Shown here: positions 1 through 20,353 of the stretch, piece by piece
Layout of the letters: each line of letters starts with the position of its first letter
How positions within the stretch are numbered: the first letter of the stretch is position 1
Assembly: GCA_035276085.1 (NCBI GenBank)
Contig: DATELY010000001.1
Location: forward strand, 1 to 20,353
DNA: 20,353 nucleotides
Direction of reading: 5' to 3'
Source: Steroidobacteraceae bacterium
GTDB lineage: Bacteria; Pseudomonadota; Gammaproteobacteria; Steroidobacterales; Steroidobacteraceae
Made by a program: the position numbers and the translations under genes
Notes under the pieces: generated by a model
Databases searched by the model: none
Told to the model about the DNA's origin: nothing
The model's input: only the letters and a program-made list of their open reading frames with translations

Positions 1-469
1 CACTCGGAAGCGTACGCAGTACGCGGGTGCAATCACCTTGAAGAACTCGATTGATCGGGAACATGGCGGAGCCTCCGCTTGCATCGGCGGGATTGCCGAC
101 GCTCGCCCCCGACCACGGCGCGCGCAGCGGTCAAGGATCGAAGACCGCCGCAGGCGGCGAGTGCGTCCTCGCGCTCGTCCTTGACGGCGAGCACGGCGTG
201 GTACGCTGAAAGAGCAGAGGTAAGCCTGCTGTCTTCCTCCTTCTCATTCCTTACTCCTGGGTGCACGTGTTCGCCTCGGATGGCCGGCACCCGCTGCAGT
301 ATTGATCACCAAACCATCTCGCCCTTGCGGGCAAAATGTAAAACGATCCGACACCCGAATCAGCGACGGTTGGATGTCACGCCTGCTAGTTCTACACTCA
401 GTCTGAGAGTCTAAGAAAAACGCAGCCGGCGGGAGTCAACCGGCATAAACGGAATCACAGGGGCTAGCC

Positions 470-2773
470 GTGGCACGGAGAAGAAAGGGGAGCTCTGGGG
501 GAATCGGAGGCGTCGTCGTCGGCGCCATCATCCTGATGATCGCAGCGATCCCGAAGGAGATGTGGATCGCGATCGGCGCCGTTGCTCTGATTACGCTCAT
601 TGTGTGGCTACTTTCGAAGTCCAAGCAGGCCACCGAGCCACCGGCAGAACACAATGCCGAGGAAGAAACGGCGCGCTTTGAAGAGGCTCCCAGAAAGACA
701 ATACAGCGGTCTCGACCCCCGGAGCCCAAAGGTCGCAGCGTCCCACCGCGTTGGGTGTCCACATCGGAAACGGTCGAGGTCGCCGGCACGTCGATTACTG
801 GCGGAATGCTGTACTTCGGCTCAGACCTACGCGCATCGAGCGGTGATATTGAGCCGGCTTTGATCGACCCGCGCCAACCCGTCGCGCGTGACAAGGCAGA
901 TCCTGCGCTCAGCCAGATGGGTTACTGGCCTAGCTATTCGTCGATTTCGCCCTCAGCGCGCCGCTGCTACGTCGAATGGCTGGCGTCCGGCCGAAGCGAT
1001 CCGCAGGCTGACATCGGGTACGTCTTTCTATTTTTCTACGGGCTCGAACGGCGAGCATTAGTTGATGCTCCGTCCGATCAGACTGCGAAGGCAGACCTGC
1101 CACTGATCGAAGAAGAAGTGAAGCGTCTGCTTCGTCTCTACGGGCACAGTCGTTCGTTCCGACGGTATGCAAGCTCGTTCCTCGACTTGCTAGTTTCACT
1201 GGGTGCCGGAGATTCGATCGACGAAGCGCCCCCGCCGCAGGCTACGGACGGTGAAATGTCACTCGAGCTCAGACTCGGTCTTGGACGCATGGCGATGAGC
1301 GGGCGACCAGTCCCAGCCGAATGGGCGCACGCCTGGATGCTCCGGGATCCACGTATCCCGTTCCCGAAGGCATTGCAGCGCTGTCCGGTCGAATCCGAGA
1401 AAATGTTCATGAGTCTCTACCGCGATCGTCACGGGGAAGGCATCAAGCTACCGGCCAATCGCACGAAACTGCGCCTGAGCTATCGGCCGGCATCAGGCGG
1501 CTTTAGCGGCACGGAGTTCCAACTCCCGACGGGCGACGTGCCGGATATCACAGCCGTCGTGGCGCCTGCGAAGAAGATTGAAGCTCTTGTGGAGGAATGC
1601 GCAGCGGTGCTAGCGCCGTATTCCCGCTACATCGCCAAGAATCCGGATCAAGGCCAATCGCTCGAAGCGATCCTGCTCCTGCCCCATTCGCTCTGGCCTG
1701 CAACGGCACGGGCGACCATGCAGACCCTCGATGAGCGGATTGGCAGCGGCTTGCGGGTCATGTCGCTGGGCGAGCTGGCCTCGTCGTTTGGTAGTCCCGG
1801 GGCACTCACGCGCGAGCGGATTCGTTCACTCGCGCACGCGCTCGAAGAGATTCACATCGGCATCGAACCTGACGTCCTCGCTGGGGCACGAACTCCAAAG
1901 GCCGATGATCGAATCATTCTTTTCCGCACCGAGCCCGAGGACGGCACGACTCGACAAACGCCCGTGTACCAGGCTGCCTCGGTTACGCTCGATCTGGCTT
2001 GCAGCGTCGCGATGGCTGACGGAAAGCCGCACGCGAATGAACTGCGCCTGTTGATGAAGCAGATCGATGGCTGGACGCAACTCACGGAGGCGCAGCGCAA
2101 GCGACTTCGAGCGCGCTTGCGGATGGCTATTGACGCACCTCCTTCGCTCGCTTCACTAAGAAGCAAGCTGGACATCATCCCTGTCGCAGGCAGACGGGCG
2201 ATCGCACATCTGCTGTCGACGCTGGCGCAGGCGGATGGGACCGTGGATGCATCTGAAGTTCGTCTGCTCGAGAAAATCTATAAGGCGCTCGGCATCGATA
2301 CCGACGTCGCCTACAGCGATCTGCATATCGCTGCAGCAGCGGCACCGACCACCAAAGCCCCGGCAGCGGTCGCGCCCGCTGCTCCGGCAGAGGGTCTCAC
2401 GCTAGACATGGAACGGATCGAAGCACTGCAACGCGAGACGGCACAAGTCTCTGCTCTGCTGTCCAAGGTATTCGCCGATGACGCTGCTGACTCGATCGAG
2501 ACACTGGAGGAGTTGGAGGAGACGCAGCCCGTTGGCGACGGGTGTTTGCTCGGGCTCGATGCCGAGCACAGCATTTTCCTGCGTTTGCTTTTGACTCGAT
2601 CGTCCTGGCCGCGGCAAGACCTGGCAGACGCGGCCGCAGACATGGAGATGATGCTCGATGGTGCGCTCGAGCGAATCAATGAGGCATCCTTCGAGCAGTT
2701 CGATGAGGCGCTAATCGACGGCGACGATCCGATCGAGATCTCGCGCGAGGTTCTGGAGAAGATCGCGGCATGA
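470..2773 (+). CDS. Membrane-anchored TerB-N / TerB / TerB-C domain protein (767 aa, GTG start)
   Basis: Long ORF with GTG start at 470 and AGGGG about 10 nt upstream. One N-terminal hydrophobic helix (GVVVGAIILMIAAIPKEMWIAIGAVALITLIVWLL). VEVAGTSITGGMLYFG fits my memory of the TerB-N signature. Two TerB-like helical repeats (SVTLDLACSVAMADGKPHANELRLLMKQIDGW and AIAHLLSTLAQADGTVDASEVRLLEKIYKALGID). Acidic helical C-terminus consistent with TerB-C. Its TGA stop overlaps the next ATG (ATGA at 2770-2773). Confidence 0.65.
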   Translation: MARRRKGSSGGIGGVVVGAIILMIAAIPKEMWIAIGAVALITLIVWLLSKSKQATEPPAEHNAEEETARFEEAPRKTIQRSRPPEPKGRSVPPRWVSTSETVEVAGTSITGGMLYFGSDLRASSGDIEPALIDPRQPVARDKADPALSQMGYWPSYSSISPSARRCYVEWLASGRSDPQADIGYVFLFFYGLERRALVDAPSDQTAKADLPLIEEEVKRLLRLYGHSRSFRRYASSFLDLLVSLGAGDSIDEAPPPQATDGEMSLELRLGLGRMAMSGRPVPAEWAHAWMLRDPRIPFPKALQRCPVESEKMFMSLYRDRHGEGIKLPANRTKLRLSYRPASGGFSGTEFQLPTGDVPDITAVVAPAKKIEALVEECAAVLAPYSRYIAKNPDQGQSLEAILLLPHSLWPATARATMQTLDERIGSGLRVMSLGELASSFGSPGALTRERIRSLAHALEEIHIGIEPDVLAGARTPKADDRIILFRTEPEDGTTRQTPVYQAASVTLDLACSVAMADGKPHANELRLLMKQIDGWTQLTEAQRKRLRARLRMAIDAPPSLASLRSKLDIIPVAGRRAIAHLLSTLAQADGTVDASEVRLLEKIYKALGIDTDVAYSDLHIAAAAAPTTKAPAAVAPAAPAEGLTLDMERIEALQRETAQVSALLSKVFADDAADSIETLEELEETQPVGDGCLLGLDAEHSIFLRLLLTRSSWPRQDLADAAADMEMMLDGALERINEASFEQFDEALIDGDDPIEISREVLEKIAA

Positions 2774-4065
2774 CAACCATCAAAGCGAAAGAGCGAGACA
2801 CGGTTATTCAAGCGCTGCGTGCCGGCGTCGTACCGCGCATTGGGCAACACCTGATCCAGGTCGGCCGCGCAAGAGAGATCGAGACACTCCTCCGGGACAT
2901 CGAACGCATCGCCGAGGCCGGTACAGGTTTTCGCCTAGTGATCGGCGAGTACGGCGCGGGGAAGACCTTCTTCCTGAATCTCGTACGTGCTATCGCGATG
3001 GAAAAGCGGCTCGTCACAGCGCACGCCGACCTGAATCCGGACCGACGCTTACAGGCTTCCGGAGGCCAGGCACGCTCACTTTATGCTGAGCTGATGAAGA
3101 ACCTCTCGACGCGCACCAAACCTGACGGCGGAGCACTGTCCGGTGTTGTTGAAAAGTTCGTCGCACAAGCGAAGACGGAAGCTAAGGCTGCATCCCGCAA
3201 TAGTGAAGACGTGATTCGAGAGAAGCTTTCGAGCTTGTCGGAACTCGTCGGTGGCTACGACTTCGCAGAAGTCATCGCCGCATATTGCCGCGGCTTCGAG
3301 GAAGGCAACGACAAGCTCAAGGCAGACGCGGTACGGTGGCTACGCGGCGAATTCACGACAAAGACGGACGCCAGAGCAGCCCTCGGGGTGCGGACGATTG
3401 TCGACGACGATGCGTTTTACGATCAGCTGAAGCTCTTTGCGCGCTTTGTCAGGTTGGCCGGCTTCTCAGGGCTACTGGTCTGTCTGGATGAAATGGTGAA
3501 TCTGTACAAGCTCGCCAATGCTCAGGCGCGCAATGCCAATTACGAGCAAGTACTGCGCATTCTGAACGATTCACTGCAAGGCTCAGCCGATGGTTTGGGC
3601 TTCGTGCTGGGAGGTACGCCGGAGTTCCTGCTCGACACGCGACGTGGTCTGTACAGCTACGCGGCGCTTCAATCTCGACTCTCCGAGAACACTTTTGCCG
3701 CGCAAGCCGGGCTGCAGGATTTCTCAGGCCCAGTCCTTCGACTATCGAGTCTGACGAATGAGGACTTCTTTGTGCTCCTGCAGAAGCTCAGACACGTCTA
3801 CGCGAGTGGCAACGAGTCGAAATATCTGCTCCCGGACGACGGGCTCATCGCCTTTATGCAACACGCTTCGAAACGCCTTGGAGAAGCGTACTTCCGGACC
3901 CCAAGAACAACGATCACGGCGTTCCTGAGTCTGCTTGCCACGCTTGAACAGCACCCGCAGGCGAATTGGCGCGAAATGCTGGGCGCCGTGGTCGTGGAGG
4001 AAGACAAGGAAGGCAATGACGAGGGAGCCACCGAGGATGACGAGCTCGCATCCTTCAAACTCTGA
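2770..4065 (+). CDS. P-loop ATPase, BrxD-like (DUF2791-type) ATP-binding protein
   Basis: 431-aa ORF. Walker A RLVIGEYGAGKTFFLNL and Walker B LLVCLDEMVNL. Size and motif spacing match the BrxD/DUF2791 family as I recall it. Start overlaps the upstream stop, suggesting translational coupling. Confidence 0.65.
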   Translation: MTTIKAKERDTVIQALRAGVVPRIGQHLIQVGRAREIETLLRDIERIAEAGTGFRLVIGEYGAGKTFFLNLVRAIAMEKRLVTAHADLNPDRRLQASGGQARSLYAELMKNLSTRTKPDGGALSGVVEKFVAQAKTEAKAASRNSEDVIREKLSSLSELVGGYDFAEVIAAYCRGFEEGNDKLKADAVRWLRGEFTTKTDARAALGVRTIVDDDAFYDQLKLFARFVRLAGFSGLLVCLDEMVNLYKLANAQARNANYEQVLRILNDSLQGSADGLGFVLGGTPEFLLDTRRGLYSYAALQSRLSENTFAAQAGLQDFSGPVLRLSSLTNEDFFVLLQKLRHVYASGNESKYLLPDDGLIAFMQHASKRLGEAYFRTPRTTITAFLSLLATLEQHPQANWREMLGAVVVEEDKEGNDEGATEDDELASFKL

Positions 4066-6265
4066 TGAATCCGGCTTTTCCCTCCTCCATCCGAGCATTC
4101 AGCGCTGGGTATGGTCAAAGGGGTGGACATCGCTGCGCGACGCTCAGGAGCGAGCGATCCGACCCATTTTGGAAGCCAGGGAAGACATCATCATTGCAGC
4201 GGCGACTGCCGCCGGAAAGACTGAAGCCGCGTTCCTACCCATCCTAACGAACATCGCCAATGCGGGTGAGGAATCAGCGCTCGCAATCTATGTCAGCCCC
4301 CTCAAAGCACTGATCAACGATCAGTGGGGGCGCCTCGAAGAGCTGTGCGAATCCCTCGAGCTGCCGGTTATTCCCTGGCATGGCGACATCCCAGCGAGCA
4401 GAAAGACCCGGTTCCTTAAGTATCCGCGTGGTGTTCTGCTGATCACCCCTGAATCGCTAGAAGCGATGTTTGTAACTCGAGGAAGTGAGACTCCGCGCCT
4501 GTTTGCAGCGTCTCAGCATGTCGTCATCGACGAGCTGCATGCTTTCATCGGCACCGACCGCGGCAAGCAGATGCAGTCTCTCCTCCACCGGATCGATGGT
4601 GCGGCCGCCAAGCGAATACCGAGAGTGGGACTCTCCGCGACGCTCGGAGACATGAAACTCGCCGCCTCATTCCTACGGCCGAACGAAGCTGAGCAGGTGC
4701 GCCTCATCGTTTCGCAAGGCGGCGGGCAGGAGCTTCGGATCCAGGTGCGCGGCTACCTCTGCCCTGCTTTCATCAAGAGCGACGAGAACGCGGAGCATCG
4801 CGACGAGCAAACCCTCGGCTCGGAAAATGCCATCGCGGACCATCTCTACCGGGTGCTTCGCGGCACCAACAATCTCATCTTTCCGAACTCGAGAAAGAAG
4901 GTCGAGTTCTACACCGACGCATTGCGCCAGCGCTGCGAGGCGAACGCAGTGCCCACTGAGTTCTGGCCTCATCACGGAAGTCTCGCACGGGCGATCAGAG
5001 AGGAAACGGAGAAGGCGCTCAAGCAAGGCGACCGGCCCGCAACCGCCATCTGCACGACGACACTGGAGCTGGGCATAGACATTGGGGCCGTACAGAGCGT
5101 CGCGCAGATCGGTCCCGGTCCGTCCGTGGCATCGCTTCGGCAGCGTTTGGGGCGCTCGGGACGACGCCAAGGCGAGCCTGCGATTCTACGTTCCTACAAT
5201 ATCGAGCAGGCGCTGACGGAGAAGTCTTCGCTCTCCGACTGCCTGCGCGAAGCGCTCGTACAGTCGATTGCAATGATTCGATTACTACTGCGAGGCTGGT
5301 TCGAGCCGCCTCACTCGAGCGGCCTGCACCTCTCCACGCTCGTTCAGCAGGTACTGTCCGTCATCGCGGAACGCGGTGGCGCACACGCAAGTCAGCTCTA
5401 TAGGTCGCTAATCAGCGAAGGTGCGTTTCACGGACTCTCATCGGCAGAGTTCGGCGAGTTCCTGAGTAGCCTCGGGAGCAAGGACCTCATCGCTCAGGAC
5501 CGGACGGGTCTGCTGCTCCTCGGAGAGGCCGGGGAACGATTCGTAGGTAGTCATGACTTTTACTCAGCCTTCACGTCCGAGGAAGAATGGCAGATCCTCT
5601 GCCAGGGCCAAACTATGGGCTCGCTGCCCATCAGCTCGCCGATCTTTCCGGGGATGCGATTGATATTCGCAGGACGACGATGGCAGGTTGTTGCCGTCGA
5701 TGAGGAGGCGCTTGTCGTGTCTGTCGCATCAGATCCAGGCGGCTTGCCGCCACTCTTTGGTGGCGGCAAAGCGAGCACGCACGACGTCGTACGACGCGAG
5801 ATGCGCGATGTGCTCGCTGCGAACGAGACGATTGGCTTCCTCGACTCGACCGCCTCCTCGCTGCTCGTCGAGGCTCGCCAGCAGTTTTCCAAGCTCAAGC
5901 TCGACGACACGCGTGTGATCAAGGCCGGCAACCTGACAACCGTGTTCACGTGGCGCGGCGACGCCGCCAACGATGCTCTAGTGCTGCTACTGCGCGGTCT
6001 CGGTATCGACAACGTCGAGAACGAGGGTCTCTATGTTGAAATCGCCAAGTGTGACGATGATCGGCTGCACGATGCCCTGTCGGATATCGCAGAGCTGCGC
6101 GATGTCGACTACATCAGCCTACTGACAGACGTATTCAACATGCGAAGGAGCAAGTGGGATTGGGTTCTCTCTGACTCACATCTCAGGAGATCGTTCGCCT
6201 CCTCGCATCTATCGTTTGAAGGCGCGCGTGCAATCGCACGCGAGTACGCAGATCTAAACCACTGA
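4037..6265 (+). CDS. Superfamily 2 DEAD/DEAH-box helicase, Lhr-like (BrxHI-like), with long C-terminal extension
   Basis: Motif I IIIAAATAAGKTEAAFLPIL, motif II VVIDELHAF (DEAH-type), motif III SATLG, motif VI-like LRQRLGRSGRR. About 350 aa follow the helicase core, as in Lhr-type proteins. The ORF track starts at 3935. I prefer ATG 4037 (GGAG 11 nt upstream; typical Lhr N-terminus FSLLHPSIQRWVWSKGW). ATG 4016 is also possible. Overlaps the upstream gene by 29 nt. Confidence 0.75.
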   Translation: MTSSHPSNSDESGFSLLHPSIQRWVWSKGWTSLRDAQERAIRPILEAREDIIIAAATAAGKTEAAFLPILTNIANAGEESALAIYVSPLKALINDQWGRLEELCESLELPVIPWHGDIPASRKTRFLKYPRGVLLITPESLEAMFVTRGSETPRLFAASQHVVIDELHAFIGTDRGKQMQSLLHRIDGAAAKRIPRVGLSATLGDMKLAASFLRPNEAEQVRLIVSQGGGQELRIQVRGYLCPAFIKSDENAEHRDEQTLGSENAIADHLYRVLRGTNNLIFPNSRKKVEFYTDALRQRCEANAVPTEFWPHHGSLARAIREETEKALKQGDRPATAICTTTLELGIDIGAVQSVAQIGPGPSVASLRQRLGRSGRRQGEPAILRSYNIEQALTEKSSLSDCLREALVQSIAMIRLLLRGWFEPPHSSGLHLSTLVQQVLSVIAERGGAHASQLYRSLISEGAFHGLSSAEFGEFLSSLGSKDLIAQDRTGLLLLGEAGERFVGSHDFYSAFTSEEEWQILCQGQTMGSLPISSPIFPGMRLIFAGRRWQVVAVDEEALVVSVASDPGGLPPLFGGGKASTHDVVRREMRDVLAANETIGFLDSTASSLLVEARQQFSKLKLDDTRVIKAGNLTTVFTWRGDAANDALVLLLRGLGIDNVENEGLYVEIAKCDDDRLHDALSDIAELRDVDYISLLTDVFNMRRSKWDWVLSDSHLRRSFASSHLSFEGARAIAREYADLNH

Positions 6266-6327
6266 TCAAGGAACACCACGCAGATGCCGAAGATGGACCT
6301 CGTCAAGAAGATTAGGGAATTCAAGGC

Positions 6328-9300
6328 ATGCTAGCAGCCCATCAATCGTTGCGACTAAGCGCCTCGGATCTCGTCGGCCATCTCAACTGCCGGCATCTGA
6401 CGGCCCTCGAGCTCGAGGCGACCAATGGAACGATCGAGCGCCCAACTTTCCGCGATCCATTGCTGGAAATCCTGTGGGAACGCGGCGCACTCCACGAACG
6501 CCAGTACGTGGACTATCTTGCGAAGGAAGGCTACGCGGTCATCCACATCGAGGGCGTTGGGATTACTCAGGAAGCTGTGCAGCAAACGCAGGCCGCGATG
6601 AAAGCAGGCACTGAGGTCATAGTACAGGCCGCGCTGTCTGGTGGACGCTGGGGCGGCCGGCCCGACATCCTCAGACGCGCCGCGGCACCAAGCGCGCTTG
6701 GGAATTGGTCGTACGAAGTCCTAGACACGAAGCTTGCGCGCGAGACTAGAGGCGGCACAGTCCTGCAACTCTGCCTCTATGCGGATCTTCTTGCCACCGC
6801 TCAGGGACTGTCGCCGGAGTACATGTATGTCGTGAAACCCGGTGCAACCTTTGAGCTGCAGCGCTTCCGGACAGCCAGCTACGAAGCGTACTACCGATAC
6901 GTCAAACGTAGTCTTGAACGTTCGCTTGAGGCCGGTGACGCGACATATCCGAACCCGAAGGAGCACTGCGAGATCTGCCGCTGGCGCATGCAGTGCAACC
7001 TCAAGCAACGGCACGATGACCACCTGTGCCTTGTCGCAGGAATCACGAAAATACAGATTGGTGAGCTCCAGCGCTACGGAATTCACACTGCCGCCGCGCT
7101 CGCACGGATGCCCGTCCCATTACAGTGGAAGCCTGAGCGAGGAGTACCTCAGTCCTACGAGCGATCGCGTGAGCAGGCGCGCGTCCAAGTCGCAGCTCGT
7201 ACGTCGGGGCACCCAATCTACGAGACCATCCCACCGGAGCCCGGGATCGGACTGGCTCGACTGCCGGAACCATCGCCTGGCGACATCTTCTTCGATCTCG
7301 AGGGCGATCCATTCGTGGGTGAGGGTGGCCTTGAATTCCTTTTCGGCTACCTATTCCTCAGCGAGAATGGCGAGCAGTCCCATGTCGGAGAGTGGGCCTT
7401 CAATCGCAATGACGAACAACGCGCCTTCGAGCGCTTTGTTGATTTCACAATGGCGCGCTGGTCGCGGCATCCCGCGATGCACGTCTACCACTATGCATCT
7501 TACGAACCAGGCGCACTGAAGCGCCTGATGGGACGTTACGCCACGCGAGAGGACGAAGTAGACCGCATGCTTCGTGGCGGCCTGTTTGTCGATCTCTACA
7601 CGATCGTGCGGCAAGGCATTCGCGCCAGTGTCGAGAGCTATTCGATCAAGAATCTGGAAGTTTTCTGTGGCTTCACTCGTAAGGTGCCACTCGCCGACGT
7701 GCGCCCTGCCCTCGCGACCGTGCAGGCCGCATTGGAGCTTGCAGACTTAGCACAGGTCAGCGAGCAGGATCGGGAGATCGTCGAAGCGTACAACCGAGAT
7801 GATTGCGCTTCTGCCCAGGCGCTGCGCAATTGGCTGGAGGCTGTTCGGGCAAAGCTGATCACGGAAAGGGCAACGATCGCGCGCCCCGCGGCCGAGTCTT
7901 CCGAGCCCACACAGGAAATCGGCGAGCGCCAGCAACAGATCGAAGCACTGGTCGCCAGACTGACGCAGGGTGTCCCAGCAGAAATCGAAGGTCGCACTGC
8001 CGAGCAGCAAGGCCGATGGATCCTGGCCTACACGCTGGATTGGCACCGGCGCGAGCTCAAGTCGGTCTGGTGGGAATACTTTCGGCTCTCCGACCTGACC
8101 GTAGATGACCTTCTCGACGAGCGTTCCGCACTCGCGGGACTAGAGTTCATCCAGGAGATTGGCGGCACGAAGAAGGCCCCGATTCATCGCTATCGCTTCC
8201 CGGCTCAAGACACCGATCTGAGACCAGGGGACACACTCTGCATGGTGGGTGGTGAAAATCTCGGTCGGATCGAAGCTGTCTCGTATGAGGATCGAACGAT
8301 CGACATCAAGAAGCGAATGGACACCGCATCCGTGCATCCGCAGGCGGTCTTCGAGCATGACCTCGTCGGCACCAATGAGCAGGCCGATGCGCTGATGCGG
8401 CTCGGCATGCATGTGGCGGAACATCGGATAGAAGGGGATGGTCCGTATCAAGCAGCGCGCGATCTGCTGCTGCGTCGGTCACCGGTTGTTTCCCCCGTAC
8501 GCCATGCTGGCGAGACAACGCTGGCTGCGGCGACTCGTCTGGCTCCGATGCTTTCCTCCGGCGTATTGCCCATCCAGGGGCCGCCGGGTGCGGGCAAAAC
8601 GTACACCGCCGCACGCATGATTTGCGAGCTGGTTCGAGCTCGAAAGAAAGTCGGAATCACCGCCAACAGTCACAAGGTCATTCGCAACCTACTAAATGAG
8701 GTCGTGAAAGCAGCTGATGATCTAAATGTCGATATCTCTTGCGTTCAGAAGCCCGGGGAGCCCGAAGAGGATGTTCATCGCATCCGGTTCGCCAGAAAGA
8801 ACGAGGATGTCTTCGCCGCACTCGCTGGGAATTGCGATGTTGCCGGCGGAACCTCGTGGCTCTGGGCGCGCAAAGAGGCATTTGAGTCGGTCGATGTTCT
8901 GTTCGTGGATGAAGCAGCGCAGATGTCTCTCGCGAACGTGCTTGCAGTGGCGCACGCATGCAAGACGCTCATTCTCGTGGGCGACCCACAGCAACTGGAG
9001 CAACCTACGAAGGGCAGCCACCCTGAAGGTACGGACGTATCGGCGCTGCATCATATGCTTGGCGGCAAACCAACCATTGAAGCCGAACAAGGTCTGTTCC
9101 TCGAGGAAACCTGGCGGCTACATCCTGCTATCTGCAAATTCACTTCCGAACTTTTCTACGAGGACAAACTTCGACCCCGTCCTGGCCTCGAGCGCCAAAC
9201 GATCCGTTCGACGCGAGCGAATGGATCAGGACTGCGTTTCTTTGCTGTGGCACACGAAGGCAACCAGAACTCAGCGCCCGAGGAAGCCGATCAGATTCGC

Positions 9301-9705
9301 GCAATTGTTGACGACATCCTCGGCACAAGGAGCACTTGGGTCGACGCGAAAGGCAAGGAGCTGCCGCTTGAGCCCACAGATCTCCTCATCATCGCACCCT
9401 ACAATGCGCAGGTCTTCGAACTTCAGGAGCGCCTACCTGCCTTTCGCGTTGGTACCGCCGACAAGTTCCAGGGCCAGGAAGCACCGATCGTGATCTATTC
9501 GATGACCACTTCCACTCACGCTGACGCCCCACGAGGGATGGAGTTTTTGTACAGCTTAAACCGATTGAACGTTGCAACGTCGCGAGCGAAGTGCCTATGT
9601 ATTCTCGTAGGGTCGCCGGCGCTGTTTGAACCCGAATGCAAGACGCCTGGGCAAATGGAATTAGCGAATGCGTTCTGCCGATATCTGGAGATGGCTACAA
9701 GCTAG
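6328..9705 (+). CDS. Nuclease-helicase fusion: Cas4/RecB-family PD-(D/E)xK nuclease with Fe-S cysteines + DnaQ/RNase-H-like domain + SF1B (Upf1/DNA2-like) helicase
   Basis: N-terminal nuclease motifs: GRPDIL (motif II), YEVLDTKLA (E-x-D-x-K motif III), QLCLYADLL (QhxxY). Cys ligands: one Cys in LNCRHLTALE plus CEICRWRMQC (C-x2-C-x5-C), the Cas4/AddB 4Fe-4S pattern. Mid-region DIFFDLEGDPF and YHYASYEPG resemble DnaQ-like exonuclease I/II motifs. C-terminal helicase: Walker A IQGPPGAGKTYTAA, Walker B VLFVDEAAQM, LILVGDPQQL, motif VI VATSRAKCLCILVG. Confidence 0.8.
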   Translation: MLAAHQSLRLSASDLVGHLNCRHLTALELEATNGTIERPTFRDPLLEILWERGALHERQYVDYLAKEGYAVIHIEGVGITQEAVQQTQAAMKAGTEVIVQAALSGGRWGGRPDILRRAAAPSALGNWSYEVLDTKLARETRGGTVLQLCLYADLLATAQGLSPEYMYVVKPGATFELQRFRTASYEAYYRYVKRSLERSLEAGDATYPNPKEHCEICRWRMQCNLKQRHDDHLCLVAGITKIQIGELQRYGIHTAAALARMPVPLQWKPERGVPQSYERSREQARVQVAARTSGHPIYETIPPEPGIGLARLPEPSPGDIFFDLEGDPFVGEGGLEFLFGYLFLSENGEQSHVGEWAFNRNDEQRAFERFVDFTMARWSRHPAMHVYHYASYEPGALKRLMGRYATREDEVDRMLRGGLFVDLYTIVRQGIRASVESYSIKNLEVFCGFTRKVPLADVRPALATVQAALELADLAQVSEQDREIVEAYNRDDCASAQALRNWLEAVRAKLITERATIARPAAESSEPTQEIGERQQQIEALVARLTQGVPAEIEGRTAEQQGRWILAYTLDWHRRELKSVWWEYFRLSDLTVDDLLDERSALAGLEFIQEIGGTKKAPIHRYRFPAQDTDLRPGDTLCMVGGENLGRIEAVSYEDRTIDIKKRMDTASVHPQAVFEHDLVGTNEQADALMRLGMHVAEHRIEGDGPYQAARDLLLRRSPVVSPVRHAGETTLAAATRLAPMLSSGVLPIQGPPGAGKTYTAARMICELVRARKKVGITANSHKVIRNLLNEVVKAADDLNVDISCVQKPGEPEEDVHRIRFARKNEDVFAALAGNCDVAGGTSWLWARKEAFESVDVLFVDEAAQMSLANVLAVAHACKTLILVGDPQQLEQPTKGSHPEGTDVSALHHMLGGKPTIEAEQGLFLEETWRLHPAICKFTSELFYEDKLRPRPGLERQTIRSTRANGSGLRFFAVAHEGNQNSAPEEADQIRAIVDDILGTRSTWVDAKGKELPLEPTDLLIIAPYNAQVFELQERLPAFRVGTADKFQGQEAPIVIYSMTTSTHADAPRGMEFLYSLNRLNVATSRAKCLCILVGSPALFEPECKTPGQMELANAFCRYLEMATS

Positions 9706-9791
9706 GAGCTACGAAGTAAGCGATTAAGCTACCGCCTCGGGAACGCGCTGCCGATTAACTAATTCAGTTTGAAATCGGTGTTGGTGTATCA

Positions 9792-9817
9792 GGGAACTTG
9801 GGAGTTCCTCATTTCTT
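9792..9817 (+). terminator. Possible intrinsic terminator after the four-gene operon (GGAACT-TGGG-AGTTCC hairpin followed by TCATTTCTT)
   Basis: 6-bp perfect stem, 4-nt loop and a T-rich tail about 90 nt after the ORF4 stop. Short stem and imperfect U-tract. Confidence 0.3.
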
Positions 9818-10430
9818 GGAATCACTCTTCCAATGGGATCTTTTCCTTCGGCTAGATGACGGCTCACCGGACCATGACGCACAATGCGACGCTGCGAGCT
9901 TCATCAAATAGCTAACGGCACGCGCAGCTCGCGAGATGTACTCGCATCAACGCAGCACTGAGACACACGCCATGCTTTCGCACGAAGCAGTTGCACACGT
10001 AATAAAGCGTGCTAATCTCCGCGCGTATTCATTGACACGCGGCCGCGCGCCGCACAACTGAAGCGAAACTGAAATGCTCTCCATCCACGGAACAGCCATG
10101 CAAAGCACGCTACGCGAATTAAATCGCGCCGCGGTCGGCTGCCCGTCGATTACGGGTAGCTGGTCACGGCCTGTCGCGAAAAATCATCGCGACTTCGGGA
10201 CCGAACTCGATCGGTAACCGCCTTTAGGGCTCTTTGCCCCCGAAGGCGCAAGCCGGACGGGGCACCCACGGGAGCCTAGCCACCTGAGATCCCTCTCAGA
10301 GTCGGCGAAAACCACCCAAAACAGTGTTCCGTCCGCGAGGTAAAGCCCTCGATACGGATTCGTACGCGCTACGCGTATGGACCCCTGCGCCGCACGTTCG
10401 GCCAGGACGCTGTTTAACAATCAGAAATTG

Positions 10431-10595
10431 ATCAGGGCTCTCACCCTGATTTCGCATTGCGCACTGAATTCTTCAGCGGCGCGGCACGCGCGCGCGTCGA
10501 ACACGCGGTGATGTGTTTGTGAAGTGGAGGGTGAGAGCCCGGAGCTGGTGAGAAATTTTTTGAAGCACGTGAAAGCGTGAGGGTCTCACTCGCTC
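10431..10595. repeat. Repeated/inverted motif AGGGYTCTCAC upstream of the tRNA array: hairpin ATCAGGG-CTCTCA-CCCTGAT (10431-10450), inverted copy GGGTGAGAGCCC (10529-10540), third direct copy GGGTCTCAC (10582-10590); also a (CG)5 tract
   Basis: Read directly. The 12-mer GGGCTCTCACCC and its exact reverse complement lie about 83 nt apart. A one-mismatch direct copy lies about 15 nt before the first tRNA. Confidence 0.5.
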
Positions 10596-10603
10596 TGAAA
10601 TTT

Positions 10604-10679
10604 GCGGATGTAGCTCAATTGGCAGAGCGCGAGTCTTCCAAACTCGAGGTCATGGGTTCGATCCCCATCGTCCGCCCCA
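10604..10679 (+). tRNA. tRNA-Gly (anticodon TCC), CCA encoded
   Basis: Cloverleaf: acceptor GCGGATG/CGTCCGC, D-arm TAGCTCAATTGGCAGAGC, anticodon stem CGAGT/ACTCG with loop CTTCCAA, T-arm ATGGG-TTCGATC-CCCAT, discriminator C, CCA. Confidence 0.85.
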
Positions 10680-10737
10680 GATTTCGATGCACGTTGCGAC
10701 TCTCATGCGAGTTGAACGTGTGCATCTTAGTTGATTC

Positions 10738-10814
10738 GCGGATGTAGTTCAGTCAGGCAGAACACGACGTCGCCAACGTCGAGGCCATGGGTTCGAGTCC
10801 CATCGTCCGCACCA
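10738..10814 (+). tRNA. tRNA-Gly (anticodon GCC), CCA encoded
   Basis: Same acceptor as the preceding Gly. Anticodon stem CGACG/CGTCG with loop TCGCCAA. T-loop TTCGAGT. Paralog of the upstream Gly gene. Confidence 0.85.
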
Positions 10815-10823
10815 CTCAAGTTT

Positions 10824-10908
10824 GCCGACGTGGTTGAACTGGCAGACACGCCAGCCCGAGGAGCTGGTAGCGAAAGCTTTGCCGGTTCGAGTCCGGCCGT
10901 CGGCACCA
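10824..10908 (+). tRNA. tRNA-Leu (anticodon GAG), class II, CCA encoded
   Basis: Acceptor GCCGACG/CGTCGGC. Anticodon stem CCAGC/GCTGG with loop CCGAGGA (unusual C32 C33). Long variable arm. T-arm GCCGG-TTCGAGT-CCGGC. Aligns with E. coli Leu-GAG architecture. Confidence 0.7.
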
Positions 10909-10948
10909 ATGTGTGATTTCGTTCGTTAAACCACATAAGGAGAATGTC

Positions 10949-12166
10949 ATGAGCCTCGAGGAAATGACGAAGATCGACAACCTGAAGTCATGGATCTCGG
11001 GTGTCGACATCGATTGGGACACGGTGAAGCAGCTGCGCAACATCGCGGAGCTGCCGATCCTCGCAGGTCACGTGGCCGTGATGCCGGACGTGCATCTCGG
11101 CAAGGGCGCAACTGTGGGATCGGTGATTCCGACCAAGGGCGCGATCATTCCGGCTGCGGTCGGCGTGGACATCGGCTGCGGTATGGCGGCCGTGCGCACG
11201 GAGATCTCCGCGAATCAGTTGCCGGACTCGCTGCGTCGACTGCGCTTGCGCATCGAAGAGCGTGTGCCGGTCGGATTCAACTCGCACGATCGACCGCTCA
11301 ATCCTCTGCACGATGGCTTGCGCGGGGTTGCACTGTCGAATGCCGGCAAGAAGATGGCGGAGCGGTACAACACGCTCAAGATCATGGACGTCATCGGCAA
11401 GCACGACCACAAGCGCACGTACAACCAGCTGGGAACGCTGGGCGGCGGCAACCACTTCATCGAGCTGTGTGTCGATGAGTCGAACGGCGTGTGGGTAATG
11501 CTTCACTCCGGCTCGCGCAACATCGGCAAGACGATCGGGGAGACGGCGATCCACATGGCGCGCCAGATTGCGGAACGCGAGGAGCGCGGGCTGCGTGACC
11601 GCGACCTTGCGTGGCTTGACGAAGGTTCGGCCGAGTTCGACATGTACGTCGAAGGCCTGCGCTGGGCGCAAGACTATGCGGCTCACAACCGCGCTTTGAT
11701 GATGCACGAGGTGCTGGTCGCGCTTCGTGAGGAGTTCGGGCGCGAGATCGCGATGTTCGAGAACGCAGTCCAGTGTCACCACAACTATGCATCGGTCGAA
11801 GAGCACTTCGGCCAACAGGTGTGGGTAACCCGCAAGGGCGCGGTATCGGCGCGTCGCGACGAGCTCGGCATCATCCCTGGCTCAATGGGTGCCAAGTCGT
11901 TCATCGTGCGCGGTAAGGGCAATGCAGATTCGTATTGCTCCTGCTCGCATGGCGCCGGTCGTCGCCTCTCTCGCGGCGCTGCGAAGCGGACTTACACGCT
12001 CGCGGATCTGAAGAGGCAGACGGAAGGCGTCGAGTGCCGCAAGGACGAAGGCGTGCTCGATGAGATCCCGGGCGCCTACAAGGACATCGATATGGTCATG
12101 GCTGCGCAGGCCGACCTCGTCGACGTCGTACATACCTTGAAGCAAGTGATGTGCATCAAGGGTTGA
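10949..12166 (+). CDS. rtcB: RtcB-family 3'-phosphate/5'-hydroxyl RNA ligase
   Basis: RBS AAGGAGA 5 nt before ATG 10949. The ORF track's 10913 start lacks an RBS. Hallmark RtcB motifs: LGTLGGGNHFIEL, AVQCHHNYA (GMP-histidine region), CSCSHGAGRR, and the metal-binding-type HLGKGATVGS. Confidence 0.9.
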   Translation: MSLEEMTKIDNLKSWISGVDIDWDTVKQLRNIAELPILAGHVAVMPDVHLGKGATVGSVIPTKGAIIPAAVGVDIGCGMAAVRTEISANQLPDSLRRLRLRIEERVPVGFNSHDRPLNPLHDGLRGVALSNAGKKMAERYNTLKIMDVIGKHDHKRTYNQLGTLGGGNHFIELCVDESNGVWVMLHSGSRNIGKTIGETAIHMARQIAEREERGLRDRDLAWLDEGSAEFDMYVEGLRWAQDYAAHNRALMMHEVLVALREEFGREIAMFENAVQCHHNYASVEEHFGQQVWVTRKGAVSARRDELGIIPGSMGAKSFIVRGKGNADSYCSCSHGAGRRLSRGAAKRTYTLADLKRQTEGVECRKDEGVLDEIPGAYKDIDMVMAAQADLVDVVHTLKQVMCIKG

Positions 12167-12212
12167 TGTCTCTTCGAGGGTTGGGTGTACGGATGCACCC
12201 GACTCTCACTCT

Positions 12213-12365
12213 GCACCGGTAGCTCAATTGGTATGGTCGAGACCATTTCCGTTGGTCGGAGTTGCGGTTTCGCCGCTCCTGCGCGTCCATGCGCCCGCGG
12301 CATTCGCACATCCGTGTGCAGCACAAAACCGCCTGTTGGGGGTTCGAGTCCCTCCCGGTGTGCCA
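12213..12365 (+). tRNA. Aberrant 153-nt tRNA-like locus: 5' acceptor + D-arm start (GCACCGG TA GCTCAATTGGTA...) and 3' T-arm/acceptor/CCA (GGGGG-TTCGAGT-CCCTC CCGGTGT G CCA) separated by about 85 nt of extra hairpin-rich sequence; isotype undetermined
   Basis: Acceptor halves pair (GCACCGG/CCGGTGT with G1-U72). T-loop TTCGAGT and CCA are canonical. No standard anticodon arm was found by eye. A possible anticodon stem GCGGT...ACCGC flanks a roughly 55-nt insert. Confidence 0.4.
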
Positions 12366-12379
12366 CTTTTTCAAATGAT

Positions 12380-12464
12380 CCGTTCCTGGCGGAACTGGTA
12401 GACGCGCTGGGCTCAGAACTCAGTGTCTTCGGACATCCCGGTTCGACTCCGGGGGAACGGACCA
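12380..12464 (+). tRNA. tRNA-Leu (anticodon CAG), class II, CCA encoded
   Basis: Acceptor CCGTTCC/GGAACGG. D-arm TGGCGGAACTGGTAGACGCG as in E. coli Leu. Anticodon stem CTGGG/CTCAG with loop CTCAGAA. Variable arm GTGTC-TTCG-GACAT. T-arm CCCGG-TTCGACT-CCGGG. Confidence 0.8.
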
Positions 12465-12482
12465 CAACATCGTCTGATCTAC

Positions 12483-12694
12483 GCGGGCGTAGCGGAAAAG
12501 GTAAACGCGACCCTAAAACGTGAAGAGGGAAAGCCGAAGAGGCTACGCGGGTAATCAGCCGAGGCACGTGGTTGCGGATGCACCGAATGGCTACGCGAGT
12601 GGTCGCCAGGGAAGCGCGTTTCCAAGCCGACGCTGTCTTCGAGTAATGATCGGAGTTCCGCGATGTGCAGGTTCGAATCCTGTCGCCCGCACCA
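12483..12694 (+). tRNA. Aberrant 212-nt tRNA-like locus: 5' GCGGGCG TA GCGG... and 3' GCAGG-TTCGAAT-CCTGT CGCCCGC A CCA with perfectly complementary acceptor strands separated by about 135 nt; insert contains GGCTACGCG(G/A)G repeated three times
   Basis: Canonical T-arm, discriminator and CCA at the 3' end. A perfectly complementary 7-nt acceptor partner lies 200 nt upstream. Too short for a group I intron. Could be an interrupted or intron-containing tRNA, or a pseudogene plus fragment. Confidence 0.3.
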
Positions 12695-12710
12695 ATACTT
12701 CTTGAGCCGT

Positions 12711-12798
12711 GCGCTCCTGGTTGGAACTGGAAGACACGCCGCGCTTAAAACGCGGTGCTCATTCGAGCGTGCCGGTTCGAATCCGGCGGAGCGCACCA
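12711..12798 (+). tRNA. tRNA-Leu (anticodon TAA), class II, CCA encoded
   Basis: Acceptor GCGCTCC/GGAGCGC. Anticodon stem CCGCG/CGCGG with loop CTTAAAA. Variable arm GCTC-ATTC-GAGC. T-arm GCCGG-TTCGAAT-CCGGC. Confidence 0.85.
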
Positions 12799-12814
12799 CT
12801 GGTTCGATTCTTTC

Positions 12815-12900
12815 GCGTCCCTGGTTGGAATTGGAATACACGCTGCGCTCAAAACGCAGTGCCTTCGGGCATGCCGGTTCGAATCCGGCGGGACGCACCA
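12815..12900 (+). tRNA. tRNA-Leu (anticodon CAA), class II, CCA encoded
   Basis: Paralog of the preceding Leu-TAA (same D-arm and T-arm). Anticodon stem CTGCG/CGCAG with loop CTCAAAA. Variable arm TGCC-TTCG-GGCA. Confidence 0.85.
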
Positions 12901-12908
12901 GTTTCTGC

Positions 12909-12985
12909 GGATCGTTAGCTCAATTGGCCAGAGCATCCGGTTCTTACCCGGCAGGTTGAAGGTTCGATTCCTTCACGGTCCACCA
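12909..12985 (+). tRNA. tRNA-Lys (anticodon CTT), CCA encoded
   Basis: Acceptor GGATCGT/ACGGTCC. Anticodon stem TCCGG/CCGGC (27-43 mismatch) with loop TTCTTAC. T-loop TTCGATT. Confidence 0.75.
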
Positions 12986-13001
12986 ACATCACCTTGTGCA
13001 G

Positions 13002-13076
13002 GGGCGTGTAGCTCAAGGGTTAGAGCATCCGGCTTTTAACCGGACGGCGAGGGTTCGATCCCCTCCGCGCCCACCA
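13002..13076 (+). tRNA. tRNA-Lys (anticodon TTT), CCA encoded
   Basis: Acceptor GGGCGTG/CGCGCCC. Anticodon stem TCCGG/CCGGA with loop CTTTTAA. T-arm GAGGG-TTCGATC-CCCTC. Confidence 0.85.
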
Positions 13077-13078
13077 CT

Positions 13079-13152
13079 TGGGGCTTCGTCTAGCGGCAGG
13101 ACATCGCGCTTTGAACGCGAGAACTCAGGTTCGAACCCTGGAGCCCCAGCCA
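13079..13152 (+). tRNA. tRNA-Gln (anticodon TTG), CCA encoded
   Basis: U1-A72 acceptor TGGGGCT/AGCCCCA (a Gln hallmark). Anticodon stem TCGCG/CGCGA with loop CTTTGAA. T-loop TTCGAAC. Discriminator G. Confidence 0.85.
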
Positions 13153-13167
13153 CACGCGATTGCGAAT

Positions 13168-13243
13168 GCCACGTTAACTCAGCGGCCAGAGTGCTCGCCT
13201 GTCTAGCGAGAAGTCACGGGTTCGAATCCCGTACGTGGCGCCA
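13168..13243 (+). tRNA. tRNA-Asp (anticodon GTC), CCA encoded
   Basis: Acceptor GCCACGT/ACGTGGC. Anticodon stem CTCGC/GCGAG with loop CTGTCTA. T-arm ACGGG-TTCGAAT-CCCGT. Discriminator G. Confidence 0.85.
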
Positions 13244-13249
13244 GATCAC

Positions 13250-13325
13250 GCACCGATAGCTCAGCTGGTAGAGCGCCTGGTTGAAGCCCAGGAGGCCGCA
13301 GGGTCGAAACCTGCTCGGTGCACCA
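13250..13325 (+). tRNA. tRNA-Phe (anticodon GAA), CCA encoded, atypical T-loop GTCGAAA and G37
   Basis: Acceptor GCACCGA/TCGGTGC. Anticodon stem CCTGG/CCAGG with loop TTGAAGC. T-stem GCAGG/CCTGC with loop GTCGAAA (G at position 54). Confidence 0.7.
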
Positions 13326-13335
13326 CTTTCATCGT

Positions 13336-13411
13336 TGGCCAGTAGCTCAGTTGGCAGAGCACTCCGCTGTTACCGGAGCCGTCACAGGTTCGAGTCCTGT
13401 CTGGCCAGCCA
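13336..13411 (+). tRNA. tRNA-Asn (anticodon GTT), CCA encoded
   Basis: Acceptor TGGCCAG/CTGGCCA (U1-A72). Anticodon stem CTCCG/CGGAG with loop CTGTTAC. T-arm ACAGG-TTCGAGT-CCTGT. Confidence 0.8.
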
Positions 13412-13445
13412 CATCTTTTGAATAGCGAACCAAGAGGAGAACGCG

Positions 13446-13688
13446 ATGACTTCGATCAAAGAGATGGTGGCGAACGGCCGCAAAGTTCGATTCACGCACT
13501 ACAAGTCCGGTGAGCTCTGGTACGAGACGGAGTGCGGATTCGCATTCCCTGTACCGACCGCGGATGCAGGCGACGGATGTTTCCTAGCTGAAGACAAGGC
13601 GCTGCTGTTCATGCGCTACATCAGGAAGCACAAAGAGGTGCTCGATCACGCGCGTGCTGACGCTGAGTCCGCCGACCAACAGCCATAG
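13446..13688 (+). CDS. Hypothetical small protein (80 aa) embedded in the tRNA array
   Basis: Strong RBS AAGAGGAGA 6 nt before ATG 13446. ORF sits in an otherwise tRNA-only interval. No recognisable motif. Followed by a hairpin-rich repeat. Confidence 0.5.
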   Translation: MTSIKEMVANGRKVRFTHYKSGELWYETECGFAFPVPTADAGDGCFLAEDKALLFMRYIRKHKEVLDHARADAESADQQP

Positions 13689-13695
13689 GTGAAGT

Positions 13696-13917
13696 CCCTT
13701 TACGCGAGGTCCCGAAGGCCCGGCCTCGCGAGAGCTCGGAACTCACTCTTGGGACACACGGGACGCGCGCGAACACGCGCGTTCGGGCCGCACTGATTCG
13801 ACGCTTTGACCAGGCCCTTTGCGCGAGAGTCCACCGCCCCAACCTCGCGAGGAGCATAGATACGCCTCCTTGGGACGAACGGGAACGCCGCAGATTCTGC
13901 GGTCAGTACTCGGGGCC
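13696..13917 (+). repeat. Tandem direct repeat, two copies of a roughly 100-nt element (copy A 13696-13789, copy B 13815-13917, period about 119 nt) with conserved blocks CCCTTTRCGCGAG / CCTCGCGAGRAGC / CTTGGGACRMACGGGA / CGGGCC and hairpins at matching positions built from different sequence
   Basis: Read directly. First hairpin CGCGAGG...CCTCGCG in both copies. Second hairpin ACGCGCG-CGAACA-CGCGCGT in A versus CCGCAG-ATT-CTGCGG in B. Same position, different sequence, which suggests a conserved RNA or DNA structure. Confidence 0.5.
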
Positions 13918-13928
13918 CCAACACACTC

Positions 13929-14003
13929 GCACGTATAGCTCAGCGGGAGAGCGCCGCTCTTACAAAGCGGAAGTCCTTGGTTCAATCCCAAGTGCGTGCG
14001 CCA
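13929..14003 (+). tRNA. tRNA-Val (anticodon TAC), CCA encoded
   Basis: Acceptor GCACGTA/TGCGTGC. Anticodon stem CCGCT/AGCGG with loop CTTACAA. T-arm CTTGG-TTCAATC-CCAAG. Confidence 0.85.
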
Positions 14004-14009
14004 CTTCAT

Positions 14010-14087
14010 GCGACGTTAGCTCAGATGGAACAGAGCGCCGGTTTGCGATGCCGGAGGCCGAAGGTTCAAGTCCTTCACGTCGCACCA
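14010..14087 (+). tRNA. tRNA-Arg (anticodon GCG), CCA encoded
   Basis: Acceptor GCGACGT/ACGTCGC. Anticodon stem CCGGT/GCCGG with loop TTGCGAT. T-arm GAAGG-TTCAAGT-CCTTC. Confidence 0.75.
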
Positions 14088-14094
14088 CATGTTC

Positions 14095-14171
14095 GCTCTC
14101 ATCGTCTAGTTGGACCAGGACACCTCCCTCTCACGGAGAAGACTGGAGTTCGAATCTCCATGAGAGCGCCA
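14095..14171 (+). tRNA. tRNA-Glu (anticodon CTC), CCA encoded
   Basis: Acceptor GCTCTCA/TGAGAGC. Glu-type D-arm TCGTCTAGTTGGACCAGGACA. Anticodon stem CCTCC/GGAGA (27-43 mismatch) with loop CTCTCAC. T-arm TGGAG-TTCGAAT-CTCCA. Confidence 0.8.
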
Positions 14172-14176
14172 CTGTT

Positions 14177-14255
14177 CGTTCCCGTCGTCTAGCCCGGCTC
14201 AGGACGCCGCCCTTTCAAGGCGAGAACACGAGTTCGAATCTCGTCGGGAACACCA
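14177..14255 (+). tRNA. tRNA-Glu (anticodon TTC), CCA encoded
   Basis: Acceptor GTTCCCG/CGGGAAC. Anticodon stem CCGCC/GGCGA with loop CTTTCAA. T-arm ACGAG-TTCGAAT-CTCGT. Confidence 0.8.
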
Positions 14256-14287
14256 ACCACGCGCGCATCTGGCGCGTACGAATTGAT

Positions 14288-14362
14288 TGGGAAGTCGTCT
14301 AACCGGCAGGACAGCGGACTCTGACTCCGCGAATGTGGGTTCGAGCCCTACCTTCCCAACCA
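14288..14362 (+). tRNA. tRNA-Gln (anticodon CTG), CCA encoded
   Basis: U1-A72 acceptor TGGGAAG/CTTCCCA. Anticodon stem GCGGA/TCCGC with loop CTCTGAC. T-arm GTGGG-TTCGAGC-CCTAC. Confidence 0.8.
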
Positions 14363-14378
14363 ACGCAAAGCTCACGAT

Positions 14379-14456
14379 GGTGGCGTTAGCTCAGTCGGTC
14401 AGAGTCCCGAGCTGTGAACTCGGAGGTCGTGGGTTCGAACCCCACACGTCGCCCCA
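14379..14456 (+). tRNA. tRNA-His (anticodon GTG) with encoded G-1 and C73, CCA encoded
   Basis: Extra 5' G before acceptor GTGGCGT pairs with discriminator C, the bacterial His hallmark. Anticodon stem CCGAG/CTCGG with loop CTGTGAA. T-arm GTGGG-TTCGAAC-CCCAC. Closely resembles E. coli tRNA-His. Confidence 0.85.
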
Positions 14457-14464
14457 ACTTCAAC

Positions 14465-14540
14465 GCCGAGATAGCTCAGCAGGCAGAGCAGCTGCTTCGT
14501 AAGCAGCATGTGGTCGGTTCGACTCCGACTCTCGGCTCCA
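14465..14540 (+). tRNA. tRNA-Thr (anticodon CGT), CCA encoded
   Basis: Acceptor GCCGAGA/TCTCGGC. Anticodon stem GCTGC/GCAGC with loop TTCGTAA. T-arm GTCGG-TTCGACT-CCGAC. Discriminator T. Confidence 0.85.
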
Positions 14541-14551
14541 TACTCTTGATC

Positions 14552-14639
14552 GCACTCGTGGCCGAGCGGCTGAAGGCGCCGGACTGCAATTCCGGTGAGC
14601 ACATGCTCCACGTCAGTTCGAATCTGACCGAGTGCTCCA
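14552..14639 (+). tRNA. Class II (long variable arm) tRNA with Cys anticodon GCA and U73 discriminator; Ser-like D-arm (TGGCCGAGCGGCTGAAGGC)
   Basis: Perfect acceptor GCACTCG/CGAGTGC. 3-bp D-stem GCC/GGC with a Ser-type D-loop. Anticodon stem CCGGA/TCCGG with loop CTGCAAT. 16-nt variable arm TGAGCACATGCTCCAC (GAGCA/TGCTC stem). T-arm GTCAG-TTCGAAT-CTGAC. T73, CCA. Confidence 0.65.
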
Positions 14640-14650
14640 CTCTCTTCTTC

Positions 14651-14729
14651 AGGGACTTAGCGCAGCCTGGTCAGCGCACCTGCCTTGGGCGGAGGGGGGT
14701 CGCGAGTTCGAATCTCGCAGTCCCTACCA
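14651..14729 (+). tRNA. tRNA-Pro (anticodon TGG), CCA encoded
   Basis: Acceptor AGGGACT/AGTCCCT. D-arm TAGCGCAGCCTGGTCAGCGC like E. coli Pro. Anticodon loop CTTGGGC (G37), stem with one mismatch, irregular variable region. T-arm GCGAG-TTCGAAT-CTCGC. Confidence 0.65.
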
Positions 14730-14737
14730 TTTTCATT

Positions 14738-14814
14738 CTCGATGTAGCTCAGCTTGGCAGAGCGCTTCGTTCGGGACGAAGAGGCCGCGCGTTCGAGTCG
14801 CGCCATCGAGACCA
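14738..14814 (+). tRNA. tRNA-Pro (anticodon CGG), CCA encoded
   Basis: Acceptor CTCGATG/CATCGAG. Anticodon stem CTTCG/CGAAG with loop TTCGGGA. T-arm GCGCG-TTCGAGT-CGCGC. Very similar to E. coli proK. Confidence 0.85.
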
Positions 14815-14827
14815 CTTTTTCTTCTAT

Positions 14828-14904
14828 GGCCGCTTAGCTCAATTGGCGAGAGCGCTCGACCGATAATCGAGAGGTTGCTGGTTCGAGTCCAGCAGCGGCT
14901 ACCA
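14828..14904 (+). tRNA. tRNA-Ile (anticodon GAT) with unusual C33, CCA encoded
   Basis: Acceptor GGCCGCT/AGCGGCT (G1-U72). Anticodon stem CTCGA/TCGAG with loop CCGATAA. T-arm GCTGG-TTCGAGT-CCAGC. Confidence 0.7.
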
Positions 14905-14914
14905 ACGTTCCACT

Positions 14915-14991
14915 GGGCCTGTAGCTCCAACTGGCAGAGCGCCTGCCTTGCAAGCAGGACGGTGCGAGTTCGAATCTCGCCAGGTCCACCA
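14915..14991 (+). tRNA. tRNA-Ala (anticodon TGC) with G3-U70, CCA encoded
   Basis: Acceptor GGGCCTG/CAGGTCC carries the G3·U70 alanine identity pair. Anticodon stem CCTGC/GCAGG with loop CTTGCAA. T-arm GCGAG-TTCGAAT-CTCGC. Confidence 0.85.
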
Positions 14992-14996
14992 TCTTC

Positions 14997-15073
14997 CGTG
15001 CAGTGGCGAAGCGGCCTAACGCACCGGTCTCATAAGCCGGTCATCGATGGTTCGAATCCATCCTGCACGACCA
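14997..15073 (+). tRNA. tRNA with CAT anticodon (elongator Met or lysidine-Ile; not initiator-like), CCA encoded
   Basis: Acceptor CGTGCAG/CTGCACG with C1-G72 paired. 3-bp D-stem. Anticodon loop CTCATAA. No GGG/CCC run in the anticodon stem. T-arm GATGG-TTCGAAT-CCATC. Confidence 0.75.
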
Positions 15074-15105
15074 TGTTTCTTCAACCACCATAAAGGAGGA
15101 GTTCG

Positions 15106-15678
15106 ATGAGTCCGCATATTCTCGCGCTCGACGTCGCCGGCGCTCCGCACCGGTGGATCAACGTTCGTACCGCTGCACACTACTACGCGACCGACATGAT
15201 CGCGTGGGCTGCCGGCGCGAGCGAGTTCACGCTGCGTGGTGGCACTCAGCGCTCGACGGGTTTGCAGTCACTCATTCGTGCGAGTTCGATCGTCGCCATC
15301 AAGGGCAAGGACTTCATCGTCCGCCACTTCGATCAGGTGCCGACGCTCACGAAGGAGATGCTGCTCGCTCGCGATCGATATCTGTGTTCGTACTGCGCGC
15401 AGCGGTTTCGCTTCGAGCAGCTCGACATGGAGCACATCGTGCCGCGCTCAAAGGGCGGCGAGGATTCCTGGATGAACCTCGTCGCCGCGTGCAAGGCGTG
15501 CAACAACCGTAAGGCCAACCGCACGCCGGAGGCTGCCGGCATGAAGCTGCACTACGTACCGTATGTACCGAACCGGTACGAGGCCTTCATCTTGAGCAAC
15601 CGCAAGATCCTGGCGGACCAGATGGAGTTTCTGCTCCAGGGTGTGCCGAAGGGCTCTCGAATGCACTTGAACGCCTAG
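15106..15678 (+). CDS. HNH endonuclease (190 aa)
   Basis: RBS AAAGGAGGAG 6 nt before ATG 15106. Classic HNH/zinc-finger motif CSYCAQRF...MEHIVPRSKGGEDSWMNLVAACKACNNRK (C-x2-C...H...N...C-x2-C-N). Confidence 0.85.
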   Translation: MSPHILALDVAGAPHRWINVRTAAHYYATDMIAWAAGASEFTLRGGTQRSTGLQSLIRASSIVAIKGKDFIVRHFDQVPTLTKEMLLARDRYLCSYCAQRFRFEQLDMEHIVPRSKGGEDSWMNLVAACKACNNRKANRTPEAAGMKLHYVPYVPNRYEAFILSNRKILADQMEFLLQGVPKGSRMHLNA

Positions 15679-15682
15679 GAAA

Positions 15683-15710
15683 GGCAGGCAGAGCTGCGGC
15701 TCCGCCTGCC
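15683..15710 (+). terminator. GC-rich hairpin GGCAGGC-(AGAGCTGCGGCTCC)-GCCTGCC immediately after the HNH stop; no U-tract
   Basis: 7-bp outer stem plus inner GAGC/GCTC pairing, 5 nt after the stop codon. Confidence 0.3.
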
Positions 15711-15759
15711 GCCGTACACCACTTACAACCAAACTGACACAATGAGACAGGAGGGCCCA

Positions 15760-17097
15760 ATGGAAGAGAAAACATTCTTGAGCAAGCTGGGCTCTCGCCT
15801 CTTCGCTCATCCCGGCTTTGAGAATCTCGTGGCGCTTTCAACCAGCGCCAACGGCTTCAGGCGGGAGGATGCCGTACGCCGACTTGGGATGCTGGGCGAC
15901 CCACGAGCGATCCCTTGCCTGATTGTTCGCGCCAACGATTGGGTTCCTCAGGTTCGGACGGCTGCATTCGATGCATTGATCCGAATGCTCAAGTCTGGAA
16001 ACGGCGATGCGTTCGTTACTTCACTGCCGCAGATCCTTCACCTGCAGAGCTGCAGCCGCGGCGATCACACCGAGCTGCTAGCGGCGATTCGTGAGTTTCT
16101 GCTGCGTGAGCAGAACCGAAGCGCTCTTCTCGCCGGAATGGAGAATCGAGACAGCCGTGTAGCAAGGCTCGTTACTCGCTTAGTGGTCGATCACCAGTTG
16201 ATGGCGCCTGCCGAGCTTGTGACGAAGGGTCTGGCACACAGCGATGTGCTTGTCCGGTCCATCATCGTGGATCTTTTGCAGCGGCTGACTCAGGACGAGT
16301 TCGAGACGTTGGCTGACAGGGTTCTCGGAGACACCTACATGCCAGTACGTCGCGAAGCGTTCCAACAGCTTCTGCGGCGGATGCCGGGACGGGGTACGGT
16401 AGCCGCACGGAATCTTTTGTTCGACCGATCCGCGTCGATCCGAGAGATAGCTGTTCAACACCTCCTTGCTCAGGGCGAGTCTGTCGATGAGATCTATGCC
16501 AGTGCGCTGGCAAGGAACGGCGGTCACGCAGCAACAGTCAGATGCGTGCTGTGGGGTTGGGCGCTGATGAACAATCAGGCTCGCGCTGTGCAGGTTGAGC
16601 AATTTCTCGTTTCACCTGTTCCGGCGATCCGTCGCGCTGCCCTGTCCTCAATTGGACGGCTTCTGCGCACAGCGGCAGGCCCGCATCTCGAGAAGGGTCT
16701 CGGAGATGCGTCCCCTGCTGTATGCAACGAAGCAGCTAGATTGATCAGCAGAATCGGTGTTTCCCCCGGCATCGAAACTCTCATGGCGATTGCTACTTCG
16801 AGTGGCCTTGCTCATGTTGCCTACGCTTGCTGTCGCGTAGCCCGCGACGGCAACAAGTGGAACTGGCTGAGGTTCATCCTGGGCGTGTATGGCCGCTCCG
16901 CGTGCGAGATCTCATCGGAAGTTTTCTCAAGAGAGATCGACGCGTGGGAGTGGCAGTTCAACCGCAGCTACGCACAACCGGATCCGCATCAGTTGGCGGA
17001 AGTCGTGCAGTTGTTTGCAGCCTCCCGAGATCGGCTCTCGACGGGGCGCGTTCAACTACTGGCGTTCACGCTCCGAACTTACGGTGGTGCCGTATGA
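15760..17097 (+). CDS. HEAT-repeat (PBS-lyase-type) protein, about 445 aa
   Basis: RBS AGGAGGG 6 nt before ATG 15760. The track's 15742 start lies 18 nt upstream in frame. Repeated DxxVRxxAxxALGxLGDPRAIPxL-type units (EDAVRRLGMLGDPRAIPCLIVRANDWVPQVRTAAFDALIRML; AIRRAALSSIGRLL) typical of HEAT/PBS-lyase repeats. Confidence 0.65.
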   Translation: MEEKTFLSKLGSRLFAHPGFENLVALSTSANGFRREDAVRRLGMLGDPRAIPCLIVRANDWVPQVRTAAFDALIRMLKSGNGDAFVTSLPQILHLQSCSRGDHTELLAAIREFLLREQNRSALLAGMENRDSRVARLVTRLVVDHQLMAPAELVTKGLAHSDVLVRSIIVDLLQRLTQDEFETLADRVLGDTYMPVRREAFQQLLRRMPGRGTVAARNLLFDRSASIREIAVQHLLAQGESVDEIYASALARNGGHAATVRCVLWGWALMNNQARAVQVEQFLVSPVPAIRRAALSSIGRLLRTAAGPHLEKGLGDASPAVCNEAARLISRIGVSPGIETLMAIATSSGLAHVAYACCRVARDGNKWNWLRFILGVYGRSACEISSEVFSREIDAWEWQFNRSYAQPDPHQLAEVVQLFAASRDRLSTGRVQLLAFTLRTYGGAV

Positions 17098-17127
17098 GTC
17101 GCCGCACGAACGCATAGTGCGAGAAAG

Positions 17128-17155
17128 TCGGCAGGCGGAAATGGGTCCGCCTGCC
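17128..17155 (+). terminator. Hairpin CGGCAGGCGG-AAATGGGT-CCGCCTGCCG (10-bp stem) 30 nt after the HEAT-repeat gene
   Basis: Perfect 10-bp GC-rich stem followed by GTATTC. Weak U-tract. Confidence 0.4.
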
Positions 17156-17321
17156 GCGTATTCAAAGAATTTCGATGAGCGCGCCACAACAATAGATACG
17201 GCGCTCATCGTCACCGAGGTCTAGGCCAGCGTTTCGTGTCAGCGGTTGTGGGTTCACACCACACTGGCGCGCTGCAGCTCTGCTGCTGTGTGTACCGCGC
17301 GAACGCAACCTTCACCACCAT

Positions 17322-17394
17322 TGCAATGTAGCTCAGTGGGTAGAGCAAGCAGCTCATAACTGCTCGGTCGAGGGTTCGACTCCCTCTATTGCGA
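17322..17394 (+). tRNA. tRNA-Met-like (anticodon CAT) without encoded CCA and with a weak acceptor stem (two G·U pairs including 1-72); possibly a host or degenerate copy
   Basis: Good D-arm TAGCTCAGTGGGTAGAGCA. Anticodon stem AGCAG/CTGCT with loop CTCATAA. T-arm GAGGG-TTCGACT-CCCTC. Acceptor TGCAATG/TATTGCG is imperfect. It is the only tRNA here not followed by CCA. Confidence 0.5.
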
Positions 17395-17427
17395 CGACTT
17401 TGCCAAGTCGTACTGGTAAGGCCTCAC

Positions 17428-17459
17428 GGCCCGGGGTTCGACTCCCCCTGTGGATGCCA
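17428..17459 (+). other. Orphan 3' tRNA fragment (T-arm CGGGG-TTCGACT-CCCCC + acceptor 3' strand TGTGGAT + G + CCA) with no 5' partner; candidate att-site remnant
   Basis: T-loop consensus and terminal CCA are present, but no complementary 5' acceptor or D/anticodon arms upstream. Preceded by the hairpin ACGACT-TGCCA-AGTCGT. Confidence 0.4.
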
Positions 17460-17473
17460 GTTGCATCCTCTTC

Positions 17474-17491
17474 GCGGGACGCAAGTCCCGC
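17474..17491 (+). other. Perfect 7-bp hairpin with GNRA tetraloop (GCGGGAC-GCAA-GTCCCGC)
   Basis: Read directly. Lies between the tRNA fragment and the SPFH gene. Confidence 0.4.
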
Positions 17492-17791
17492 ATCCGAGGC
17501 GCCTCAGCGATCCCTGATCTCGCTCTCGCAAGTGGGCGGGCTCACATCGCAGCGCGTACCACGCTCTGCGCATCGATGCTCTGCGTGCACCCGATCCAGC
17601 GAAGAACACAGTCGAAGAAGCGTGCGTGCCAGGGAGGCGCGCACGATGACGGCCGTATACGCGCCGGTGAGGACACGACGACCGCGATGCCCGTGCGGTA
17701 GGTGCGGGGCGGCTTCGGACCTTTTTGGACGCCGCCGCTGGATGGGCCAGCGGCGGCATTTGGGCGAGTGAAAGAAGTAAGGAGGACGAAA

Positions 17792-18937
17792 ATGACGATG
17801 AAGCGCATCACTGTCGCCCAGCATGAGCGTGCACTGGTTTGGAAGAACAAGACCTTTGCAGGTGTGCTGGAGCCGGGCAAGCACTGGCTCATCGCGCCGA
17901 TGAGCGACGTACAGGCGCAACTCTATGACCTCACGGTTCCGGAGTTCGAACACGCGCGCGTGGACTTCCTGGTGAAGGACGCGCGGGCAACGATGGAGAA
18001 GTACTTCGACATCGTGGAGCTTACCGACAGCGAAGCAGGTCTTGTCTACAAGAACGGCAAGCTGGCGGGTGTGCTCGCACCGGGCAAGCGTCAGCTCTAC
18101 TGGAAGGGCCCGATCGAAGTGAAGGTCGAGAAGATCGATCTCGCGACGGATCTGGAAGTTGCGGCGCCGATTGCCAAGCTGCTCGCACGCGCGAAGCAGC
18201 CGCTGTTGGCGCAGGCTACCGATGCCGTCAGCTCGGTCGAGGTGCCTGACACCTCCGTCGCCTTGCTGATCGTGGACGGCAAGTTCGTGAAGCTCCTCGA
18301 GCCGGGCCTGCATGTATTCTGGAAGTTCCAGCGCACGGTGAAGGTCGAACTCGTGGATCGCCGCGTGCAGACCATGGAAGTCTCGGGTCAGGACATCCTG
18401 ACCAAGGACAAGGTCAGCCTGCGCGTCAACCTGACTGCCTTGTGGCAGGTGGAAGACGTCGTGCAGGCACGTACCTCGCTGCAGAACTTCGTGGAGTCCA
18501 TCTACAAGGAACTGCAGTTCGCACTGCGCGAGGCGATCGGCAGCCGTACGCTCGATGAGCTGCTGGGTGCCAAGGGCGATCTGGATCGCGAGATCCAGGC
18601 GTCGGCACGCGGCAAGATCGAGCAACACGGCATCAAGCTCGCGAGCGTGGGTATCAAGGACGTGATCCTGCCAGGTGAGATGAAGGAGATCCTTAACCGC
18701 GTCGTGGAAGCCGAGAAGGTCGCGCAGGCGAACCTGATCAAGCGTCGTGAAGAGACCGCGGCAACGCGTTCGCTTCTGAACACGGCCCGCCTCATGGACG
18801 AGAACCCGACGCTGCTGCGTCTGAAGGAGCTGGAGACGCTGGAAAAGGTCACGGAGAAGGTCGACAAGTTGACCGTCTTCGGCGGCCTCGACGGCGTGCT
18901 GAAGGACGTCGTGCGCATTCAGGTGCCTGCGAACTGA
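17792..18937 (+). CDS. SPFH/band-7 (stomatin/prohibitin-like) domain protein, no predicted TM, three N-terminal short repeats
   Basis: RBS AAGGAGG 6 nt before ATG 17792. SPFH core DILTKDKVSLRVNLTALWQVEDVVQARTSL...ELLGAKGDLDREIQ...HGIKLASVGIKDVILPGEMKEILNRVVEAEKVAQANLIKRREETAA. N-terminal repeats FAGVLEPGKHWLIAP / LAGVLAPGKRQLYWKGP / FVKLLEPGLHVFWKFQ. The antisense 510-aa ORF is a shadow. Confidence 0.8.
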   Translation: MTMKRITVAQHERALVWKNKTFAGVLEPGKHWLIAPMSDVQAQLYDLTVPEFEHARVDFLVKDARATMEKYFDIVELTDSEAGLVYKNGKLAGVLAPGKRQLYWKGPIEVKVEKIDLATDLEVAAPIAKLLARAKQPLLAQATDAVSSVEVPDTSVALLIVDGKFVKLLEPGLHVFWKFQRTVKVELVDRRVQTMEVSGQDILTKDKVSLRVNLTALWQVEDVVQARTSLQNFVESIYKELQFALREAIGSRTLDELLGAKGDLDREIQASARGKIEQHGIKLASVGIKDVILPGEMKEILNRVVEAEKVAQANLIKRREETAATRSLLNTARLMDENPTLLRLKELETLEKVTEKVDKLTVFGGLDGVLKDVVRIQVPAN

Positions 18938-18960
18938 GTGAGTGACGACAACACCAACGG

Positions 18961-18990
18961 GAGCCCGGTCGAAAGATCGGGCTCTTTTTT
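18961..18990 (+). terminator. Rho-independent terminator GAGCCCG-GTCGAAAGAT-CGGGCTC followed by TTTTTTT
   Basis: 7-bp GC stem, 10-nt loop and a T7 tract 24 nt after the SPFH stop. Confidence 0.8.
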
Positions 18991-19205
18991 TACGACTGAG
19001 GAGATCACCATGCGTAACAAGACACAGAACTGGCACGAGTGCTTTCGAGCCGATGAGTAAGCGCCGGCGAGGCTATCCGTCGGAACAGCGCGTGAAGCGC
19101 GGAACGCGCATCGTGCACGGGGACAAGGAGTTGACACTAGCTGCAGTCGTCATGAGAGTGACGCCCGGAGAAGCTGCATTGCCCGGACGGCCTGGCCTAA
19201 GACGC

Positions 19206-20353
19206 CTAGCTGTGCCCCGGCTCCGCCGCCGTCACCACGACGTCCGGAACAATTCCACGCGAAGCGATAGCAACCTGGCTTGCCTTGGCGAGTCCCGCAA
19301 GTCCCTCTTCGCTCAATCCCACTTCTTTGACGAGGCTGTCGATCACCGGGCCAAAAGCGCGGTACTTCATCGCGGCGTTGACGGCCTGCTCCGCAAGATT
19401 GCCACCACCTGCACCCGCGGCAGCGACGCTTGCGGCTGTCGTGGAGGATGTGCCGCCTGCTCCGTTCAATCCGTCGACCTGCATGATGCGAATTGAATCG
19501 ATCTGCTCCATCGGCTTTACAGCTTCCTCGATGATCTTCGGCAACGCGGCAATCAGTGCCAGCTTCGCCTGCAAATTGACCTGCGAATCGGAAAGGGTGT
19601 TGATAGCTTCATTCAGTGCTCGCTTACCGGCGGCCTCGACCTCGTAGTTGTCACGATTCGCCTTCGCCAATGTGCGGATCGCCTCGGCACGAGACTCGGA
19701 TGCCTGTTTCTCTGCGTTCGCTGCAACTGTGATGCCGATCGCTTGCTGTTCAGCCTGCTGAGCAGCCTCGACTAGCGCGATGCGCTTCGCACGCTCCGCT
19801 GCCGCAACCTCCTCCGCCGTCTTGACCCCTTGTTCGGCAGTGACCGCCTCGGCGAGCGCGTGATTCGCGCTAGCTTGAGCGCGTGACTGCTCTTCGGACT
19901 TTTGCGCCACTGCGATCTGTTTGACCTGTTCCGCCAGCTCGGTTTCTCGCTGCTGCGCAATCGAGGCGATTTGCACCTCGCGATCAGCTTCGATCTGGCG
20001 CTCACGCAGTCTCTGTTCCTTCGACACCTCGGCGGCTTTGATCGCGCGCTGCGCCTCGATGCGAGCCTCTTCCTGTTCGCGTTGCTTGTCCGCCTGGATC
20101 TTTGCCACTGTCGCAGACTGTTCGGCTTCGCGCGCGGAGACTTCCTGCTGTTGTGCAAGTTCGGCGAAACGGCGGTTGCGATCAATCTCAAGCTGCTGTT
20201 GTTTCGCTTCGAAGTTCTTCTTCGAGATGGCCACGGTCGTGTCTTGTTCGATCTCGTTACGTTCCTTGCTGCGACGCTGAGTTTGCTCCGTGAGGCGGGT
20301 CAAGCCTTCTGCGTCGAAGGCATTGTTCGGATCGAAGAAGCTCATTCCGGTCT
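19206..20353 (-). CDS. Flotillin-like protein (YqiK/FloA-type), C-terminal coiled-coil and flotillin tail; 5' end probably beyond the window
   Basis: A/E/Q/R-rich heptad-like coiled coil (AEQ...EAR repeats). C-terminal [17 protein letters not shown]...[22 protein letters not shown] matches the flotillin C-terminal region. No SPFH core in the visible part, so the ATG at 20345 is probably internal. Confidence 0.6.

Follow-up and report, generated by a model that had tools for sequence, protein, structure and literature searches.

Positions 470 to 6265 of the window (the 20,353 nucleotides analysed here, which begin at contig position 1 of the source assembly) are very likely a Shango antiphage system, and the gene that follows is very likely a separate, independently distributed module, a Dna2-like nuclease-helicase of the TM0106 family that came to abut sngC by deletion. 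Judged from sequence, genes 1 to 3 form a complete, textbook SngABC system, and it sits on a mobile defence island of the Steroidobacteraceae genome. The region 470-9705 holds four co-directional ORFs on the + strand, and both their coordinates and the lengths of their junctions agree with the original prediction:

470 to 2773, + strand: sngA, GTG start, 767 aa, membrane-anchored TerB_N/TerB/TerB_C protein
2770 to 4065, + strand: sngB, 431 aa, BrxD-like P-loop ATPase (Pfam BrxC_BrxD, 2e-154)
4037 to 6265, + strand: sngC, 742 aa, Lhr/BrxHI-like SF2 DExH helicase
6328 to 9705, + strand: gene 4, 1125 aa, TM0106-family Dna2-like nuclease-helicase

The first two genes are joined by an ATGA overlap (2770-2773), sngB and sngC overlap by 29 nt (4037-4065), and 62 nt separate sngC from gene 4 (6266-6327). 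The mechanical ORF for sngC opens at 3935, and the ATG at 4037 agrees with the gene call in the closest relative, locus L001. No terminator-like site was found on the + strand between any of the four ORFs, and a sigma-70 scan of window positions 1-11000, which was uninformative, returned no promoter-like site.

The assignment to Shango rests on end-to-end matches to the PADLOC models for SngA (2e-108), SngB (1e-182) and SngC (1e-274), and on the contiguous A-B-C order on one strand, which was shared by all 69 homologous Shango loci (69/69). Like other Shango systems, the window copy combines a TerB protein, an ATPase and a helicase in three co-directional genes with overlapping junctions on a defence island or mobile element. 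It differs in nothing essential; what sets it apart is the Dna2-like nuclease-helicase downstream of sngC and its host, an uncultured Steroidobacteraceae bacterium. Shango protects E. coli from phages (Millman 2022), and a three-gene construct of the P. aeruginosa PA14 system expressed in PAO1 defends against phages (Johnson 2023). Phage resistance is known only from these homologues of E. coli and P. aeruginosa (Millman 2022; Johnson 2023), and the mechanism is still termed unclear in the 2025 literature. The original prediction had connected the triad with the TerB/ATPase/helicase system of Anantharaman et al. 2012 and had proposed a defence role. Both ideas were sound, as that work is cited by both Shango papers (Millman 2022; Johnson 2023) and the triad is the phage-restricting Shango. 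Its statement that the triad lacked experimental characterisation was wrong, since the system has been named and phage restriction demonstrated in homologues. The assignment disposes of a false 'new system' lead.

The domain calls made earlier were recovered by Pfam search for all four proteins (TerB_N/TerB/TerB_C, BrxC_BrxD, DEAD/Helicase_C, PDDEXK_1 and AAA_11/AAA_12). SngA carries TerB_N (residues 99-296, 6e-62), TerB (509-611, 5e-11) and TerB_C (633-765, 1e-34), as a Shango SngA should. Its N-terminus has two hydrophobic helices within residues 11-51 (nt 500-622), followed by a disordered linker (52-82). Hydropathy peaks at residues 10-28 and 31-49, and the AlphaFold model (pLDDT 79.5) places helices at 11-25 and 29-51. 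The membrane anchor that had been proposed for the TerB protein is thus retained, but as two helices instead of one. The PADLOC match spans residues 72-766 and leaves this two-helix anchor outside the model; in 43 of 51 relatives sampled, the first 200 residues include a 19-residue stretch of strong hydrophobicity (score of at least 1.8). A fold search of the PDB matched SngA to the TerB-like proteins 2H5N and 2OU3 only and revealed no enzymatic or effector fold, and a PDB sequence search gave no match for SngA or SngB.

In SngB, the Walker A (GEYGAGKT, residues 59-66) and Walker B (D240-E241) motifs expected of this Shango component are invariant across the SngB alignment. SngC matches its PADLOC model over 724 residues and contains the DELH and GKT motifs of a Shango helicase, with Pfam matches to DEAD (2e-28), Helicase_C (6e-13) and, weakly, WH_Lhr. 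Among solved structures it comes closest to mycobacterial Lhr (5V9X, 7LHL) and YprA/MrfA (6ZNP), and the literature places SngC together with BrxHI, DruE and DpdJ in one defence helicase clade.

For the mechanism of SngABC we infer the following steps. The two-helix hairpin of SngA would tether the protein to the inner membrane with the TerB domains in the cytoplasm, and the protein could act as a sensor or scaffold where phage DNA enters or the membrane is perturbed. SngB may serve as an ATP-driven switch or loader, and SngC, as a 3'-5' helicase, may target invading DNA or intermediates of replication and so block phage replication. The outcome would probably be direct protection rather than cell killing.

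Gene 4 belongs to the TM0106 RecB-like nucleases. Its N-terminal region of about 460 residues matches NCBIfam TIGR03491 (1.5e-74; 252 bits, cut-off 97) and is joined to an AAA_11/AAA_12 helicase, with a further Pfam match to PDDEXK_1 (6e-5); NCBI likewise names the protein a TM0106 family RecB-like nuclease. The following parts were delineated in the protein:

residues ~11-225: Cas4/RecB-type PD-(D/E)xK nuclease, with D113, D133-x-K135 and Q147...Y151
C21, C214, C217 and C223: four-cysteine cluster of Fe-S type
residues 320-503: RNase H-like/DEDD-like domain, with D323, E325, Y488 and D492 (RNase_H_2, 2e-16)
residues 504-735: helical and beta linker
residues 735-1107: Upf1/Dna2-type SF1B helicase, with Walker A GPPGAGKT (751-758), DEAAQ (861-865) and GDPQQL (885-890)

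None of the catalytic and cysteine residues varies among 59 homologues. The nuclease/SF1-helicase fusion proposed for this gene is therefore correct, and the RNase H-like domain at 320-503, which had been omitted, is to be added. In a fold search with the AlphaFold model (pLDDT 84.7), the top PDB match was Dna2 (5EAN, E 8e-25), with Upf1, IGHMBP2 and Sen1 next. As in Dna2, an N-terminal PD-(D/E)xK nuclease is combined with a C-terminal Upf1-like SF1B helicase, and 5EAN was the sole match that covered both halves; the C...CxxCx5C cluster is shared with the Fe-S nucleases of Dna2, Cas4 and AddB type. However, identity to Dna2 is only 14% with a TM-score of about 0.35, the match by sequence is confined to helicase residues 1014-1098, and in gene 4 an additional RNase H/DEDD-like domain and a long linker separate the nuclease from the helicase. 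It is also bacterial, horizontally spread and found on islands and plasmids. By these comparisons gene 4 appears to be an analogue or distant relative of Dna2, not an orthologue.

Gene 4 also resembles the defence proteins Nhi and MkoA/MkoC of Mokosh, in which a nuclease or effector is fused to an SF1 helicase, in that a single polypeptide joins a nuclease to a Upf1-like SF1 helicase. PADLOC recognised the helicase part only (MkoA 5e-42, MkoC 1e-29) and, weakly, Cas4. The MkoA/MkoC matches reach only residues ~820-1107, no Nhi model was among the 10 PADLOC matches (E <= 1e-3), and both nuclease type and domain order differ from those of Nhi and Mokosh. The TM0106 nuclease-helicase family has over 6,800 matching proteins in databases, and a literature search on the TM0106 nuclease found no papers.

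The position of gene 4 in the window was explained by comparison with L001, which is 94% identical and carries a SIR2-HerA-KTSC system between its sngC and gene 4. The same system likewise lies between Shango and gene 4 on a JGI contig. In blastn, window positions 1-6325 aligned with 519-6844 of L001 and positions 6355-9698 with 10028-13374, and homology ends within a few bases of either end of gene 4. A remnant of the missing system is found at the junction:

6284 to 6334, + strand: deletion scar, a 16-codon mini-ORF, MPKMDLVKKIREFKAC, whose stop codon overlaps the gene 4 start

The first 14 codons of this mini-ORF are the 5' end of the lost SIR2 gene, which in L001 starts MSKLDVVKEIRELK. The 62-nt gap, described correctly as to length, is hence no plain intergenic spacer; the alignments identify it as the scar of a 3.2-kb SIR2-HerA-KTSC deletion, and gene 4 directly abuts sngC because this deletion removed the intervening system. 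Apart from the scar, SIR2-HerA is missing from the window, whereas in the closest relatives it lies between Shango and gene 4; a small KTSC gene accompanies it in five loci. In its present position gene 4 is probably co-transcribed with Shango. The scar was also considered as proof that the adjacency itself is secondary, which was ruled out by loci L246 and L247, in which the same tandem four-gene layout shows no trace of SIR2 and the gap is 31 nt. Linkage within this clade must therefore be older than the SIR2-HerA insertion, and what the scar proves is modularity rather than a recent linkage.

Across genomes, gene 4 behaves as a separable module. Shango was lacking within 10 kb in 75 of 80 species-level gene-4 loci. 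On plasmids, gene 4 was found on 66 and SngB on 685, in almost wholly different genera with a few Mesorhizobium records in each, and no copy of gene 4 occurred among 50,697 phage records. Its role can be considered in light of its likely activity: with a 5'-3' SF1B motor, an Fe-S PD-(D/E)xK nuclease and a DEDD-like exonuclease, the protein would unwind and degrade DNA ends on its own. Such an action would fit an enzyme that works independently, either in DNA repair or against phages or plasmids.

It is possible, if still doubtful, that gene 4 is a host DNA-repair or end-processing enzyme (Dna2/AddAB-like) and that its Shango neighbourhood reflects incidental hitch-hiking on islands. Consistent with this, it stands alone in a conserved chromosomal synteny of Steroidobacter/Peristeroidobacter, between a TonB receptor and Yip1/ADH genes, a Rhizobium plasmid copy adjoins imuA-imuB-dnaE2 and dinB, and the protein has the Dna2-like fold. 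Moreover, about 85% of 147 immediate gene-4 neighbours had no PADLOC match, the remainder being scattered defence matches with no dominant partner. Such a role sits poorly with the patchy distribution and the marks of horizontal transfer (76-77% identity between Pseudomonas and Rhizobiales copies, 49-63% over the full length across phyla), with highly variable neighbourhoods, and with the recurrence of known defence modules beside the gene, namely Shango, SIR2-HerA-KTSC, Wadjet and Zorya-like, DrmD-, GajB- and DpdF-like genes.

Tentatively, and with considerable doubt, we propose that the TM0106 nuclease-helicase is an undescribed defence gene, which would act by itself or, as a facultative 'plug-in' effector that degrades DNA, serve systems without a nuclease, namely Shango, whose core has no recognisable nuclease of its own, and SIR2-HerA-KTSC. 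If true, this would explain why gene 4 lies beside Shango or SIR2-HerA-KTSC in unrelated bacteria and in every orientation. Immediate adjacency to Shango (gaps of 30-500 nt) was observed in 5 of 80 species-level genomes plus several metagenomic lineages, together at least six lineages from Gammaproteobacteria, Alphaproteobacteria, Acidobacteriota and Thermotogae, and the linked cases are scattered over five or more places in both the gene-4 and the SngB tree. This recurs far above chance and could reflect functional coupling, so that the two may be facultative partners; gene 4 may add to Shango protection, though it is not required for Shango. The family is large, widespread and horizontally transferred and recurs in defence islands. 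Should the enzyme prove to act in defence or against plasmids, a bacterial Dna2-like effector would join the known repertoire.

The stronger form of such a partnership, a four-gene Shango subtype with gene 4 as its nuclease effector, SngABC sensing and loading and the Dna2-like enzyme degrading phage DNA, is unlikely. It would account for the adjacency in these lineages, for the scarless tandem of L246 and L247, for the want of a nuclease in the Shango core and of a terminator between sngC and gene 4, and for the co-divergence of all four genes when the window is compared with L001 and L246. Gene 4 is also carried by 5 of the 6 loci of the window's Shango clade whose flanks could be read. However, no full gene 4 was present in any of about 50 more distant Shango loci or in 92 flanks (at least 700 nt) taken from 80 Shango loci, although one locus (L104) has a gene 4 fragment at the contig edge, and no conserved fourth gene was found across 80 Shango loci; homologous loci thus do not conserve gene 4 with the triad. 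The 685 Shango plasmids are mostly from Klebsiella and Salmonella, genera not at the top of the gene-4 plasmid list, and gene 4 adjoins SIR2-HerA-KTSC without Shango equally often. Besides tandem layouts (L246, L045, L058), divergent (L015, L020, L248) and convergent (L071) ones occur, in which Shango and gene 4 must be transcribed separately. The L248 gene 4 is no nearer to the window copy than copies unlinked to Shango, a sign that gene and system came together independently there. An entire SIR2-HerA-KTSC system is tolerated between the two, and a construct of three genes is enough for defence. PA14 Shango has a 'large multi-domain helicase' beside it (Johnson 2023); when a gene-4 copy from Pseudomonas was used as query, the best 120 matches included no P. 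aeruginosa protein. The extension of the triad by a fourth effector, as first proposed, is therefore weakly supported: the four genes do co-localise in several lineages, but gene 4 is not a regular part of Shango, its copies are mostly Shango-free, and in the window the abutment was made by a deletion.

A broader idea, that Shango generally recruits a variable co-directional nuclease as fourth gene, was not supported, as 25 of 50 loci had no such ORF within 200 nt. In the other 25 the fourth ORF was heterogeneous and ranged from JetA, a TOTE primase and transporters to a few nucleases (OLD, PDDEXK, RNase_T, PLD).

Genes 2 and 3 are indeed BrxD- and BrxHI-like, as had been predicted (PADLOC BrxD 2.5e-46, BrxHI 4e-123), and this DUF2791/BrxC_BrxD ATPase and Lhr-like helicase are adjacent and in the same order as in type 2 BREX. 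A degenerate type 2 BREX locus reduced to just this pair is nevertheless an extremely improbable reading, because the Sng models score far higher in bits (4-fold for SngB, 606 against 157; 2-fold for SngC, 912 against 410), NCBIfam BREX_BrxD gives SngB 151 bits against a cut-off of 350, the core genes PglX, PglZ, PglW and BrxC/PglY are absent from the window and from related loci with longer flanks, and the pair is accompanied by a TerB_N/TerB_C protein that is invariably linked to it in Shango loci. The placement of the triad outside BREX was thus justified.

Variants within the Shango clade could guide experiments on mechanism, among them the membrane-anchored SngA, loci with or without an adjacent nuclease-helicase, and one locus of the window's own clade that carries an OLD-family nuclease where the nuclease-helicase would be.

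Four plus-strand ORFs occupied positions 470-9705 of the window, which is the complete 20,353-bp contig from a Steroidobacteraceae metagenome-assembled genome. With their Pfam domains, they are:

470-2773 (+), gene 1 (sngA): TerB_N, TerB, TerB_C
2770-4065 (+), gene 2 (sngB): BrxC_BrxD
4037-6265 (+), gene 3 (sngC): DEAD, Helicase_C, weak WH_Lhr
6328-9705 (+), gene 4: PDDEXK_1, AAA_11, AAA_12

Genes 1 and 2 share an ATGA overlap (2770-2773); that of genes 2 and 3 is 29 nt long if gene 3 starts at the ATG at 4037, as annotated in a 94%-identical relative. Genes 3 and 4 are spaced by 62 nt, and no terminator-like sites were found on the plus strand between the four genes. ORF coordinates and Pfam thus bore out the ORFs, junctions and all domains named in the original prediction, from whose list an RNase H-like domain (gene 4 residues 320-503) was missing.

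Genes 1-3 are a further member of Shango, an already known and named system whose three genes encode a TerB protein, an ATPase and a helicase. All three products matched their Shango models in PADLOC-DB over the whole length:

SngA: Shango model 2e-108; no BREX homologue matched
SngB: Shango model 1e-182, 606 bits; BrxD 157 bits
SngC: Shango model 1e-274, 912 bits; BrxHI 410 bits

The NCBIfam model BREX_BrxD gave 151 bits against SngB, under its cut-off of 350. The original prediction had recognised the biology of this triad, and the Anantharaman-Iyer-Aravind Ter analysis that it invoked is cited in both Shango papers. Its view that the triad lacks characterisation did not hold, as Shango phage defence has been reported in E. 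coli (Millman et al., preprint 10.1101/2022.05.11.491447) and in P. aeruginosa, where the three Shango genes of PA14 cloned into PAO1 lowered the EOP 10-100-fold (2023, PMC10250203). How TerB proteins give protection was still called unclear in a 2025 preprint.

The single TM helix predicted on the TerB protein was replaced by two hydrophobic helices at the SngA N-terminus, with hydropathy peaks at residues 10-28 and 31-49 and helices at 11-25 and 29-51 in the AlphaFold model. Given the flanking MARRRK (before) and SKSK (after), such a hairpin would place both ends in the cytoplasm, consistent with cytoplasmic partners. A disordered linker (52-82), TerB_N, a helical middle region, TerB and TerB_C follow; the fold search with SngA returned TerB-like structures only (2H5N, 2OU3) and no enzymatic fold. 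SngB retains Walker A and B motifs and SngC its DExH helicase motifs. The nearest solved structures to SngC are Lhr and YprA/MrfA, and a published helicase phylogeny assigns SngC to a defence-specific SF2 clade that also contains BrxHI, DruE and DpdJ. No recognisable nuclease was present in SngA, SngB or SngC.

The product of gene 4 is a Dna2-like nuclease-helicase, so far uncharacterised. NCBI names exactly this protein 'TM0106 family RecB-like putative nuclease' (TIGR03491 match, 1.5e-74), and we found no literature on the TM0106 nuclease family. Across 59 homologues, the RecB/Cas4 nuclease motifs (D113, D133-x-K135, Q147...Y151), a cysteine cluster (C21...C214-x2-C217-x5-C223), RNase H/DEDD-like acidic residues (D323, E325, D492) and all SF1 helicase motifs (GPPGAGKT, DEAAQ, GDPQQL) were invariant. 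The confident AlphaFold model (pLDDT 84.7) matched the Dna2 nuclease-helicase best in the PDB (5EAN, E 8e-25), followed by Upf1, IGHMBP2 and Sen1; Dna2 was the sole match covering both nuclease and helicase. In PADLOC, MkoA and MkoC resembled gene 4 in the helicase part only, and Nhi models did not match it.

Is gene 4 part of Shango? A scan of one genome per species yielded 80 full-length gene 4 homologues (49-63% identity) in Gamma- and Alphaproteobacteria, Acidobacteriota, Dehalococcoidia, Thermotogae, Patescibacteria and others. Shango lay within 10 kb in only 5 of these 80 loci, directly adjoining gene 4 in all five, which were scattered over the gene 4 tree. Gene 4 stood upstream of Shango in tandem in two loci (L045, L058), divergent from it in two (L015, L020) and convergent with it in one (L071). 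Clustering of flanking ORFs across the 80 loci showed that the Shango genes were the only neighbours recurring across phyla. As a rough inferred bound, Shango placed at random in every genome would be captured by chance in ~0.4% of cases (20-kb window, 5-Mb genome), or 0.3 times per 80 loci; because five were seen, the adjacency is, within that bound, non-random.

The converse scan started from Shango. Among 80 metagenomic loci collected by SngB profile, the A-B-C order on a single strand was kept in 69/69 with all three genes readable, and there was no conserved fourth gene. Flanks of at least 700 nt held no full gene 4 (0/47 upstream, 0/45 downstream); the only trace was in L104, where a 62-residue piece of it lies at the edge of the contig. 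In one metagenomic Shango locus (L105), sngC is followed after 41 nt by a second TerB_N/TerB_C protein (13573-15945), which may stem from duplication of sngA or from two Shango systems in tandem. SngB homologues were found on 685 plasmids, mainly of Klebsiella and Salmonella, and gene 4 on 66, mainly of Rhizobium, Piscirickettsia and Sphingobium; no phage record yielded gene 4.

The loci of the window's own clade, with identities to the window copies, are:

L001, closest relative (gene 4 94%): SngABC, SIR2, HerA, KTSC, gene 4
JGI contig (gene 4 84%, as in L003): SngABC (sngA cut at contig end), SIR2, HerA, KTSC, gene 4, Wadjet
L246, L247 (SngA 69%, gene 4 80%): SngABC then gene 4, 31-nt gap, no SIR2 remnant
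L248, L249 (SngA 65%): gene 4 divergent, 189 nt from sngA
L250, Peristeroidobacter agariperforans (SngA 65%): OLD-family nuclease straight after sngC, no gene 4

L003, a second contig with the JGI contig's gene 4, begins within HerA and holds only HerA, KTSC, gene 4 and Wadjet. In the SngB tree these loci formed one clade, with the remaining gene-4-linked Shango loci scattered elsewhere. All four genes co-diverged among the window, L001 and L246. The L248 gene 4 was 65% identical to the window copy, no closer than unlinked copies, which suggests that there it was juxtaposed with Shango independently.

By blastn, window 1-6325 aligned with L001 519-6844 and window 6355-9698 with L001 10028-13374. 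Window 6284-6325 encodes MPKMDLVKKIREFK, the beginning of the L001 SIR2 gene (MSKLDVVKEIRELK). The alignment break and this 5' remnant show that SIR2-HerA-KTSC, about 3.2 kb, was lost in the window lineage and that the 62-nt gap before gene 4 is the deletion scar. The scar now encodes a mini-ORF of 16 codons, with its stop codon overlapping the gene 4 ATG. On the 3' side, no alignment with L001 extended past the gene 4 stop codon. Downstream contents were wholly unlike among the window (tRNA array), L001 (RES/AlpA/integrases) and L003 (Wadjet), and gene 4 thus behaves like a cassette of its own. Since L001 homology stops at 9698, a putative island or recombination boundary lies within window 9706-10603. 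This stretch of ~900 nt, which separates gene 4 from the first tRNA, held no ORF >80 aa and no Rfam match.

Together, these data suggest that gene 4 is a recurrent yet dispensable Shango neighbour. We favour ordinary defence-island clustering plus co-inheritance within one clade: the orientation of gene 4 relative to Shango varies, insertion of another system between them is tolerated, most Shango loci lack gene 4, and the three-gene Shango construct is sufficient. A facultative functional partnership, for which the sheer recurrence of the adjacency and Shango's want of a nuclease of its own speak, seems to us rather unlikely.

Further observations concern the flanks of these loci. The window starts within the 5' end of a divergent N6_N4 DNA methyltransferase gene (1-64, minus strand; 265 aa in L001, by alignment), and L250 carries the same small methyltransferase a few genes upstream of Shango. 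The L250 OLD-family nuclease (15798-17594; AAA_15/AAA_21 + TOPRIM) starts 2 nt past the sngC stop, in gene 4's place in sister loci, and its island also holds HxsD/radical-SAM genes, an Mrr-like nuclease, a relaxase, AlpA and an integrase.

Gene 4 also keeps other company. Next to it, SIR2-HerA-KTSC but no Shango is present in L049 (a Bryobacteraceae genome) and on Rhizobium and Mesorhizobium plasmids. Zorya-like, type III RM-like, DrmD-like, GajB-like and DpdF-like genes are among its other neighbours; most immediate neighbours lacked a defence match. In Steroidobacter, gene 4 sits within stable chromosomal synteny. Pseudomonas and Rhizobiales copies share 76-77% identity, which points to its spread by horizontal transfer.

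Descriptions of SIR2-HerA usually give it two genes. A ~70-aa KTSC-domain gene lay 3' of it, in some cases overlapping HerA, in five loci of different lineages (L001 6803-9988; L003 2-1313; L049 4767-7952; L244 14632-17858; L245 12732-15820), so this subtype may have KTSC as a conserved third gene. In L244 (Rhizobium johnstonii plasmid pRlX2), the gene 4 homologue (10001-13397) is flanked by an imuA-imuB-dnaE2/dinB mutasome cluster on one side and SIR2-HerA-KTSC on the other; it is annotated as two overlapping CDSs and is probably a frameshift or pseudogene.

The right part of the contig contains:

10604-17395 (+): long same-strand tRNA gene array; 24 of its 26 genes exceed the Rfam gathering score
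10913-12166: RtcB RNA ligase, within the array
15106-15678: HNH endonuclease, within the array
15742-17097: HEAT-repeat protein, within the array
17702-18937 (+): SPFH/Band 7 protein, right contig end
19206-20345 (-): flotillin-domain protein, right contig end

Between the last two, a 184-aa ORF (18942-19496) had no Pfam match. The tRNA array, including HNH and RtcB, matches the horizontally transferred tRNA 'L-arrays' with conserved HNH and rtcB neighbours described by Santamaria-Gomez et al. 2021 (PMC8421152). RtcB homologues also occur on IMG/VR viral contigs, some of which (L207, L190, L169) likewise bear 11-37 tRNAs.

Follow-up and report, generated by a model that had tools for sequence, protein, structure and literature searches.

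Gene content of the locus and domain organization of the 1125-aa protein

The window, i.e., the whole 20,353-nucleotide stretch of Steroidobacteraceae DNA that was analyzed, carries in a phage-defense island a gene at 6328..9705 (on the forward strand, like all features given below) that codes for a TM0106/COG2251-family nuclease-exonuclease-helicase of 1125 aa, followed by a stop codon. Directly upstream and on the same strand lies a complete Shango system: SngA (470..2773; TerB_N/TerB/TerB_C; PADLOC SngA, 2e-108), SngB (2770..4065; a BrxD-like ATPase; PADLOC SngB, 9.7e-183) and SngC (4037..6265; a DEAD/Lhr-like helicase; PADLOC SngC, 1.1e-274), the last of which, read from the ATG at 4037, has 742 aa and equals in length the SngC of L001, the corresponding locus of a 94%-identical relative. 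A consensus scan alone places a terminator-like hairpin at 9792..9819, ~90 bp past the stop codon of the 1125-aa gene, and found no terminator-like site between SngC and that gene; a sigma-70 promoter scan of positions 1–11000 returned nothing. The same island holds a tRNA array and RtcB, tRNAs being the only hits of an Rfam scan of the window. The 1125-aa product is identical to HKQ80583.1, which bears the TM0106 family name at NCBI, and its ATG start fits the homologs, with which the alignments open at residue 1.

The chain consists of five parts in order, namely an Fe-S nuclease, a helical linker, a DEDDy exonuclease, a stalk with a barrel and an SF1B motor. The first (aa 1–235, 6328..7032) is a Cas4/Dna2-type “iron-staple” PD-(D/E)XK nuclease domain with the motifs GRPDIL (aa 110–115, nt 6655–6672, including the catalytic D113), EVLDTK (aa 130–135, nt 6715–6732; D133-x-K135) and QLCLY (aa 147–151, nt 6766–6780; Q147-x3-Y151), together with the cysteine C21 (nt 6388–6390) and the triad C214-x2-C217-x5-C223 (nt 6967–6996). 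To judge from its sequence, this four-Cys site probably holds a 4Fe-4S cluster. The linker (aa 236–295, 7033..7212), helical in the AF2 secondary structure, contains the stretch LVAGITKIQIGELQRYGIHTAAALA (nt 7030–7104), whose pattern suggests a helix-hairpin-helix-like element.

The third part (aa 296–512, 7213..7863) is a 3'-5' exonuclease domain (PF13482) of the PolB-type DEDDy class with an RNase-H-like fold, in which ExoI is represented by D323-x-E325 within DIFFDLEGDPF (aa 319–329, nt 7282–7314) and ExoIII by Y488-x3-D492 (nt 7789–7803), while an ExoII-like motif, H388-x3-Y392-E393 (nt 7489–7506), supplies the acidic residue. A helical stalk and beta-barrel (aa 520–735, 7885..8532, with strands at aa 601–676 in the AF2 model) lead to the SF1B UPF1-like helicase core (aa 736–1125, 8533..9702), which has the full complement of motifs I–VI—e.g., the Walker A GPPGAGKT (aa 751–758, nt 8578–8601), motif II DEAAQ (aa 861–865, nt 8908–8922), motif III GDPQQL (aa 885–890, nt 8980–8997), motif V TADKFQGQE (aa 1043–1051, nt 9454–9480) and motif VI NVATSRA (aa 1081–1087, nt 9568–9588). 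These motifs, the stalk helices and the placement of the beta-barrel on the first RecA domain are those of the UPF1/DNA2-like SF1B helicases, for the whole of which the stalk and barrel have been described as an accessory module (PMC10542128); membership in that group predicts a 5'-3' polarity of translocation.

The open reading frame, the nuclease motifs, the four-Cys pattern and the helicase set thus lie where the initial annotation had put them, and its three domain calls, a Cas4-like nuclease, an exonuclease and an Upf1/DNA2-type helicase, were right. Structural comparison bears this out in that the N-terminus shares the Cas4 fold and the middle domain is nearest to PolB-type DEDDy exonucleases, so that the DnaQ-like (DEDDh) label originally given to the latter has to be replaced.

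Family membership and conservation

At E<=1e-10 the 1125-aa protein has more than 6861 homologs, and its N-terminal 730 aa by itself matched 8938 cluster representatives, because of which neither the open reading frame nor its motifs can be products of chance. The best representatives recovered with the N-terminal query are 1100–1160 aa long and are matched over aa 7–722, with lengths of 1100–1199 aa in 94 of the 150 best. In an alignment with 98 divergent full-length representatives at 35–55% identity (counts out of 99), every catalytic residue and cysteine is at least 96% conserved, and all three enzymes have intact active sites. The proposed cysteine ligands withstand this comparison (C21 in 96/99; C214, C217 and C223 in 99/99 each), as do the remaining residues by which iron-staple RecB-family nucleases are recognized (D113 in 98, D133 in 96 with E in the other 3, K135 in 98, Q147 and Y151 in 99 each). 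The exonuclease residues behave similarly (D323 and E325 in 98 each; E393, Y488 and D492 in 96 each), and so do those of the helicase (K757 and D861 in 98 each, E862 in 99, R1086 in 97).

The protein scores 251.7 bits against the NCBIfam model TIGR03491 (cutoff 97.45), its residues 11–503 covering positions 2–462 of the 462 in the model, and its Pfam domains succeed one another as PDDEXK_1, RNase_H_2, AAA_11 and AAA_12. With a score above the cutoff, the whole model covered and the domains in the expected order, its sequence is that of a canonical full-length member of TM0106/COG2251. The family shares the order PD-(D/E)XK, PF13482, AAA_11/AAA_12 and a length of ~1130 aa, with no structural difference from the protein studied here. 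It is a large bacterial family, with thousands of full-length proteins spread over many phyla in a patchy distribution.

To our knowledge, no member of TM0106/COG2251 has been experimentally characterized, and the family name is silent on function; a literature search on that name found no relevant paper. The layout of PD-(D/E)XK, PF13482 and, frequently, C-terminal tandem AAA domains was already noted for COG2251, as cluster F.13 of PF13482, by Majorek et al. 2014 (PMC3985635). The exonuclease, initially taken for an unusual addition, is instead the defining half of TIGR03491, and the three-part architecture, published in 2014, is itself known, with nothing new added here.

Proposed activity and genomic context

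The 1125-aa protein is most likely an autonomous ATP-driven enzyme that degrades DNA ends or flaps. The SF1B motor would engage a DNA end or a single-stranded 5' tail and move 5'->3'; the Fe-S nuclease ahead of it would cut the tracked strand, as has been demonstrated for Dna2 and Bad, while the DEDDy domain, traveling the same way, would digest the 3'-ended complement. One chain could in this way degrade both strands of linear, nicked or flapped DNA, with a coordination between its two nucleases that is purely conjectural. Defense islands or mobile elements would be the home of such an enzyme and foreign or replicating DNA ends its target. We consider it probable, with some reserve, that this canonical family member is an autonomous defense-island enzyme destroying such ends. 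The role of anti-phage effector proposed at the outset finds its support only in the neighborhood; the resemblance to Nhi-type effectors adduced for it was not borne out, as no Nhi model matched and the match to MkoA is limited to the helicase.

A housekeeping or SOS-type role in DNA repair, in which the protein acts as a single-chain analog of RecBCD/AddAB in resection or as a Dna2-like enzyme of flaps and stalled forks, its location in the island being incidental, is a serious though unlikely alternative. The domain logic fits the resection machines Dna2 and AddB, and PADLOC does not list the family among its systems, no model in a PADLOC scan spanning the whole protein. Many family neighborhoods are not defense-like: ordinary metabolic and other genes surround it at L002 (PDH, sigma/FecR and TonB genes) and at several further loci (e.g., MFS and MCP genes), and a plasmid copy (L163) adjoins imuA-imuB-dnaE2 and dinB, a setting that speaks for repair. 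The neighbor-joining tree of the family broadly tracks taxonomy, a pattern less typical of highly mobile defense genes. Against this reading stand the patchy distribution and the full-length copies on 60 plasmid records; a search of phage genomes with the N-terminal 730 aa gave no match. Furthermore, the neighborhood is not conserved even between related genomes, many of the adjoining genes are of restriction or abortive-infection types, and the only recurrent neighbor family across 78 family loci is a defense system, Shango.

We know of no effector for Shango itself, and the 1125-aa protein might be conceived of as an effector that some variant of Shango has as its fourth subunit, wherein SngABC senses infection and recruits or activates the nuclease-helicase against phage DNA, supplying the nuclease that Shango lacks. 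The two are adjacent and co-directional in each of five separate lineages (the present one and four more), the gaps in several loci being 23–62 bp, with the terminator-free junction after SngC in the window, and Johnson et al. report a “large multi-domain helicase”, known here by description only, beside the Shango of PA14. Among the five lineages the SngA proteins share only 31–33% identity and form no cluster, and the Shango-linked family members are scattered across the tree; a gene-carrying Shango subtype was rejected on these grounds.

In the window, the 62-bp spacer between SngC and the gene still carries the opening ~15 codons of a SIR2 gene: a remnant, MPKMDLVKKIREFKAC, at 6284..6334 can be aligned to the beginning of the L001 SIR2 gene (MSKLDVVKEIRELK) and terminates in a stop codon overlapping the region where the 1125-aa gene starts. 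Because the spacer holds this SIR2 start and L001 retains SIR2-HerA-KTSC between Shango and the gene, the adjacency is a deletion scar left by the loss of that cassette, and only through this loss did the gene come to stand at the distal end of the Shango transcription unit. Shango is present at only 5 of 80 family loci; conversely, the gene was not found at any of the 61 metagenomic loci with a complete Shango, 34–37 of which have >4 kb of flank and can be evaluated, and these loci have no recurrent neighbor of any kind. These counts and the local scar rule out a fourth Shango gene as a general rule. The PADLOC Sng models match the three upstream genes only, and three-gene Shango protects alone in experiments (Johnson et al.). 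We infer that the protein is not a core Shango subunit, and its service as an effector of a variant is improbable.

UPF1-like helicases are also able to act on RNA, which counts against a reading centered on DNA ends. That RNA or RNA:DNA hybrids (e.g., phage transcripts or R-loops) are the main substrate, a proposal made for MkoA of Mokosh and for the UPF1-like helicases of CoCoNuT, is nevertheless very improbable. In its favor, the motor finds its best structural matches in the RNA/DNA helicases IGHMBP2, Upf1 and SETX, the PADLOC MkoA model matches the helicase part (aa 821–1106, 5e-42) and the island also holds the tRNA array and RtcB. Against it, DNA is the substrate of both Cas4/Dna2-type Fe-S nucleases and PolB-type exonucleases, the closest characterized analog of the same layout, Bad, acts on DNA, there is no PLD partner, in contrast to Mokosh, and the tRNA array forms a mobile unit of its own, synteny with L001 stopping at the stop codon of the gene.

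If the DNA-degrading enzyme favored here is indeed a stand-alone or accessory defense nuclease-helicase, a common system would be added to the defense catalogs, and a true defense enzyme of this kind would offer a compact system in which to study how the degradation of two DNA strands is coordinated. A broader proposition, to be held tentatively, is that the TM0106-helicase family as a whole constitutes a very widespread, unrecognized single-protein anti-mobile-element system or a plug-in effector (for Shango, SIR2-HerA and others), which, with two different nucleases on one SF1B motor, would degrade both strands of invading linear or replicating DNA and would be a one-chain functional analog of RecBCD/AddAB for immunity. 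The recurrent, non-obligatory pairing with Shango could help explain how Shango acts.

Comparison with known nuclease-helicases

Mokosh MkoA and Nhi resemble the 1125-aa protein in combining a UPF1-like SF1 helicase with a fused or partnered nuclease in defense islands, but their nucleases are of other types. Mokosh is rejected on the restriction of the MkoA match to part of the helicase and the lack of a PLD gene in the window, and no Nhi model is represented in the 14 hits that PADLOC gave at E<=0.01. With Cas4 only the fold is held in common (TIGR00372, 20.3 bits vs a cutoff of 65): here the nuclease domain shares its chain with an exonuclease and a motor, and neither cas genes nor a CRISPR array were found in the window. 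The phylogenomic study of Cas4 covers UvrD-Cas4 fusions, not the TM0106 family.

With eukaryotic/archaeal Dna2 (PDB 5EAN/5EAW) the AF2 model aligns over 551 residues, and with IGHMBP2 over 489. A sequence search of the PDB gave matches confined to the helicase part, and the similarity to Dna2 lies within aa 1014–1098 of the C-terminal helicase (E 1e-8). This narrow match and the inserted exonuclease domain of ~220 aa, a 3'-5' exonuclease that Dna2 lacks, rule out that the protein is a Dna2 ortholog.

[quoted passage not shown] 2020, PMC7430649). In both, a single chain runs from a four-Cys iron-staple RecB-family nuclease at the N-terminus through a central domain to an SF1B motor at the C-terminus, which is of 5'-3' type in Bad and predicted to be so here, and both combine a sporadic distribution with a restriction-like neighbor. 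Compared by its description only, Bad (WP_053413574) differs in its length of 1245 aa, in its annotation as an AAA ATPase rather than TM0106 and in its center, which is reported to be without detectable homology, whereas that of the protein described here is clearly a DEDDy exonuclease.

A conserved three-module member of the TM0106 family

The ORF at 6328-9705 (+) starts with an ATG and is a real gene: among the matches listed, more than 6861 database proteins match its 1125-aa product at E<=1e-10, the top one being the identical NCBI entry HKQ80583.1 ('MAG TPA: TM0106 family RecB-like putative nuclease [Steroidobacteraceae bacterium]'). Every string quoted in the initial annotation lies where expected, i.e., the nuclease motifs GRPDIL (aa 110-115), EVLDTK (130-135) and QLCLY (147-151), the cysteines C21 and C214-x2-C217-x5-C223, the exonuclease motif DIFFDLEGDPF (aa 319-329) and a complete SF1 set (GPPGAGKT 751-758, DEAAQ 861-865, GDPQQL 885-890, TADKFQGQE 1043-1051 and NVATSRA 1081-1087). 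Pfam recovers PDDEXK_1 weakly (aa 36-224), RNase_H_2/PF13482 (aa 320-503; 1.8e-16, 60.9 bits vs a cutoff of 22), AAA_11, AAA_30 and AAA_19 (around aa 741-897) and AAA_12 (aa 920-1096; 1.9e-25). NCBIfam TIGR03491 ('TM0106 family RecB-like putative nuclease') is matched end to end over aa 11-503, with 251.7 bits against a cutoff of 97.45, and with all defining features examined being present, the protein is a member of TIGR03491/COG2251.

A sequence search of solved structures in the PDB gave no match to the N-terminal half of the protein. The AlphaFold2 model, built with 120 homologues, is confident (pLDDT 87.8 and pTM 0.80 at full length; pLDDT 91.4 for the N-terminal 520 aa), and its fold matches Dna2 (18.8, 551 residues aligned), Cas4 (14.1-14.3, 196/218 residues aligned) and the exonuclease domains of family-B polymerases (13-14.3). 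The proposed structural likenesses of the N-terminus to Cas4/RecB nucleases and of the mid-domain to RNase-H-fold exonucleases are thus borne out. Between them and the motor, aa 520-735 fold into a helical stalk with a beta-barrel (aa 601-676), an accessory module characteristic of UPF1/DNA2-like helicases (PMC10542128).

Conservation was assessed with 120 close homologues and with 98 full-length representatives of clusters, 35-55% identical to the protein. Of 99 sequences, 96-99 retain each of the four cysteines, and the same holds for each of the nuclease residues D113, D133, K135, Q147 and Y151, the exonuclease residues D323, E325, E393, Y488 and D492, and the helicase residues K757, D861, E862 and R1086; purifying selection acts on all three enzymatic modules. 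Motifs and fold matches together suggest ExoI as D323-x-E325, a variant ExoII as H388-x3-Y392-E393 and ExoIII as Y488-x3-D492, a DEDDy-type site nearer to PolB exonucleases than to DnaQ, to which the domain was first likened.

Searched on their own, the N-terminal 730 aa hit 8938 representatives of 50%-identity clusters, of which 2116 have E<=1e-30. Lengths of 1100-1199 aa account for 94 of the 150 best representatives, and alignments with the full-length ones span about aa 7-722, indicating that exonuclease, stalk and barrel, and helicase travel together. The exonuclease region, initially taken for an unusual addition, therefore belongs to a three-part architecture that is common to many representatives and already known, COG2251/PF13482 having been described as cluster F.13 by Majorek et al. 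2014 (PMC3985635); a literature search for the family by name found no paper on its function. Members of full length are spread over Alpha- and Gammaproteobacteria, Acidobacteriota, Bacteroidota, Chloroflexota, Planctomycetota, Myxococcota, Thermotogae and Spirochaetes MAGs, among other groups, and are present in 60 plasmid records; where the listed plasmid copies are annotated, the name is mostly 'TM0106 family RecB-like putative nuclease'. A search of phage genomes with the N-terminal 730 aa gave no encoded match.

A deletion scar and a tRNA array in the window

A complete Shango system (470-6265) lies directly upstream: SngA (470-2773; TerB_N, TerB and TerB_C domains; PADLOC 2e-108), the BrxD-like ATPase SngB (2770-4065; 9.7e-183) and the Lhr-like helicase SngC (4037-6265; 1.1e-274). 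The most likely start of SngC is ATG 4037, and not the earliest in-frame start codon (3935); it overlaps the SngB end by 29 nt, an arrangement shared with L001. Only 62 bp, with no terminator-like site in our scan, separate SngC from the target gene, 3' of which a candidate hairpin lies at 9792. The locus L001, which carries a 94%-identical homologue, has the tightly packed order SngABC, SIR2, HerA, KTSC, gene, followed by integrases. Window 1-6325 aligns with L001 519-6844 and window 6355-9698 with L001 10028-13374, and by this comparison the 'spacer' consists of the opening ~15 SIR2 codons (MPKMDLVKKIREFK vs MSKLDVVKEIRELK), joined to the target gene's start codon at a shared GCATGC. The alignment thus marks the window as a deletion derivative of an L001-like array, in which Shango adjoins the gene because ~3.2 kb holding the SIR2-HerA-KTSC cassette were lost. 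Within the spacer region (6266-6334), the remnant forms a mini-ORF (6284-6334; MPKMDLVKKIREFKAC) whose stop lies 4 nt past the target gene's ATG, an overlap that may couple translation of the two.

Synteny with L001 stops exactly at the target gene's stop codon, so that the tRNA array beyond is a separate mobile unit. Its 26 co-directional tRNA genes are densely packed (10604-15073 and 17322-17395); tRNA-Leu (cag) at 12380-12464 and tRNA-Leu (caa) at 12815-12900 were called by ARAGORN, whereas Rfam at its gathering threshold missed them. A gap of ~520 bp within the array (13412-13928) holds an 80-aa ORF (13446-13688) with no Pfam match. With rtcB (RtcB RNA ligase; 10913-12166) inserted behind the third tRNA and a gene for an HNH endonuclease (15106-15678) directly following, the array matches the 'L-arrays' of Santamaria-Gomez et al. 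2021 (PMC8421152), which have spread horizontally and in whose surroundings rtcB and a homing endonuclease are enriched. Beyond it are a HEAT-repeat protein (15742-17097, +), an SPFH/Band-7 protein (17702-18937, +) and a flotillin-like protein (19206-20345, -); a 510-aa opposite-strand ORF (17504-19036) had no match in a family search and is probably spurious.

Neighbourhoods and probable role

When the flanking genes, four to either side of the family gene, were clustered across 78 genome loci, the only recurrent neighbours were SngC (6 loci), SngB (5) and SngA (4), every other family appearing in at most three; ordinary neighbours, such as MFS transporters, MCP, PDH, sigma/FecR and TonB genes, are also seen. 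The neighbourhood is mixed but defence-enriched. An autonomous, island-resident role against foreign DNA is, taken as a whole, the most likely function, to be favoured with some confidence. On an Ensifer adhaerens plasmid (NZ_CP118613.1, 2134-12390), a tight co-directional cluster beside repABC, comprising a hypothetical protein, a DrmD-like SNF2 helicase (3e-103), a TmtA-like protein (6.5e-51) and the TM0106-helicase, may be a composite defence operon. A more far-reaching reading, in which the family would be a defence nuclease-helicase of wide occurrence, missing from the catalogues and acting as a single protein or as a plug-in, can be put forward tentatively.

A function in DNA repair ranks second, and is rather unlikely. 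Pointing to it is a Rhizobium johnstonii plasmid (NZ_CP140847.1, 1292-16858), where the family gene has an imuA-imuB-dnaE2/dinB mutasome cluster on one side; on the other lies a SIR2-HerA-KTSC system only 29-40% identical to that of L001. The gene is annotated there as two CDS overlapping by ~90 nt, a nuclease and a 'DEAD/DEAH box helicase', probably through a frameshift.

That the protein is an accessory effector of Shango is improbable. Linked copies occur in the window and L001, in Bradyrhizobium, in two Erythrobacter loci, in a Thermotogae MAG and, with a divergent TerB_C protein, in Mucilaginibacter; they represent five distinct branches in the tree of the family, with SngA proteins only 31-33% identical to each other, and are adjacent and co-directional in every case. 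If Shango is present in no more than a few per cent of genomes, such adjacency would exceed chance. In the reverse direction, among 80 metagenomic Shango loci, none of the 61 complete ones (34-37 of them flanked by >4 kb on the side concerned) carried the family gene, and no recurrent neighbour of Shango was seen in these loci at all. For cDHS1 of P. aeruginosa PA14, a 'large multi-domain helicase' is reported beside Shango (PMC10250203), which may be a further TM0106-family member. An RNA-directed role is the least probable, and very much so, for this protein.

Comparison with known systems

PADLOC profiles do not identify the protein as Nhi, contrary to the suggested Nhi-type likeness, and likewise rule out Mokosh; PADLOC matches and the reverse test exclude a Shango component. 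Cas4 is ruled out by a score below cutoff and the lack of cas genes, and a Dna2 orthologue by the extra exonuclease domain and by sequence homology confined to the helicase. In Dna2 and Bad, the DNA2-like helicase-nuclease of Geobacillus stearothermophilus, an Fe-S nuclease ahead of the motor cuts the tracked 5' strand; Bad, whose gene neighbours a Type III-like methyltransferase, has an Fe-S cluster and acts at 5'-overhang junctions (PMC7430649). By analogy, the SF1B motor of the target protein would move 5'->3' like others of its clade, with the Fe-S nuclease ahead of it cutting the tracked 5' strand, and the 3'-5' exonuclease that the protein also carries could degrade the complementary strand from its 3' end as the enzyme advances in that direction. 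A single chain would then break down both strands at DNA ends, nicks or flaps; it may work like Dna2 and Bad and yet, compared with Dna2, carries an additional exonuclease domain.

Follow-up and report, generated by a model that had tools for sequence, protein, structure and literature searches.

The locus raises the question of why so many tRNA genes stand together in a gammaproteobacterial genome, and whether they belong to a mobile island or to the genes around them. In the window (the whole 20,353-nt stretch analysed), ARAGORN called 25 tRNA genes on the forward strand between positions 10604 and 15073 and one more farther downstream (Table 1), and all 26 scored 43 to 72 bits against the Rfam tRNA model (gathering score 29). 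The original prediction of a one-strand array with 17 amino acid specificities and a CCA end on every gene was borne out for these 25 intact genes, while the downstream gene lacks CCA. It had counted about 27 genes; the other two are interrupted genes, here A and B, missed by both ARAGORN and Rfam. Three tRNA genes lie between a leader and rtcB, and 22 intact and 2 disrupted genes between rtcB and an HNH gene. Spacers measure 2 to 58 nt rather than the predicted 2 to 90 nt, barring three gaps of 1471, 246, and 517 nt, which hold rtcB and A, B, and an 80-aa open reading frame (orf80) with a 240-nt spacer, respectively. No periodic repeat was found in the array. Identity reaches 85% between Leu(UAA) and Leu(CAA) and 82% between Gly(UCC) and Gly(GCC), against an all-pair median of 62%, so these are paralogous pairs; the predicted kinship of these neighbors stands, but not the claim that mainly the anticodon differs, as 15% to 18% of positions do.

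Table 1. Features of the locus, in order of position
Feature	Coordinates	Strand	Basis or remark
Shango defence system, sngA-sngB-sngC	470..6265	+	PADLOC, Pfam
1125-aa protein gene: PD-(D/E)XK nuclease, RNase H-like domain, SF1 helicase	6328..9705	+	Pfam, PADLOC
Conserved structured non-coding leader, ~540 nt	10061..10603	+	8 distinct loci, RNAalifold
tRNA-Gly(UCC), Gly(GCC), Leu(GAG)	10604..10908	+	Between leader and rtcB; ARAGORN, Rfam
rtcB, RNA 3'-phosphate/5'-hydroxyl ligase, 405 aa	10949..12166	+	Pfam, PHROG, structure alignment
A, interrupted tRNA-Trp(CCA)	12213..12365	+	Inserts removed in silico
tRNA-Leu(CAG)	12380..12464	+	ARAGORN, Rfam
B, rearranged tRNA-like pseudogene	12483..12694	+	Sequence comparison
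tRNA-Leu(UAA), Leu(CAA), Lys(CUU), Lys(UUU), Gln(UUG), Asp(GUC), Phe(GAA), Asn(GUU)	12711..13411	+	ARAGORN, Rfam
orf80, 80 aa, phage family of unknown function	13446..13688	+	PHROG
tRNA-Val(UAC), Arg(GCG), Glu(CUC), Glu(UUC), Gln(CUG), His(GUG), Thr(CGU), Cys(GCA), Pro(UGG), Pro(CGG), Ile(GAU), Ala(UGC), Met(CAU)	13929..15073	+	ARAGORN, Rfam
tRNA-Cys(GCA), 88 nt	14552..14639	+	ARAGORN, structure inspection
HNH endonuclease gene	15106..15678	+	Pfam HNH_5/HNH
HEAT-repeat protein gene	15742..17097	+	Pfam HEAT_2/HEAT
b7a tRNA-like gene; hairpin and T-arm-like minihelix	17322-17395; 17396-17450	+	ARAGORN, conserved layout
SPFH/Band-7 protein gene	17702..18937	+	Pfam Band_7, E=2.1e-36

The original prediction overlooked rtcB, and with it the setting of the array: its tRNA genes lie within an RNA-repair operon of rtcB, HNH, and HEAT, with the small phage-family orf80 interleaved. 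The rtcB product matches Pfam RtcB over its full length (E=4.9e-127) and phrog_1075 (E=3.4e-143), and alignment to solved RtcB structures shows that it has the metal- and GMP-binding His/Cys motifs. In the relatives L257 and L258, the operon runs leader-rtcB-HNH-HEAT with 0 tRNA genes, the HNH gene starting 42 nt after rtcB in L257, and HNH and rtcB co-occur in 10 further distinct loci. The HNH gene, which had been taken as a sign of a mobile island, thus belongs to the rtcB operon even where tRNA genes are absent. The HEAT gene is third in the operon in some relatives and is missing from L003, L244, and L249. The leader lies directly 5' of the first tRNA gene in the window and directly 5' of rtcB in the tRNA-free relatives, conserved and structured in either setting. 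The RNAalifold prediction comprises 19 helices and 149 pairs, 93.6% of cells being paired. Both partners vary in 21 of these pairs, whereas shuffles gave 9.9 +/- 2.2 (0 of 500 reached 21) and slid controls 1 to 11; invariant G-U pairs fix the strand of the leader. It had no Rfam match, and its motif was not found in IMG/VR. No sigma-70-like and no convincing sigma-54 promoter was detected, and the region has no excess of terminator-like signals. Judging from the arrangement of the genes, the array is probably co-transcribed with the RNA-repair operon.

Downstream, the tRNA-like gene has a CAU anticodon and is of the band-7-associated (b7a-tRNA) type described in bioRxiv 10.1101/312249. Its layout, followed by a hairpin and a T-arm-like tail, is conserved 5' of SPFH genes beside rtcB in many Proteobacteria, and the feature at 17428 once proposed as an att remnant is this tail. 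SPFH/Band-7 homologues with at least 250 aligned residues were identified in about 17 other rtcB-anchored loci.

We compared operons whose rtcB is 78% to 94% identical to the window copy. Because tRNA genes at matching slots number 0 in L257, 1 in L244, 2 in L249, 14 in L003, and at least 25 in L255, the array is an accessory insertion, gained and then decaying by deletion, truncation, and insertion. L244 retains a deleted version of B, and L003 holds truncated remnants beside its 14 genes. L255 and L256 keep the gene order of the window, their tRNAs matching those of the window at 69% to 97% identity (mean 83%), and the 18 anticodons common to L255 and the window keep their cloverleaf in both. 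Three environmental contigs are 99.6% to 99.9% identical and differ at only three tRNA positions outside the leader, B, and Leu(GAG) (5 differences in L002). The prediction of an accessory, transferable or phage-like array was therefore upheld by the range of tRNA load, by the phage-type genes adjoining the L255 copy, and by the jumbo-phage family of orf80. The L003 array, by contrast, sits among ordinary chromosomal genes (TonB-receptor, isochorismatase, MarR, and glyoxalase).

The array matches the published class of L-arrays, or tRNA-array units, and is a further example rather than a new kind of element. L-arrays hold up to 43 genes, are non-periodic and supernumerary, spread by horizontal transfer, and have HNH and rtcB as recurrent neighbors (PMC8421152). 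[quoted passage not shown] PCC 7120 and its like (Santamaria-Gomez et al. 2021, PMC8421152) at least 20 co-oriented tRNA genes, short spacers, non-periodicity, patchy distribution, some pseudogenes, an adjoining HNH gene, and rtcB as a recurrent or co-regulated neighbor. Unlike in Anabaena, rtcB lies inside the array, the tRNA genes fill slots of a pre-existing leader-rtcB-HNH-HEAT operon, and the host is a gammaproteobacterium. The Anabaena-type direct-repeat promoter (PMC8421152) was not identified at the window array, where the structured leader precedes the unit. Among 242 rtcB-anchored loci, 25 had at least 4 tRNA genes. The locus also resembles the RtcB/Band-7/b7a-tRNA repair system, with which we grouped the Salmonella rsr-yrlBA-rtcBA operon for comparison: as that system is outlined in bioRxiv 10.1101/312249 (and, through it, Burroughs & Aravind 2016), an SPFH/Band-7 gene is found in linkage with rtcB, and a tRNA-like gene of variable anticodon without CCA lies 5' of the Band-7 gene. 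It differs in having 22 true tRNA genes, HNH, and HEAT between rtcB and the b7a/Band-7 pair, and no Rsr, RtcA, or RtcR gene was seen in the window.

We consider it quite likely (probability about 0.75) that a long L-array has been inserted into an RNA-repair operon on the chromosome of an uncultured Steroidobacteraceae-like gammaproteobacterium, is probably co-transcribed with that operon, and furnishes a reserve tRNA pool together with a ligase. The operon consists of the structured leader, rtcB, HNH, and HEAT, followed by the b7a-tRNA and the Band-7 gene. A single long transcript would begin at the leader or ahead of it, and mature tRNAs, for which CCA addition would be unnecessary, would be freed by RNase P and 3' trimming. 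These tRNAs, presumably supernumerary to the host set, could serve as a reserve when the housekeeping pool runs out or when toxins, colicins, or phage or defence anticodon nucleases cut it in the anticodon loop, and RtcB from the same transcript could reseal tRNAs with 2',3'-cyclic-phosphate or 3'-phosphate and 5'-OH ends. Spread or recombination of the unit may be aided by the HNH protein, which could alternatively act in the repair pathway. We infer that this co-transcribed pool plus ligase for cleaved tRNAs is the most likely function. In Anabaena, translational stress co-induces the array and rtcB, and 23 of the 26 array tRNAs are charged, the other 3 being pseudogenes (PMC8421152).

The array tRNAs might instead act mainly as decoys or sensors, absorbing anticodon nucleases while their cleaved halves, ending in 2',3'-cyclic phosphate, induce an Rtc response. 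The rtcB/b7a-tRNA/Band-7 setting accords with this, and a comparable role has been proposed for b7a-tRNA and YrlA tRNA mimics; operonic tRNAs of Anabaena, some of them stress-cleaved, have been suggested as a sponge (PMC8421152), and the accounts of Salmonella drawn on here propose halves of damaged tRNAs as RtcR activators (PMC7790460, PMC10159003). At a mean divergence of about 17%, however, the array tRNAs still have complete cloverleaves, CCA ends, and identity elements (G-1/C73 in His; U73 and GCA in Cys), which argues for aminoacylation, and an RtcR gene was not seen in the window. We regard a chiefly decoy or sensor role as possible but unlikely.

Somewhat less likely still is that the array has no function and is the decaying leftover of an earlier transfer, riding with a useful rtcB operon. 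Weighing against the favored reading, array loss and decay in L003, L244, L249, and L257 show weak or episodic selection, a pattern that also fits a nearly neutral passenger, and the two disrupted genes of the window, the truncated or deleted genes of L003, L244, and L249, and the absence of the array from close relatives point the same way. Against a functionless remnant stand the 25 genes that score as full tRNAs, the shared anticodons that stayed cloverleaf-competent in L255 and the window, and the few tRNA differences among the environmental contigs.

An improbable reading is that the array is present cargo of a prophage or integrative element, with Shango, HNH, and the supposed att remnant marking a mobile island. 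A defence-like operon had been predicted beside the array and proved to be Shango (PADLOC: SngA 2e-108, SngB 9.7e-183, SngC 1.1e-274; Pfam: TerB_N/TerB_C, BrxC_BrxD, DEAD), a neighbor outside the array unit that is not present in L003. The 1125-aa protein gene between them, whose helicase part resembles MkoA, is likewise a neighbor and, from its domains, a candidate defence gene. Cargo status is favored by orf80, which matches phrog_20427 (E=4.6e-31), has homologues in the phage collection only in genomes of 344 to 385 kb, and recurs at the equivalent array position in L255. The arrays of L255 and L256 adjoin phage-type genes (phrog ribonucleotide-reductase TSCPD, exonuclease), although the phage-type assignment of L255 consists of three PHROG matches without structural genes. 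RtcB with large tRNA sets is also frequent in large phages (phiCbK-like, BcepSaruman/Sauron, pf16, and cluster C mycobacteriophages; IMG/VR L126, with 37 tRNAs), and 698 phage records, including phiCbK, BcepSaruman, and mycobacteriophages, have an RtcB homologue. The window RtcB is, however, only 50% to 60% identical to phage copies, and the 20 kb contain neither an integrase or recombinase gene nor att repeats nor genes for phage structural proteins. GC in 1-kb windows is 0.58 to 0.63 over the array and 0.55 to 0.63 over the whole window, without a step at the array. The tRNA-free operons with HNH and HEAT, the b7a-tRNA tail, and the chromosomal surroundings of the L003 array also weigh against cargo status. 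Acidithiobacillus arrays are located on a defined integrative element, whereas the window shows no visible element boundaries. The likeness to these arrays and to those of Mycobacterium (chromosome, plasmid, and phage), cited in PMC8421152 and PMC5966550, lies in large size, supernumerary content, and horizontal acquisition.

Genes A and B are most plausibly genes damaged in array turnover rather than intron-bearing ones. B joins a Tyr-like 5' part to a 3' end with T arm, acceptor strand, and CCA around about 128 nt of foreign interior, of which 12501-12590 is homologous to the L249 spacer downstream of rtcB. L244 keeps a 52-nt deleted version with identical ends, and 9 of the 17 differences between the window and L001 fall in 12560-12607, inside B. 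A carries inserts of 25 nt in the D loop (12234-12258) and 52 nt in the anticodon loop (12272-12323). Its being a genuine intron-containing gene, its inserts excised by an endonuclease and its exons joined by the adjacent RtcB, would mean enzymatic tRNA splicing in a bacterium. A starts 46 nt past rtcB, is the sole Trp gene of the array, retains all exon nucleotides, yields a perfect 76-nt tRNA-Trp with canonical U33 once both inserts are removed in silico, and reaches a cloverleaf-compatible fold only about 4 kcal/mol above the minimum free energy. Splicing is nonetheless very improbable: no BHB motif forms; no group I signature, ribozyme, or other Rfam family was matched; the inserts are confined to one lineage, the L003 and L255 orthologues being uninterrupted; homologues of the inserts were sought elsewhere and none found, so no covariation test is possible; the neighboring B is demonstrably a rearrangement scar; and the window encodes no splicing endonuclease. 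We know of no bacterial splicing endonuclease.

That the array is the housekeeping tRNA operon of the organism is hardly tenable, for although many isoacceptors fit abundant codons (for 16 amino acids, the codon used most often has its tRNA in the array), intact Ser, Tyr, and Trp genes are absent, several codon boxes are uncovered, and about 74% of local codons are readable, so that it cannot be the sole tRNA set, and it is reduced or absent in close relatives.

The tRNA-Cys(GCA) of the array has class II architecture: its acceptor and T stems are 7/5, its D stem has 3 bp, its variable arm forms a stem-loop, and position 73 is U. Long-variable-arm tRNA-Cys genes recur in L163, L122/L123, L109, and L129/L229.

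ARAGORN called 25 tRNA genes in the array and 1 further gene beginning at 17322, and the Rfam tRNA model supported all of these calls, scoring them at 43-72 bits where the gathering score is 29. CCA is encoded by all 25 array genes, as originally predicted, and not by the gene at 17322; the 17 amino acids and the anticodons listed in that prediction were likewise recovered by both tools. Its figure of about 27 genes is reached only if 2 interrupted tRNA-like genes, a tRNA-Trp and a gene with a Tyr-like 5' part, are added to the 25 intact ones; both were missed by ARAGORN and Rfam and found by a T-arm/acceptor scan. ARAGORN's intron mode, run on arrays, mostly fused adjacent tRNAs into false "intron" genes, and only its call for the Tyr-like gene was usable. 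The expected spacing of 2-90 nt was seen for 21 of the 24 spacers (2-58 nt), the other 3 measuring 1471, 246, and 517 nt. Paralogy of adjacent genes was recovered for Leu(UAA)/Leu(CAA) and Gly(UCC)/Gly(GCC), with 85% and 82% identity against an all-pair median of 62%, but the differences run along the entire molecule and are not mainly in the anticodon; because both pairs also occur in the related array of contig L255, the duplications are old. The array is non-periodic, with no tandem array detected by TRF between 10000 and 15200, generic tRNA similarity only in the repeat comparison, and no step in GC content. It provides a tRNA for the commonest codon of 16 amino acids and can read approximately 74% of the codons used by genes in the window. 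With this coverage and no intact Ser, Tyr, or Trp genes, the array cannot stand alone, and a second tRNA set must exist.

Features of the window and long-arm tRNA-Cys copies in other rtcB-linked arrays
Feature	Position	Description
Predicted Shango system: SngA (TerB), SngB (ATPase), SngC (helicase)	470-6265	one operon; PADLOC 2e-108, 9.7e-183, 1.1e-274
1125-aa protein gene		after Shango; PD-(D/E)XK nuclease, RNase H-like domain, SF1 helicase
Leader	10061-10603	non-coding, + strand
tRNA array	10604-15073	+ strand
rtcB	10949-12166	full length, within 1471-nt gap; Pfam RtcB E=4.9e-127; phrog_1075 E=3.4e-143
Interrupted tRNA-Trp(CCA)	12213-12365	46 nt after rtcB; 25-nt D-loop insert and 52-nt anticodon-loop insert
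Rearranged Tyr-like gene	12483-12694	
orf80		80 aa, in 517-nt gap; phrog_20427
Long-arm tRNA-Cys(GCA)	14552-14639	88 nt, class II; stem-loop variable arm
HNH endonuclease gene	15106-15678	downstream of array
HEAT-repeat gene	15742-17097	downstream of HNH
b7a-tRNA (band-7-associated tRNA-like gene)	17322-17395	weak A/U-rich acceptor stem, without CCA, anticodon CAU
Hairpin and T-arm-like minihelix	17396-17450	directly after b7a-tRNA
SPFH/Band-7 gene	17702-18937	after b7a-tRNA
Long-arm tRNA-Cys copies	L163:4240-4327; L122:7226-7311; L109:2871-2952; L129:3362-3443	

The product of rtcB is an RtcB ligase by its full-length domain and its conserved metal- and GMP-binding His/Cys motifs; alignment to the solved structures 2epg and 1uc2 recovered PDVH, GVDIGCG, GNHF, HSGSR, HHN, and SHGAGR, which we take to be the catalytic motifs. 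Homologues of orf80, the small reading frame inside the array, were found in the phage collection only in genomes of 344-385 kb (e.g., XacN1, GAP32, CBB, and RsoM2USA), and since the XacN1 homologue is not adjacent to tRNA genes, it gives no clue to the function of orf80. The region after orf80 (13689-13928) contains 2 copies of an approximately 40-nt repeat that are 73% identical and lie 119 nt apart; both copies include a CGCGAG...CTCGCG hairpin, and the region is only partly conserved in L255.

To place the array among its relatives, we compared operons whose rtcB is 78-94% identical, including contigs fetched for RtcB proteins at 85-93% identity, and found between 0 and at least 25 tRNA genes per operon. 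The window, itself a metagenome contig, shares 99.6-99.9% identity with the ENA contigs L001 and L002; among genomes, a Steroidobacteraceae MAG (L003) comes closest, its RtcB being 94% identical. On a 223-kb chromosomal contig (L257/L258), leader, rtcB, HNH, and HEAT follow each other within tens of nucleotides with 0 tRNA genes, and the last three form a tight operon (L257:10001-13196) with gaps of 42 and 15 nt; this arrangement suggests a joint function of HNH and HEAT with RtcB, and a role for HNH beyond that of a homing device. Contig L248 carries rtcB, a truncated HNH gene, and a tRNA-like gene, L244 has 1 tRNA gene (Asp) plus fragments, L249 has 2 tRNA genes, and L003 has 14 together with several visibly truncated ones, its array neighboring TonB-receptor, isochorismatase, MarR, and glyoxalase genes. 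In L255/L256 the count reaches at least 25, and these contigs share with the window the order Gly-Gly-...-Leu-rtcB-Trp-Leu-...-Lys-Lys-Gln-Asp-Phe-Asn-orf80-...-Val-Arg-...-Glu-Glu-Gln, with tRNAs of matching anticodon 69-97% identical (mean 83%); the contigs also adjoin genes matching phage families (ribonucleotide-reductase TSCPD proteins and 5'-3' exonuclease). This graded series marks the tRNA genes as an accessory load in 2 slots of a pre-existing operon, the leader/rtcB and rtcB/HNH intervals, a load that was gained, is common to a phage-like element, and was eroded through deletion.

By its structure, the array fits the published class of L-arrays, which are long, non-periodic, supernumerary, and horizontally spread arrays of up to 43 genes with a conserved HNH endonuclease gene and a recurrent rtcB as neighbors (Santamaria-Gomez et al., PMC8421152). 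It has tens of same-strand genes at operon-like distances, is non-periodic and patchy or horizontal in occurrence, and is linked to HNH and rtcB. As a member of a class already known, it is a gammaproteobacterial addition that is ordinary though instructive. It differs from the published arrays in that rtcB sits within the array and that the tRNA genes are placed inside a leader-rtcB-HNH-HEAT operon adjoining a b7a/Band-7 module. Arrays adjacent to rtcB were also identified in Rhodoferax (L064), Blastocatellia (L078), and viral contigs; 25 of 242 rtcB-anchored loci carry 4 or more tRNA genes, the viral contigs among them reaching as many as 37, and an RtcB homologue is encoded in 698 phage records. 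The main value of the present case lies in near-identical operons with 0, 1, 2, 14, 25, and at least 25 tRNA genes, a series that gives a picture of the stepwise entry of a long tRNA array into an rtcB repair operon and its later erosion, and that links the array physically to tRNA repair, beyond phage codon supply.

The original prediction of a mobile or accessory island was sound in taking the array to be accessory and phage-related, as the graded relatives and the phage-family neighbors of L255/L256 bear out, and in placing it beside a defense system; it overlooked the rtcB operon, and its element boundary did not hold up. No integrase, recombinase, flanking att repeats, or structural or transfer genes were found in the window, nor any repeats flanking the array, and on these grounds it is not assigned to a prophage or integrative element. 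The presumed att remnant is the tail of the b7a-tRNA and not an attachment site. The layout of this tRNA-like gene, a type described here after Burroughs & Aravind 2016 as summarized in bioRxiv 10.1101/312249, is kept directly upstream of SPFH genes beside rtcB in many Proteobacteria, and the window itself has the tRNA-like gene directly upstream of Band-7/SPFH with rtcB nearby. We found 10 other loci with a tRNA-like gene upstream of Band-7/SPFH in an rtcB neighborhood, all without CCA and with varying anticodons; the "anticodon" is free to vary (CAU, CAG, GAA, UCG, CGU, AAA, UUU, AAU, and UAG), with CAG replacing CAU in the L003 orthologue. Upstream of the array, the predicted defense operon was identified as a complete Shango system by very strong PADLOC matches, and the helicase part of the following 1125-aa protein resembles Mokosh MkoA. 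The whole block (470-9705) is absent from L003, which makes it a variable defense island abutting the rtcB locus.

The arrangement of the genes suggests that the array, rtcB, and their neighbors form a single transcription unit, since the genes all point the same way, terminator-like sites are not in excess, and the leader is attached with or without tRNA genes. A sigma-70 scan returned 0 sites, and a sigma-54 pattern search returned 31 matches against 36 expected, which is at chance level. We make no claim for a weak TGGCGC-N-GC site noticed near 17264 on visual inspection. Encoded CCA ends, identity elements still in place (G-1/C73 for His, U73 and GCA for Cys), and cloverleaves kept across approximately 17% mean divergence argue that the array tRNAs are processed and charged. 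In Anabaena, translational stress co-induces the array and rtcB, and 23 of 26 array tRNAs are charged, with 3 pseudogenes (PMC8421152). On the simplest reading, array and ligase would together "replace and repair" the tRNAs of a damaged pool as one module, with RtcB joining 3'-phosphate (or 2',3'-cyclic-phosphate) ends to 5'-OH ends. That the tRNAs instead serve as decoys or signals is a live alternative, as is an array in near-neutral decay.

Besides this replace-and-repair reading, 3 features are leads worth following up: the leader RNA, the long-arm tRNA-Cys, and a tRNA-Trp split in 2 loops beside a splicing-type ligase. The leader, 540 nt of sequence upstream of the first tRNA gene, is conserved in 8 distinct loci, including relatives without tRNA genes (L257). 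Its consensus fold comprises 19 helices with 93.6% of cells paired, and 21 pairs change on both sides, compared with 9.9 +/- 2.2 in shuffled alignments (0/500) and 1-11 in slid controls; indels delete or lengthen entire hairpins, and the strand is established by G-U pairs that do not vary. No Rfam family matches the leader, an exact-motif scan of IMG/VR returned none, and a covariance model of its 3' domain found no members beyond the close clade, with weak matches in L216, L253, and L254 only. We consider the leader probably, at roughly 3 chances in 5, a genuine structured RNA class ahead of an RNA-repair/tRNA operon, a novelty both more probable and less radical than splicing of the interrupted tRNA-Trp.

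The interrupted Tyr-like gene was at first read as a tRNA-Tyr with a 128-nt intron, a reading we rejected. Homology links its interior to the spacer that follows rtcB in L249, a 52-nt deletion variant with identical termini occurs in L244, and the substitutions are clustered: of the 17 differences that separate the window from L001, a contig 99.9% identical to it, 9 fall in 48 nt (12560-12607). These 3 observations together identify the gene, on comparison with its relatives, as a rearrangement scar; its spacer-derived interior also sets it apart from the archaeal/eukaryal enzymatic introns with their bulge-helix-bulge. The substitution cluster has the appearance of a patch of micro gene conversion or recombination between short repeats inside the gene (CTACGCG...).

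In the tRNA-Trp, all exon nucleotides are intact, and in-silico deletion of both inserts yields a perfect tRNA-Trp(CCA); the orthologues after rtcB in L003 and L255 are intact tRNA-Trp genes. BLAST of the inserts against 259 loci found no homologues, and they are unique to the window's lineage. By analogy with the Tyr-like scar, the tRNA-Trp is most simply taken to be a recently disrupted gene. We regard it as very improbable that the gene is functional, its transcript being cut by an endonuclease and rejoined by the co-encoded RtcB; if true, a bacterium would be splicing a tRNA enzymatically in the archaeal/eukaryal style. The constrained fold is a three-way junction with no 3-4-3 bulge-helix-bulge, and the minimum free energy folds of the tRNA-Trp (z=-1.3) and the Tyr-like gene (z=-0.5) are not better than shuffles. 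An Rfam search over both genes (12160-12720) at E<=10 identified no intron or ribozyme family, and the Intron_gpI model had no match in either at E<=10, so that neither is classed as group I, with L083 (53 bits) and L105 (61.5 bits) as positive controls. The group-I-interrupted tRNA genes of these 2 phage loci (L083:15611-15917 and L105:7329-7603), which the T-arm/acceptor scan also recovered, lie on viral contigs that encode RtcB too.

The tRNA-Cys(GCA) of the array combines a long variable arm with 7/5 acceptor/T stems, a 3-bp D stem, and U73. In known selC* tRNA-Cys and allo-tRNAs, the acceptor/T stems measure 8/4 or 9/3 and the D stem is long and Sec-like (PMC5389517), and the window gene is therefore not one of them by its stems; a 7/5 tRNA-Cys with a long arm did not turn up in our literature search. 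The same type was identified in 4 other independent rtcB-linked arrays, 3 of them viral, and its stems covary from copy to copy: of 21 predicted pairs, 12 persist despite changes on both sides. This U73, GCA tRNA recurs in phage and in bacterial arrays independent of one another, which prompts the question whether its identity is Cys or Ser. Other unusual tRNA bodies and anticodons were observed in the compared arrays. At an orthologous array position, L249:9460-9535 joins a GUC (Asp) anticodon to a body of Asn type in which one pair of the anticodon stem is broken, and L255:11440-11517 encodes Arg(ACG) after Val(UAC), where the window and L003 have Arg(GCG). Class II bodies with class I anticodons were found in L088:3426-3513, an 88-nt long-arm Lys(UUU), and in L130:5038-5128, a 91-nt Asp(GUC) with a Leu-like body.

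Follow-up and report, generated by a model that had tools for sequence, protein, structure and literature searches.

Described tRNA arrays and RtcB systems

L-arrays are series of roughly 20–43 tRNA genes in one orientation, spaced for joint transcription and, unlike accretive arrays, not periodic; such arrays with a linked HNH gene and a linked or co-induced rtcB gene have been described, for example the trn operon of Anabaena/Nostoc sp. PCC 7120 (Santamaria-Gomez et al. 2021, PMC8421152). The TrcR regulon of Anabaena includes the trn array, rtcB, HNH genes and a slipin gene (PMC10272220), and a rise in the expression of these genes upon impairment of translation or cutting of tRNAs has been shown experimentally (PMC8421152; PMC10272220). 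A second published system combines RtcB with a Band-7 protein and a tRNA-like RNA, the b7a-tRNA, which is a predicted partner of RtcB/Band-7 (Burroughs and Aravind 2016, as cited in bioRxiv 10.1101/312249). RtcB has also been implicated in tRNA repair, in particular in E. coli and Salmonella, where the rtcBA/RtcR and rsr-yrlBA-rtcBA operons are induced by tRNA fragments (PMC7790460). Finally, tRNA supply as counter-defence has support in the literature (PMC10264068, PMC11555353), and RNA ligases are present in jumbo phages (PMC7824862).

Composition of the cassette

The window, that is, the whole stretch of 20,353 nucleotides that was analysed, contains a cassette of approximately 9 kb (about 9988–18990) with all elements on the same (plus) strand. 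It is formed by a leader, 25 CCA-encoding tRNA genes, rtcB, an HNH gene, a CCA-less tRNA-like RNA, an SPFH/Band-7 gene and a terminator, arranged as follows.

9988–10603, +, conserved non-coding leader upstream of the first tRNA gene (homology to L003 5306–5889)
10604–10908, +, three tRNA genes with encoded CCA: Gly(UCC), Gly(GCC), Leu(GAG) (ARAGORN; Rfam tRNA, 43–70 bits; anticodon loops)
10949–12166, +, rtcB, 405 aa, predicted RNA 3'-phosphate/2',3'-cyclic phosphate to 5'-OH ligase (Pfam PF01139)
12213–12365, +, gene A, derived from tRNA-Trp(CCA) (ortholog of the intact tRNA-Trp of L003; constrained fold)
12380–12464, +, tRNA-Leu(CAG) (ARAGORN, Rfam)
12483–12694, +, gene B, tRNA-Tyr(GUA)-like (ARAGORN intron mode; custom scan)
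12711–13411, +, eight tRNA genes: Leu UAA, Leu CAA, Lys CUU, Lys UUU, Gln UUG, Asp GUC, Phe GAA, Asn GUU (ARAGORN, Rfam, anticodon loops)
13446–13688, +, orf80, 80 aa, phage-associated family (phrog_20427, E=4.6e-31; no Pfam match)
13929–15073, +, thirteen tRNA genes: Val UAC, Arg GCG, Glu CUC, Glu UUC, Gln CUG, His GUG, Thr CGU, Cys GCA, Pro UGG, Pro CGG, Ile GAU, Ala UGC, Met CAU (ARAGORN, Rfam)
15106–15678, +, HNH endonuclease of the family flanking long tRNA arrays (Pfam HNH_5, E=6e-16; HNH, E=8.5e-15)
15742–17097, +, HEAT-repeat protein, 451 aa (Pfam HEAT_2/HEAT)
17322–17395, +, b7a-tRNA, a tRNA-like RNA upstream of the Band-7 gene (Rfam tRNA, 62.2 bits)
17792–18937, +, SPFH/Band-7 (slipin-like) protein, 381 aa (Pfam Band_7, E=2e-36)
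18959–18986, +, strong intrinsic terminator, 12-bp stem followed by a T run (terminator search)

ARAGORN and Rfam yield 25 canonical tRNA genes at 10604–15073 and one more at 17322–17395, all on the plus strand. With the two disrupted genes, A and B, the former make up the array, in which most spacers are 2–30 nt long. The 25 genes are well formed, all encode CCA, and they carry 25 different anticodons for 17 amino acids; some have atypical anticodon loops (C33), and tRNA-Cys(GCA), 88 nt long, has a long variable arm. Tandem Repeats Finder gives no rows for the array. It is thus a non-periodic series of many tRNA genes in one orientation with a linked HNH gene homologous to all8564 of Anabaena, that is, an L-array.

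The genome nearest to the window is a Steroidobacteraceae MAG, and one of the loci compared, L001, is a duplicate of the window. The related locus L003 shares the cassette at 81–94% conservation, the flanks on both sides being unrelated. The tRNA orthologs of the window and L003 differ by 38 substitutions in 768 nt; all 14 substitutions in stems keep the pairing, a count biased towards "kept", as the structure was derived from the same sequences. The L003 array lacks ten of the intact tRNA genes of the window, gene B, orf80 and the HEAT gene, and its Leu(GAG) gene is truncated.

The neighbours of the cassette are defence genes, Shango and a Mokosh-like helicase, and its site looks like a chromosomal defence island. 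Among the PADLOC defence models, none matches RtcB or SPFH, and HNH matches only generic HNH cores such as those of PtuB and Cas9.

Comparison with the described systems

Like the Anabaena trn L-array, this one contains more than 20 same-strand, non-periodic tRNA genes, has a homologous HNH gene at its edge and is linked to RtcB. In Anabaena the regulon of the array also takes in an SPFH/slipin gene, and both loci show signs of horizontal spread and pseudogenes within the array. However, rtcB and the SPFH gene are inside the cassette here and elsewhere in the genome in Anabaena, the host is proteobacterial, HNH follows the array rather than preceding it, and no TrcR-like or RtcR regulator is seen in the window.

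The features of the Band-7/b7a-tRNA/RtcB system, as far as it is described in bioRxiv 10.1101/312249, are present as well: RtcB with an SPFH/Band-7 protein encoded nearby, and a CCA-less tRNA-like RNA directly upstream of the Band-7 gene, with a freely varying anticodon. In its simple form the system has the order tRNA-like RNA, SPFH, RtcB and no further gene, whereas here 25 real tRNA genes, the HNH gene and the HEAT protein gene stand between RtcB and the b7a-tRNA/SPFH pair.

The rtc operons of E. coli and Salmonella encode a ligase of the same family beside a tRNA-shaped non-coding RNA (PMC7790460). Unlike them, the cassette contains real tRNA genes and has no RtcA, RtcR, Ro60 or YrlA. The Pfam scan of the nine large ORFs of the window yielded no RtcA, RtcR, archease or Ro/TROVE. 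The Rfam YrlA model, which recovered true YrlA genes in L186 and L195, had no match at threshold, the best hits, on ordinary tRNAs, scoring 25.7 bits against the gathering score of 69.

The phage strategies, T4 Pnk/Rnl1 against PrrC and the tRNA-rich regions that accompany RtcB or Rnl ligases in T5-like and jumbo phages, share with the cassette the proposed logic of supplying and/or resealing tRNAs (PMC10264068, PMC11555353, PMC7824862), and RtcB adjoins tRNA genes in many phage contigs. On the other hand, RtcB requires no end healing of the Pnk type, and the cassette is in no recognisable phage and carries the SPFH/b7a-tRNA pair.

The L-arrays on the betaproteobacterial megaplasmids Methylibium petroleiphilum PM1 RPME01 and Variovorax sp. 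RA8 plasmid 3 contain 23–27 tRNA genes, including tRNA-Cys(GCA) with a long variable arm, embedded repair genes, and a full-length homologous HNH gene (48–50% identity) at the 3' end. They differ in having a PF09414 ligase, or HD-domain and AlkB-like proteins, in place of RtcB, and no SPFH gene is annotated within 9 kb on either side of HNH.

The cassette is an already described kind of tRNA back-up-and-repair module and not a new system: the linkage of a tRNA array, RtcB and HNH has been published for cyanobacterial L-arrays (PMC8421152; PMC10272220), and so has the combination of RtcB with Band-7 and a tRNA-like RNA (Burroughs and Aravind 2016, through bioRxiv 10.1101/312249). The locus means little as a discovery and is useful as an exemplar. 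It unites in one unit of about 9 kb four components, the tRNA array, HNH, RtcB and slipin/SPFH, that are scattered yet co-regulated in Anabaena, and it links two literatures, on L-arrays and on Band-7/b7a-tRNA/RtcB repair, that are not joined in the papers cited here. Moreover, a compact proteobacterial cassette could be moved whole into a model host for a direct test of protection against anticodon nucleases.

The RtcB ligase

The rtcB gene starts with ATG, preceded at 7 nt by an AAGGAG Shine-Dalgarno sequence. The Pfam RtcB family aligns with the product from end to end (residues 28–405, profile positions 1–426, E=4.4e-127); the PHROG family "tRNA splicing ligase" matches with E=3e-143 and RtcB chains from PDB with E of about 1e-30. 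Asp74, Cys77, His169, His186, His278 and the GMP-histidine His334 are all present and invariant across 241 aligned homologues, and the catalytic residues, with Asp, Cys and three His as metal ligands, align with the motifs of the Pyrococcus and Thermus RtcB. Judged by these residues, the cassette RtcB is catalytically intact.

The gene is separated by 40 nt from the end of tRNA-Leu(GAG) at 10908 and by 46 nt from the start of the tRNA-Trp-derived gene A at 12213. Thus several statements of the earlier note are borne out: a full-length RtcB gene is indeed embedded in the tRNA array, no rtcA or rtcR stands beside it by Pfam, an HNH nuclease gene lies downstream, and the two outcomes that were to count against the proposal, a dead enzyme and random occurrence in homologous arrays, were not observed, since the GMP-histidine and all metal ligands are kept and other loci, whether related or not, again show RtcB linked with an array and HNH.

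Recurrence of RtcB beside tRNA arrays

The cassette RtcB is 94% identical to that of L003 and 69–73% identical to those of L004, L163 and L164. In all four loci of this clade tRNA genes are adjacent, and in three of the four HNH is present. Identity drops to only 58% for the RtcB of L007, which comes from the single cultured Steroidobacter genome among those compared, and the L007 locus contains neither tRNA genes nor HNH or SPFH. Five other array-linked RtcBs (L078, L176, L242, L215, L126) represent other lineages, being 51–68% identical to one another; the nearest RtcB relatives of those from L078 and L215 have no array, and the relatives of those from L176 and L242 include array- or HNH-linked loci. 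A tRNA gene occurs within 300 nt of rtcB in 11/80 viral, 3/80 genome and 4/80 metagenome loci, and in five phage contigs (L105, L109, L122, L126, L129) RtcB is situated beside or inside a tRNA array. Since the same arrangement is seen again in relatives and in unrelated RtcB lineages, the embedding of rtcB is not a matter of chance.

RtcB is not universal in L-arrays, being absent from those of Nostoc 7120 and Methylibium. In the Variovorax array the place that RtcB has in the window is taken by an ATP-dependent RNA ligase (PF09414), and in the Methylibium array the embedded genes code for an HD-domain protein and an AlkB-like protein. In total, the loci span the range from a single tRNA-like RNA to 27 tRNAs beside the same SPFH, HNH and RtcB genes. 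This range and the ligase swap argue that the arrays are involved in RNA-damage conflicts rather than in codon supply.

Leader and terminator

The leader is 81% identical to its L003 counterpart over 615 aligned bases (blastn), with the mean column identity of 87% in the MAFFT alignment. The 1-nt indels between the two argue against coding. RNAalifold predicts a long-range stem of 13 bp, about 10432–10444 with about 10530–10542, with four compensatory pairs. The leader probably holds a promoter and a structured 5' RNA. No sigma-70 consensus promoter was detected, and no sigma-54 motif was seen by eye. Neither BLAST nor nhmmer produced leader homologues upstream of other arrays among the loci compared, except in L003.

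The only strong terminator follows the SPFH gene, none above chance being present inside the cassette. Homology to L003 ends there: the stem is kept by compensatory changes, and the sequence beyond it is unrelated.

The SPFH/Band-7 gene and the b7a-tRNA

The SPFH protein has no obvious transmembrane segment (by eye). It is 92% identical to that of L003, and homologues with 39–61% identity adjoin RtcB in about 19 loci. Such homologues were found beside RtcB in 0/80 viral, 10/80 genome and 10/80 metagenome loci.

The b7a-tRNA has no encoded CCA and a 5' U, and its anticodon is CAU in the window and CAG in L003. Apart from the window and L001, 12 loci have the same element some 400 nt ahead of their SPFH gene, with 11 different anticodons. 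The SPFH/Band-7 gene and this RNA had been missed in the earlier note; they place the locus in the Band-7/b7a-tRNA/RtcB system.

HNH, orf80 and the HEAT gene

In the HNH protein both CxxC pairs and the H-N-N core are intact. It is 87% identical to the protein of L003 and 46% identical to that of L004; the identity to the HNH ending the Methylibium PM1 array is 48% over the full length, and to Anabaena all8564, 41% over the core (pairwise E=9e-23). Homologues of this protein mark the ends of L-arrays on plasmids of Methylibium, Variovorax and Nostoc 7120. The HNH, which the earlier note counted with the possible tRNA-repair or counter-defence cassette, belongs to the family flanking L-arrays and is most simply a homing or mobility nuclease.

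Downstream of orf80 come 240 nt (13689–13928) that are GC-rich and non-coding; in L003 a 6-nt spacer replaces both. The HEAT gene is an insertion specific to the window, absent from all other loci compared, and the membership of its product in the system is doubtful.

Proposed function and alternative explanations

We consider it fairly probable, on the grounds of gene content and comparative genomics, that the locus represents an operon for "tRNA back-up and repair" that moves horizontally, an L-array fused with a Band-7/b7a-tRNA/RtcB system and residing in a chromosomal defence island. Transcription would be driven by the leader and produce one or few long transcripts ending at the 18959–18986 terminator. 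RNase P and RNase Z would then excise the CCA-encoding tRNAs, freeing the rtcB, HNH and SPFH messages. Expression would be expected to increase when translation is impaired or tRNAs are cut, as in Anabaena. Anticodon nucleases (toxins, colicins, toxin-antitoxin modules, defence systems) would leave 2',3'-cyclic-phosphate and 5'-OH ends, to be resealed by RtcB, and the 25 array tRNAs for 17 amino acids could replace or dilute the damaged ones. The SPFH protein and the CCA-less tRNA-like RNA may form a scaffold, cofactor or decoy for the ligase, and HNH may serve the spread or maintenance of the cassette rather than repair. Points against this reading are the L-arrays that have no RtcB (Nostoc 7120, Methylibium), the lack of an RtcR or TrcR-like regulator and of a sigma-70 consensus promoter in the searches of the window, and the disruption of the two tRNA genes close to rtcB.

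The recurrence of RtcB near arrays in unrelated lineages and phages and its replacement by an ATP-dependent ligase support, by comparison of loci, tRNA supply and repair, which in a defence island would act for the cell. This part of the suggestion that the locus is a tRNA-repair or counter-defence cassette is strengthened by the intact RtcB; counter-defence by a mobile element is disfavoured by the defence-island context.

The latter alternative, that the cassette is cargo of a phage or other mobile element (a virus or ICE), replacing and repairing tRNAs cut by anticodon-nuclease immunity of the host, is unlikely, but it is the best of the alternatives. In phage contigs RtcB is often situated next to a tRNA array or within one, orf80 is a member of a PHROG family, the best full-length PHROG match of HNH is a phage HNH, and the cassette has different contexts in two close relatives; the literature on tRNA supply (PMC10264068, PMC11555353) and on RNA ligases of jumbo phages (PMC7824862) is also consistent with it. 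However, the MGE-like setting assumed in the earlier note is not supported by gene content: neither the 20-kb window nor those parts of the L003 and L004 flanks that were examined contain an integrase, relaxase, capsid or other MGE or phage structural gene. The neighbours are Shango and the Mokosh-like helicase, none of the 80 viral loci has SPFH beside RtcB, and the annotated phage and plasmid collections contain no close DNA match to the cassette, only short segments of rtcB.

It is considerably less likely that the cassette is an addiction (toxin-antidote) module, HNH being a nuclease directed at tRNAs or tRNA genes, and the array and RtcB providing a resistant substitute or antidote, so that the cassette would not easily be lost. 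The linkage of HNH with arrays is the most constant feature across phyla, and the HNH core resembles PtuB (PADLOC E=1e-12). At that, the likeness is confined to the generic HNH core, the Cas9, IscB and phage HNH models scoring as well or better, and no PtuA-like ATPase partner is present. Cleavage by HNH yields 3'-OH/5'-P ends, which are not substrates of RtcB and would not be joined by it. The retron-Eco7 PtuAB system does cause depletion of tRNA-Tyr, but direct cleavage of tRNA by PtuB itself is unproven (PMC11555353).

It is likewise unlikely that chance recombination brought rtcB into the array as a hitch-hiker functionally unconnected with the tRNAs. The gene content of arrays does change fast, as seen from the differences between L003 and the window, and the unrelated HEAT gene and orf80 are embedded too. 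Still, the linkage is observed for separate lineages of RtcB as well as in phages, a related array has an RNA ligase of another family in the corresponding place, and rtcB and the trn array are co-regulated in Anabaena (PMC8421152; PMC10272220), so we give this explanation slightly less credit than the previous one.

Insert-bearing tRNA genes beside rtcB

Genes A and B flank tRNA-Leu(CAG), both within 530 nt downstream of rtcB. Gene A has inserts of about 25 nt in the D-loop and about 52 nt in the anticodon loop, the latter between C34 and C35; gene B has an insert of about 129 nt after U33. In both genes the acceptor stem, T-arm and CCA are intact, but in gene B the anticodon stem and the D-arm/position 26 region are imperfect. 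If the anticodon-loop inserts are removed, canonical loops result, UU-CCA-AA (Trp) and CU-GUA-AU (Tyr), with the putative exon junctions GCGGUUUC/CAAAACCGC for Trp and ...ACCCU/GUAAUGAUCGG for Tyr. The intact genes of the array leave three amino acids uncovered, and two of these are Trp and Tyr.

No Rfam family is found at E<=1 in gene A, gene B, the leader or the 13689–13928 spacer, so that, as far as the Rfam models go, these regions are neither YrlA nor tmRNA and contain no group I intron or known small ribozyme; tmRNA calls from a relaxed ARAGORN run were discarded, as they appeared at sub-threshold settings only. The Intron_gpI model, which found matches in L083 and L105, had none at E<=1 in 9500–17800. 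To our knowledge, the smallest self-splicing group I introns are about 200 nt long, and the inserts of 52 and 129 nt are shorter. The inserts are not a repeated mobile element either, as neither the window nor 3 Mb of related loci contain a second copy.

These observations bear on the possibility that RtcB acts here as a tRNA-splicing ligase joining the exons of intron-containing Trp and Tyr genes. The position of both genes close downstream of rtcB, their intact ends, the restored loops, the amino acids concerned and the lack of a group I intron or any other Rfam family in the inserts could be read in its favour. However, any clean insertion restores the loop when removed, so that restoration is no evidence. 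The L003 ortholog of gene A (7323–7398) is an uninterrupted tRNA-Trp adjoining the same RtcB, gene A has its second insert in the D-loop, and in gene B the anticodon stem contains mismatches and the D-arm is poor. Bulge-helix-bulge motifs at the three insert junctions are not above chance (217–498 of 500 shuffles equal or beat the best ones), and Pfam reveals no splicing endonuclease (EndA/Sen) domain in the nine large ORFs of the window. In other RtcB-linked arrays the Trp and Tyr genes are intact, and no homologues of the inserts were found. Hence splicing by RtcB is the least credible of all the explanations considered, and most likely genes A and B are pseudogenes.

A variant, in which A and B are functional and their inserts, neither group I nor bulge-helix-bulge, are cut by some nuclease or self-cleaving RNA leaving cyclic-phosphate and 5'-OH ends, the exons then being joined by the co-transcribed RtcB, seems to us improbable to the same degree; were it true, it would amount to protein-ligase-dependent tRNA splicing in a bacterium. 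When L001, L002 and the window were compared over the inserts for covariation, only a recombination-like patch at 12560–12607 emerged.

Insert-bearing tRNAs as a general trait of RtcB-linked arrays were rejected. In the intron mode ARAGORN makes about 23 calls in 3 Mb, of which many are spurious, and the custom scan of 3 Mb yielded eight long tRNA-like genes, including genes A and B. The other six mostly have different explanations: two are tRNAs with group I introns (L083, L105), two carry or adjoin YrlA genes (L186, L195), and the remaining ones are in L198 and L137.

RtcB and the limits of the cassette

The rtcB gene (10949–12166, plus strand) has an AAGGAG ribosome-binding site with the ATG 7 nt further on, and its product matches the RtcB profile end to end (Pfam PF01139, E=4.4e-127). 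Aligned with the Pyrococcus and Thermus enzymes of known crystal structure, it shows the family motifs GVDIGCG, GGGNHF, MLHSGSR, CHHN and SCSHGAGR, and Asp74, Cys77, His169, His186, His278 and His334, the last being the GMP-accepting histidine, do not vary among 241 homologues aligned with MAFFT. Since these catalytic residues are invariant, a catalytically dead sequence, which would have spoken against the earlier note, can be set aside. The gene is indeed embedded in the tRNA array, starting 40 nt past tRNA-Leu(GAG) and stopping 46 nt short of the next tRNA-derived gene, and it lacks rtcA and rtcR neighbours, as that note had claimed: RtcA, RtcR, archease and Ro protein are all missing from the nine large window ORFs scanned, and Rfam yields no above-threshold YrlA match in the window. 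Among genomes the closest is L003, an uncultured Steroidobacteraceae MAG, whose RtcB shares 94% identity with that of the window.

Two metagenome contigs from ENA match the window, at 99.6–99.9%. A single block, 9988–18966, is common to the window and L003, and contains, in this order, a non-coding leader of about 600 nt, tRNAs, rtcB, more tRNAs, the HNH gene, a tRNA-like gene, the SPFH/Band-7 gene and a terminator; the HNH and SPFH/Band-7 proteins are 87% and 92% identical, respectively. Homology ends past the terminator, and the flanks are unrelated on either side. In L003 the neighbours are an isochorismatase gene upstream and MarR and glyoxalase genes downstream; the window has the following features.

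470–6265, upstream of the cassette: complete Shango defence system, SngA (TerB-N/TerB/TerB-C), SngB (BrxD-like ATPase) and SngC (DEAD helicase)
6328–9705: Mokosh-like protein, 1125 aa, a fusion of TM0106-type RecB nuclease, RNase H-like domain and SF1 helicase with MkoA/MkoC similarity
18959–18986: strong terminator at the cassette end, its stem kept by compensatory changes
19206–20345, minus strand: flotillin-like protein, a second SPFH-superfamily member, opposite in strand to the cassette and just past its terminator

Given one shared block and unrelated flanks, the unit of about 9 kb is therefore, judging by sequence, a cassette that was moved or shuffled. Its location in the window looks like a defence island. 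The flotillin-like protein has no homologue in L003 and has one (47% identity) at 8092–9177 in L215, a locus with tRNAs, HNH and SPFH, 2.6 kb from RtcB.

The leader (9988–10603) has a core, about 10215–10335, that is nearly identical in L003 and better kept than the rtcB DNA, 1-nt indels relative to L003, and a long-range stem of 13 bp in which a compensatory change replaces A-U by G-C. It matches nothing in Rfam, and other arrays have no homologous sequence ahead of them. As a candidate, it could be a regulatory RNA or an operator region. The segment 13446–13928, between tRNA-Asn and tRNA-Val, is inserted in the window and missing from L003; it contains an 80-aa ORF that belongs to the phage family phrog_20427 (E=4.6e-31) and, after it, a GC-rich non-coding stretch of 240 nt in which imperfect internal repeats occur. 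Between HNH and the b7a-tRNA lies a gene (15742–17097) for a 451-aa HEAT-repeat protein with a weak PADLOC HEAT-ARM match and no counterpart in any other compared locus.

The tRNA array and the HNH nuclease

By both ARAGORN and Rfam there are 25 canonical tRNA genes at 10604–15073 and a further one at 17322–17395, all on the plus strand. As the array is long, one-stranded and free of periodicity, its 25 different anticodons serving 17 amino acids, it has the defining features of an L-array (Santamaria-Gomez et al. 2021, PMC8421152). The array tRNAs are well formed (Rfam scores 43–72 bits), all 25 encode CCA, and they are under constraint. Ten equal-length pairs of window and L003 orthologues differ by 38 substitutions in 768 nt, about 5%, the figure for rtcB DNA being about 13%; 14 of 14 stem substitutions keep the pairing, in a structure derived from those same pairs. 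This pattern is consistent with purifying selection on the folded tRNAs.

The ORF at 15106–15678 is, as the earlier note claimed, an HNH nuclease, and it has both CxxC pairs. It is homologous to Anabaena all8564 (41% over the core, E=9e-23), and shares 48–52% full-length identity with HNH genes of Methylibium, Variovorax and Polaromonas megaplasmids, situated at the 3' ends of arrays of 23–27 tRNA genes. In cyanobacterial L-operons an adjoining HNH endonuclease is conserved, and some of these operons have rtcB nearby or inside; in Anabaena under translational stress the trn operon, all8564 (HNH) and rtcB are co-induced (PMC8421152). In Anabaena a single repressor, TrcR, governs alr0739–alr0740 together with the trn array, rtcB and two HNH genes, and alr0740 encodes a slipin, hence a protein of the SPFH type (PMC10272220). 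L-arrays do not always include RtcB: it is missing from those of Nostoc 7120 and Methylibium. With the same HNH, the Variovorax array (L244) has a PF09414 ATP-dependent RNA ligase (6668–7729) where the window cassette has RtcB, and the Methylibium array (L243) has an HD-domain protein and an AlkB-like dioxygenase (6185–7537); thus repair genes are displaced within arrays.

Three window tRNAs, Gly GCC (10738–10814), Leu GAG (10824–10908) and Ile GAU (14828–14904), have C33 instead of the near-universal U33, as do array tRNAs in L003, L078, L163, L176, L242, L243, L244 and other loci. Over all loci U33 is missing in 27 of the 296 tRNAs from arrays of at least 8 genes, versus 1/71 in runs of 3–7. 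Position 33 switches between the window and L003 orthologues in Val UAC and His GUG, and tRNA-Asp GUC at 13168 has U37. Such loop variation could be nuclease evasion, the comparison being one of arrays with short runs.

The tRNA-Cys(GCA) at 14552–14639 is class-II-shaped: its variable arm is long, its D-arm resembles that of tRNA-Ser, its acceptor/T geometry is 7/5 and position 73 is U. It is not of the 8/4 selC* type (PMC7609411). This form, 82–88 nt long, is also seen in L163 (4240–4327), L243 (6077–6163), L244 (7770–7856), L122, L109, L129 and L229, and makes up nine of the 15 tRNA-Cys genes in the compared loci.

The b7a-tRNA and SPFH/Band-7

The gene at 17322–17395, called Met(CAU), has a 5' U and no encoded CCA, and by these sequence features is not an ordinary tRNA; its L003 orthologue has CAG versus CAU in the window. 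A very similar tRNA-like gene is found about 400 nt upstream of an RtcB-adjacent SPFH homologue in 12 further loci. The gene body is conserved (TAGCTCAGTGGGTAGAGCAA...GGTTCGA), while 11 different anticodons occur among 13 distinct loci. SPFH homologues beside RtcB are present in 10/80 genome loci, 10/80 metagenome loci and 0/80 viral loci.

The spacer between the b7a-tRNA and SPFH (17396–17790) is 77% conserved with L003. Its part 17430–17460 resembles a second T-arm/acceptor remnant (GGGGTTCGACTCCCC...GCCA); at this place a pair of neighbouring tRNA-like genes occurs in L004, L035 and L081.

Recurrence of the linkage

The RtcB clade of the window comprises L003, L163, L164 and L004 (69–94% identity), with adjacent tRNAs in every member, HNH in three of the four relatives and 22 tRNAs in L163. 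Other array-linked RtcBs are those of L078 (Blastocatellia, 27 tRNAs and HNH), L176 (27 tRNAs), L242 (25), L215 (5 tRNAs, HNH, SPFH) and the viral L126 (36), and their mutual identity is only 51–68%. Arrays are lacking in the nearest RtcB relatives of L078 and L215, and among the nearest relatives of L176 and L242 there are further loci linked to an array or to HNH. Divergence of the array-linked RtcBs and the array-free closest kin of L078 and L215 therefore indicate that the linkage arose more than once. The other outcome that would have spoken against the earlier note, rtcB being missing or randomly distributed in related arrays, is therefore not borne out, even though not every L-array has the gene. 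The loci can be ordered by gene number: the simple b7a form has a single tRNA-like gene, L004 and L215 have 3–5 tRNAs with HNH and SPFH, and others reach 25–27 tRNAs. Among viral loci, 11/80 have a tRNA within 300 nt of rtcB.

Two metagenome loci have a YrlA Y-RNA just upstream of rtcB (L186 9472–9599, L195 9727–9846). Group I introns occur in tRNA-Leu(UAA) and tRNA-Met genes of RtcB-bearing phage contigs (L083 13631–13916, L105 7330–7603).

Proposed function of the cassette

The cassette is a single-strand unit with an intact ligase, one strong terminator and homology to both published systems, the L-arrays and the Band-7/b7a-tRNA/RtcB repair system (Burroughs and Aravind 2016, as cited in bioRxiv 10.1101/312249). 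By analogy with the Anabaena operon, where co-transcription and RNase P/Z processing were demonstrated (PMC8421152), it would be co-transcribed and then processed by RNases P and Z, with translational stress as the probable inducer. RtcB would reseal anticodon-loop breaks, for which there is indirect support in Salmonella (PMC7790460), the array tRNAs may act as replacements or decoys, SPFH with the b7a-tRNA may form a scaffold or cofactor, and HNH would serve mobility. The supply-and-repair interpretation of the earlier note is broadly right; it is not novel, both halves matching published systems, nor is it specific about whom the cassette serves. A role as a phage or MGE counter-defence cassette we consider possible but unlikely: the cassette contains no integrase, virion or other MGE genes, and the chromosome-only distribution of the SPFH partner conflicts with it. 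That HNH is a toxin, for which generic HNH similarity to PtuB is the sole basis, seems very improbable. Pure hitch-hiking of rtcB has hardly any likelihood, contradicted as it is by the recurrence of the linkage: separate RtcB lineages are each tied to tRNA arrays. A related array has another ligase family in its place. The cassette is a real and correctly located proteobacterial example of an already known module type, and its modest added value is that the L-array/HNH module is physically joined to the Band-7/b7a-tRNA/RtcB module.

Interrupted tRNA genes

Two tRNA-derived genes directly downstream of rtcB are overlooked by standard (default) tRNA scans.

12213–12365, plus strand: gene A, orthologue of the intact L003 tRNA-Trp(CCA)
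12483–12694, plus strand: gene B, called by ARAGORN in intron mode

Gene A has a hairpin of about 25 nt in the D-loop and a two-hairpin insert of about 52 nt between C34 and C35. Once the insert of gene B, about 129 nt, is set after U33, the anticodon loop becomes CU-GUA-AU (Tyr); this gene has a poor D-arm/position 26 region and, in the anticodon stem, a C·A mismatch. Three amino acids are missing from the array, and because Trp and Tyr are two of them and the genes lie just downstream of rtcB, splicing was considered. Neither gene matches any Rfam family, group I introns included (positive controls were detected in L083 and L105), no bulge-helix-bulge motif rises above shuffled controls, the nine large ORFs scanned include no splicing endonuclease, nothing homologous to the inserts occurs in any compared sequence, and the L003 orthologue of gene A is uninterrupted. 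Restoration of the loop upon removal of the insert is expected from any clean insertion. Splicing thus has next to no credibility, and the simplest reading is that both became pseudogenes recently, in an array whose genes turn over fast; three pseudogenes are present in the Anabaena array as well (PMC8421152). With acceptor stems and T-arms intact, genes A and B may nevertheless provide RNase P/Z processing signals.

The window and contig L002 show 28 differences, and eight of them are crowded into the 48 nt at 12560–12607, inside the gene B insert; these include a GCG-to-TTC change in the loop of the GGCTAC-GCGA-GTGGTC hairpin, the stem of which is kept. The cluster resembles a patch of recombination or a hot spot of local change.

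Follow-up and report, generated by a model that had tools for sequence, protein, structure and literature searches.

A Predicted Family of tRNA-Shaped RNAs and a Twice-Inserted tRNA-Trp Gene Downstream of rtcB in a Steroidobacteraceae tRNA Array

Genomic Context of the Two tRNA-Like Loci

The window analyzed here is a stretch of 20,353 nucleotides from a Steroidobacteraceae bacterium (GCA_035276085.1, contig DATELY010000001.1, positions 1 to 20,353), and rtcB, both tRNA-like loci and the tRNA-Met-like gene described below lie on its plus strand. ARAGORN finds an array of 26 tRNAs, all encoded on one strand, and a Pfam search identifies genes for RtcB, HNH, HEAT and Band_7 proteins. The rtcB gene, encoding an RNA 3'-phosphate/5'-OH ligase (Pfam PF01139, E = 5e-127; PHROG tRNA splicing ligase), is placed at 10949-12166. 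Its longest open reading frame opens at 10913, but homologs are 405 amino acids long, which suggests a start near 10949. The product is 94% identical to the RtcB of a Steroidobacteraceae MAG (L001; loci used for comparison are given L numbers). Directly past the rtcB stop codon, the sequence reads as a long hairpin with the loop ACGGAUG (12176-12209), which ends 3 nt before the first of the two tRNA-like loci. Hairpins with the loop ACGGA(U/C)G recur 3' of rtcB in L001, L087, L088, L089 and L219, where the stems vary in sequence and complementarity is kept.

A first-pass annotation of this DNA had described, directly 3' of rtcB, two tRNA-like loci in which an acceptor stem, T arm, discriminator base and CCA surround long inserts. 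Both are indeed present, at 12213-12365 (locus 1) and 12483-12694 (locus 2), and locus 1 starts 46 nt past the end of rtcB. The 7-nt acceptor strands are complementary, as had been proposed: GCACCGG (12213-12219) pairs with CCGGTGT (12355-12361) in locus 1, with one G.U pair, and GCGGGCG (12483-12489) pairs with CGCCCGC (12684-12690) in locus 2 through seven Watson-Crick pairs. The tRNA shape exceeds chance at both loci: outside its inserts, locus 1 can be aligned position by position to an intact tRNA-Trp of L001, and a covariance model built from phage sequences only assigns 62.7 bits to locus 2 (E about 4e-12). The same annotation considered the Ser, Tyr, Trp and Cys specificities to be missing from the array; Ser, Tyr and Trp are absent, but a tRNA-Cys is called by ARAGORN at 14552-14639.

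The gene order of the cassette is shared with L082, L085, L087 and L089. Two kinds of system are relevant to this arrangement. Santamaria-Gomez et al. (2021; PMC8421152) describe long tRNA arrays to which HNH and RtcB genes are linked, and the b7a-tRNA concept and the RtcB/Band-7 system are presented in a preprint (bioRxiv 10.1101/312249, citing Burroughs and Aravind, 2016). The window combines the characteristics of both: its tRNAs are co-oriented, HNH and RtcB genes are linked to them, and a tRNA-like gene precedes the Band-7 gene. This last gene, called by ARAGORN at 17322-17395 immediately before the Band-7 gene, is tRNA-Met-like and 92% conserved in five related loci. It probably represents the b7a-tRNA of the RtcB/Band-7 system and belongs to the context of locus 2, being separate from it. 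The array holds no promoter-like site, and its terminator-like sites do not outnumber those of shuffled sequences, which fits cotranscription of the array. Around five further RtcB homologs (nine were looked up, eight of them with DNA), no tRNAs were present. The window probably represents a horizontally mobile long tRNA array carried inside an RtcB/HNH/HEAT/b7a-tRNA/Band-7 RNA-repair cassette. The presence of RtcB fits the known RtcB/HNH/b7a-tRNA/Band-7 and long-array contexts, and its position next to both loci would follow from the array being built into such a cassette, and not from a need for ligation.

Locus 1 Derives From a tRNA-Trp Gene

Locus 1 was described as a tRNA-like locus with a single insert of about 85 nt. 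Alignment to the intact tRNA-Trp of L001 (L001:7353-7428) reveals two inserts instead, in a gene derived from tRNA-Trp(CCA). Insert 1 (12234-12258; 25 nt) lies in the 3' part of the D loop, forms the hairpin GACCA-UUUCCGU-UGGUC and is absent from L001 and L087. Insert 2 (12272-12323; 52 nt) separates C34 from C35 of the Trp anticodon (UUC-insert-CAAA) and folds into two hairpins atop an anticodon stem lengthened to 7 bp. The four tRNA stems, the variable loop, the T arm (GGGGG-TTCGAGT-CCCTC), G73 and CCA are all intact, and each of the six differences from the L001 tRNA-Trp outside the inserts falls at an unpaired position. Constrained to the cloverleaf, locus 1 folds at -56.8 kcal/mol, compared with -60.7 kcal/mol for the minimum free energy (MFE) structure.

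The loops of insert 2 hold UCCAU and UCCGU, and the two inserts together contain three TCCRT motifs (shuffle P about 6e-4). Further copies of the inserts were found neither in the window nor among the related loci compared. The Trp slot itself is variable among relatives, being intact in L001, degenerate and uninserted in L087, and empty in L088. The idea that missing specificities reside at these loci holds for Trp by ancestry, since an intact tRNA-Trp(CCA) occupies the same slot in L001, but not for Tyr, as locus 2 is not a tRNA-Tyr with an intron (see below). Likewise, a tRNA gene disrupted by small insertions, one of the options offered in the first-pass annotation, agrees with locus 1, given its uninterrupted counterpart in L001. 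Locus 1 is accordingly read as a tRNA-Trp(CCA) gene whose D loop and anticodon loop have each received a self-contained hairpin insertion.

In its present form, locus 1 is unable to decode. Only this one example was found, most likely a young pseudogene or a tRNA-like derivative that does not decode. The intact stems and the non-random loop motifs make a function possible; in that case, the three UCCRU loops, which complement the ACGGAUG loop of the hairpin past rtcB, could make locus 1 a second, lineage-specific regulator built on a tRNA scaffold.

Anatomy of Locus 2

Locus 2 (12483-12694; 212 nt) is a full-length member of the RNA family described in the next section, matching at 62.7 bits a model from which it had been left out. 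Its additional sequence of about 130 nt lies mostly at the position of the variable arm, and not in the anticodon loop as had been described. The outer parts are those of a tRNA. The 3' end (12667-12694) comprises the T arm (GCAGG-TTCGAAT-CCTGT), the 3' acceptor strand, A73 and CCA, and is supported by covariation of helices 1 and 9. The D arm (12492-12508) reads GCG-GAAAAGGUAAA-CGC with G18 and G19 present, in agreement with the D-stem covariation of the family (helix 2), and is followed by a purine at position 26 (G12509; A in L087).

The lower half departs from the tRNA plan. The anticodon-like arm (12511-12529; helix 3 covariation) consists of a CCCU/AGGG stem and an 11-nt loop, AAAACGUGAAG, with neither U33 nor an anticodon. 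At the variable-arm position, helix P5 (helix 4 covariation) is formed by a 5' strand at 12560-12569 and a 3' strand at 12630-12641, the latter including the GUA that ARAGORN takes as part of a Tyr anticodon loop; in L087, an additional A pairs with a U that is bulged in the window copy. P5 encloses the core, which starts with motif 1, GGUUGCGGAUGCACCGAA (12570-12587; family consensus UUGCRGARGCACCGAA). There follows hairpin P-b (12588-12607; helix 8 covariation), which has a 6-bp stem, a GCGA loop and family-conserved G.U pairs, and which differs among the window, L087 and L088 only in its loop. Motif 2, AGGGAAGCGCGUUUCC (12608-12623; family consensus GUAGGGAAGCGCRUUU), completes the core. 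A 7-bp pseudoknot is predicted between CGCGUUU of motif 2 (12615-12621) and AAACGUG of the anticodon-like loop (12516-12522). With the family structure, locus 2 folds at -75.0 kcal/mol, compared with an MFE of -78.3 kcal/mol.

Orthologs of locus 2 are found in L087 (L087:2941-3153; about 90% identical) and L088. They keep the entire supposed insert at about 90% identity, with differences that are compensated or fall in loops, whereas the flanking spacers cannot be aligned.

A Predicted Family of tRNA-Shaped RNAs in Phage and Bacterial tRNA Arrays

Searches with the core 18-mer and a gapped motif recovered about 30 loci, each in a tRNA frame inside a tRNA array. They come mainly from phage arrays, those of IMG/VR as well as those of cultured Streptomyces phages, and in part from bacterial arrays related to that of the window. 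The exact core 18-mer occurs in 17 IMG/VR contigs, 14 of which were framed by the tRNA-scaffold script. The phages involved span very different G+C contents and hosts. Among cultured phages, Alone3, Kela and others that infect Streptomyces carry the RNA unannotated, and BLAST searches of cultured phages with long-type and AT-rich members matched Streptomyces phages only.

Members retain the three arms of the upper half of a tRNA (acceptor, D and T). In place of the anticodon loop they have an A-rich loop of 8-12 nt (AAAACGG-like, without U33) that pairs with the CGUUU of motif 2, and at the variable arm they carry a domain measuring about 75 to more than 130 nt, in which about 30 bases are near-invariant. 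The invariance of the two motifs owes something to sample selection, because both served as search anchors. Locus 2 shows all three features that set the family apart, namely the tRNA frame within an array, the pairing A-rich loop, and the P5-enclosed motifs with P-b. A covariance model (R1) was built from ten phage copies with the window sequence excluded; on this model, family members score 46-174 bits and ordinary tRNAs 41 bits or less, placing the window copy (62.7 bits) with the former and locus 1 (28 bits) at the level of ordinary tRNAs.

No Rfam 15 family matches these RNAs: at the gathering threshold and at E values up to 10, the window and the phage examples return only tRNAs and noise. 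The tRNA model RF00005 lists neither locus at its gathering threshold, its best partial match in locus 2 reaching 14.3 bits against a threshold of 29. Full-text literature searches of partial coverage retrieved no description of the family, which is so far unannotated and new as far as Rfam 15 and that share of the literature show. In 3-8 kb flanks of the phage loci, no conserved protein neighbor was found beyond a lineage-limited Ro and assorted HNH genes.

Covariation Supports the Proposed Structure

Covariation across homologous copies had been suggested as a check on these loci, and in the locus 2 family it is strong. In an alignment fitted to the model, 92.5% of cells are paired and 32 of the 39 base pairs show compensatory change. 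The covariation score is 0.52, compared with 0.16 in shuffles and 0.12 or less in slid controls. For every helix, as well as for the pseudoknot, cognate strands pair better than non-cognate ones. The anticodon-like stem is a clear case, with pairs such as GCCCG/CGGGC, CUGGU/ACCAG and GUAGC/GCUAU, and with the observed value being reached in none of 2000 permutations (0/2000) of cognate and non-cognate strands. Compensatory changes affect all six pairs of helix 4 in P5 (6/6; cognate test 26/2000) and four of the five pairs of helix 8 in P-b (4/5; 0/2000).

The pseudoknot is also backed by compensatory variants, including UAAACG:CGUUUA (L122 and L158), AAAUGC:GCAUUU (L130) and a G-C to A-U replacement (L147), and its cognate partners outperform non-cognate ones (6/2000). 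The CGUUU of motif 2 thus pairs with the A-rich loop rather than within a GGAA/UUCC hairpin. Small hairpins within motif 1 (UGC/GCA) and motif 2 (GGAA/UUCC) had been considered and find no support in variants such as Kela, L147 and L212; two small proposed helices (UGC/GCA and CC/GG) lack covariation.

Collectively, this evidence makes it probable that locus 2 encodes a conserved tRNA-shaped non-coding RNA, here a prediction, and that locus 1 is a twice-inserted tRNA-Trp gene, neither of them awaiting splicing. The first-pass annotation did not recognize locus 2 as a separate, conserved kind of structured RNA.

Alternative Explanations

The strongest rival is that both loci are functionless, decaying pseudogenes or fused fragments, the debris of a fast-evolving tRNA array. 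This explanation draws on the rapid gain and loss of tRNAs in arrays of this group, on pseudogenes being known from long arrays (PMC8421152), on locus 1 being a single instance in a Trp slot that is degenerate in L087 and empty in L088, and on relatives of locus 2 that are truncated, fused or hit by IS605 in L082, L089 and L088. Applied to both loci, it is a credible account that falls somewhat short of an even chance, and the two loci fare differently under it. For locus 2 it is excluded: the RNA is conserved across phages of very different G+C content and hosts, each major helix shows compensatory changes, and a model of distant copies matches it at 62.7 bits. For locus 1 it is the leading reading, tempered by the confinement of the inserts to loops, the intact stems and the non-random UCCRU loop motif. 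Fused pseudogene fragments, also among the options raised at the outset, accordingly do not describe the window copies but do describe the decayed relatives of locus 2 in L082 and L089.

The IS605 element deserves separate mention. In L088, the RNA is bordered on its 5' side by a TnpB element. An identity of locus 2 as an IS605 or MITE remnant was considered and rejected: the whole 128-nt region is contiguous downstream of the element and is conserved in phages without the IS, so that the insertion in L088 is secondary.

A second possibility is that locus 2 and its family are new Ro-associated, Y-like RNAs, i.e., YrlA-like tRNA mimics that tether or gate Ro (Rsr) or the RtcB/Band-7 module. The RNA is indeed followed by a TROVE-domain Ro gene, at 44 nt in L091, 45 nt in L103 and 324 nt in L093, and such a gene lies 2.9 kb away from it in Alone3; sub-threshold YrlA-like matches occur nearby. 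In addition, the RtcB/b7a-tRNA/Band-7 system present in the window has been proposed to be analogous to Ro/YrlA (10.1101/312249), and further undiscovered Y RNAs were expected by Chen et al. (2014; PMC4201824). Against this, the RNA is found within 3 kb in only one of 44 phage Ro loci, namely the query contig itself, the flanks of most RNA-bearing loci contain no Ro, and the window has no Ro gene. The YrlA model (RF02553) matches neither locus 2 nor the phage examples, and the architecture is dissimilar, with the D arm preceding the T arm, an open acceptor with CCA, and no long terminal stem. The Ro link is a lineage-limited trait of the family, not a general one, and this reading appears improbable.

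Less likely still is that the inserts are self-splicing or self-cleaving RNAs, either shortened group I introns or a small ribozyme of a new type, whose cyclic-phosphate and 5'-OH products are passed to RtcB. The core of locus 2, with about 30 near-invariant bases and a pseudoknot, has a pattern typical of ribozymes and aptamers, and the adjoining RtcB belongs to an enzyme family that joins 2',3'-cyclic phosphate and 5'-OH ends. Nevertheless, no Rfam ribozyme or intron model, Intron_gpI included, matches 12100-12760 at E values up to 10, and the inserts (25, 52 and about 130 nt) fall below the roughly 200 nt of the smallest known natural group I introns. Moreover, the tRNA-like helices are already complete around the family domain, leaving nothing to join, and RtcB was not found in the examined flanks of phage members. 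Such self-splicing or self-cleaving inserts are very unlikely.

The weakest proposal is that both loci are intron-containing pre-tRNAs, for Trp and Tyr, whose introns are excised by an endonuclease and whose halves are joined by RtcB in an archaeal-type splicing pathway, as had been raised first among the options; we regard its chance as close to negligible. What speaks for it is the rtcB gene 46 nt upstream, the lack of Trp and Tyr in an otherwise broad array, the canonical tRNA-Trp with loop UUCCAAA that exact excision of both locus 1 inserts would yield, and the tRNA-Tyr with a 128-nt intron that ARAGORN calls at locus 2 in intron mode. Yet an exhaustive search of both loci, strict and relaxed, for the bulge-helix-bulge (BHB) motifs of such introns returned 0-8 motifs versus 0.6-6.4 in shuffles, none of them at insert junctions, and no EndA-like gene is present among the 11 ORFs scanned with Pfam and PHROGs. 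The intron-mode calls are rejected as artefacts, because locus 2 is called Tyr(ata) in the window and Asp(gtc) in its 90%-identical ortholog of L087; the Tyr model further requires mismatched D and anticodon stems, and a G-to-A change in its proposed anticodon stem is uncompensated in L087. In the family, the stem beside the D arm closes locally and covaries, the conserved loop holds no anticodon, and the extra domain sits in the variable region. Finally, no RtcB was found in the examined flanks of many family-bearing phages, and related arrays retain RtcB without any interrupted tRNA.

Relation to Known tRNA-Like RNAs

With these alternatives weighed, the reading of locus 2 as a conserved tRNA-shaped RNA can be compared with known systems. 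A close parallel is offered by YrlA and the bacterial Y RNAs (RF02553; PMC4201824). Like the family, they mimic tRNAs without decoding and preserve the D arm, the T arm and the elbow; their genes lie among tRNAs and, in some phages, beside Ro, and their context links them to RtcB-type repair operons. YrlA is circularly permuted, with T before D, a closed acceptor stem and a long terminal Ro-binding stem, whereas the family keeps the normal tRNA order, an open acceptor with discriminator and CCA, and a variable-arm domain with conserved motifs of its own. The b7a-tRNA, in turn, is a tRNA-like gene of the same RtcB/Band-7 cassette and is proposed, in the preprint that describes it, to be an RNA-repair aid rather than a decoder; it is an ordinary-looking tRNA of 74 nt, in contrast to the 212 nt and large structured domain of locus 2.

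Class II tRNAs (Leu, Ser and Tyr) share with the family a helix between the anticodon arm and the T arm, and with the window copy a 3-bp D stem and a long D loop. In the family, by contrast, several helices and invariant motifs make up the "variable arm", a domain whose length runs from 75 to more than 130 nt, and the anticodon-like loop measures 8-12 nt. Intron-containing tRNAs, whether of the BHB/RtcB type or with bacterial group I introns, resemble both loci in having intact tRNA ends around a long insert, and locus 1 in the placement of insert 2 in the anticodon loop. Both loci differ from them in lacking a BHB, a group I core and, among the scanned ORFs, an endonuclease gene, and locus 2 also in that its tRNA-like helices are complete without excision.

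The tmRNA provides another example of a tRNA-like acceptor/T-arm module on a pseudoknotted body, often phage-encoded. The family departs from it by its canonical D arm, the absence, as a rule, of G3:U70, and the lack of a conserved tag frame. A tmRNA identity was tried for locus 2 and rejected, as the only candidate frame, a short one that stops at TAA TGA, is interrupted by a 1-nt indel between the window and L087 copies and the D arm is normal; no ARAGORN or Rfam tmRNA model matches at locus 2. Mimicry of 5S rRNA was also considered, on account of AGUAGGGAA plus CCGA, a motif resembling loop E, and was discarded, as local alignment to E. coli 5S rRNA was no better than that of shuffles. With the pseudogenes and odd tRNAs of long arrays (PMC8421152, retrieved passages), both loci share a mobile array with HNH and RtcB genes and some non-functional tRNAs, a setting into which locus 1 fits; a conserved non-tRNA family inside the arrays does not feature in those passages.

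A Proposed Role for the Family and Its Implications

Locus 2 keeps the parts that tRNA-processing enzymes would recognize, i.e., a 7-bp acceptor, a D arm with G18/G19, the T arm, the discriminator and, where host-encoded, CCA. RNase P and RNase Z would thus release it from the transcript of the array, as they would its neighbors. In the resulting RNA, the decoding end would be replaced by a short stem with a conserved A-rich loop, and the variable arm would have grown to about 75 nt or more, with P5 enclosing two near-invariant motifs that flank a covarying hairpin. Pairing between the A-rich loop and the CGUUU of motif 2 would tie the two lower limbs into one compact body. Judging from this shape and from the genomic context, our best guess is that the body binds a conserved partner in the translation machinery or in the machinery of tRNA damage and repair. 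The same considerations suggest that the RNA could act as a decoy for, or a modulator of, tRNA-directed enzymes. [quoted passage not shown]

For annotation, these results call for caution, since tRNA finders run in intron mode mislabel genes of this family as intron-containing tRNAs of arbitrary identity. They also leave the splicing of bacterial tRNAs by RtcB unsupported at this locus and put in its place a testable structured RNA family, on which experiments are immediately feasible in the cultured phages Alone3, Kela and Comrade and their hosts. The family rides the tRNA arrays of phages with very different hosts as well as a bacterial RtcB repair cassette. The usual explanation for tRNA arrays is codon-usage compensation or escape from anticodon nucleases; a conserved array member that does not decode suggests that such arrays also carry RNA effectors.

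The RtcB cassette and its tRNA array

The 26 tRNA genes of the window are all co-oriented and mixed with protein genes, the array being interleaved with rtcB (10949-12166) and the genes for an HNH endonuclease (15106-15678), a HEAT-repeat protein (15742-17097) and a Band-7/SPFH protein (17702-18937). The RtcB protein shares 94% identity with the one encoded by a Steroidobacteraceae MAG (L001). Since the RtcB-HNH-HEAT-tRNA-Band-7 order is repeated in relatives with zero to ~17 inserted tRNAs, the array is a filling that varies within a conserved cassette. Linkage of long tRNA arrays to HNH and RtcB genes is already known (PMC8421152), and Burroughs and Aravind, cited in bioRxiv 10.1101/312249, proposed an RtcB/Band-7 system with a 'b7a-tRNA'. 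This b7a-tRNA is probably the gene at 17322-17395, which resembles tRNA-Met(cat), lies upstream of the gene for Band-7 and does not encode CCA. It is 92% conserved among its copies (L082:10369-10442, L087:6264-6338, L090:7711-7784, L001:9619-9692 and L089:7135-7206), and its anticodon loop drifts: most copies read CAU, L001 reads CAG, and in L089 the loop is shortened. No promoter-like site was found within the array, and its terminator-like sites do not outnumber those of shuffled sequences.

Several individual genes deserve mention. The tRNA-Cys(GCA) at 14552-14639 (88 nt, U73) has a class II body with a 3-bp D stem, a GAGCGGCUGAA D loop like that of tRNA-Ser and a long variable arm, an unusual architecture for tRNA-Cys; the array contains no Ser tRNA. 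The tRNA-Leu(CAG) at 12380-12464 begins with C1 (acceptor CCGTTCC/GGAACGG), as in L001, L087 and L088, which is unusual for a bacterial tRNA, and its first 26 nt are identical among the window, L087 and L088. In the 518 nt that separate tRNA-Asn from tRNA-Val, the sole protein-coding candidate is an 80-aa ORF (13446-13688) that matches PHROG 20427, of unknown function (E=5e-31). Upstream of the array, four large co-oriented genes at 470-9705 encode a TerB_N/TerB/TerB_C protein (767 aa), a BrxC/D-like ATPase (431 aa), a DEAD/Lhr-like helicase (776 aa) and a PD-(D/E)XK, RNase H-like and SF1 helicase (nuclease-helicase) protein (1125 aa), a cluster that looks like a defence-island module.

A tRNA-Trp gene with two insertions

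Two tRNA-like loci downstream of rtcB, locus 1 (12213-12365) and locus 2 (12483-12694), are missed by standard tRNA finders. Both are real, with the ends reported in the first-pass annotation (7-bp acceptor stem, T arm, discriminator and CCA), which had listed, as possible explanations of their long internal sequences, introns or other processing that calls for ligation, small insertions and fused pseudogene fragments. The splicing reading found no support: a motif scan revealed no bulge-helix-bulge at the insert junctions of locus 1, no Rfam intron or ribozyme model matches it, and the intron calls of ARAGORN differ between orthologs of locus 2. Disruption by insertion fits locus 1 but not locus 2, which is a conserved family RNA.

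L001 has an uninterrupted tRNA-Trp(cca) as its first gene downstream of rtcB, and next to it the tRNA-Leu(cag) that the window also carries. Alignment shows that locus 1 is this tRNA-Trp gene plus two insertions, a 25-nt one on the 3' side of the D loop (12234-12258) and a 52-nt one that separates C34 from C35 (12272-12323). The two genes otherwise differ at six positions, all unpaired, and their final 3' 33 nt are identical. The Trp slot is decaying in several ways, as L087 carries a degenerate copy without inserts and L088 carries none. No further copies of the inserts were found in the window or in the related loci compared. When the cloverleaf is enforced, at a cost of <4 kcal/mol relative to the MFE, the inserts form separate hairpins and the anticodon stem grows to 7 bp. 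As written, the gene cannot decode; judging from its sequence, we take it to be either a tRNA-Trp that was disrupted recently or a derivative that does not decode.

The hairpin loops of the inserts (12246-12252, 12284-12290 and 12307-12313) each contain UCCGU or UCCAU, and three TCCRT motifs in 77 nt are rarely obtained by shuffling (P ~6e-4). One of these loops, CAUCCGU (12307-12313), exactly complements the ACGGAUG loop of a hairpin 100 nt upstream, between the rtcB stop codon and the first downstream tRNA (12176-12209), and a loop-loop contact between them is possible on the basis of this complementarity. This long hairpin, which begins right behind the rtcB stop codon and abuts the tRNA that comes next, recurs in relatives (L001:7319-7352, L087:2706-2737, L088:2664-2695 (-), L089 ~6105-6135 and L219 ~4915-5030), where the stems vary yet remain complementary and the loop is kept as ACGGA(U/C)G. 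Lacking a T-run, it is unlike an intrinsic terminator.

A family of tRNA-shaped RNAs

Locus 2 belongs to a well-supported family of tRNA-shaped RNAs. The 18-mer GGTTGCGGATGCACCGAA, invariant in four bacterial copies, occurs exactly in 17 IMG/VR viral contigs, 14 of which were placed in a tRNA-like frame by a framing script (the copy in L106 runs off the locus end). A gapped motif search gave 120 raw matches, mostly chance, which a tRNA-frame filter reduced to ~30 distinct members. Members lie within phage tRNA arrays of up to 29 genes, and BLAST detected the element in 17 cultured Streptomyces phages, in 16 of which no annotation overlaps it; in LuckySocke it is covered by a hypothetical-protein CDS.

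The family retains a 7-bp acceptor stem, a D arm with G18 and G19, and a T arm. The anticodon-like arm has a 4-5-bp stem and an 8-12-nt A-rich loop (consensus AAAAACGGAG) devoid of U33. Then follow helix P5, motif 1 (UUGCRGARGCACCGAA), P-b (a covarying hairpin with conserved G.U pairs), motif 2 ((N)GUAGGGAAGCGCRUUU) and the P5 return strand, before the T arm. The GAA opposite xGUA beside P-b looks, from its sequence, like a bulged-G (loop E) motif, and the 10-mer CGGAUGCACC is common to motif 1 of locus 2 and the window's post-rtcB hairpin. Short, Streptomyces-type forms (~150 nt) comprise these basic parts alone; long forms (~200-240 nt), including the window copy, have extra helices before and after P5. 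A small hairpin, GGAGAAAUCC, with a GAAA tetraloop is an optional add-on, 3' of P5 in L105 and L109 and 5' of the core in L165 and L212.

A covariance model trained on 10 short phage copies scores members at 46-174 bits, ordinary tRNAs at <=41 and locus 1 at 28; locus 2 scores 62.7 bits (E ~4e-12). A second, weaker match (46.7 bits), at L100:2160-2340 (-) on a phage contig that also carries a full member, may be a paralog. Covariation across homologs, which the first-pass annotation had proposed examining, was scored on the model-derived alignment: 92.5% of cells pair (68% in shuffles), compensatory change occurs in 32 of 39 pairs, and the covariation score is 0.52, against 0.16 in shuffles and <=0.12 with slid partners. 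As this alignment is biased towards the model, a model-free test was added, in which pairing with a member's own 3' strand was compared with pairing to other members' 3' strands. The observed value was reached in 0 of 2000 permutations for the acceptor, T and anticodon-like stems and for P-b, and in 26 for P5. For a pseudoknot that pairs the A-rich loop with CGUUU of motif 2, the number was 6. This pseudoknot, 7 bp long in locus 2, has the independent compensatory variants UAAACG:CGUUUA (L122, L158), AAAUGC:GCAUUU (L130) and G-C to A-U (L147). The small helices UGC/GCA and CC/GG are putative, showing no variation across the family.

A 26-mer of the adjacent tRNA-Leu(cag) retrieved two metagenomic arrays. 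The L087 ortholog (213 nt) is ~90% identical to locus 2 end to end, with unalignable spacers on both sides and, by our count, ~12 differences in the 'insert', located in hairpin loops or compensated. Fusion or decay of fragments is not the origin of locus 2, although it describes relatives: L082:9219-9346 joins the first 73 nt of the internal domain, via the T-arm start, to the 3' half of tRNA-Asp, and L089:6170-6225 keeps only the two ends (GCGGGCGTAGC...TCCTGTCGCCCGCACCA). In L088, an IS605-family TnpB element (947-2560, -) replaces the 5' 30 nt and the spacer; homology breaks off <=~3 nt from where the A-rich loop starts, and the ORF for TnpB extends ~40 nt into the RNA.

Known identities were rejected. 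ARAGORN in intron mode calls locus 2 Tyr(ata) with a 128-nt intron and the L087 ortholog Asp(gtc) with a 119-nt intron; the Tyr model requires mismatches in both the D and the anticodon stem, L087 has an uncompensated G-to-A change, and the intact tRNA-Tyr of L087 is unrelated in sequence to locus 2. The RNA is not a tmRNA (normal D arm, no conserved tag frame, no ARAGORN or Rfam match), a group I intron or, by local alignment, a relative of 5S rRNA. Neither locus 2 nor the phage examples match any Rfam 15 family, and a full-text search, covering the RtcB literature in part, found no description of the motifs or of such an RNA. Thus, the family is apparently undescribed so far.

Possible partners and maturation

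Nearby Ro genes and YrlA-like sequences raised the idea of a new Y-like RNA tied to Ro. In three Streptomyces-type contigs, the RNA is followed by a TROVE-domain Ro gene at distances of 44, 45 and 324 nt, a Ro gene ends the array of phage Alone3, and sub-threshold YrlA matches (E down to 3e-7; L091:2203-2322, 1759-1824 (-); L103:424-493) occur in Streptomyces-type phage arrays that have both the RNA and a Ro gene. However, the reverse test speaks against a general link, as the RNA was present in 1 of 44 phage Ro loci (3-kb flanks), solely the query's own contig. No other recurrent protein family was found adjoining the RNA, and RtcB was not found in the examined flanks of phage members; Streptomyces is absent from the ten organism names most frequent among RtcB-carrying phage records.

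The sole constant of family members is residence in a tRNA array, from which we infer that the RNA probably matures as tRNAs do. The lower body, which is conserved, could be a self-contained aptamer or ribozyme; alternatively, it may interact with a universal component of translation or tRNA metabolism.

Follow-up and report, generated by a model that had tools for sequence, protein, structure and literature searches.

A cysteine tRNA gene with a long variable arm and canonical 7/5 stems in a gammaproteobacterial tRNA array

According to textbooks and reviews of tRNA identity, long variable arms in bacteria occur only in the tRNAs for serine, leucine, tyrosine and selenocysteine. To our knowledge, the only reported cysteine exception is the selC* tRNA, an 8/4 molecule that mimics tRNA-Sec. 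The selC* tRNAs combine a long arm with U73 and the anticodon GCA (or also UCA), occur in anaerobic Firmicutes, Deltaproteobacteria and similar hosts, and function in translation; in E. coli, an engineered variant of the D. tiedjei CysRS cysteinylated the tRNA of D. biacutus (Mukai et al. 2017, PMC5389517). Their anticodon and acceptor stems are elongated, some carry an A51a bulge, and they are linked to selB*/cysS* and to Sec machinery. Long arms with anticodons other than those for Ser, Leu or Tyr are also found in allo-tRNAs and in the nev-tRNAs of nematodes, which receive the amino acid that matches their class II body (Ser, Ala or Leu) and hence mistranslate (PMC5389517, PMC3333845). Here we describe a long-arm tRNA-Cys gene that differs from both groups. 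Unlike selC* it has plain 7/5 stems that covary, Rfam assigns it to tRNA rather than to tRNA-Sec, and its array contains no sel genes. Unlike the allo-tRNAs, with their 8/4 or 9/3 branches, it is 7/5, and in contrast to allo- and nev-tRNAs its identity elements and its anticodon agree, both being those of cysteine.

The gene occupies positions 14552..14639 (+ strand) of the window, i.e. of the whole 20,353-nt stretch of DNA that was analysed. ARAGORN called it as tRNA-Cys(gca) at 14552-14639(+), 88 nt long, and it scored 56.6 bits with the Rfam tRNA model (RF00005, gathering score 29); tRNA-Sec was not its best Rfam match. All its elements lie on the plus strand. The acceptor stem (5′ strand G1 C2 A3 C4 U5 C6 G7 at 14552..14558, 3′ strand at 14629-14635) has 7 bp that are Watson-Crick throughout (GCACUCG/CGAGUGC, with C:G at 2:71), and U8 is present. 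The D-arm, GCC-GAGCGGCUGAA-GGC (14561..14577), has a 3-bp stem and an 11-nt loop with A14, G15 and G18G19, and the anticodon arm, CCGGA-CUGCAAU-UCCGG (14579..14595), carries the anticodon GCA at 14586-14588 and a U at position 38. They are followed by the 16-nt variable region UGAGCACAUGCUCCAC (14596..14611), the T-arm GUCAG-UUCGAAU-CUGAC (14612..14628) and, beyond the acceptor 3′ strand, the discriminator U73 (14636) and an encoded CCA (14637-14639). The variable region consists of one unpaired base, a 4-bp stem (GAGC/GCUC) closed by the loop ACAU, and an unpaired CAC whose last base is C48. All 24 stem pairs are intact, and U8, A14, G15, G18G19, U33, the T-loop, C48, U73 and CCA are kept; with its 7-bp acceptor stem, 5-bp T stem and these conserved positions the gene is a canonical 7/5 tRNA. 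The minimum free energy (MFE) fold of the RNA was the cloverleaf with the extra hairpin (the z-score of −1.7 is weak by itself and usual for tRNAs), and a motif that takes in the D-stem, the anticodon loop and the T-loop matched the window a single time and none of 100 shuffled sequences. The preliminary description had reported a cleanly folding, class II-shaped tRNA with a 16-nt variable arm, GCA and U73, outside the textbook rule, and sequence, fold and ARAGORN all agree with it.

We then compared the gene with the isotypes to which its parts might point. It shares with canonical tRNA-Cys the anticodon (G34-C35-A36), U73, G1:C72, the CUGCAA loop, the 3-bp D-stem GCC...AAGGC and the 7/5 stems; in the window gene, 6 nt separate AAGGC from CTGCAA. 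The difference lies in the variable region: canonical class I tRNA-Cys has a short loop of 4-5 nt, whereas here there is a 16-nt hairpin, which, as a stem-loop longer than 10 nt, is of class II type. In addition, the Levitt pair is G15:C48 and not the G15:G48 of E. coli tRNA-Cys, which serves as a determinant in E. coli and H. influenzae specifically. The G73 and G2:C71 of tRNA-Ser are replaced by U73 and C2:G71, and the A73 and GUA of tRNA-Tyr by U73 and GCA. Its sequence identifies it as a genuine cysteine tRNA gene that folds well and bears an extra hairpin arm.

The gene is flanked by tRNA-Thr(cgt) and tRNA-Pro(tgg), each 11 nt away, in the main block of a tRNA array (10604..15073, + strand; 25 same-strand tRNA genes by ARAGORN and Rfam). 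Genes in this block are mostly 3-33 nt apart, but three gaps are larger, and in one of them lies a gene for the RNA ligase RtcB (10913..12166, + strand; Pfam PF01139, E = 4.9e-127). Downstream follow genes for an HNH endonuclease (15106-15678, +) and a HEAT-repeat protein (15742-17097, +), both identified by Pfam. This pair (15106..17097), rtcB and the tRNA genes form a conserved module that recurs in L055, L056, L057 and L059. The array adjoins Shango and Mokosh-like defence genes, and Pfam revealed no selB*/cysS* or Sec machinery genes in the window. The closest relatives of the encoded proteins come from Steroidobacteraceae metagenome-assembled genomes. The window holds 26 array tRNA genes in total, which are clustered, on the same strand and variable among relatives, as in L-arrays (more than ∼20 such genes). 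The array resembles the Anabaena trn operon in its 26 same-strand tRNAs, its link to rtcB and its gain and loss among relatives; the paper on that operon makes no mention of Cys or variable arms (Santamaria-Gomez et al. 2021, PMC8421152). The Anabaena operon is silent and induced by translational stress (PMC8421152).

Next, we asked whether the same tRNA exists in related arrays, a check that the preliminary description had proposed. Syntenic orthologues, 84-95% identical, were present in six metagenomic arrays (L082, L088, L098, L107, L122 and L117), and 6/6 kept GCA, U73, C48 and the arm. The conserved GCA excludes a misread GTA (Tyr), which had been named as a possible refutation. In the six orthologues, 144/144 stem cells pair, and six pairs show compensatory changes, a result matched by 0/500 shuffles. 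These changes fall in three stems (acceptor, anticodon and T): pairs 2:71 and 5:68 of the acceptor stem and two pairs of the T-arm are changed on both sides in L117, and pairs 29:41 and 31:39 of the anticodon stem covary among the orthologues. The related arrays comprise 6-48 tRNA genes in a shared order, and the order seen in the window is common to L056, L088, L098, L117 and L122. The two fullest arrays, L122 (36 tRNAs) and L117 (48 tRNAs), each cover all 20 amino acids; in both, the long-arm tRNA is the only Cys tRNA and stands beside four normal Ser tRNAs and one Tyr tRNA. A short-loop Cys tRNA was found in none of the HNH-linked arrays. The full arrays with this type as their sole Cys tRNA argue for plain cysteine decoding over ambiguous Ser/Cys decoding.

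The window copy differs from those of L082 and L088 by three substitutions, one of which turns a U:G pair into a stronger C:G pair, and with 113 bits it scores within the range of its orthologues (105.7-116 bits) in a family covariance model. Two features set it apart. Its arm loop is ACAU, compared with GCAA or GAAA in the closest orthologues, and among 54 family members it alone has U38, the others having A38 or C38. As MiaA requires A36-A37-A38, U38 may prevent the formation of i6A37. Elsewhere the gene is broken or gone: L056, whose HNH protein is 97% identical, has a Cys/Pro fusion pseudogene at its place, in which CUGCA is kept, L069 contains an interrupted copy, and several related arrays have lost the Cys tRNA altogether. 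The broken copies in L056 and L069 indicate that the gene is dispensable. The window array itself has already lost its Ser, Tyr and Trp tRNAs.

Long-arm tRNAs of this kind were not confined to the arrays. We scanned uncultivated viral contigs with a motif that is unbiased at position 73, and found a long-arm tRNA(GCA) in 83 of the 86 matching contigs. The viral contig set and the array copies together gave 54 distinct long-arm sequences, of which 52 have U73 and, likewise, 52 have C48. The arm is 9-21 nt long and varies widely in sequence. Stems of 3 bp or more were found in 43/54 members (16 ± 3 in shuffles) and no stem was predicted in the remaining 11/54. RNAalifold on 26 diverse members returned the cloverleaf with the arm, and 18/24 pairs showed compensatory changes. 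Short-loop tRNA-Cys is commoner than the long-arm type in phages: the AAGGC D-arm motif occurred in short-loop tRNA-Cys at no fewer than 120 viral loci (≥120; 98 distinct sequences, U73 in 96/98). U73 is thus conserved in the long-arm family on a par with short-loop phage tRNA-Cys. Given the AAGGC motif in these short-loop genes, the D-arm, which had been described as Ser-type, is not diagnostic of serine. BLAST with six long-arm Cys queries (the window tRNA and five others) returned no Cys homologue from 50,697 phage records or from the PLSDB plasmids, a search that is insensitive with queries of ∼85 nt; the only matches were true tRNA-Ser(UGA) genes with G73. In a literature search we did not find a 7/5 tRNA-Cys with a long arm described, and neither Cys nor variable arms come up in an eLife paper on phage tRNA evasion. 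The long-arm 7/5 tRNA-Cys is apparently a conserved, undescribed type, present in related bacterial arrays and in many uncultivated phage genomes.

We also compared the geometry of the arm in Ser, Tyr and long-arm Cys tRNAs from the same loci. The Ser tRNAs have an arm stem of 5-7 bp followed by 0-2 unpaired 3′ bases, and carry G73 in 35/43 and G2:C71 in 37/43 cases. In the Tyr tRNAs the stem is 3-4 bp long and followed by three unpaired 3′ bases in 20/23. The long-arm Cys family has a stem of 3-4 bp and mostly three unpaired 3′ bases, and its 2:71 pair is variable. Thus the arm is Tyr-like in geometry (one unpaired base, a 3-4-bp stem and three unpaired 3′ bases), not serine-like; the arm of the window gene, with 4 bp and three bases, falls outside the serine geometry (≥5 bp, ≤2 bases). 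The preliminary description had taken it for the type that SerRS recognises, which does not fit this geometry, nor U73, nor the local Ser tRNAs.

Where might such an arm come from? When the arm was taken out and the positions of the motif were masked, the core was closest to tRNA-Cys, its best match being the short-loop Cys gene of phage locus L260 at 0.70-0.72 identity, whose acceptor stem is one pair off those of the array genes; the best Ser match reached 0.54-0.65. A recent anticodon switch from a paralogue was rejected, as co-resident Ser, Tyr and Leu genes are at most ∼0.69 identical at all loci. The array tRNA-Tyr genes differ from the long-arm Cys gene in D-arm and acceptor stems as well as in A73 and GUA, although the tyrosine codons UAY adjoin UGY. 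The array tRNA-Ser(GCU) has a near-identical D-arm, its anticodon is one base from GCA, and within the arrays it is the best non-Cys match of the family covariance model (74.5 bits); one phage long-arm member has a body 86% identical to a phage tRNA-Ser(UGA). On the strength of these two matches, a Ser-derived origin is thinkable for some members and may apply to them. From the core comparison, the most likely origin of the hairpin is an ordinary tRNA-Cys whose variable loop expanded.

We consider it probable that the gene encodes a functional cysteine tRNA, a substrate of CysRS whose variable loop has grown a hairpin, and not a Ser/Cys decoder. As part of what appears to be an accessory long tRNA array of a gammaproteobacterium, it would be processed from a polycistronic transcript that also contains its neighbours. 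Class I synthetases follow a docking rule by which CysRS would approach the tRNA from the side away from the variable region. Because CysRS would dock there, the arm should be tolerated. The host CysRS would charge the tRNA through U73 and G34-C35-A36: these are the major determinants of Cys identity, and on minihelices U73 is sufficient to confer it (PMC9976931). Once charged, it would decode UGU and UGC with cysteine. Its additional hairpin would be a lineage trait within a pool of tRNA-Cys genes circulating among phages and mobile tRNA arrays. SerRS should not use this tRNA because the arm is short and Tyr-like (4 bp, with a 3-nt 3′ spacer), G73 is absent and 2:71 is C:G; C2:G71 is reported to act as an antideterminant for the SerRS of E. 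coli, and bacterial tRNA-Ser conserves G2:C71 (PMC9976931). TyrRS and LeuRS should reject it because it lacks A73.

A long structured arm next to a cysteine anticodon had led the preliminary description to a chimeric tRNA that decodes UGY either as Cys or ambiguously as Ser, so that SerRS would charge it via the arm, wholly or in part. The D-arm resembling tRNA-Ser(GCU) is consistent with this, SerRS ignores the anticodon (PMC9976931), and U73 with a long arm was accepted as compatible with SerRS for the serylation of allo-tRNAs (Mukai et al., PMC5389517). We nevertheless regard such a dual-identity or mistranslating tRNA as quite improbable: every Ser tRNA of the same loci has the longer stem and shorter spacer, U73 is kept as strictly as in ordinary phage tRNA-Cys, the window copy combines the antideterminant C2:G71 with the lack of G73, and the type is the sole Cys tRNA in full-set arrays that include four normal Ser tRNAs. 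A mutated tRNA-Tyr or tRNA-Ser, or a sequencing error in the anticodon, would need just one change (GUA or GCU to GCA) and could draw on the Tyr-like arm. It was refuted by the orthologues, and we give it practically no chance, since GCA and U73 recur in six of them from different samples, the L056 pseudogene also retains CUGCA, and separate, dissimilar Tyr and Ser genes exist in the same arrays (class II identity ≤∼0.69). The architectures of tRNA-Sec, selC* and allo-tRNAs were ruled out by the 7/5 stems and the Rfam assignment.

Alternatively, the array could be losing genes and the window gene could be a decaying remnant in it, still intact in structure but working poorly or not expressed. 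The unique U38 and altered arm loop, the missing Ser, Tyr and Trp tRNAs, the damaged copies in L056 (the closest array) and L069, and the loss of Cys from several related arrays would all fit. Against decay speak the intact stem pairs and conserved positions, the covariance score inside the orthologue range and the substitution that strengthens a pair, and we think it unlikely. Somewhat different is the idea that the arm is adaptive, i.e. that a Cys-charged tRNA evades or decoys tRNA nucleases or toxins, or is marked for a dedicated partner. This is compatible with Cys charging and is a rival only on why the arm exists. It would explain the recurrence of the type in phages and in an array beside defence genes and rtcB; the recurrence spans many unrelated phage lineages with covarying stems, the array holds an RNA-repair ligase, and phage tRNAs with changes that evade anticodon nucleases are known (work cited in PMC13056530). 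However, the length and sequence of the arm vary and some members have no stem, which looks like relaxed constraint, the short-loop type prevails in phages, and no nuclease targeting tRNA-Cys was identified here. We therefore entertain an adaptive arm as a possibility, albeit a doubtful one.

Tentatively, and with clear reservation, one may view the 7/5 long-arm tRNA-Cys as a distinct, undescribed class that is selected in phages and mobile arrays and whose arm has a function of its own. For instance, the arm could let the tRNA escape host tRNA-targeting nucleases or act as their decoy, could be read by a dedicated factor, or could permit a controlled ambiguity between Ser and Cys. In that case the mobilome would depart, for adaptive reasons, from the rule that confines class II to Ser, Leu, Tyr and Sec. 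The long-arm tRNA-Cys would further show that in nature the variable region matters little to CysRS identity (U73 and GCA), that the mobilome explores tRNA shapes absent from cellular genomes, and that tRNA length or class is an unsafe proxy for isotype in annotation. Its natural arm variants (9-21 nt, structured and unstructured) offer material for the study of class II discrimination by SerRS, TyrRS, LeuRS and CysRS, and could be candidate scaffolds for orthogonal tRNA design. Were the tRNA partly serylated, it would be a natural device for Cys-to-Ser mistranslation.

An exact look-up of the window RtcB gave no record, probably owing to a wrong start codon; the homologues have 405 aa, and judging from them the true rtcB start is probably ∼12 codons downstream. 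The closest RtcB homologues (L051 and L052) are chromosomal and come without tRNA genes, and the HNH gene is a far better marker of related arrays than RtcB. Outside the main block lies an outlying tRNA-Met(cat) gene of the array with no encoded CCA (17322..17395, + strand; ARAGORN, Rfam), and the same gene is present in L056 at 10768-10841.

On the plus strand of the window ARAGORN called 26 tRNA genes, one of which was an 88-nt tRNA-Cys(gca) at 14552-14639 (+). Read directly from the sequence, this gene has a 7-bp acceptor stem with Watson-Crick pairs throughout (GCACUCG/CGAGUGC), U8, a D-arm with a 3-bp stem and an 11-nt loop (GAGCGGCUGAA), an anticodon arm with a 5-bp stem and the loop CUGCAAU, a 16-nt variable region (U-GAGC-ACAU-GCUC-CAC), a T-arm with a 5-bp stem and the loop UUCGAAU, and discriminator U73 followed by an encoded CCA. 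Its MFE fold was a cloverleaf with a fifth hairpin, and it matched the Rfam tRNA model with 56.6 bits (gathering score 29), tRNA-Sec being no better match. ARAGORN, Rfam, the MFE fold and direct reading thus all bore out the preliminary description of a class II tRNA with a GCA anticodon; the gene combines the sequence criteria of tRNA-Cys (GCA, U73) with a class II shape.

The gene lies in a tRNA array at 10604-15073 (+), 11 nt from tRNA-Thr(cgt) upstream and 11 nt from tRNA-Pro(tgg) downstream, with an outlying tRNA-Met at 17322 (+). The array covers 17 amino acids, without Ser, Tyr and Trp, and no ordinary tRNA-Cys was found among its ARAGORN calls. An RtcB RNA ligase gene (10913-12166) is located inside the array; an HNH endonuclease gene (15106-15678) and then a HEAT-repeat gene (15742-17097) follow it. 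Upstream, three consecutive genes (470-6265) matched Shango SngA (E = 2e-108), SngB (E = 1e-182) and SngC (E = 1e-274), and the 1125-aa product of 6328-9705, a Mokosh-like helicase-nuclease with PD-(D/E)XK nuclease, RNase H-like and SF1 helicase domains, matched Mokosh MkoA and MkoC, so the array abuts a defence island. The G+C content was ~60% across the whole window, and the nearest RtcB and HNH proteins, where the source was named, came from MAGs of Steroidobacteraceae, other Gammaproteobacteria and Burkholderiaceae. The order RtcB, tRNA genes, HNH, HEAT-repeat gene was also seen in many metagenomic contigs (L055, L056, L057, L059), with 0 (L057), 2, 6 and up to 48 tRNA genes between or around the protein genes, which suggests a mobile or expandable cassette; an IS605 OrfB/TnpB gene adjoins the module in L057. 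Two further oddities of the window array are its tRNA-Gly genes (10604-10679 and 10738-10814), which have C73 and A73 where the bacterial tRNA-Gly discriminator is U73, and a tRNA-Met(cat) at 14997-15073 with a class II/Cys-like D-arm (GCG-AAGCGGCCUAA-CGC) and a short variable loop.

Related arrays could be traced well through the HNH protein, and a protein-guided metagenome scan returned 80 loci. By BLAST and ARAGORN, six related arrays carried the same 88-nt tRNA-Cys(gca) in the same position, as the preliminary description had proposed to check, with 94-95% identity to the window tRNA in L082, L088 and L098, 89% in L107, 87.5% in L122 and about 84% in L117. The 3' neighbour was always a Pro gene, and the 5' neighbour was Thr(cgt) or Arg(tct), but His(gtg) in L082. 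All these orthologues kept GCA, U73, C48 and the GAGC/GCUC arm. In a six-sequence alignment, 144/144 stem cells held standard pairs and six pairs had changed on both sides (two each in the acceptor, anticodon and T stems); neither any of 500 shuffles nor any slid register approached this. The arrays of L122 (36 tRNAs) and L117 (48 tRNAs) each cover all 20 amino acids and include tRNA-Tyr, tRNA-Trp and four ordinary tRNA-Ser genes; the only Cys tRNA in either is the long-arm one, and none of the HNH-linked arrays contained a short-loop tRNA-Cys.

We then scanned contigs of uncultivated viruses (IMG/VR) with the motif AAGGCNNNNNNCTGCAAN{20,36}GTTCRAATC, which leaves the acceptor stem, discriminator and variable region unconstrained and matched once in the window and in 0/100 shuffles. 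It matched 86 viral contigs, in 83 of which ARAGORN called a tRNA-Cys(gca) of 81-92 nt; many of the contigs with the long-arm gene were large (100-500 kb), and the gene usually lay within a tRNA cluster. Viral and array copies together gave 58 distinct sequences, and among the 54 that were parsed U73 and C48 were each present in 52 and G1:C72 in 47, while pair 2:71 was free (G:C 21, C:G 18, U:A 7, A:U 6) and position 38 was A (48 sequences) or C (5), with U in the window copy only. A variable-region stem of at least 3 bp was predicted in 43/54 (16 ± 3, maximum 26, in 200 shuffles). RNAalifold of 26 diverse members returned a cloverleaf with a variable-arm helix and compensatory changes in 18/24 pairs, and 7/7 tested members matched the Rfam tRNA model, not tRNA-Sec. 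A short-variable-loop version of the motif matched at least 120 loci, with U73 in 96 of the 98 distinct sequences among the matches listed; among phage tRNA-Cys genes those with a long arm thus make up a substantial minority and are not the rule. A shorter GCA tRNA was also present in only one long-arm locus (the viral contig L200), within the stretch examined.

Does the arm resemble that of tRNA-Ser? We compared all class II tRNAs from the same loci. The 43 Ser genes had arm stems of 5-7 bp with 0-2, mostly 1, unpaired 3' bases, G73 in 35 and G:C at 2:71 in 37; the 69 Leu genes had 3-4 bp, mostly 2 unpaired bases, A73 in 65 and mostly C:G at 2:71 (45); and the 27 Tyr genes had 3-4 bp, 3 unpaired bases (20/23 folded), A73 in all and G:C at 2:71 in 23. 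The 54 long-arm Cys sequences had 3-4 bp stems and mostly 3 unpaired 3' bases (CAC or CGC), with U73 in 52 and a variable 2:71 pair. Their arm geometry is thus Tyr-like and not Ser-like, which speaks against the earlier suggestion that this is the arm SerRS recognises. By the textbook rule, class I synthetases, CysRS included, approach the minor-groove/D-arm side of the tRNA and leave the variable region facing solvent, which would explain tolerance of the arm. The major Cys determinants are U73 and GCA, and minihelices acquire Cys identity from U73 alone (PMC9976931). Serine identity depends on arm size and orientation, bacterial tRNA-Ser conserves G1:C72 and G2:C71, a C2:G71 pair acts as an antideterminant for E. 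coli SerRS, and in yeast tRNA-Leu a single nucleotide inserted in the arm suffices for serine acceptance (PMC9976931). That a tRNA-Cys with a long arm can serve in translation has been shown by experiment for the selC* tRNA-Cys of D. biacutus: in E. coli an engineered variant of D. tiedjei CysRS charged it efficiently with cysteine, and it read an opal codon (PMC5389517, Mukai et al. 2017). D. tiedjei CysRS was itself reported functional in vitro in that study.

The long-arm gene can be lost. L056, the array closest to that of the window (HNH 97% identical), carries at 9513-9600 a chimeric pseudogene in which the 5' two-thirds of the long-arm tRNA-Cys, with CUGCA retained, is fused, within the UUCGAAUCU T-loop common to both genes, to the 3' end of tRNA-Pro(tgg), indicating a deletion by recombination between T-loops of adjacent tRNA genes; immediately upstream lies an inserted lambda Ea47-like gene. 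In the related array L069 the copy (8725-8860) is a pseudogene: ~77 nt of unrelated sequence separate the D-loop GG from the remainder of the gene, and the T-arm is degenerate. Several reduced arrays lack a Cys tRNA entirely.

Judged from sequence, the window tRNA is probably the genuine cysteine tRNA of its array, which would be charged with cysteine by host CysRS and would decode UGU and UGC as Cys; its extra arm would be inherited, tolerated and possibly useful. It does not fit tRNA-Ser, as it lacks G73, G2:C71 and the arm geometry, nor tRNA-Tyr, as it lacks A73 and GUA. Ambiguous Ser/Cys decoding, raised in the preliminary description on account of the long arm, is unlikely, since the window tRNA has C2:G71, an antideterminant for E. 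coli SerRS, has U73 where Ser genes mostly have G73, and has an arm whose 4-bp stem and 3-nt spacer differ from those of Ser genes. The window copy may be slightly impaired, because U38 would break the A36-A37-A38 motif that MiaA requires; its arm loop is also no longer GNRA, as it is in close orthologues. As the window array is losing genes, decay of this copy deserves serious consideration, though it is less probable than a working cysteine tRNA. A possible adaptive role of the arm, for example in nuclease evasion or as a decoy, is attractive with RtcB and defence genes nearby.

As to origin, over the whole sequence no Ser, Tyr or Leu gene, co-resident or from another locus, was more than about 0.69 identical to the long-arm gene, which rules out a recent anticodon switch. 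When the variable region was left out and motif positions were masked, the array tRNA cores were closest to tRNA-Cys genes: median identity was 0.52-0.57 (best 0.63-0.69) to long-arm Cys, 0.47-0.50 (0.70-0.72) to short-loop phage Cys, 0.43-0.50 (0.54-0.65) to Ser and 0.38-0.46 (0.48-0.62) to Tyr. The short-loop phage tRNA-Cys of L260 has an acceptor stem (GCACUUG/CAAGUGC) one base pair from that of the arrays, the same segment 8-13 as L122 and L107, a near-identical T-arm, and a gap of ~12 columns in the variable region when aligned. The D-arm first singled out as 'Ser-type' is thus the usual D-arm of tRNA-Cys as well. The most economical history would be that a hairpin grew in the variable loop of a tRNA-Cys, which fits the broad range of the arms, 9-21 nt long and in some cases unstructured. 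Some members may instead derive from tRNA-Ser: the best non-Cys match of an orthologue-built covariance model within the arrays was tRNA-Ser(GCU), with 74.5 bits against 105-116 for orthologues, and the jumbo-phage member L153 is 86% identical over positions 7-78 to a cyanophage tRNA-Ser(UGA).

Our literature search turned up no account of a long-arm tRNA-Cys with 7/5 architecture, either from phages or from tRNA arrays, and a BLAST search of low sensitivity against 50,697 deposited phage genomes found no long-arm tRNA-Cys. This putative tRNA type should be relevant to both tRNA and phage biologists. In viral loci L142-L227 (e.g. L183, L198, L185, L168, L176) ARAGORN also called tRNAs, 80 nt or longer, that combine a long variable region with an anticodon other than Ser/Leu/Tyr (Thr(tgt) seven times, six with U73; Asn(gtt) four times; Ile, Lys, Met, Pro, Val, Phe, His and Glu), often with 3-bp stems and 3 unpaired bases on the 3' side; long arms in phage tRNAs may extend beyond Cys, and some of these calls could be mis-folds or introns. 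The viral contig L196, with a long-arm tRNA-Cys and 27 tRNAs, carries a tmRNA at 7441-7791 (107.8 bits). In the L082 array, two Rfam tRNA matches of 97-98 nt (524-621 and 969-1065, 47-48 bits) without an ARAGORN call are possibly tRNA genes with an intron or large insertion. 'tRNA-???' calls with two-base anticodons in related arrays (L055 7135-7206, L088 366-441, L117 11321-11395) were genes with irregular anticodon loops. Finally, a chance pattern match in a Paraburkholderia MAG (L006 1-51, minus strand), directly after tRNA-Gly(tcc), resembles a class II-type tRNA of which the 5' half, with a 9-nt loop (CCCUGCAAA), is present before the locus ends.
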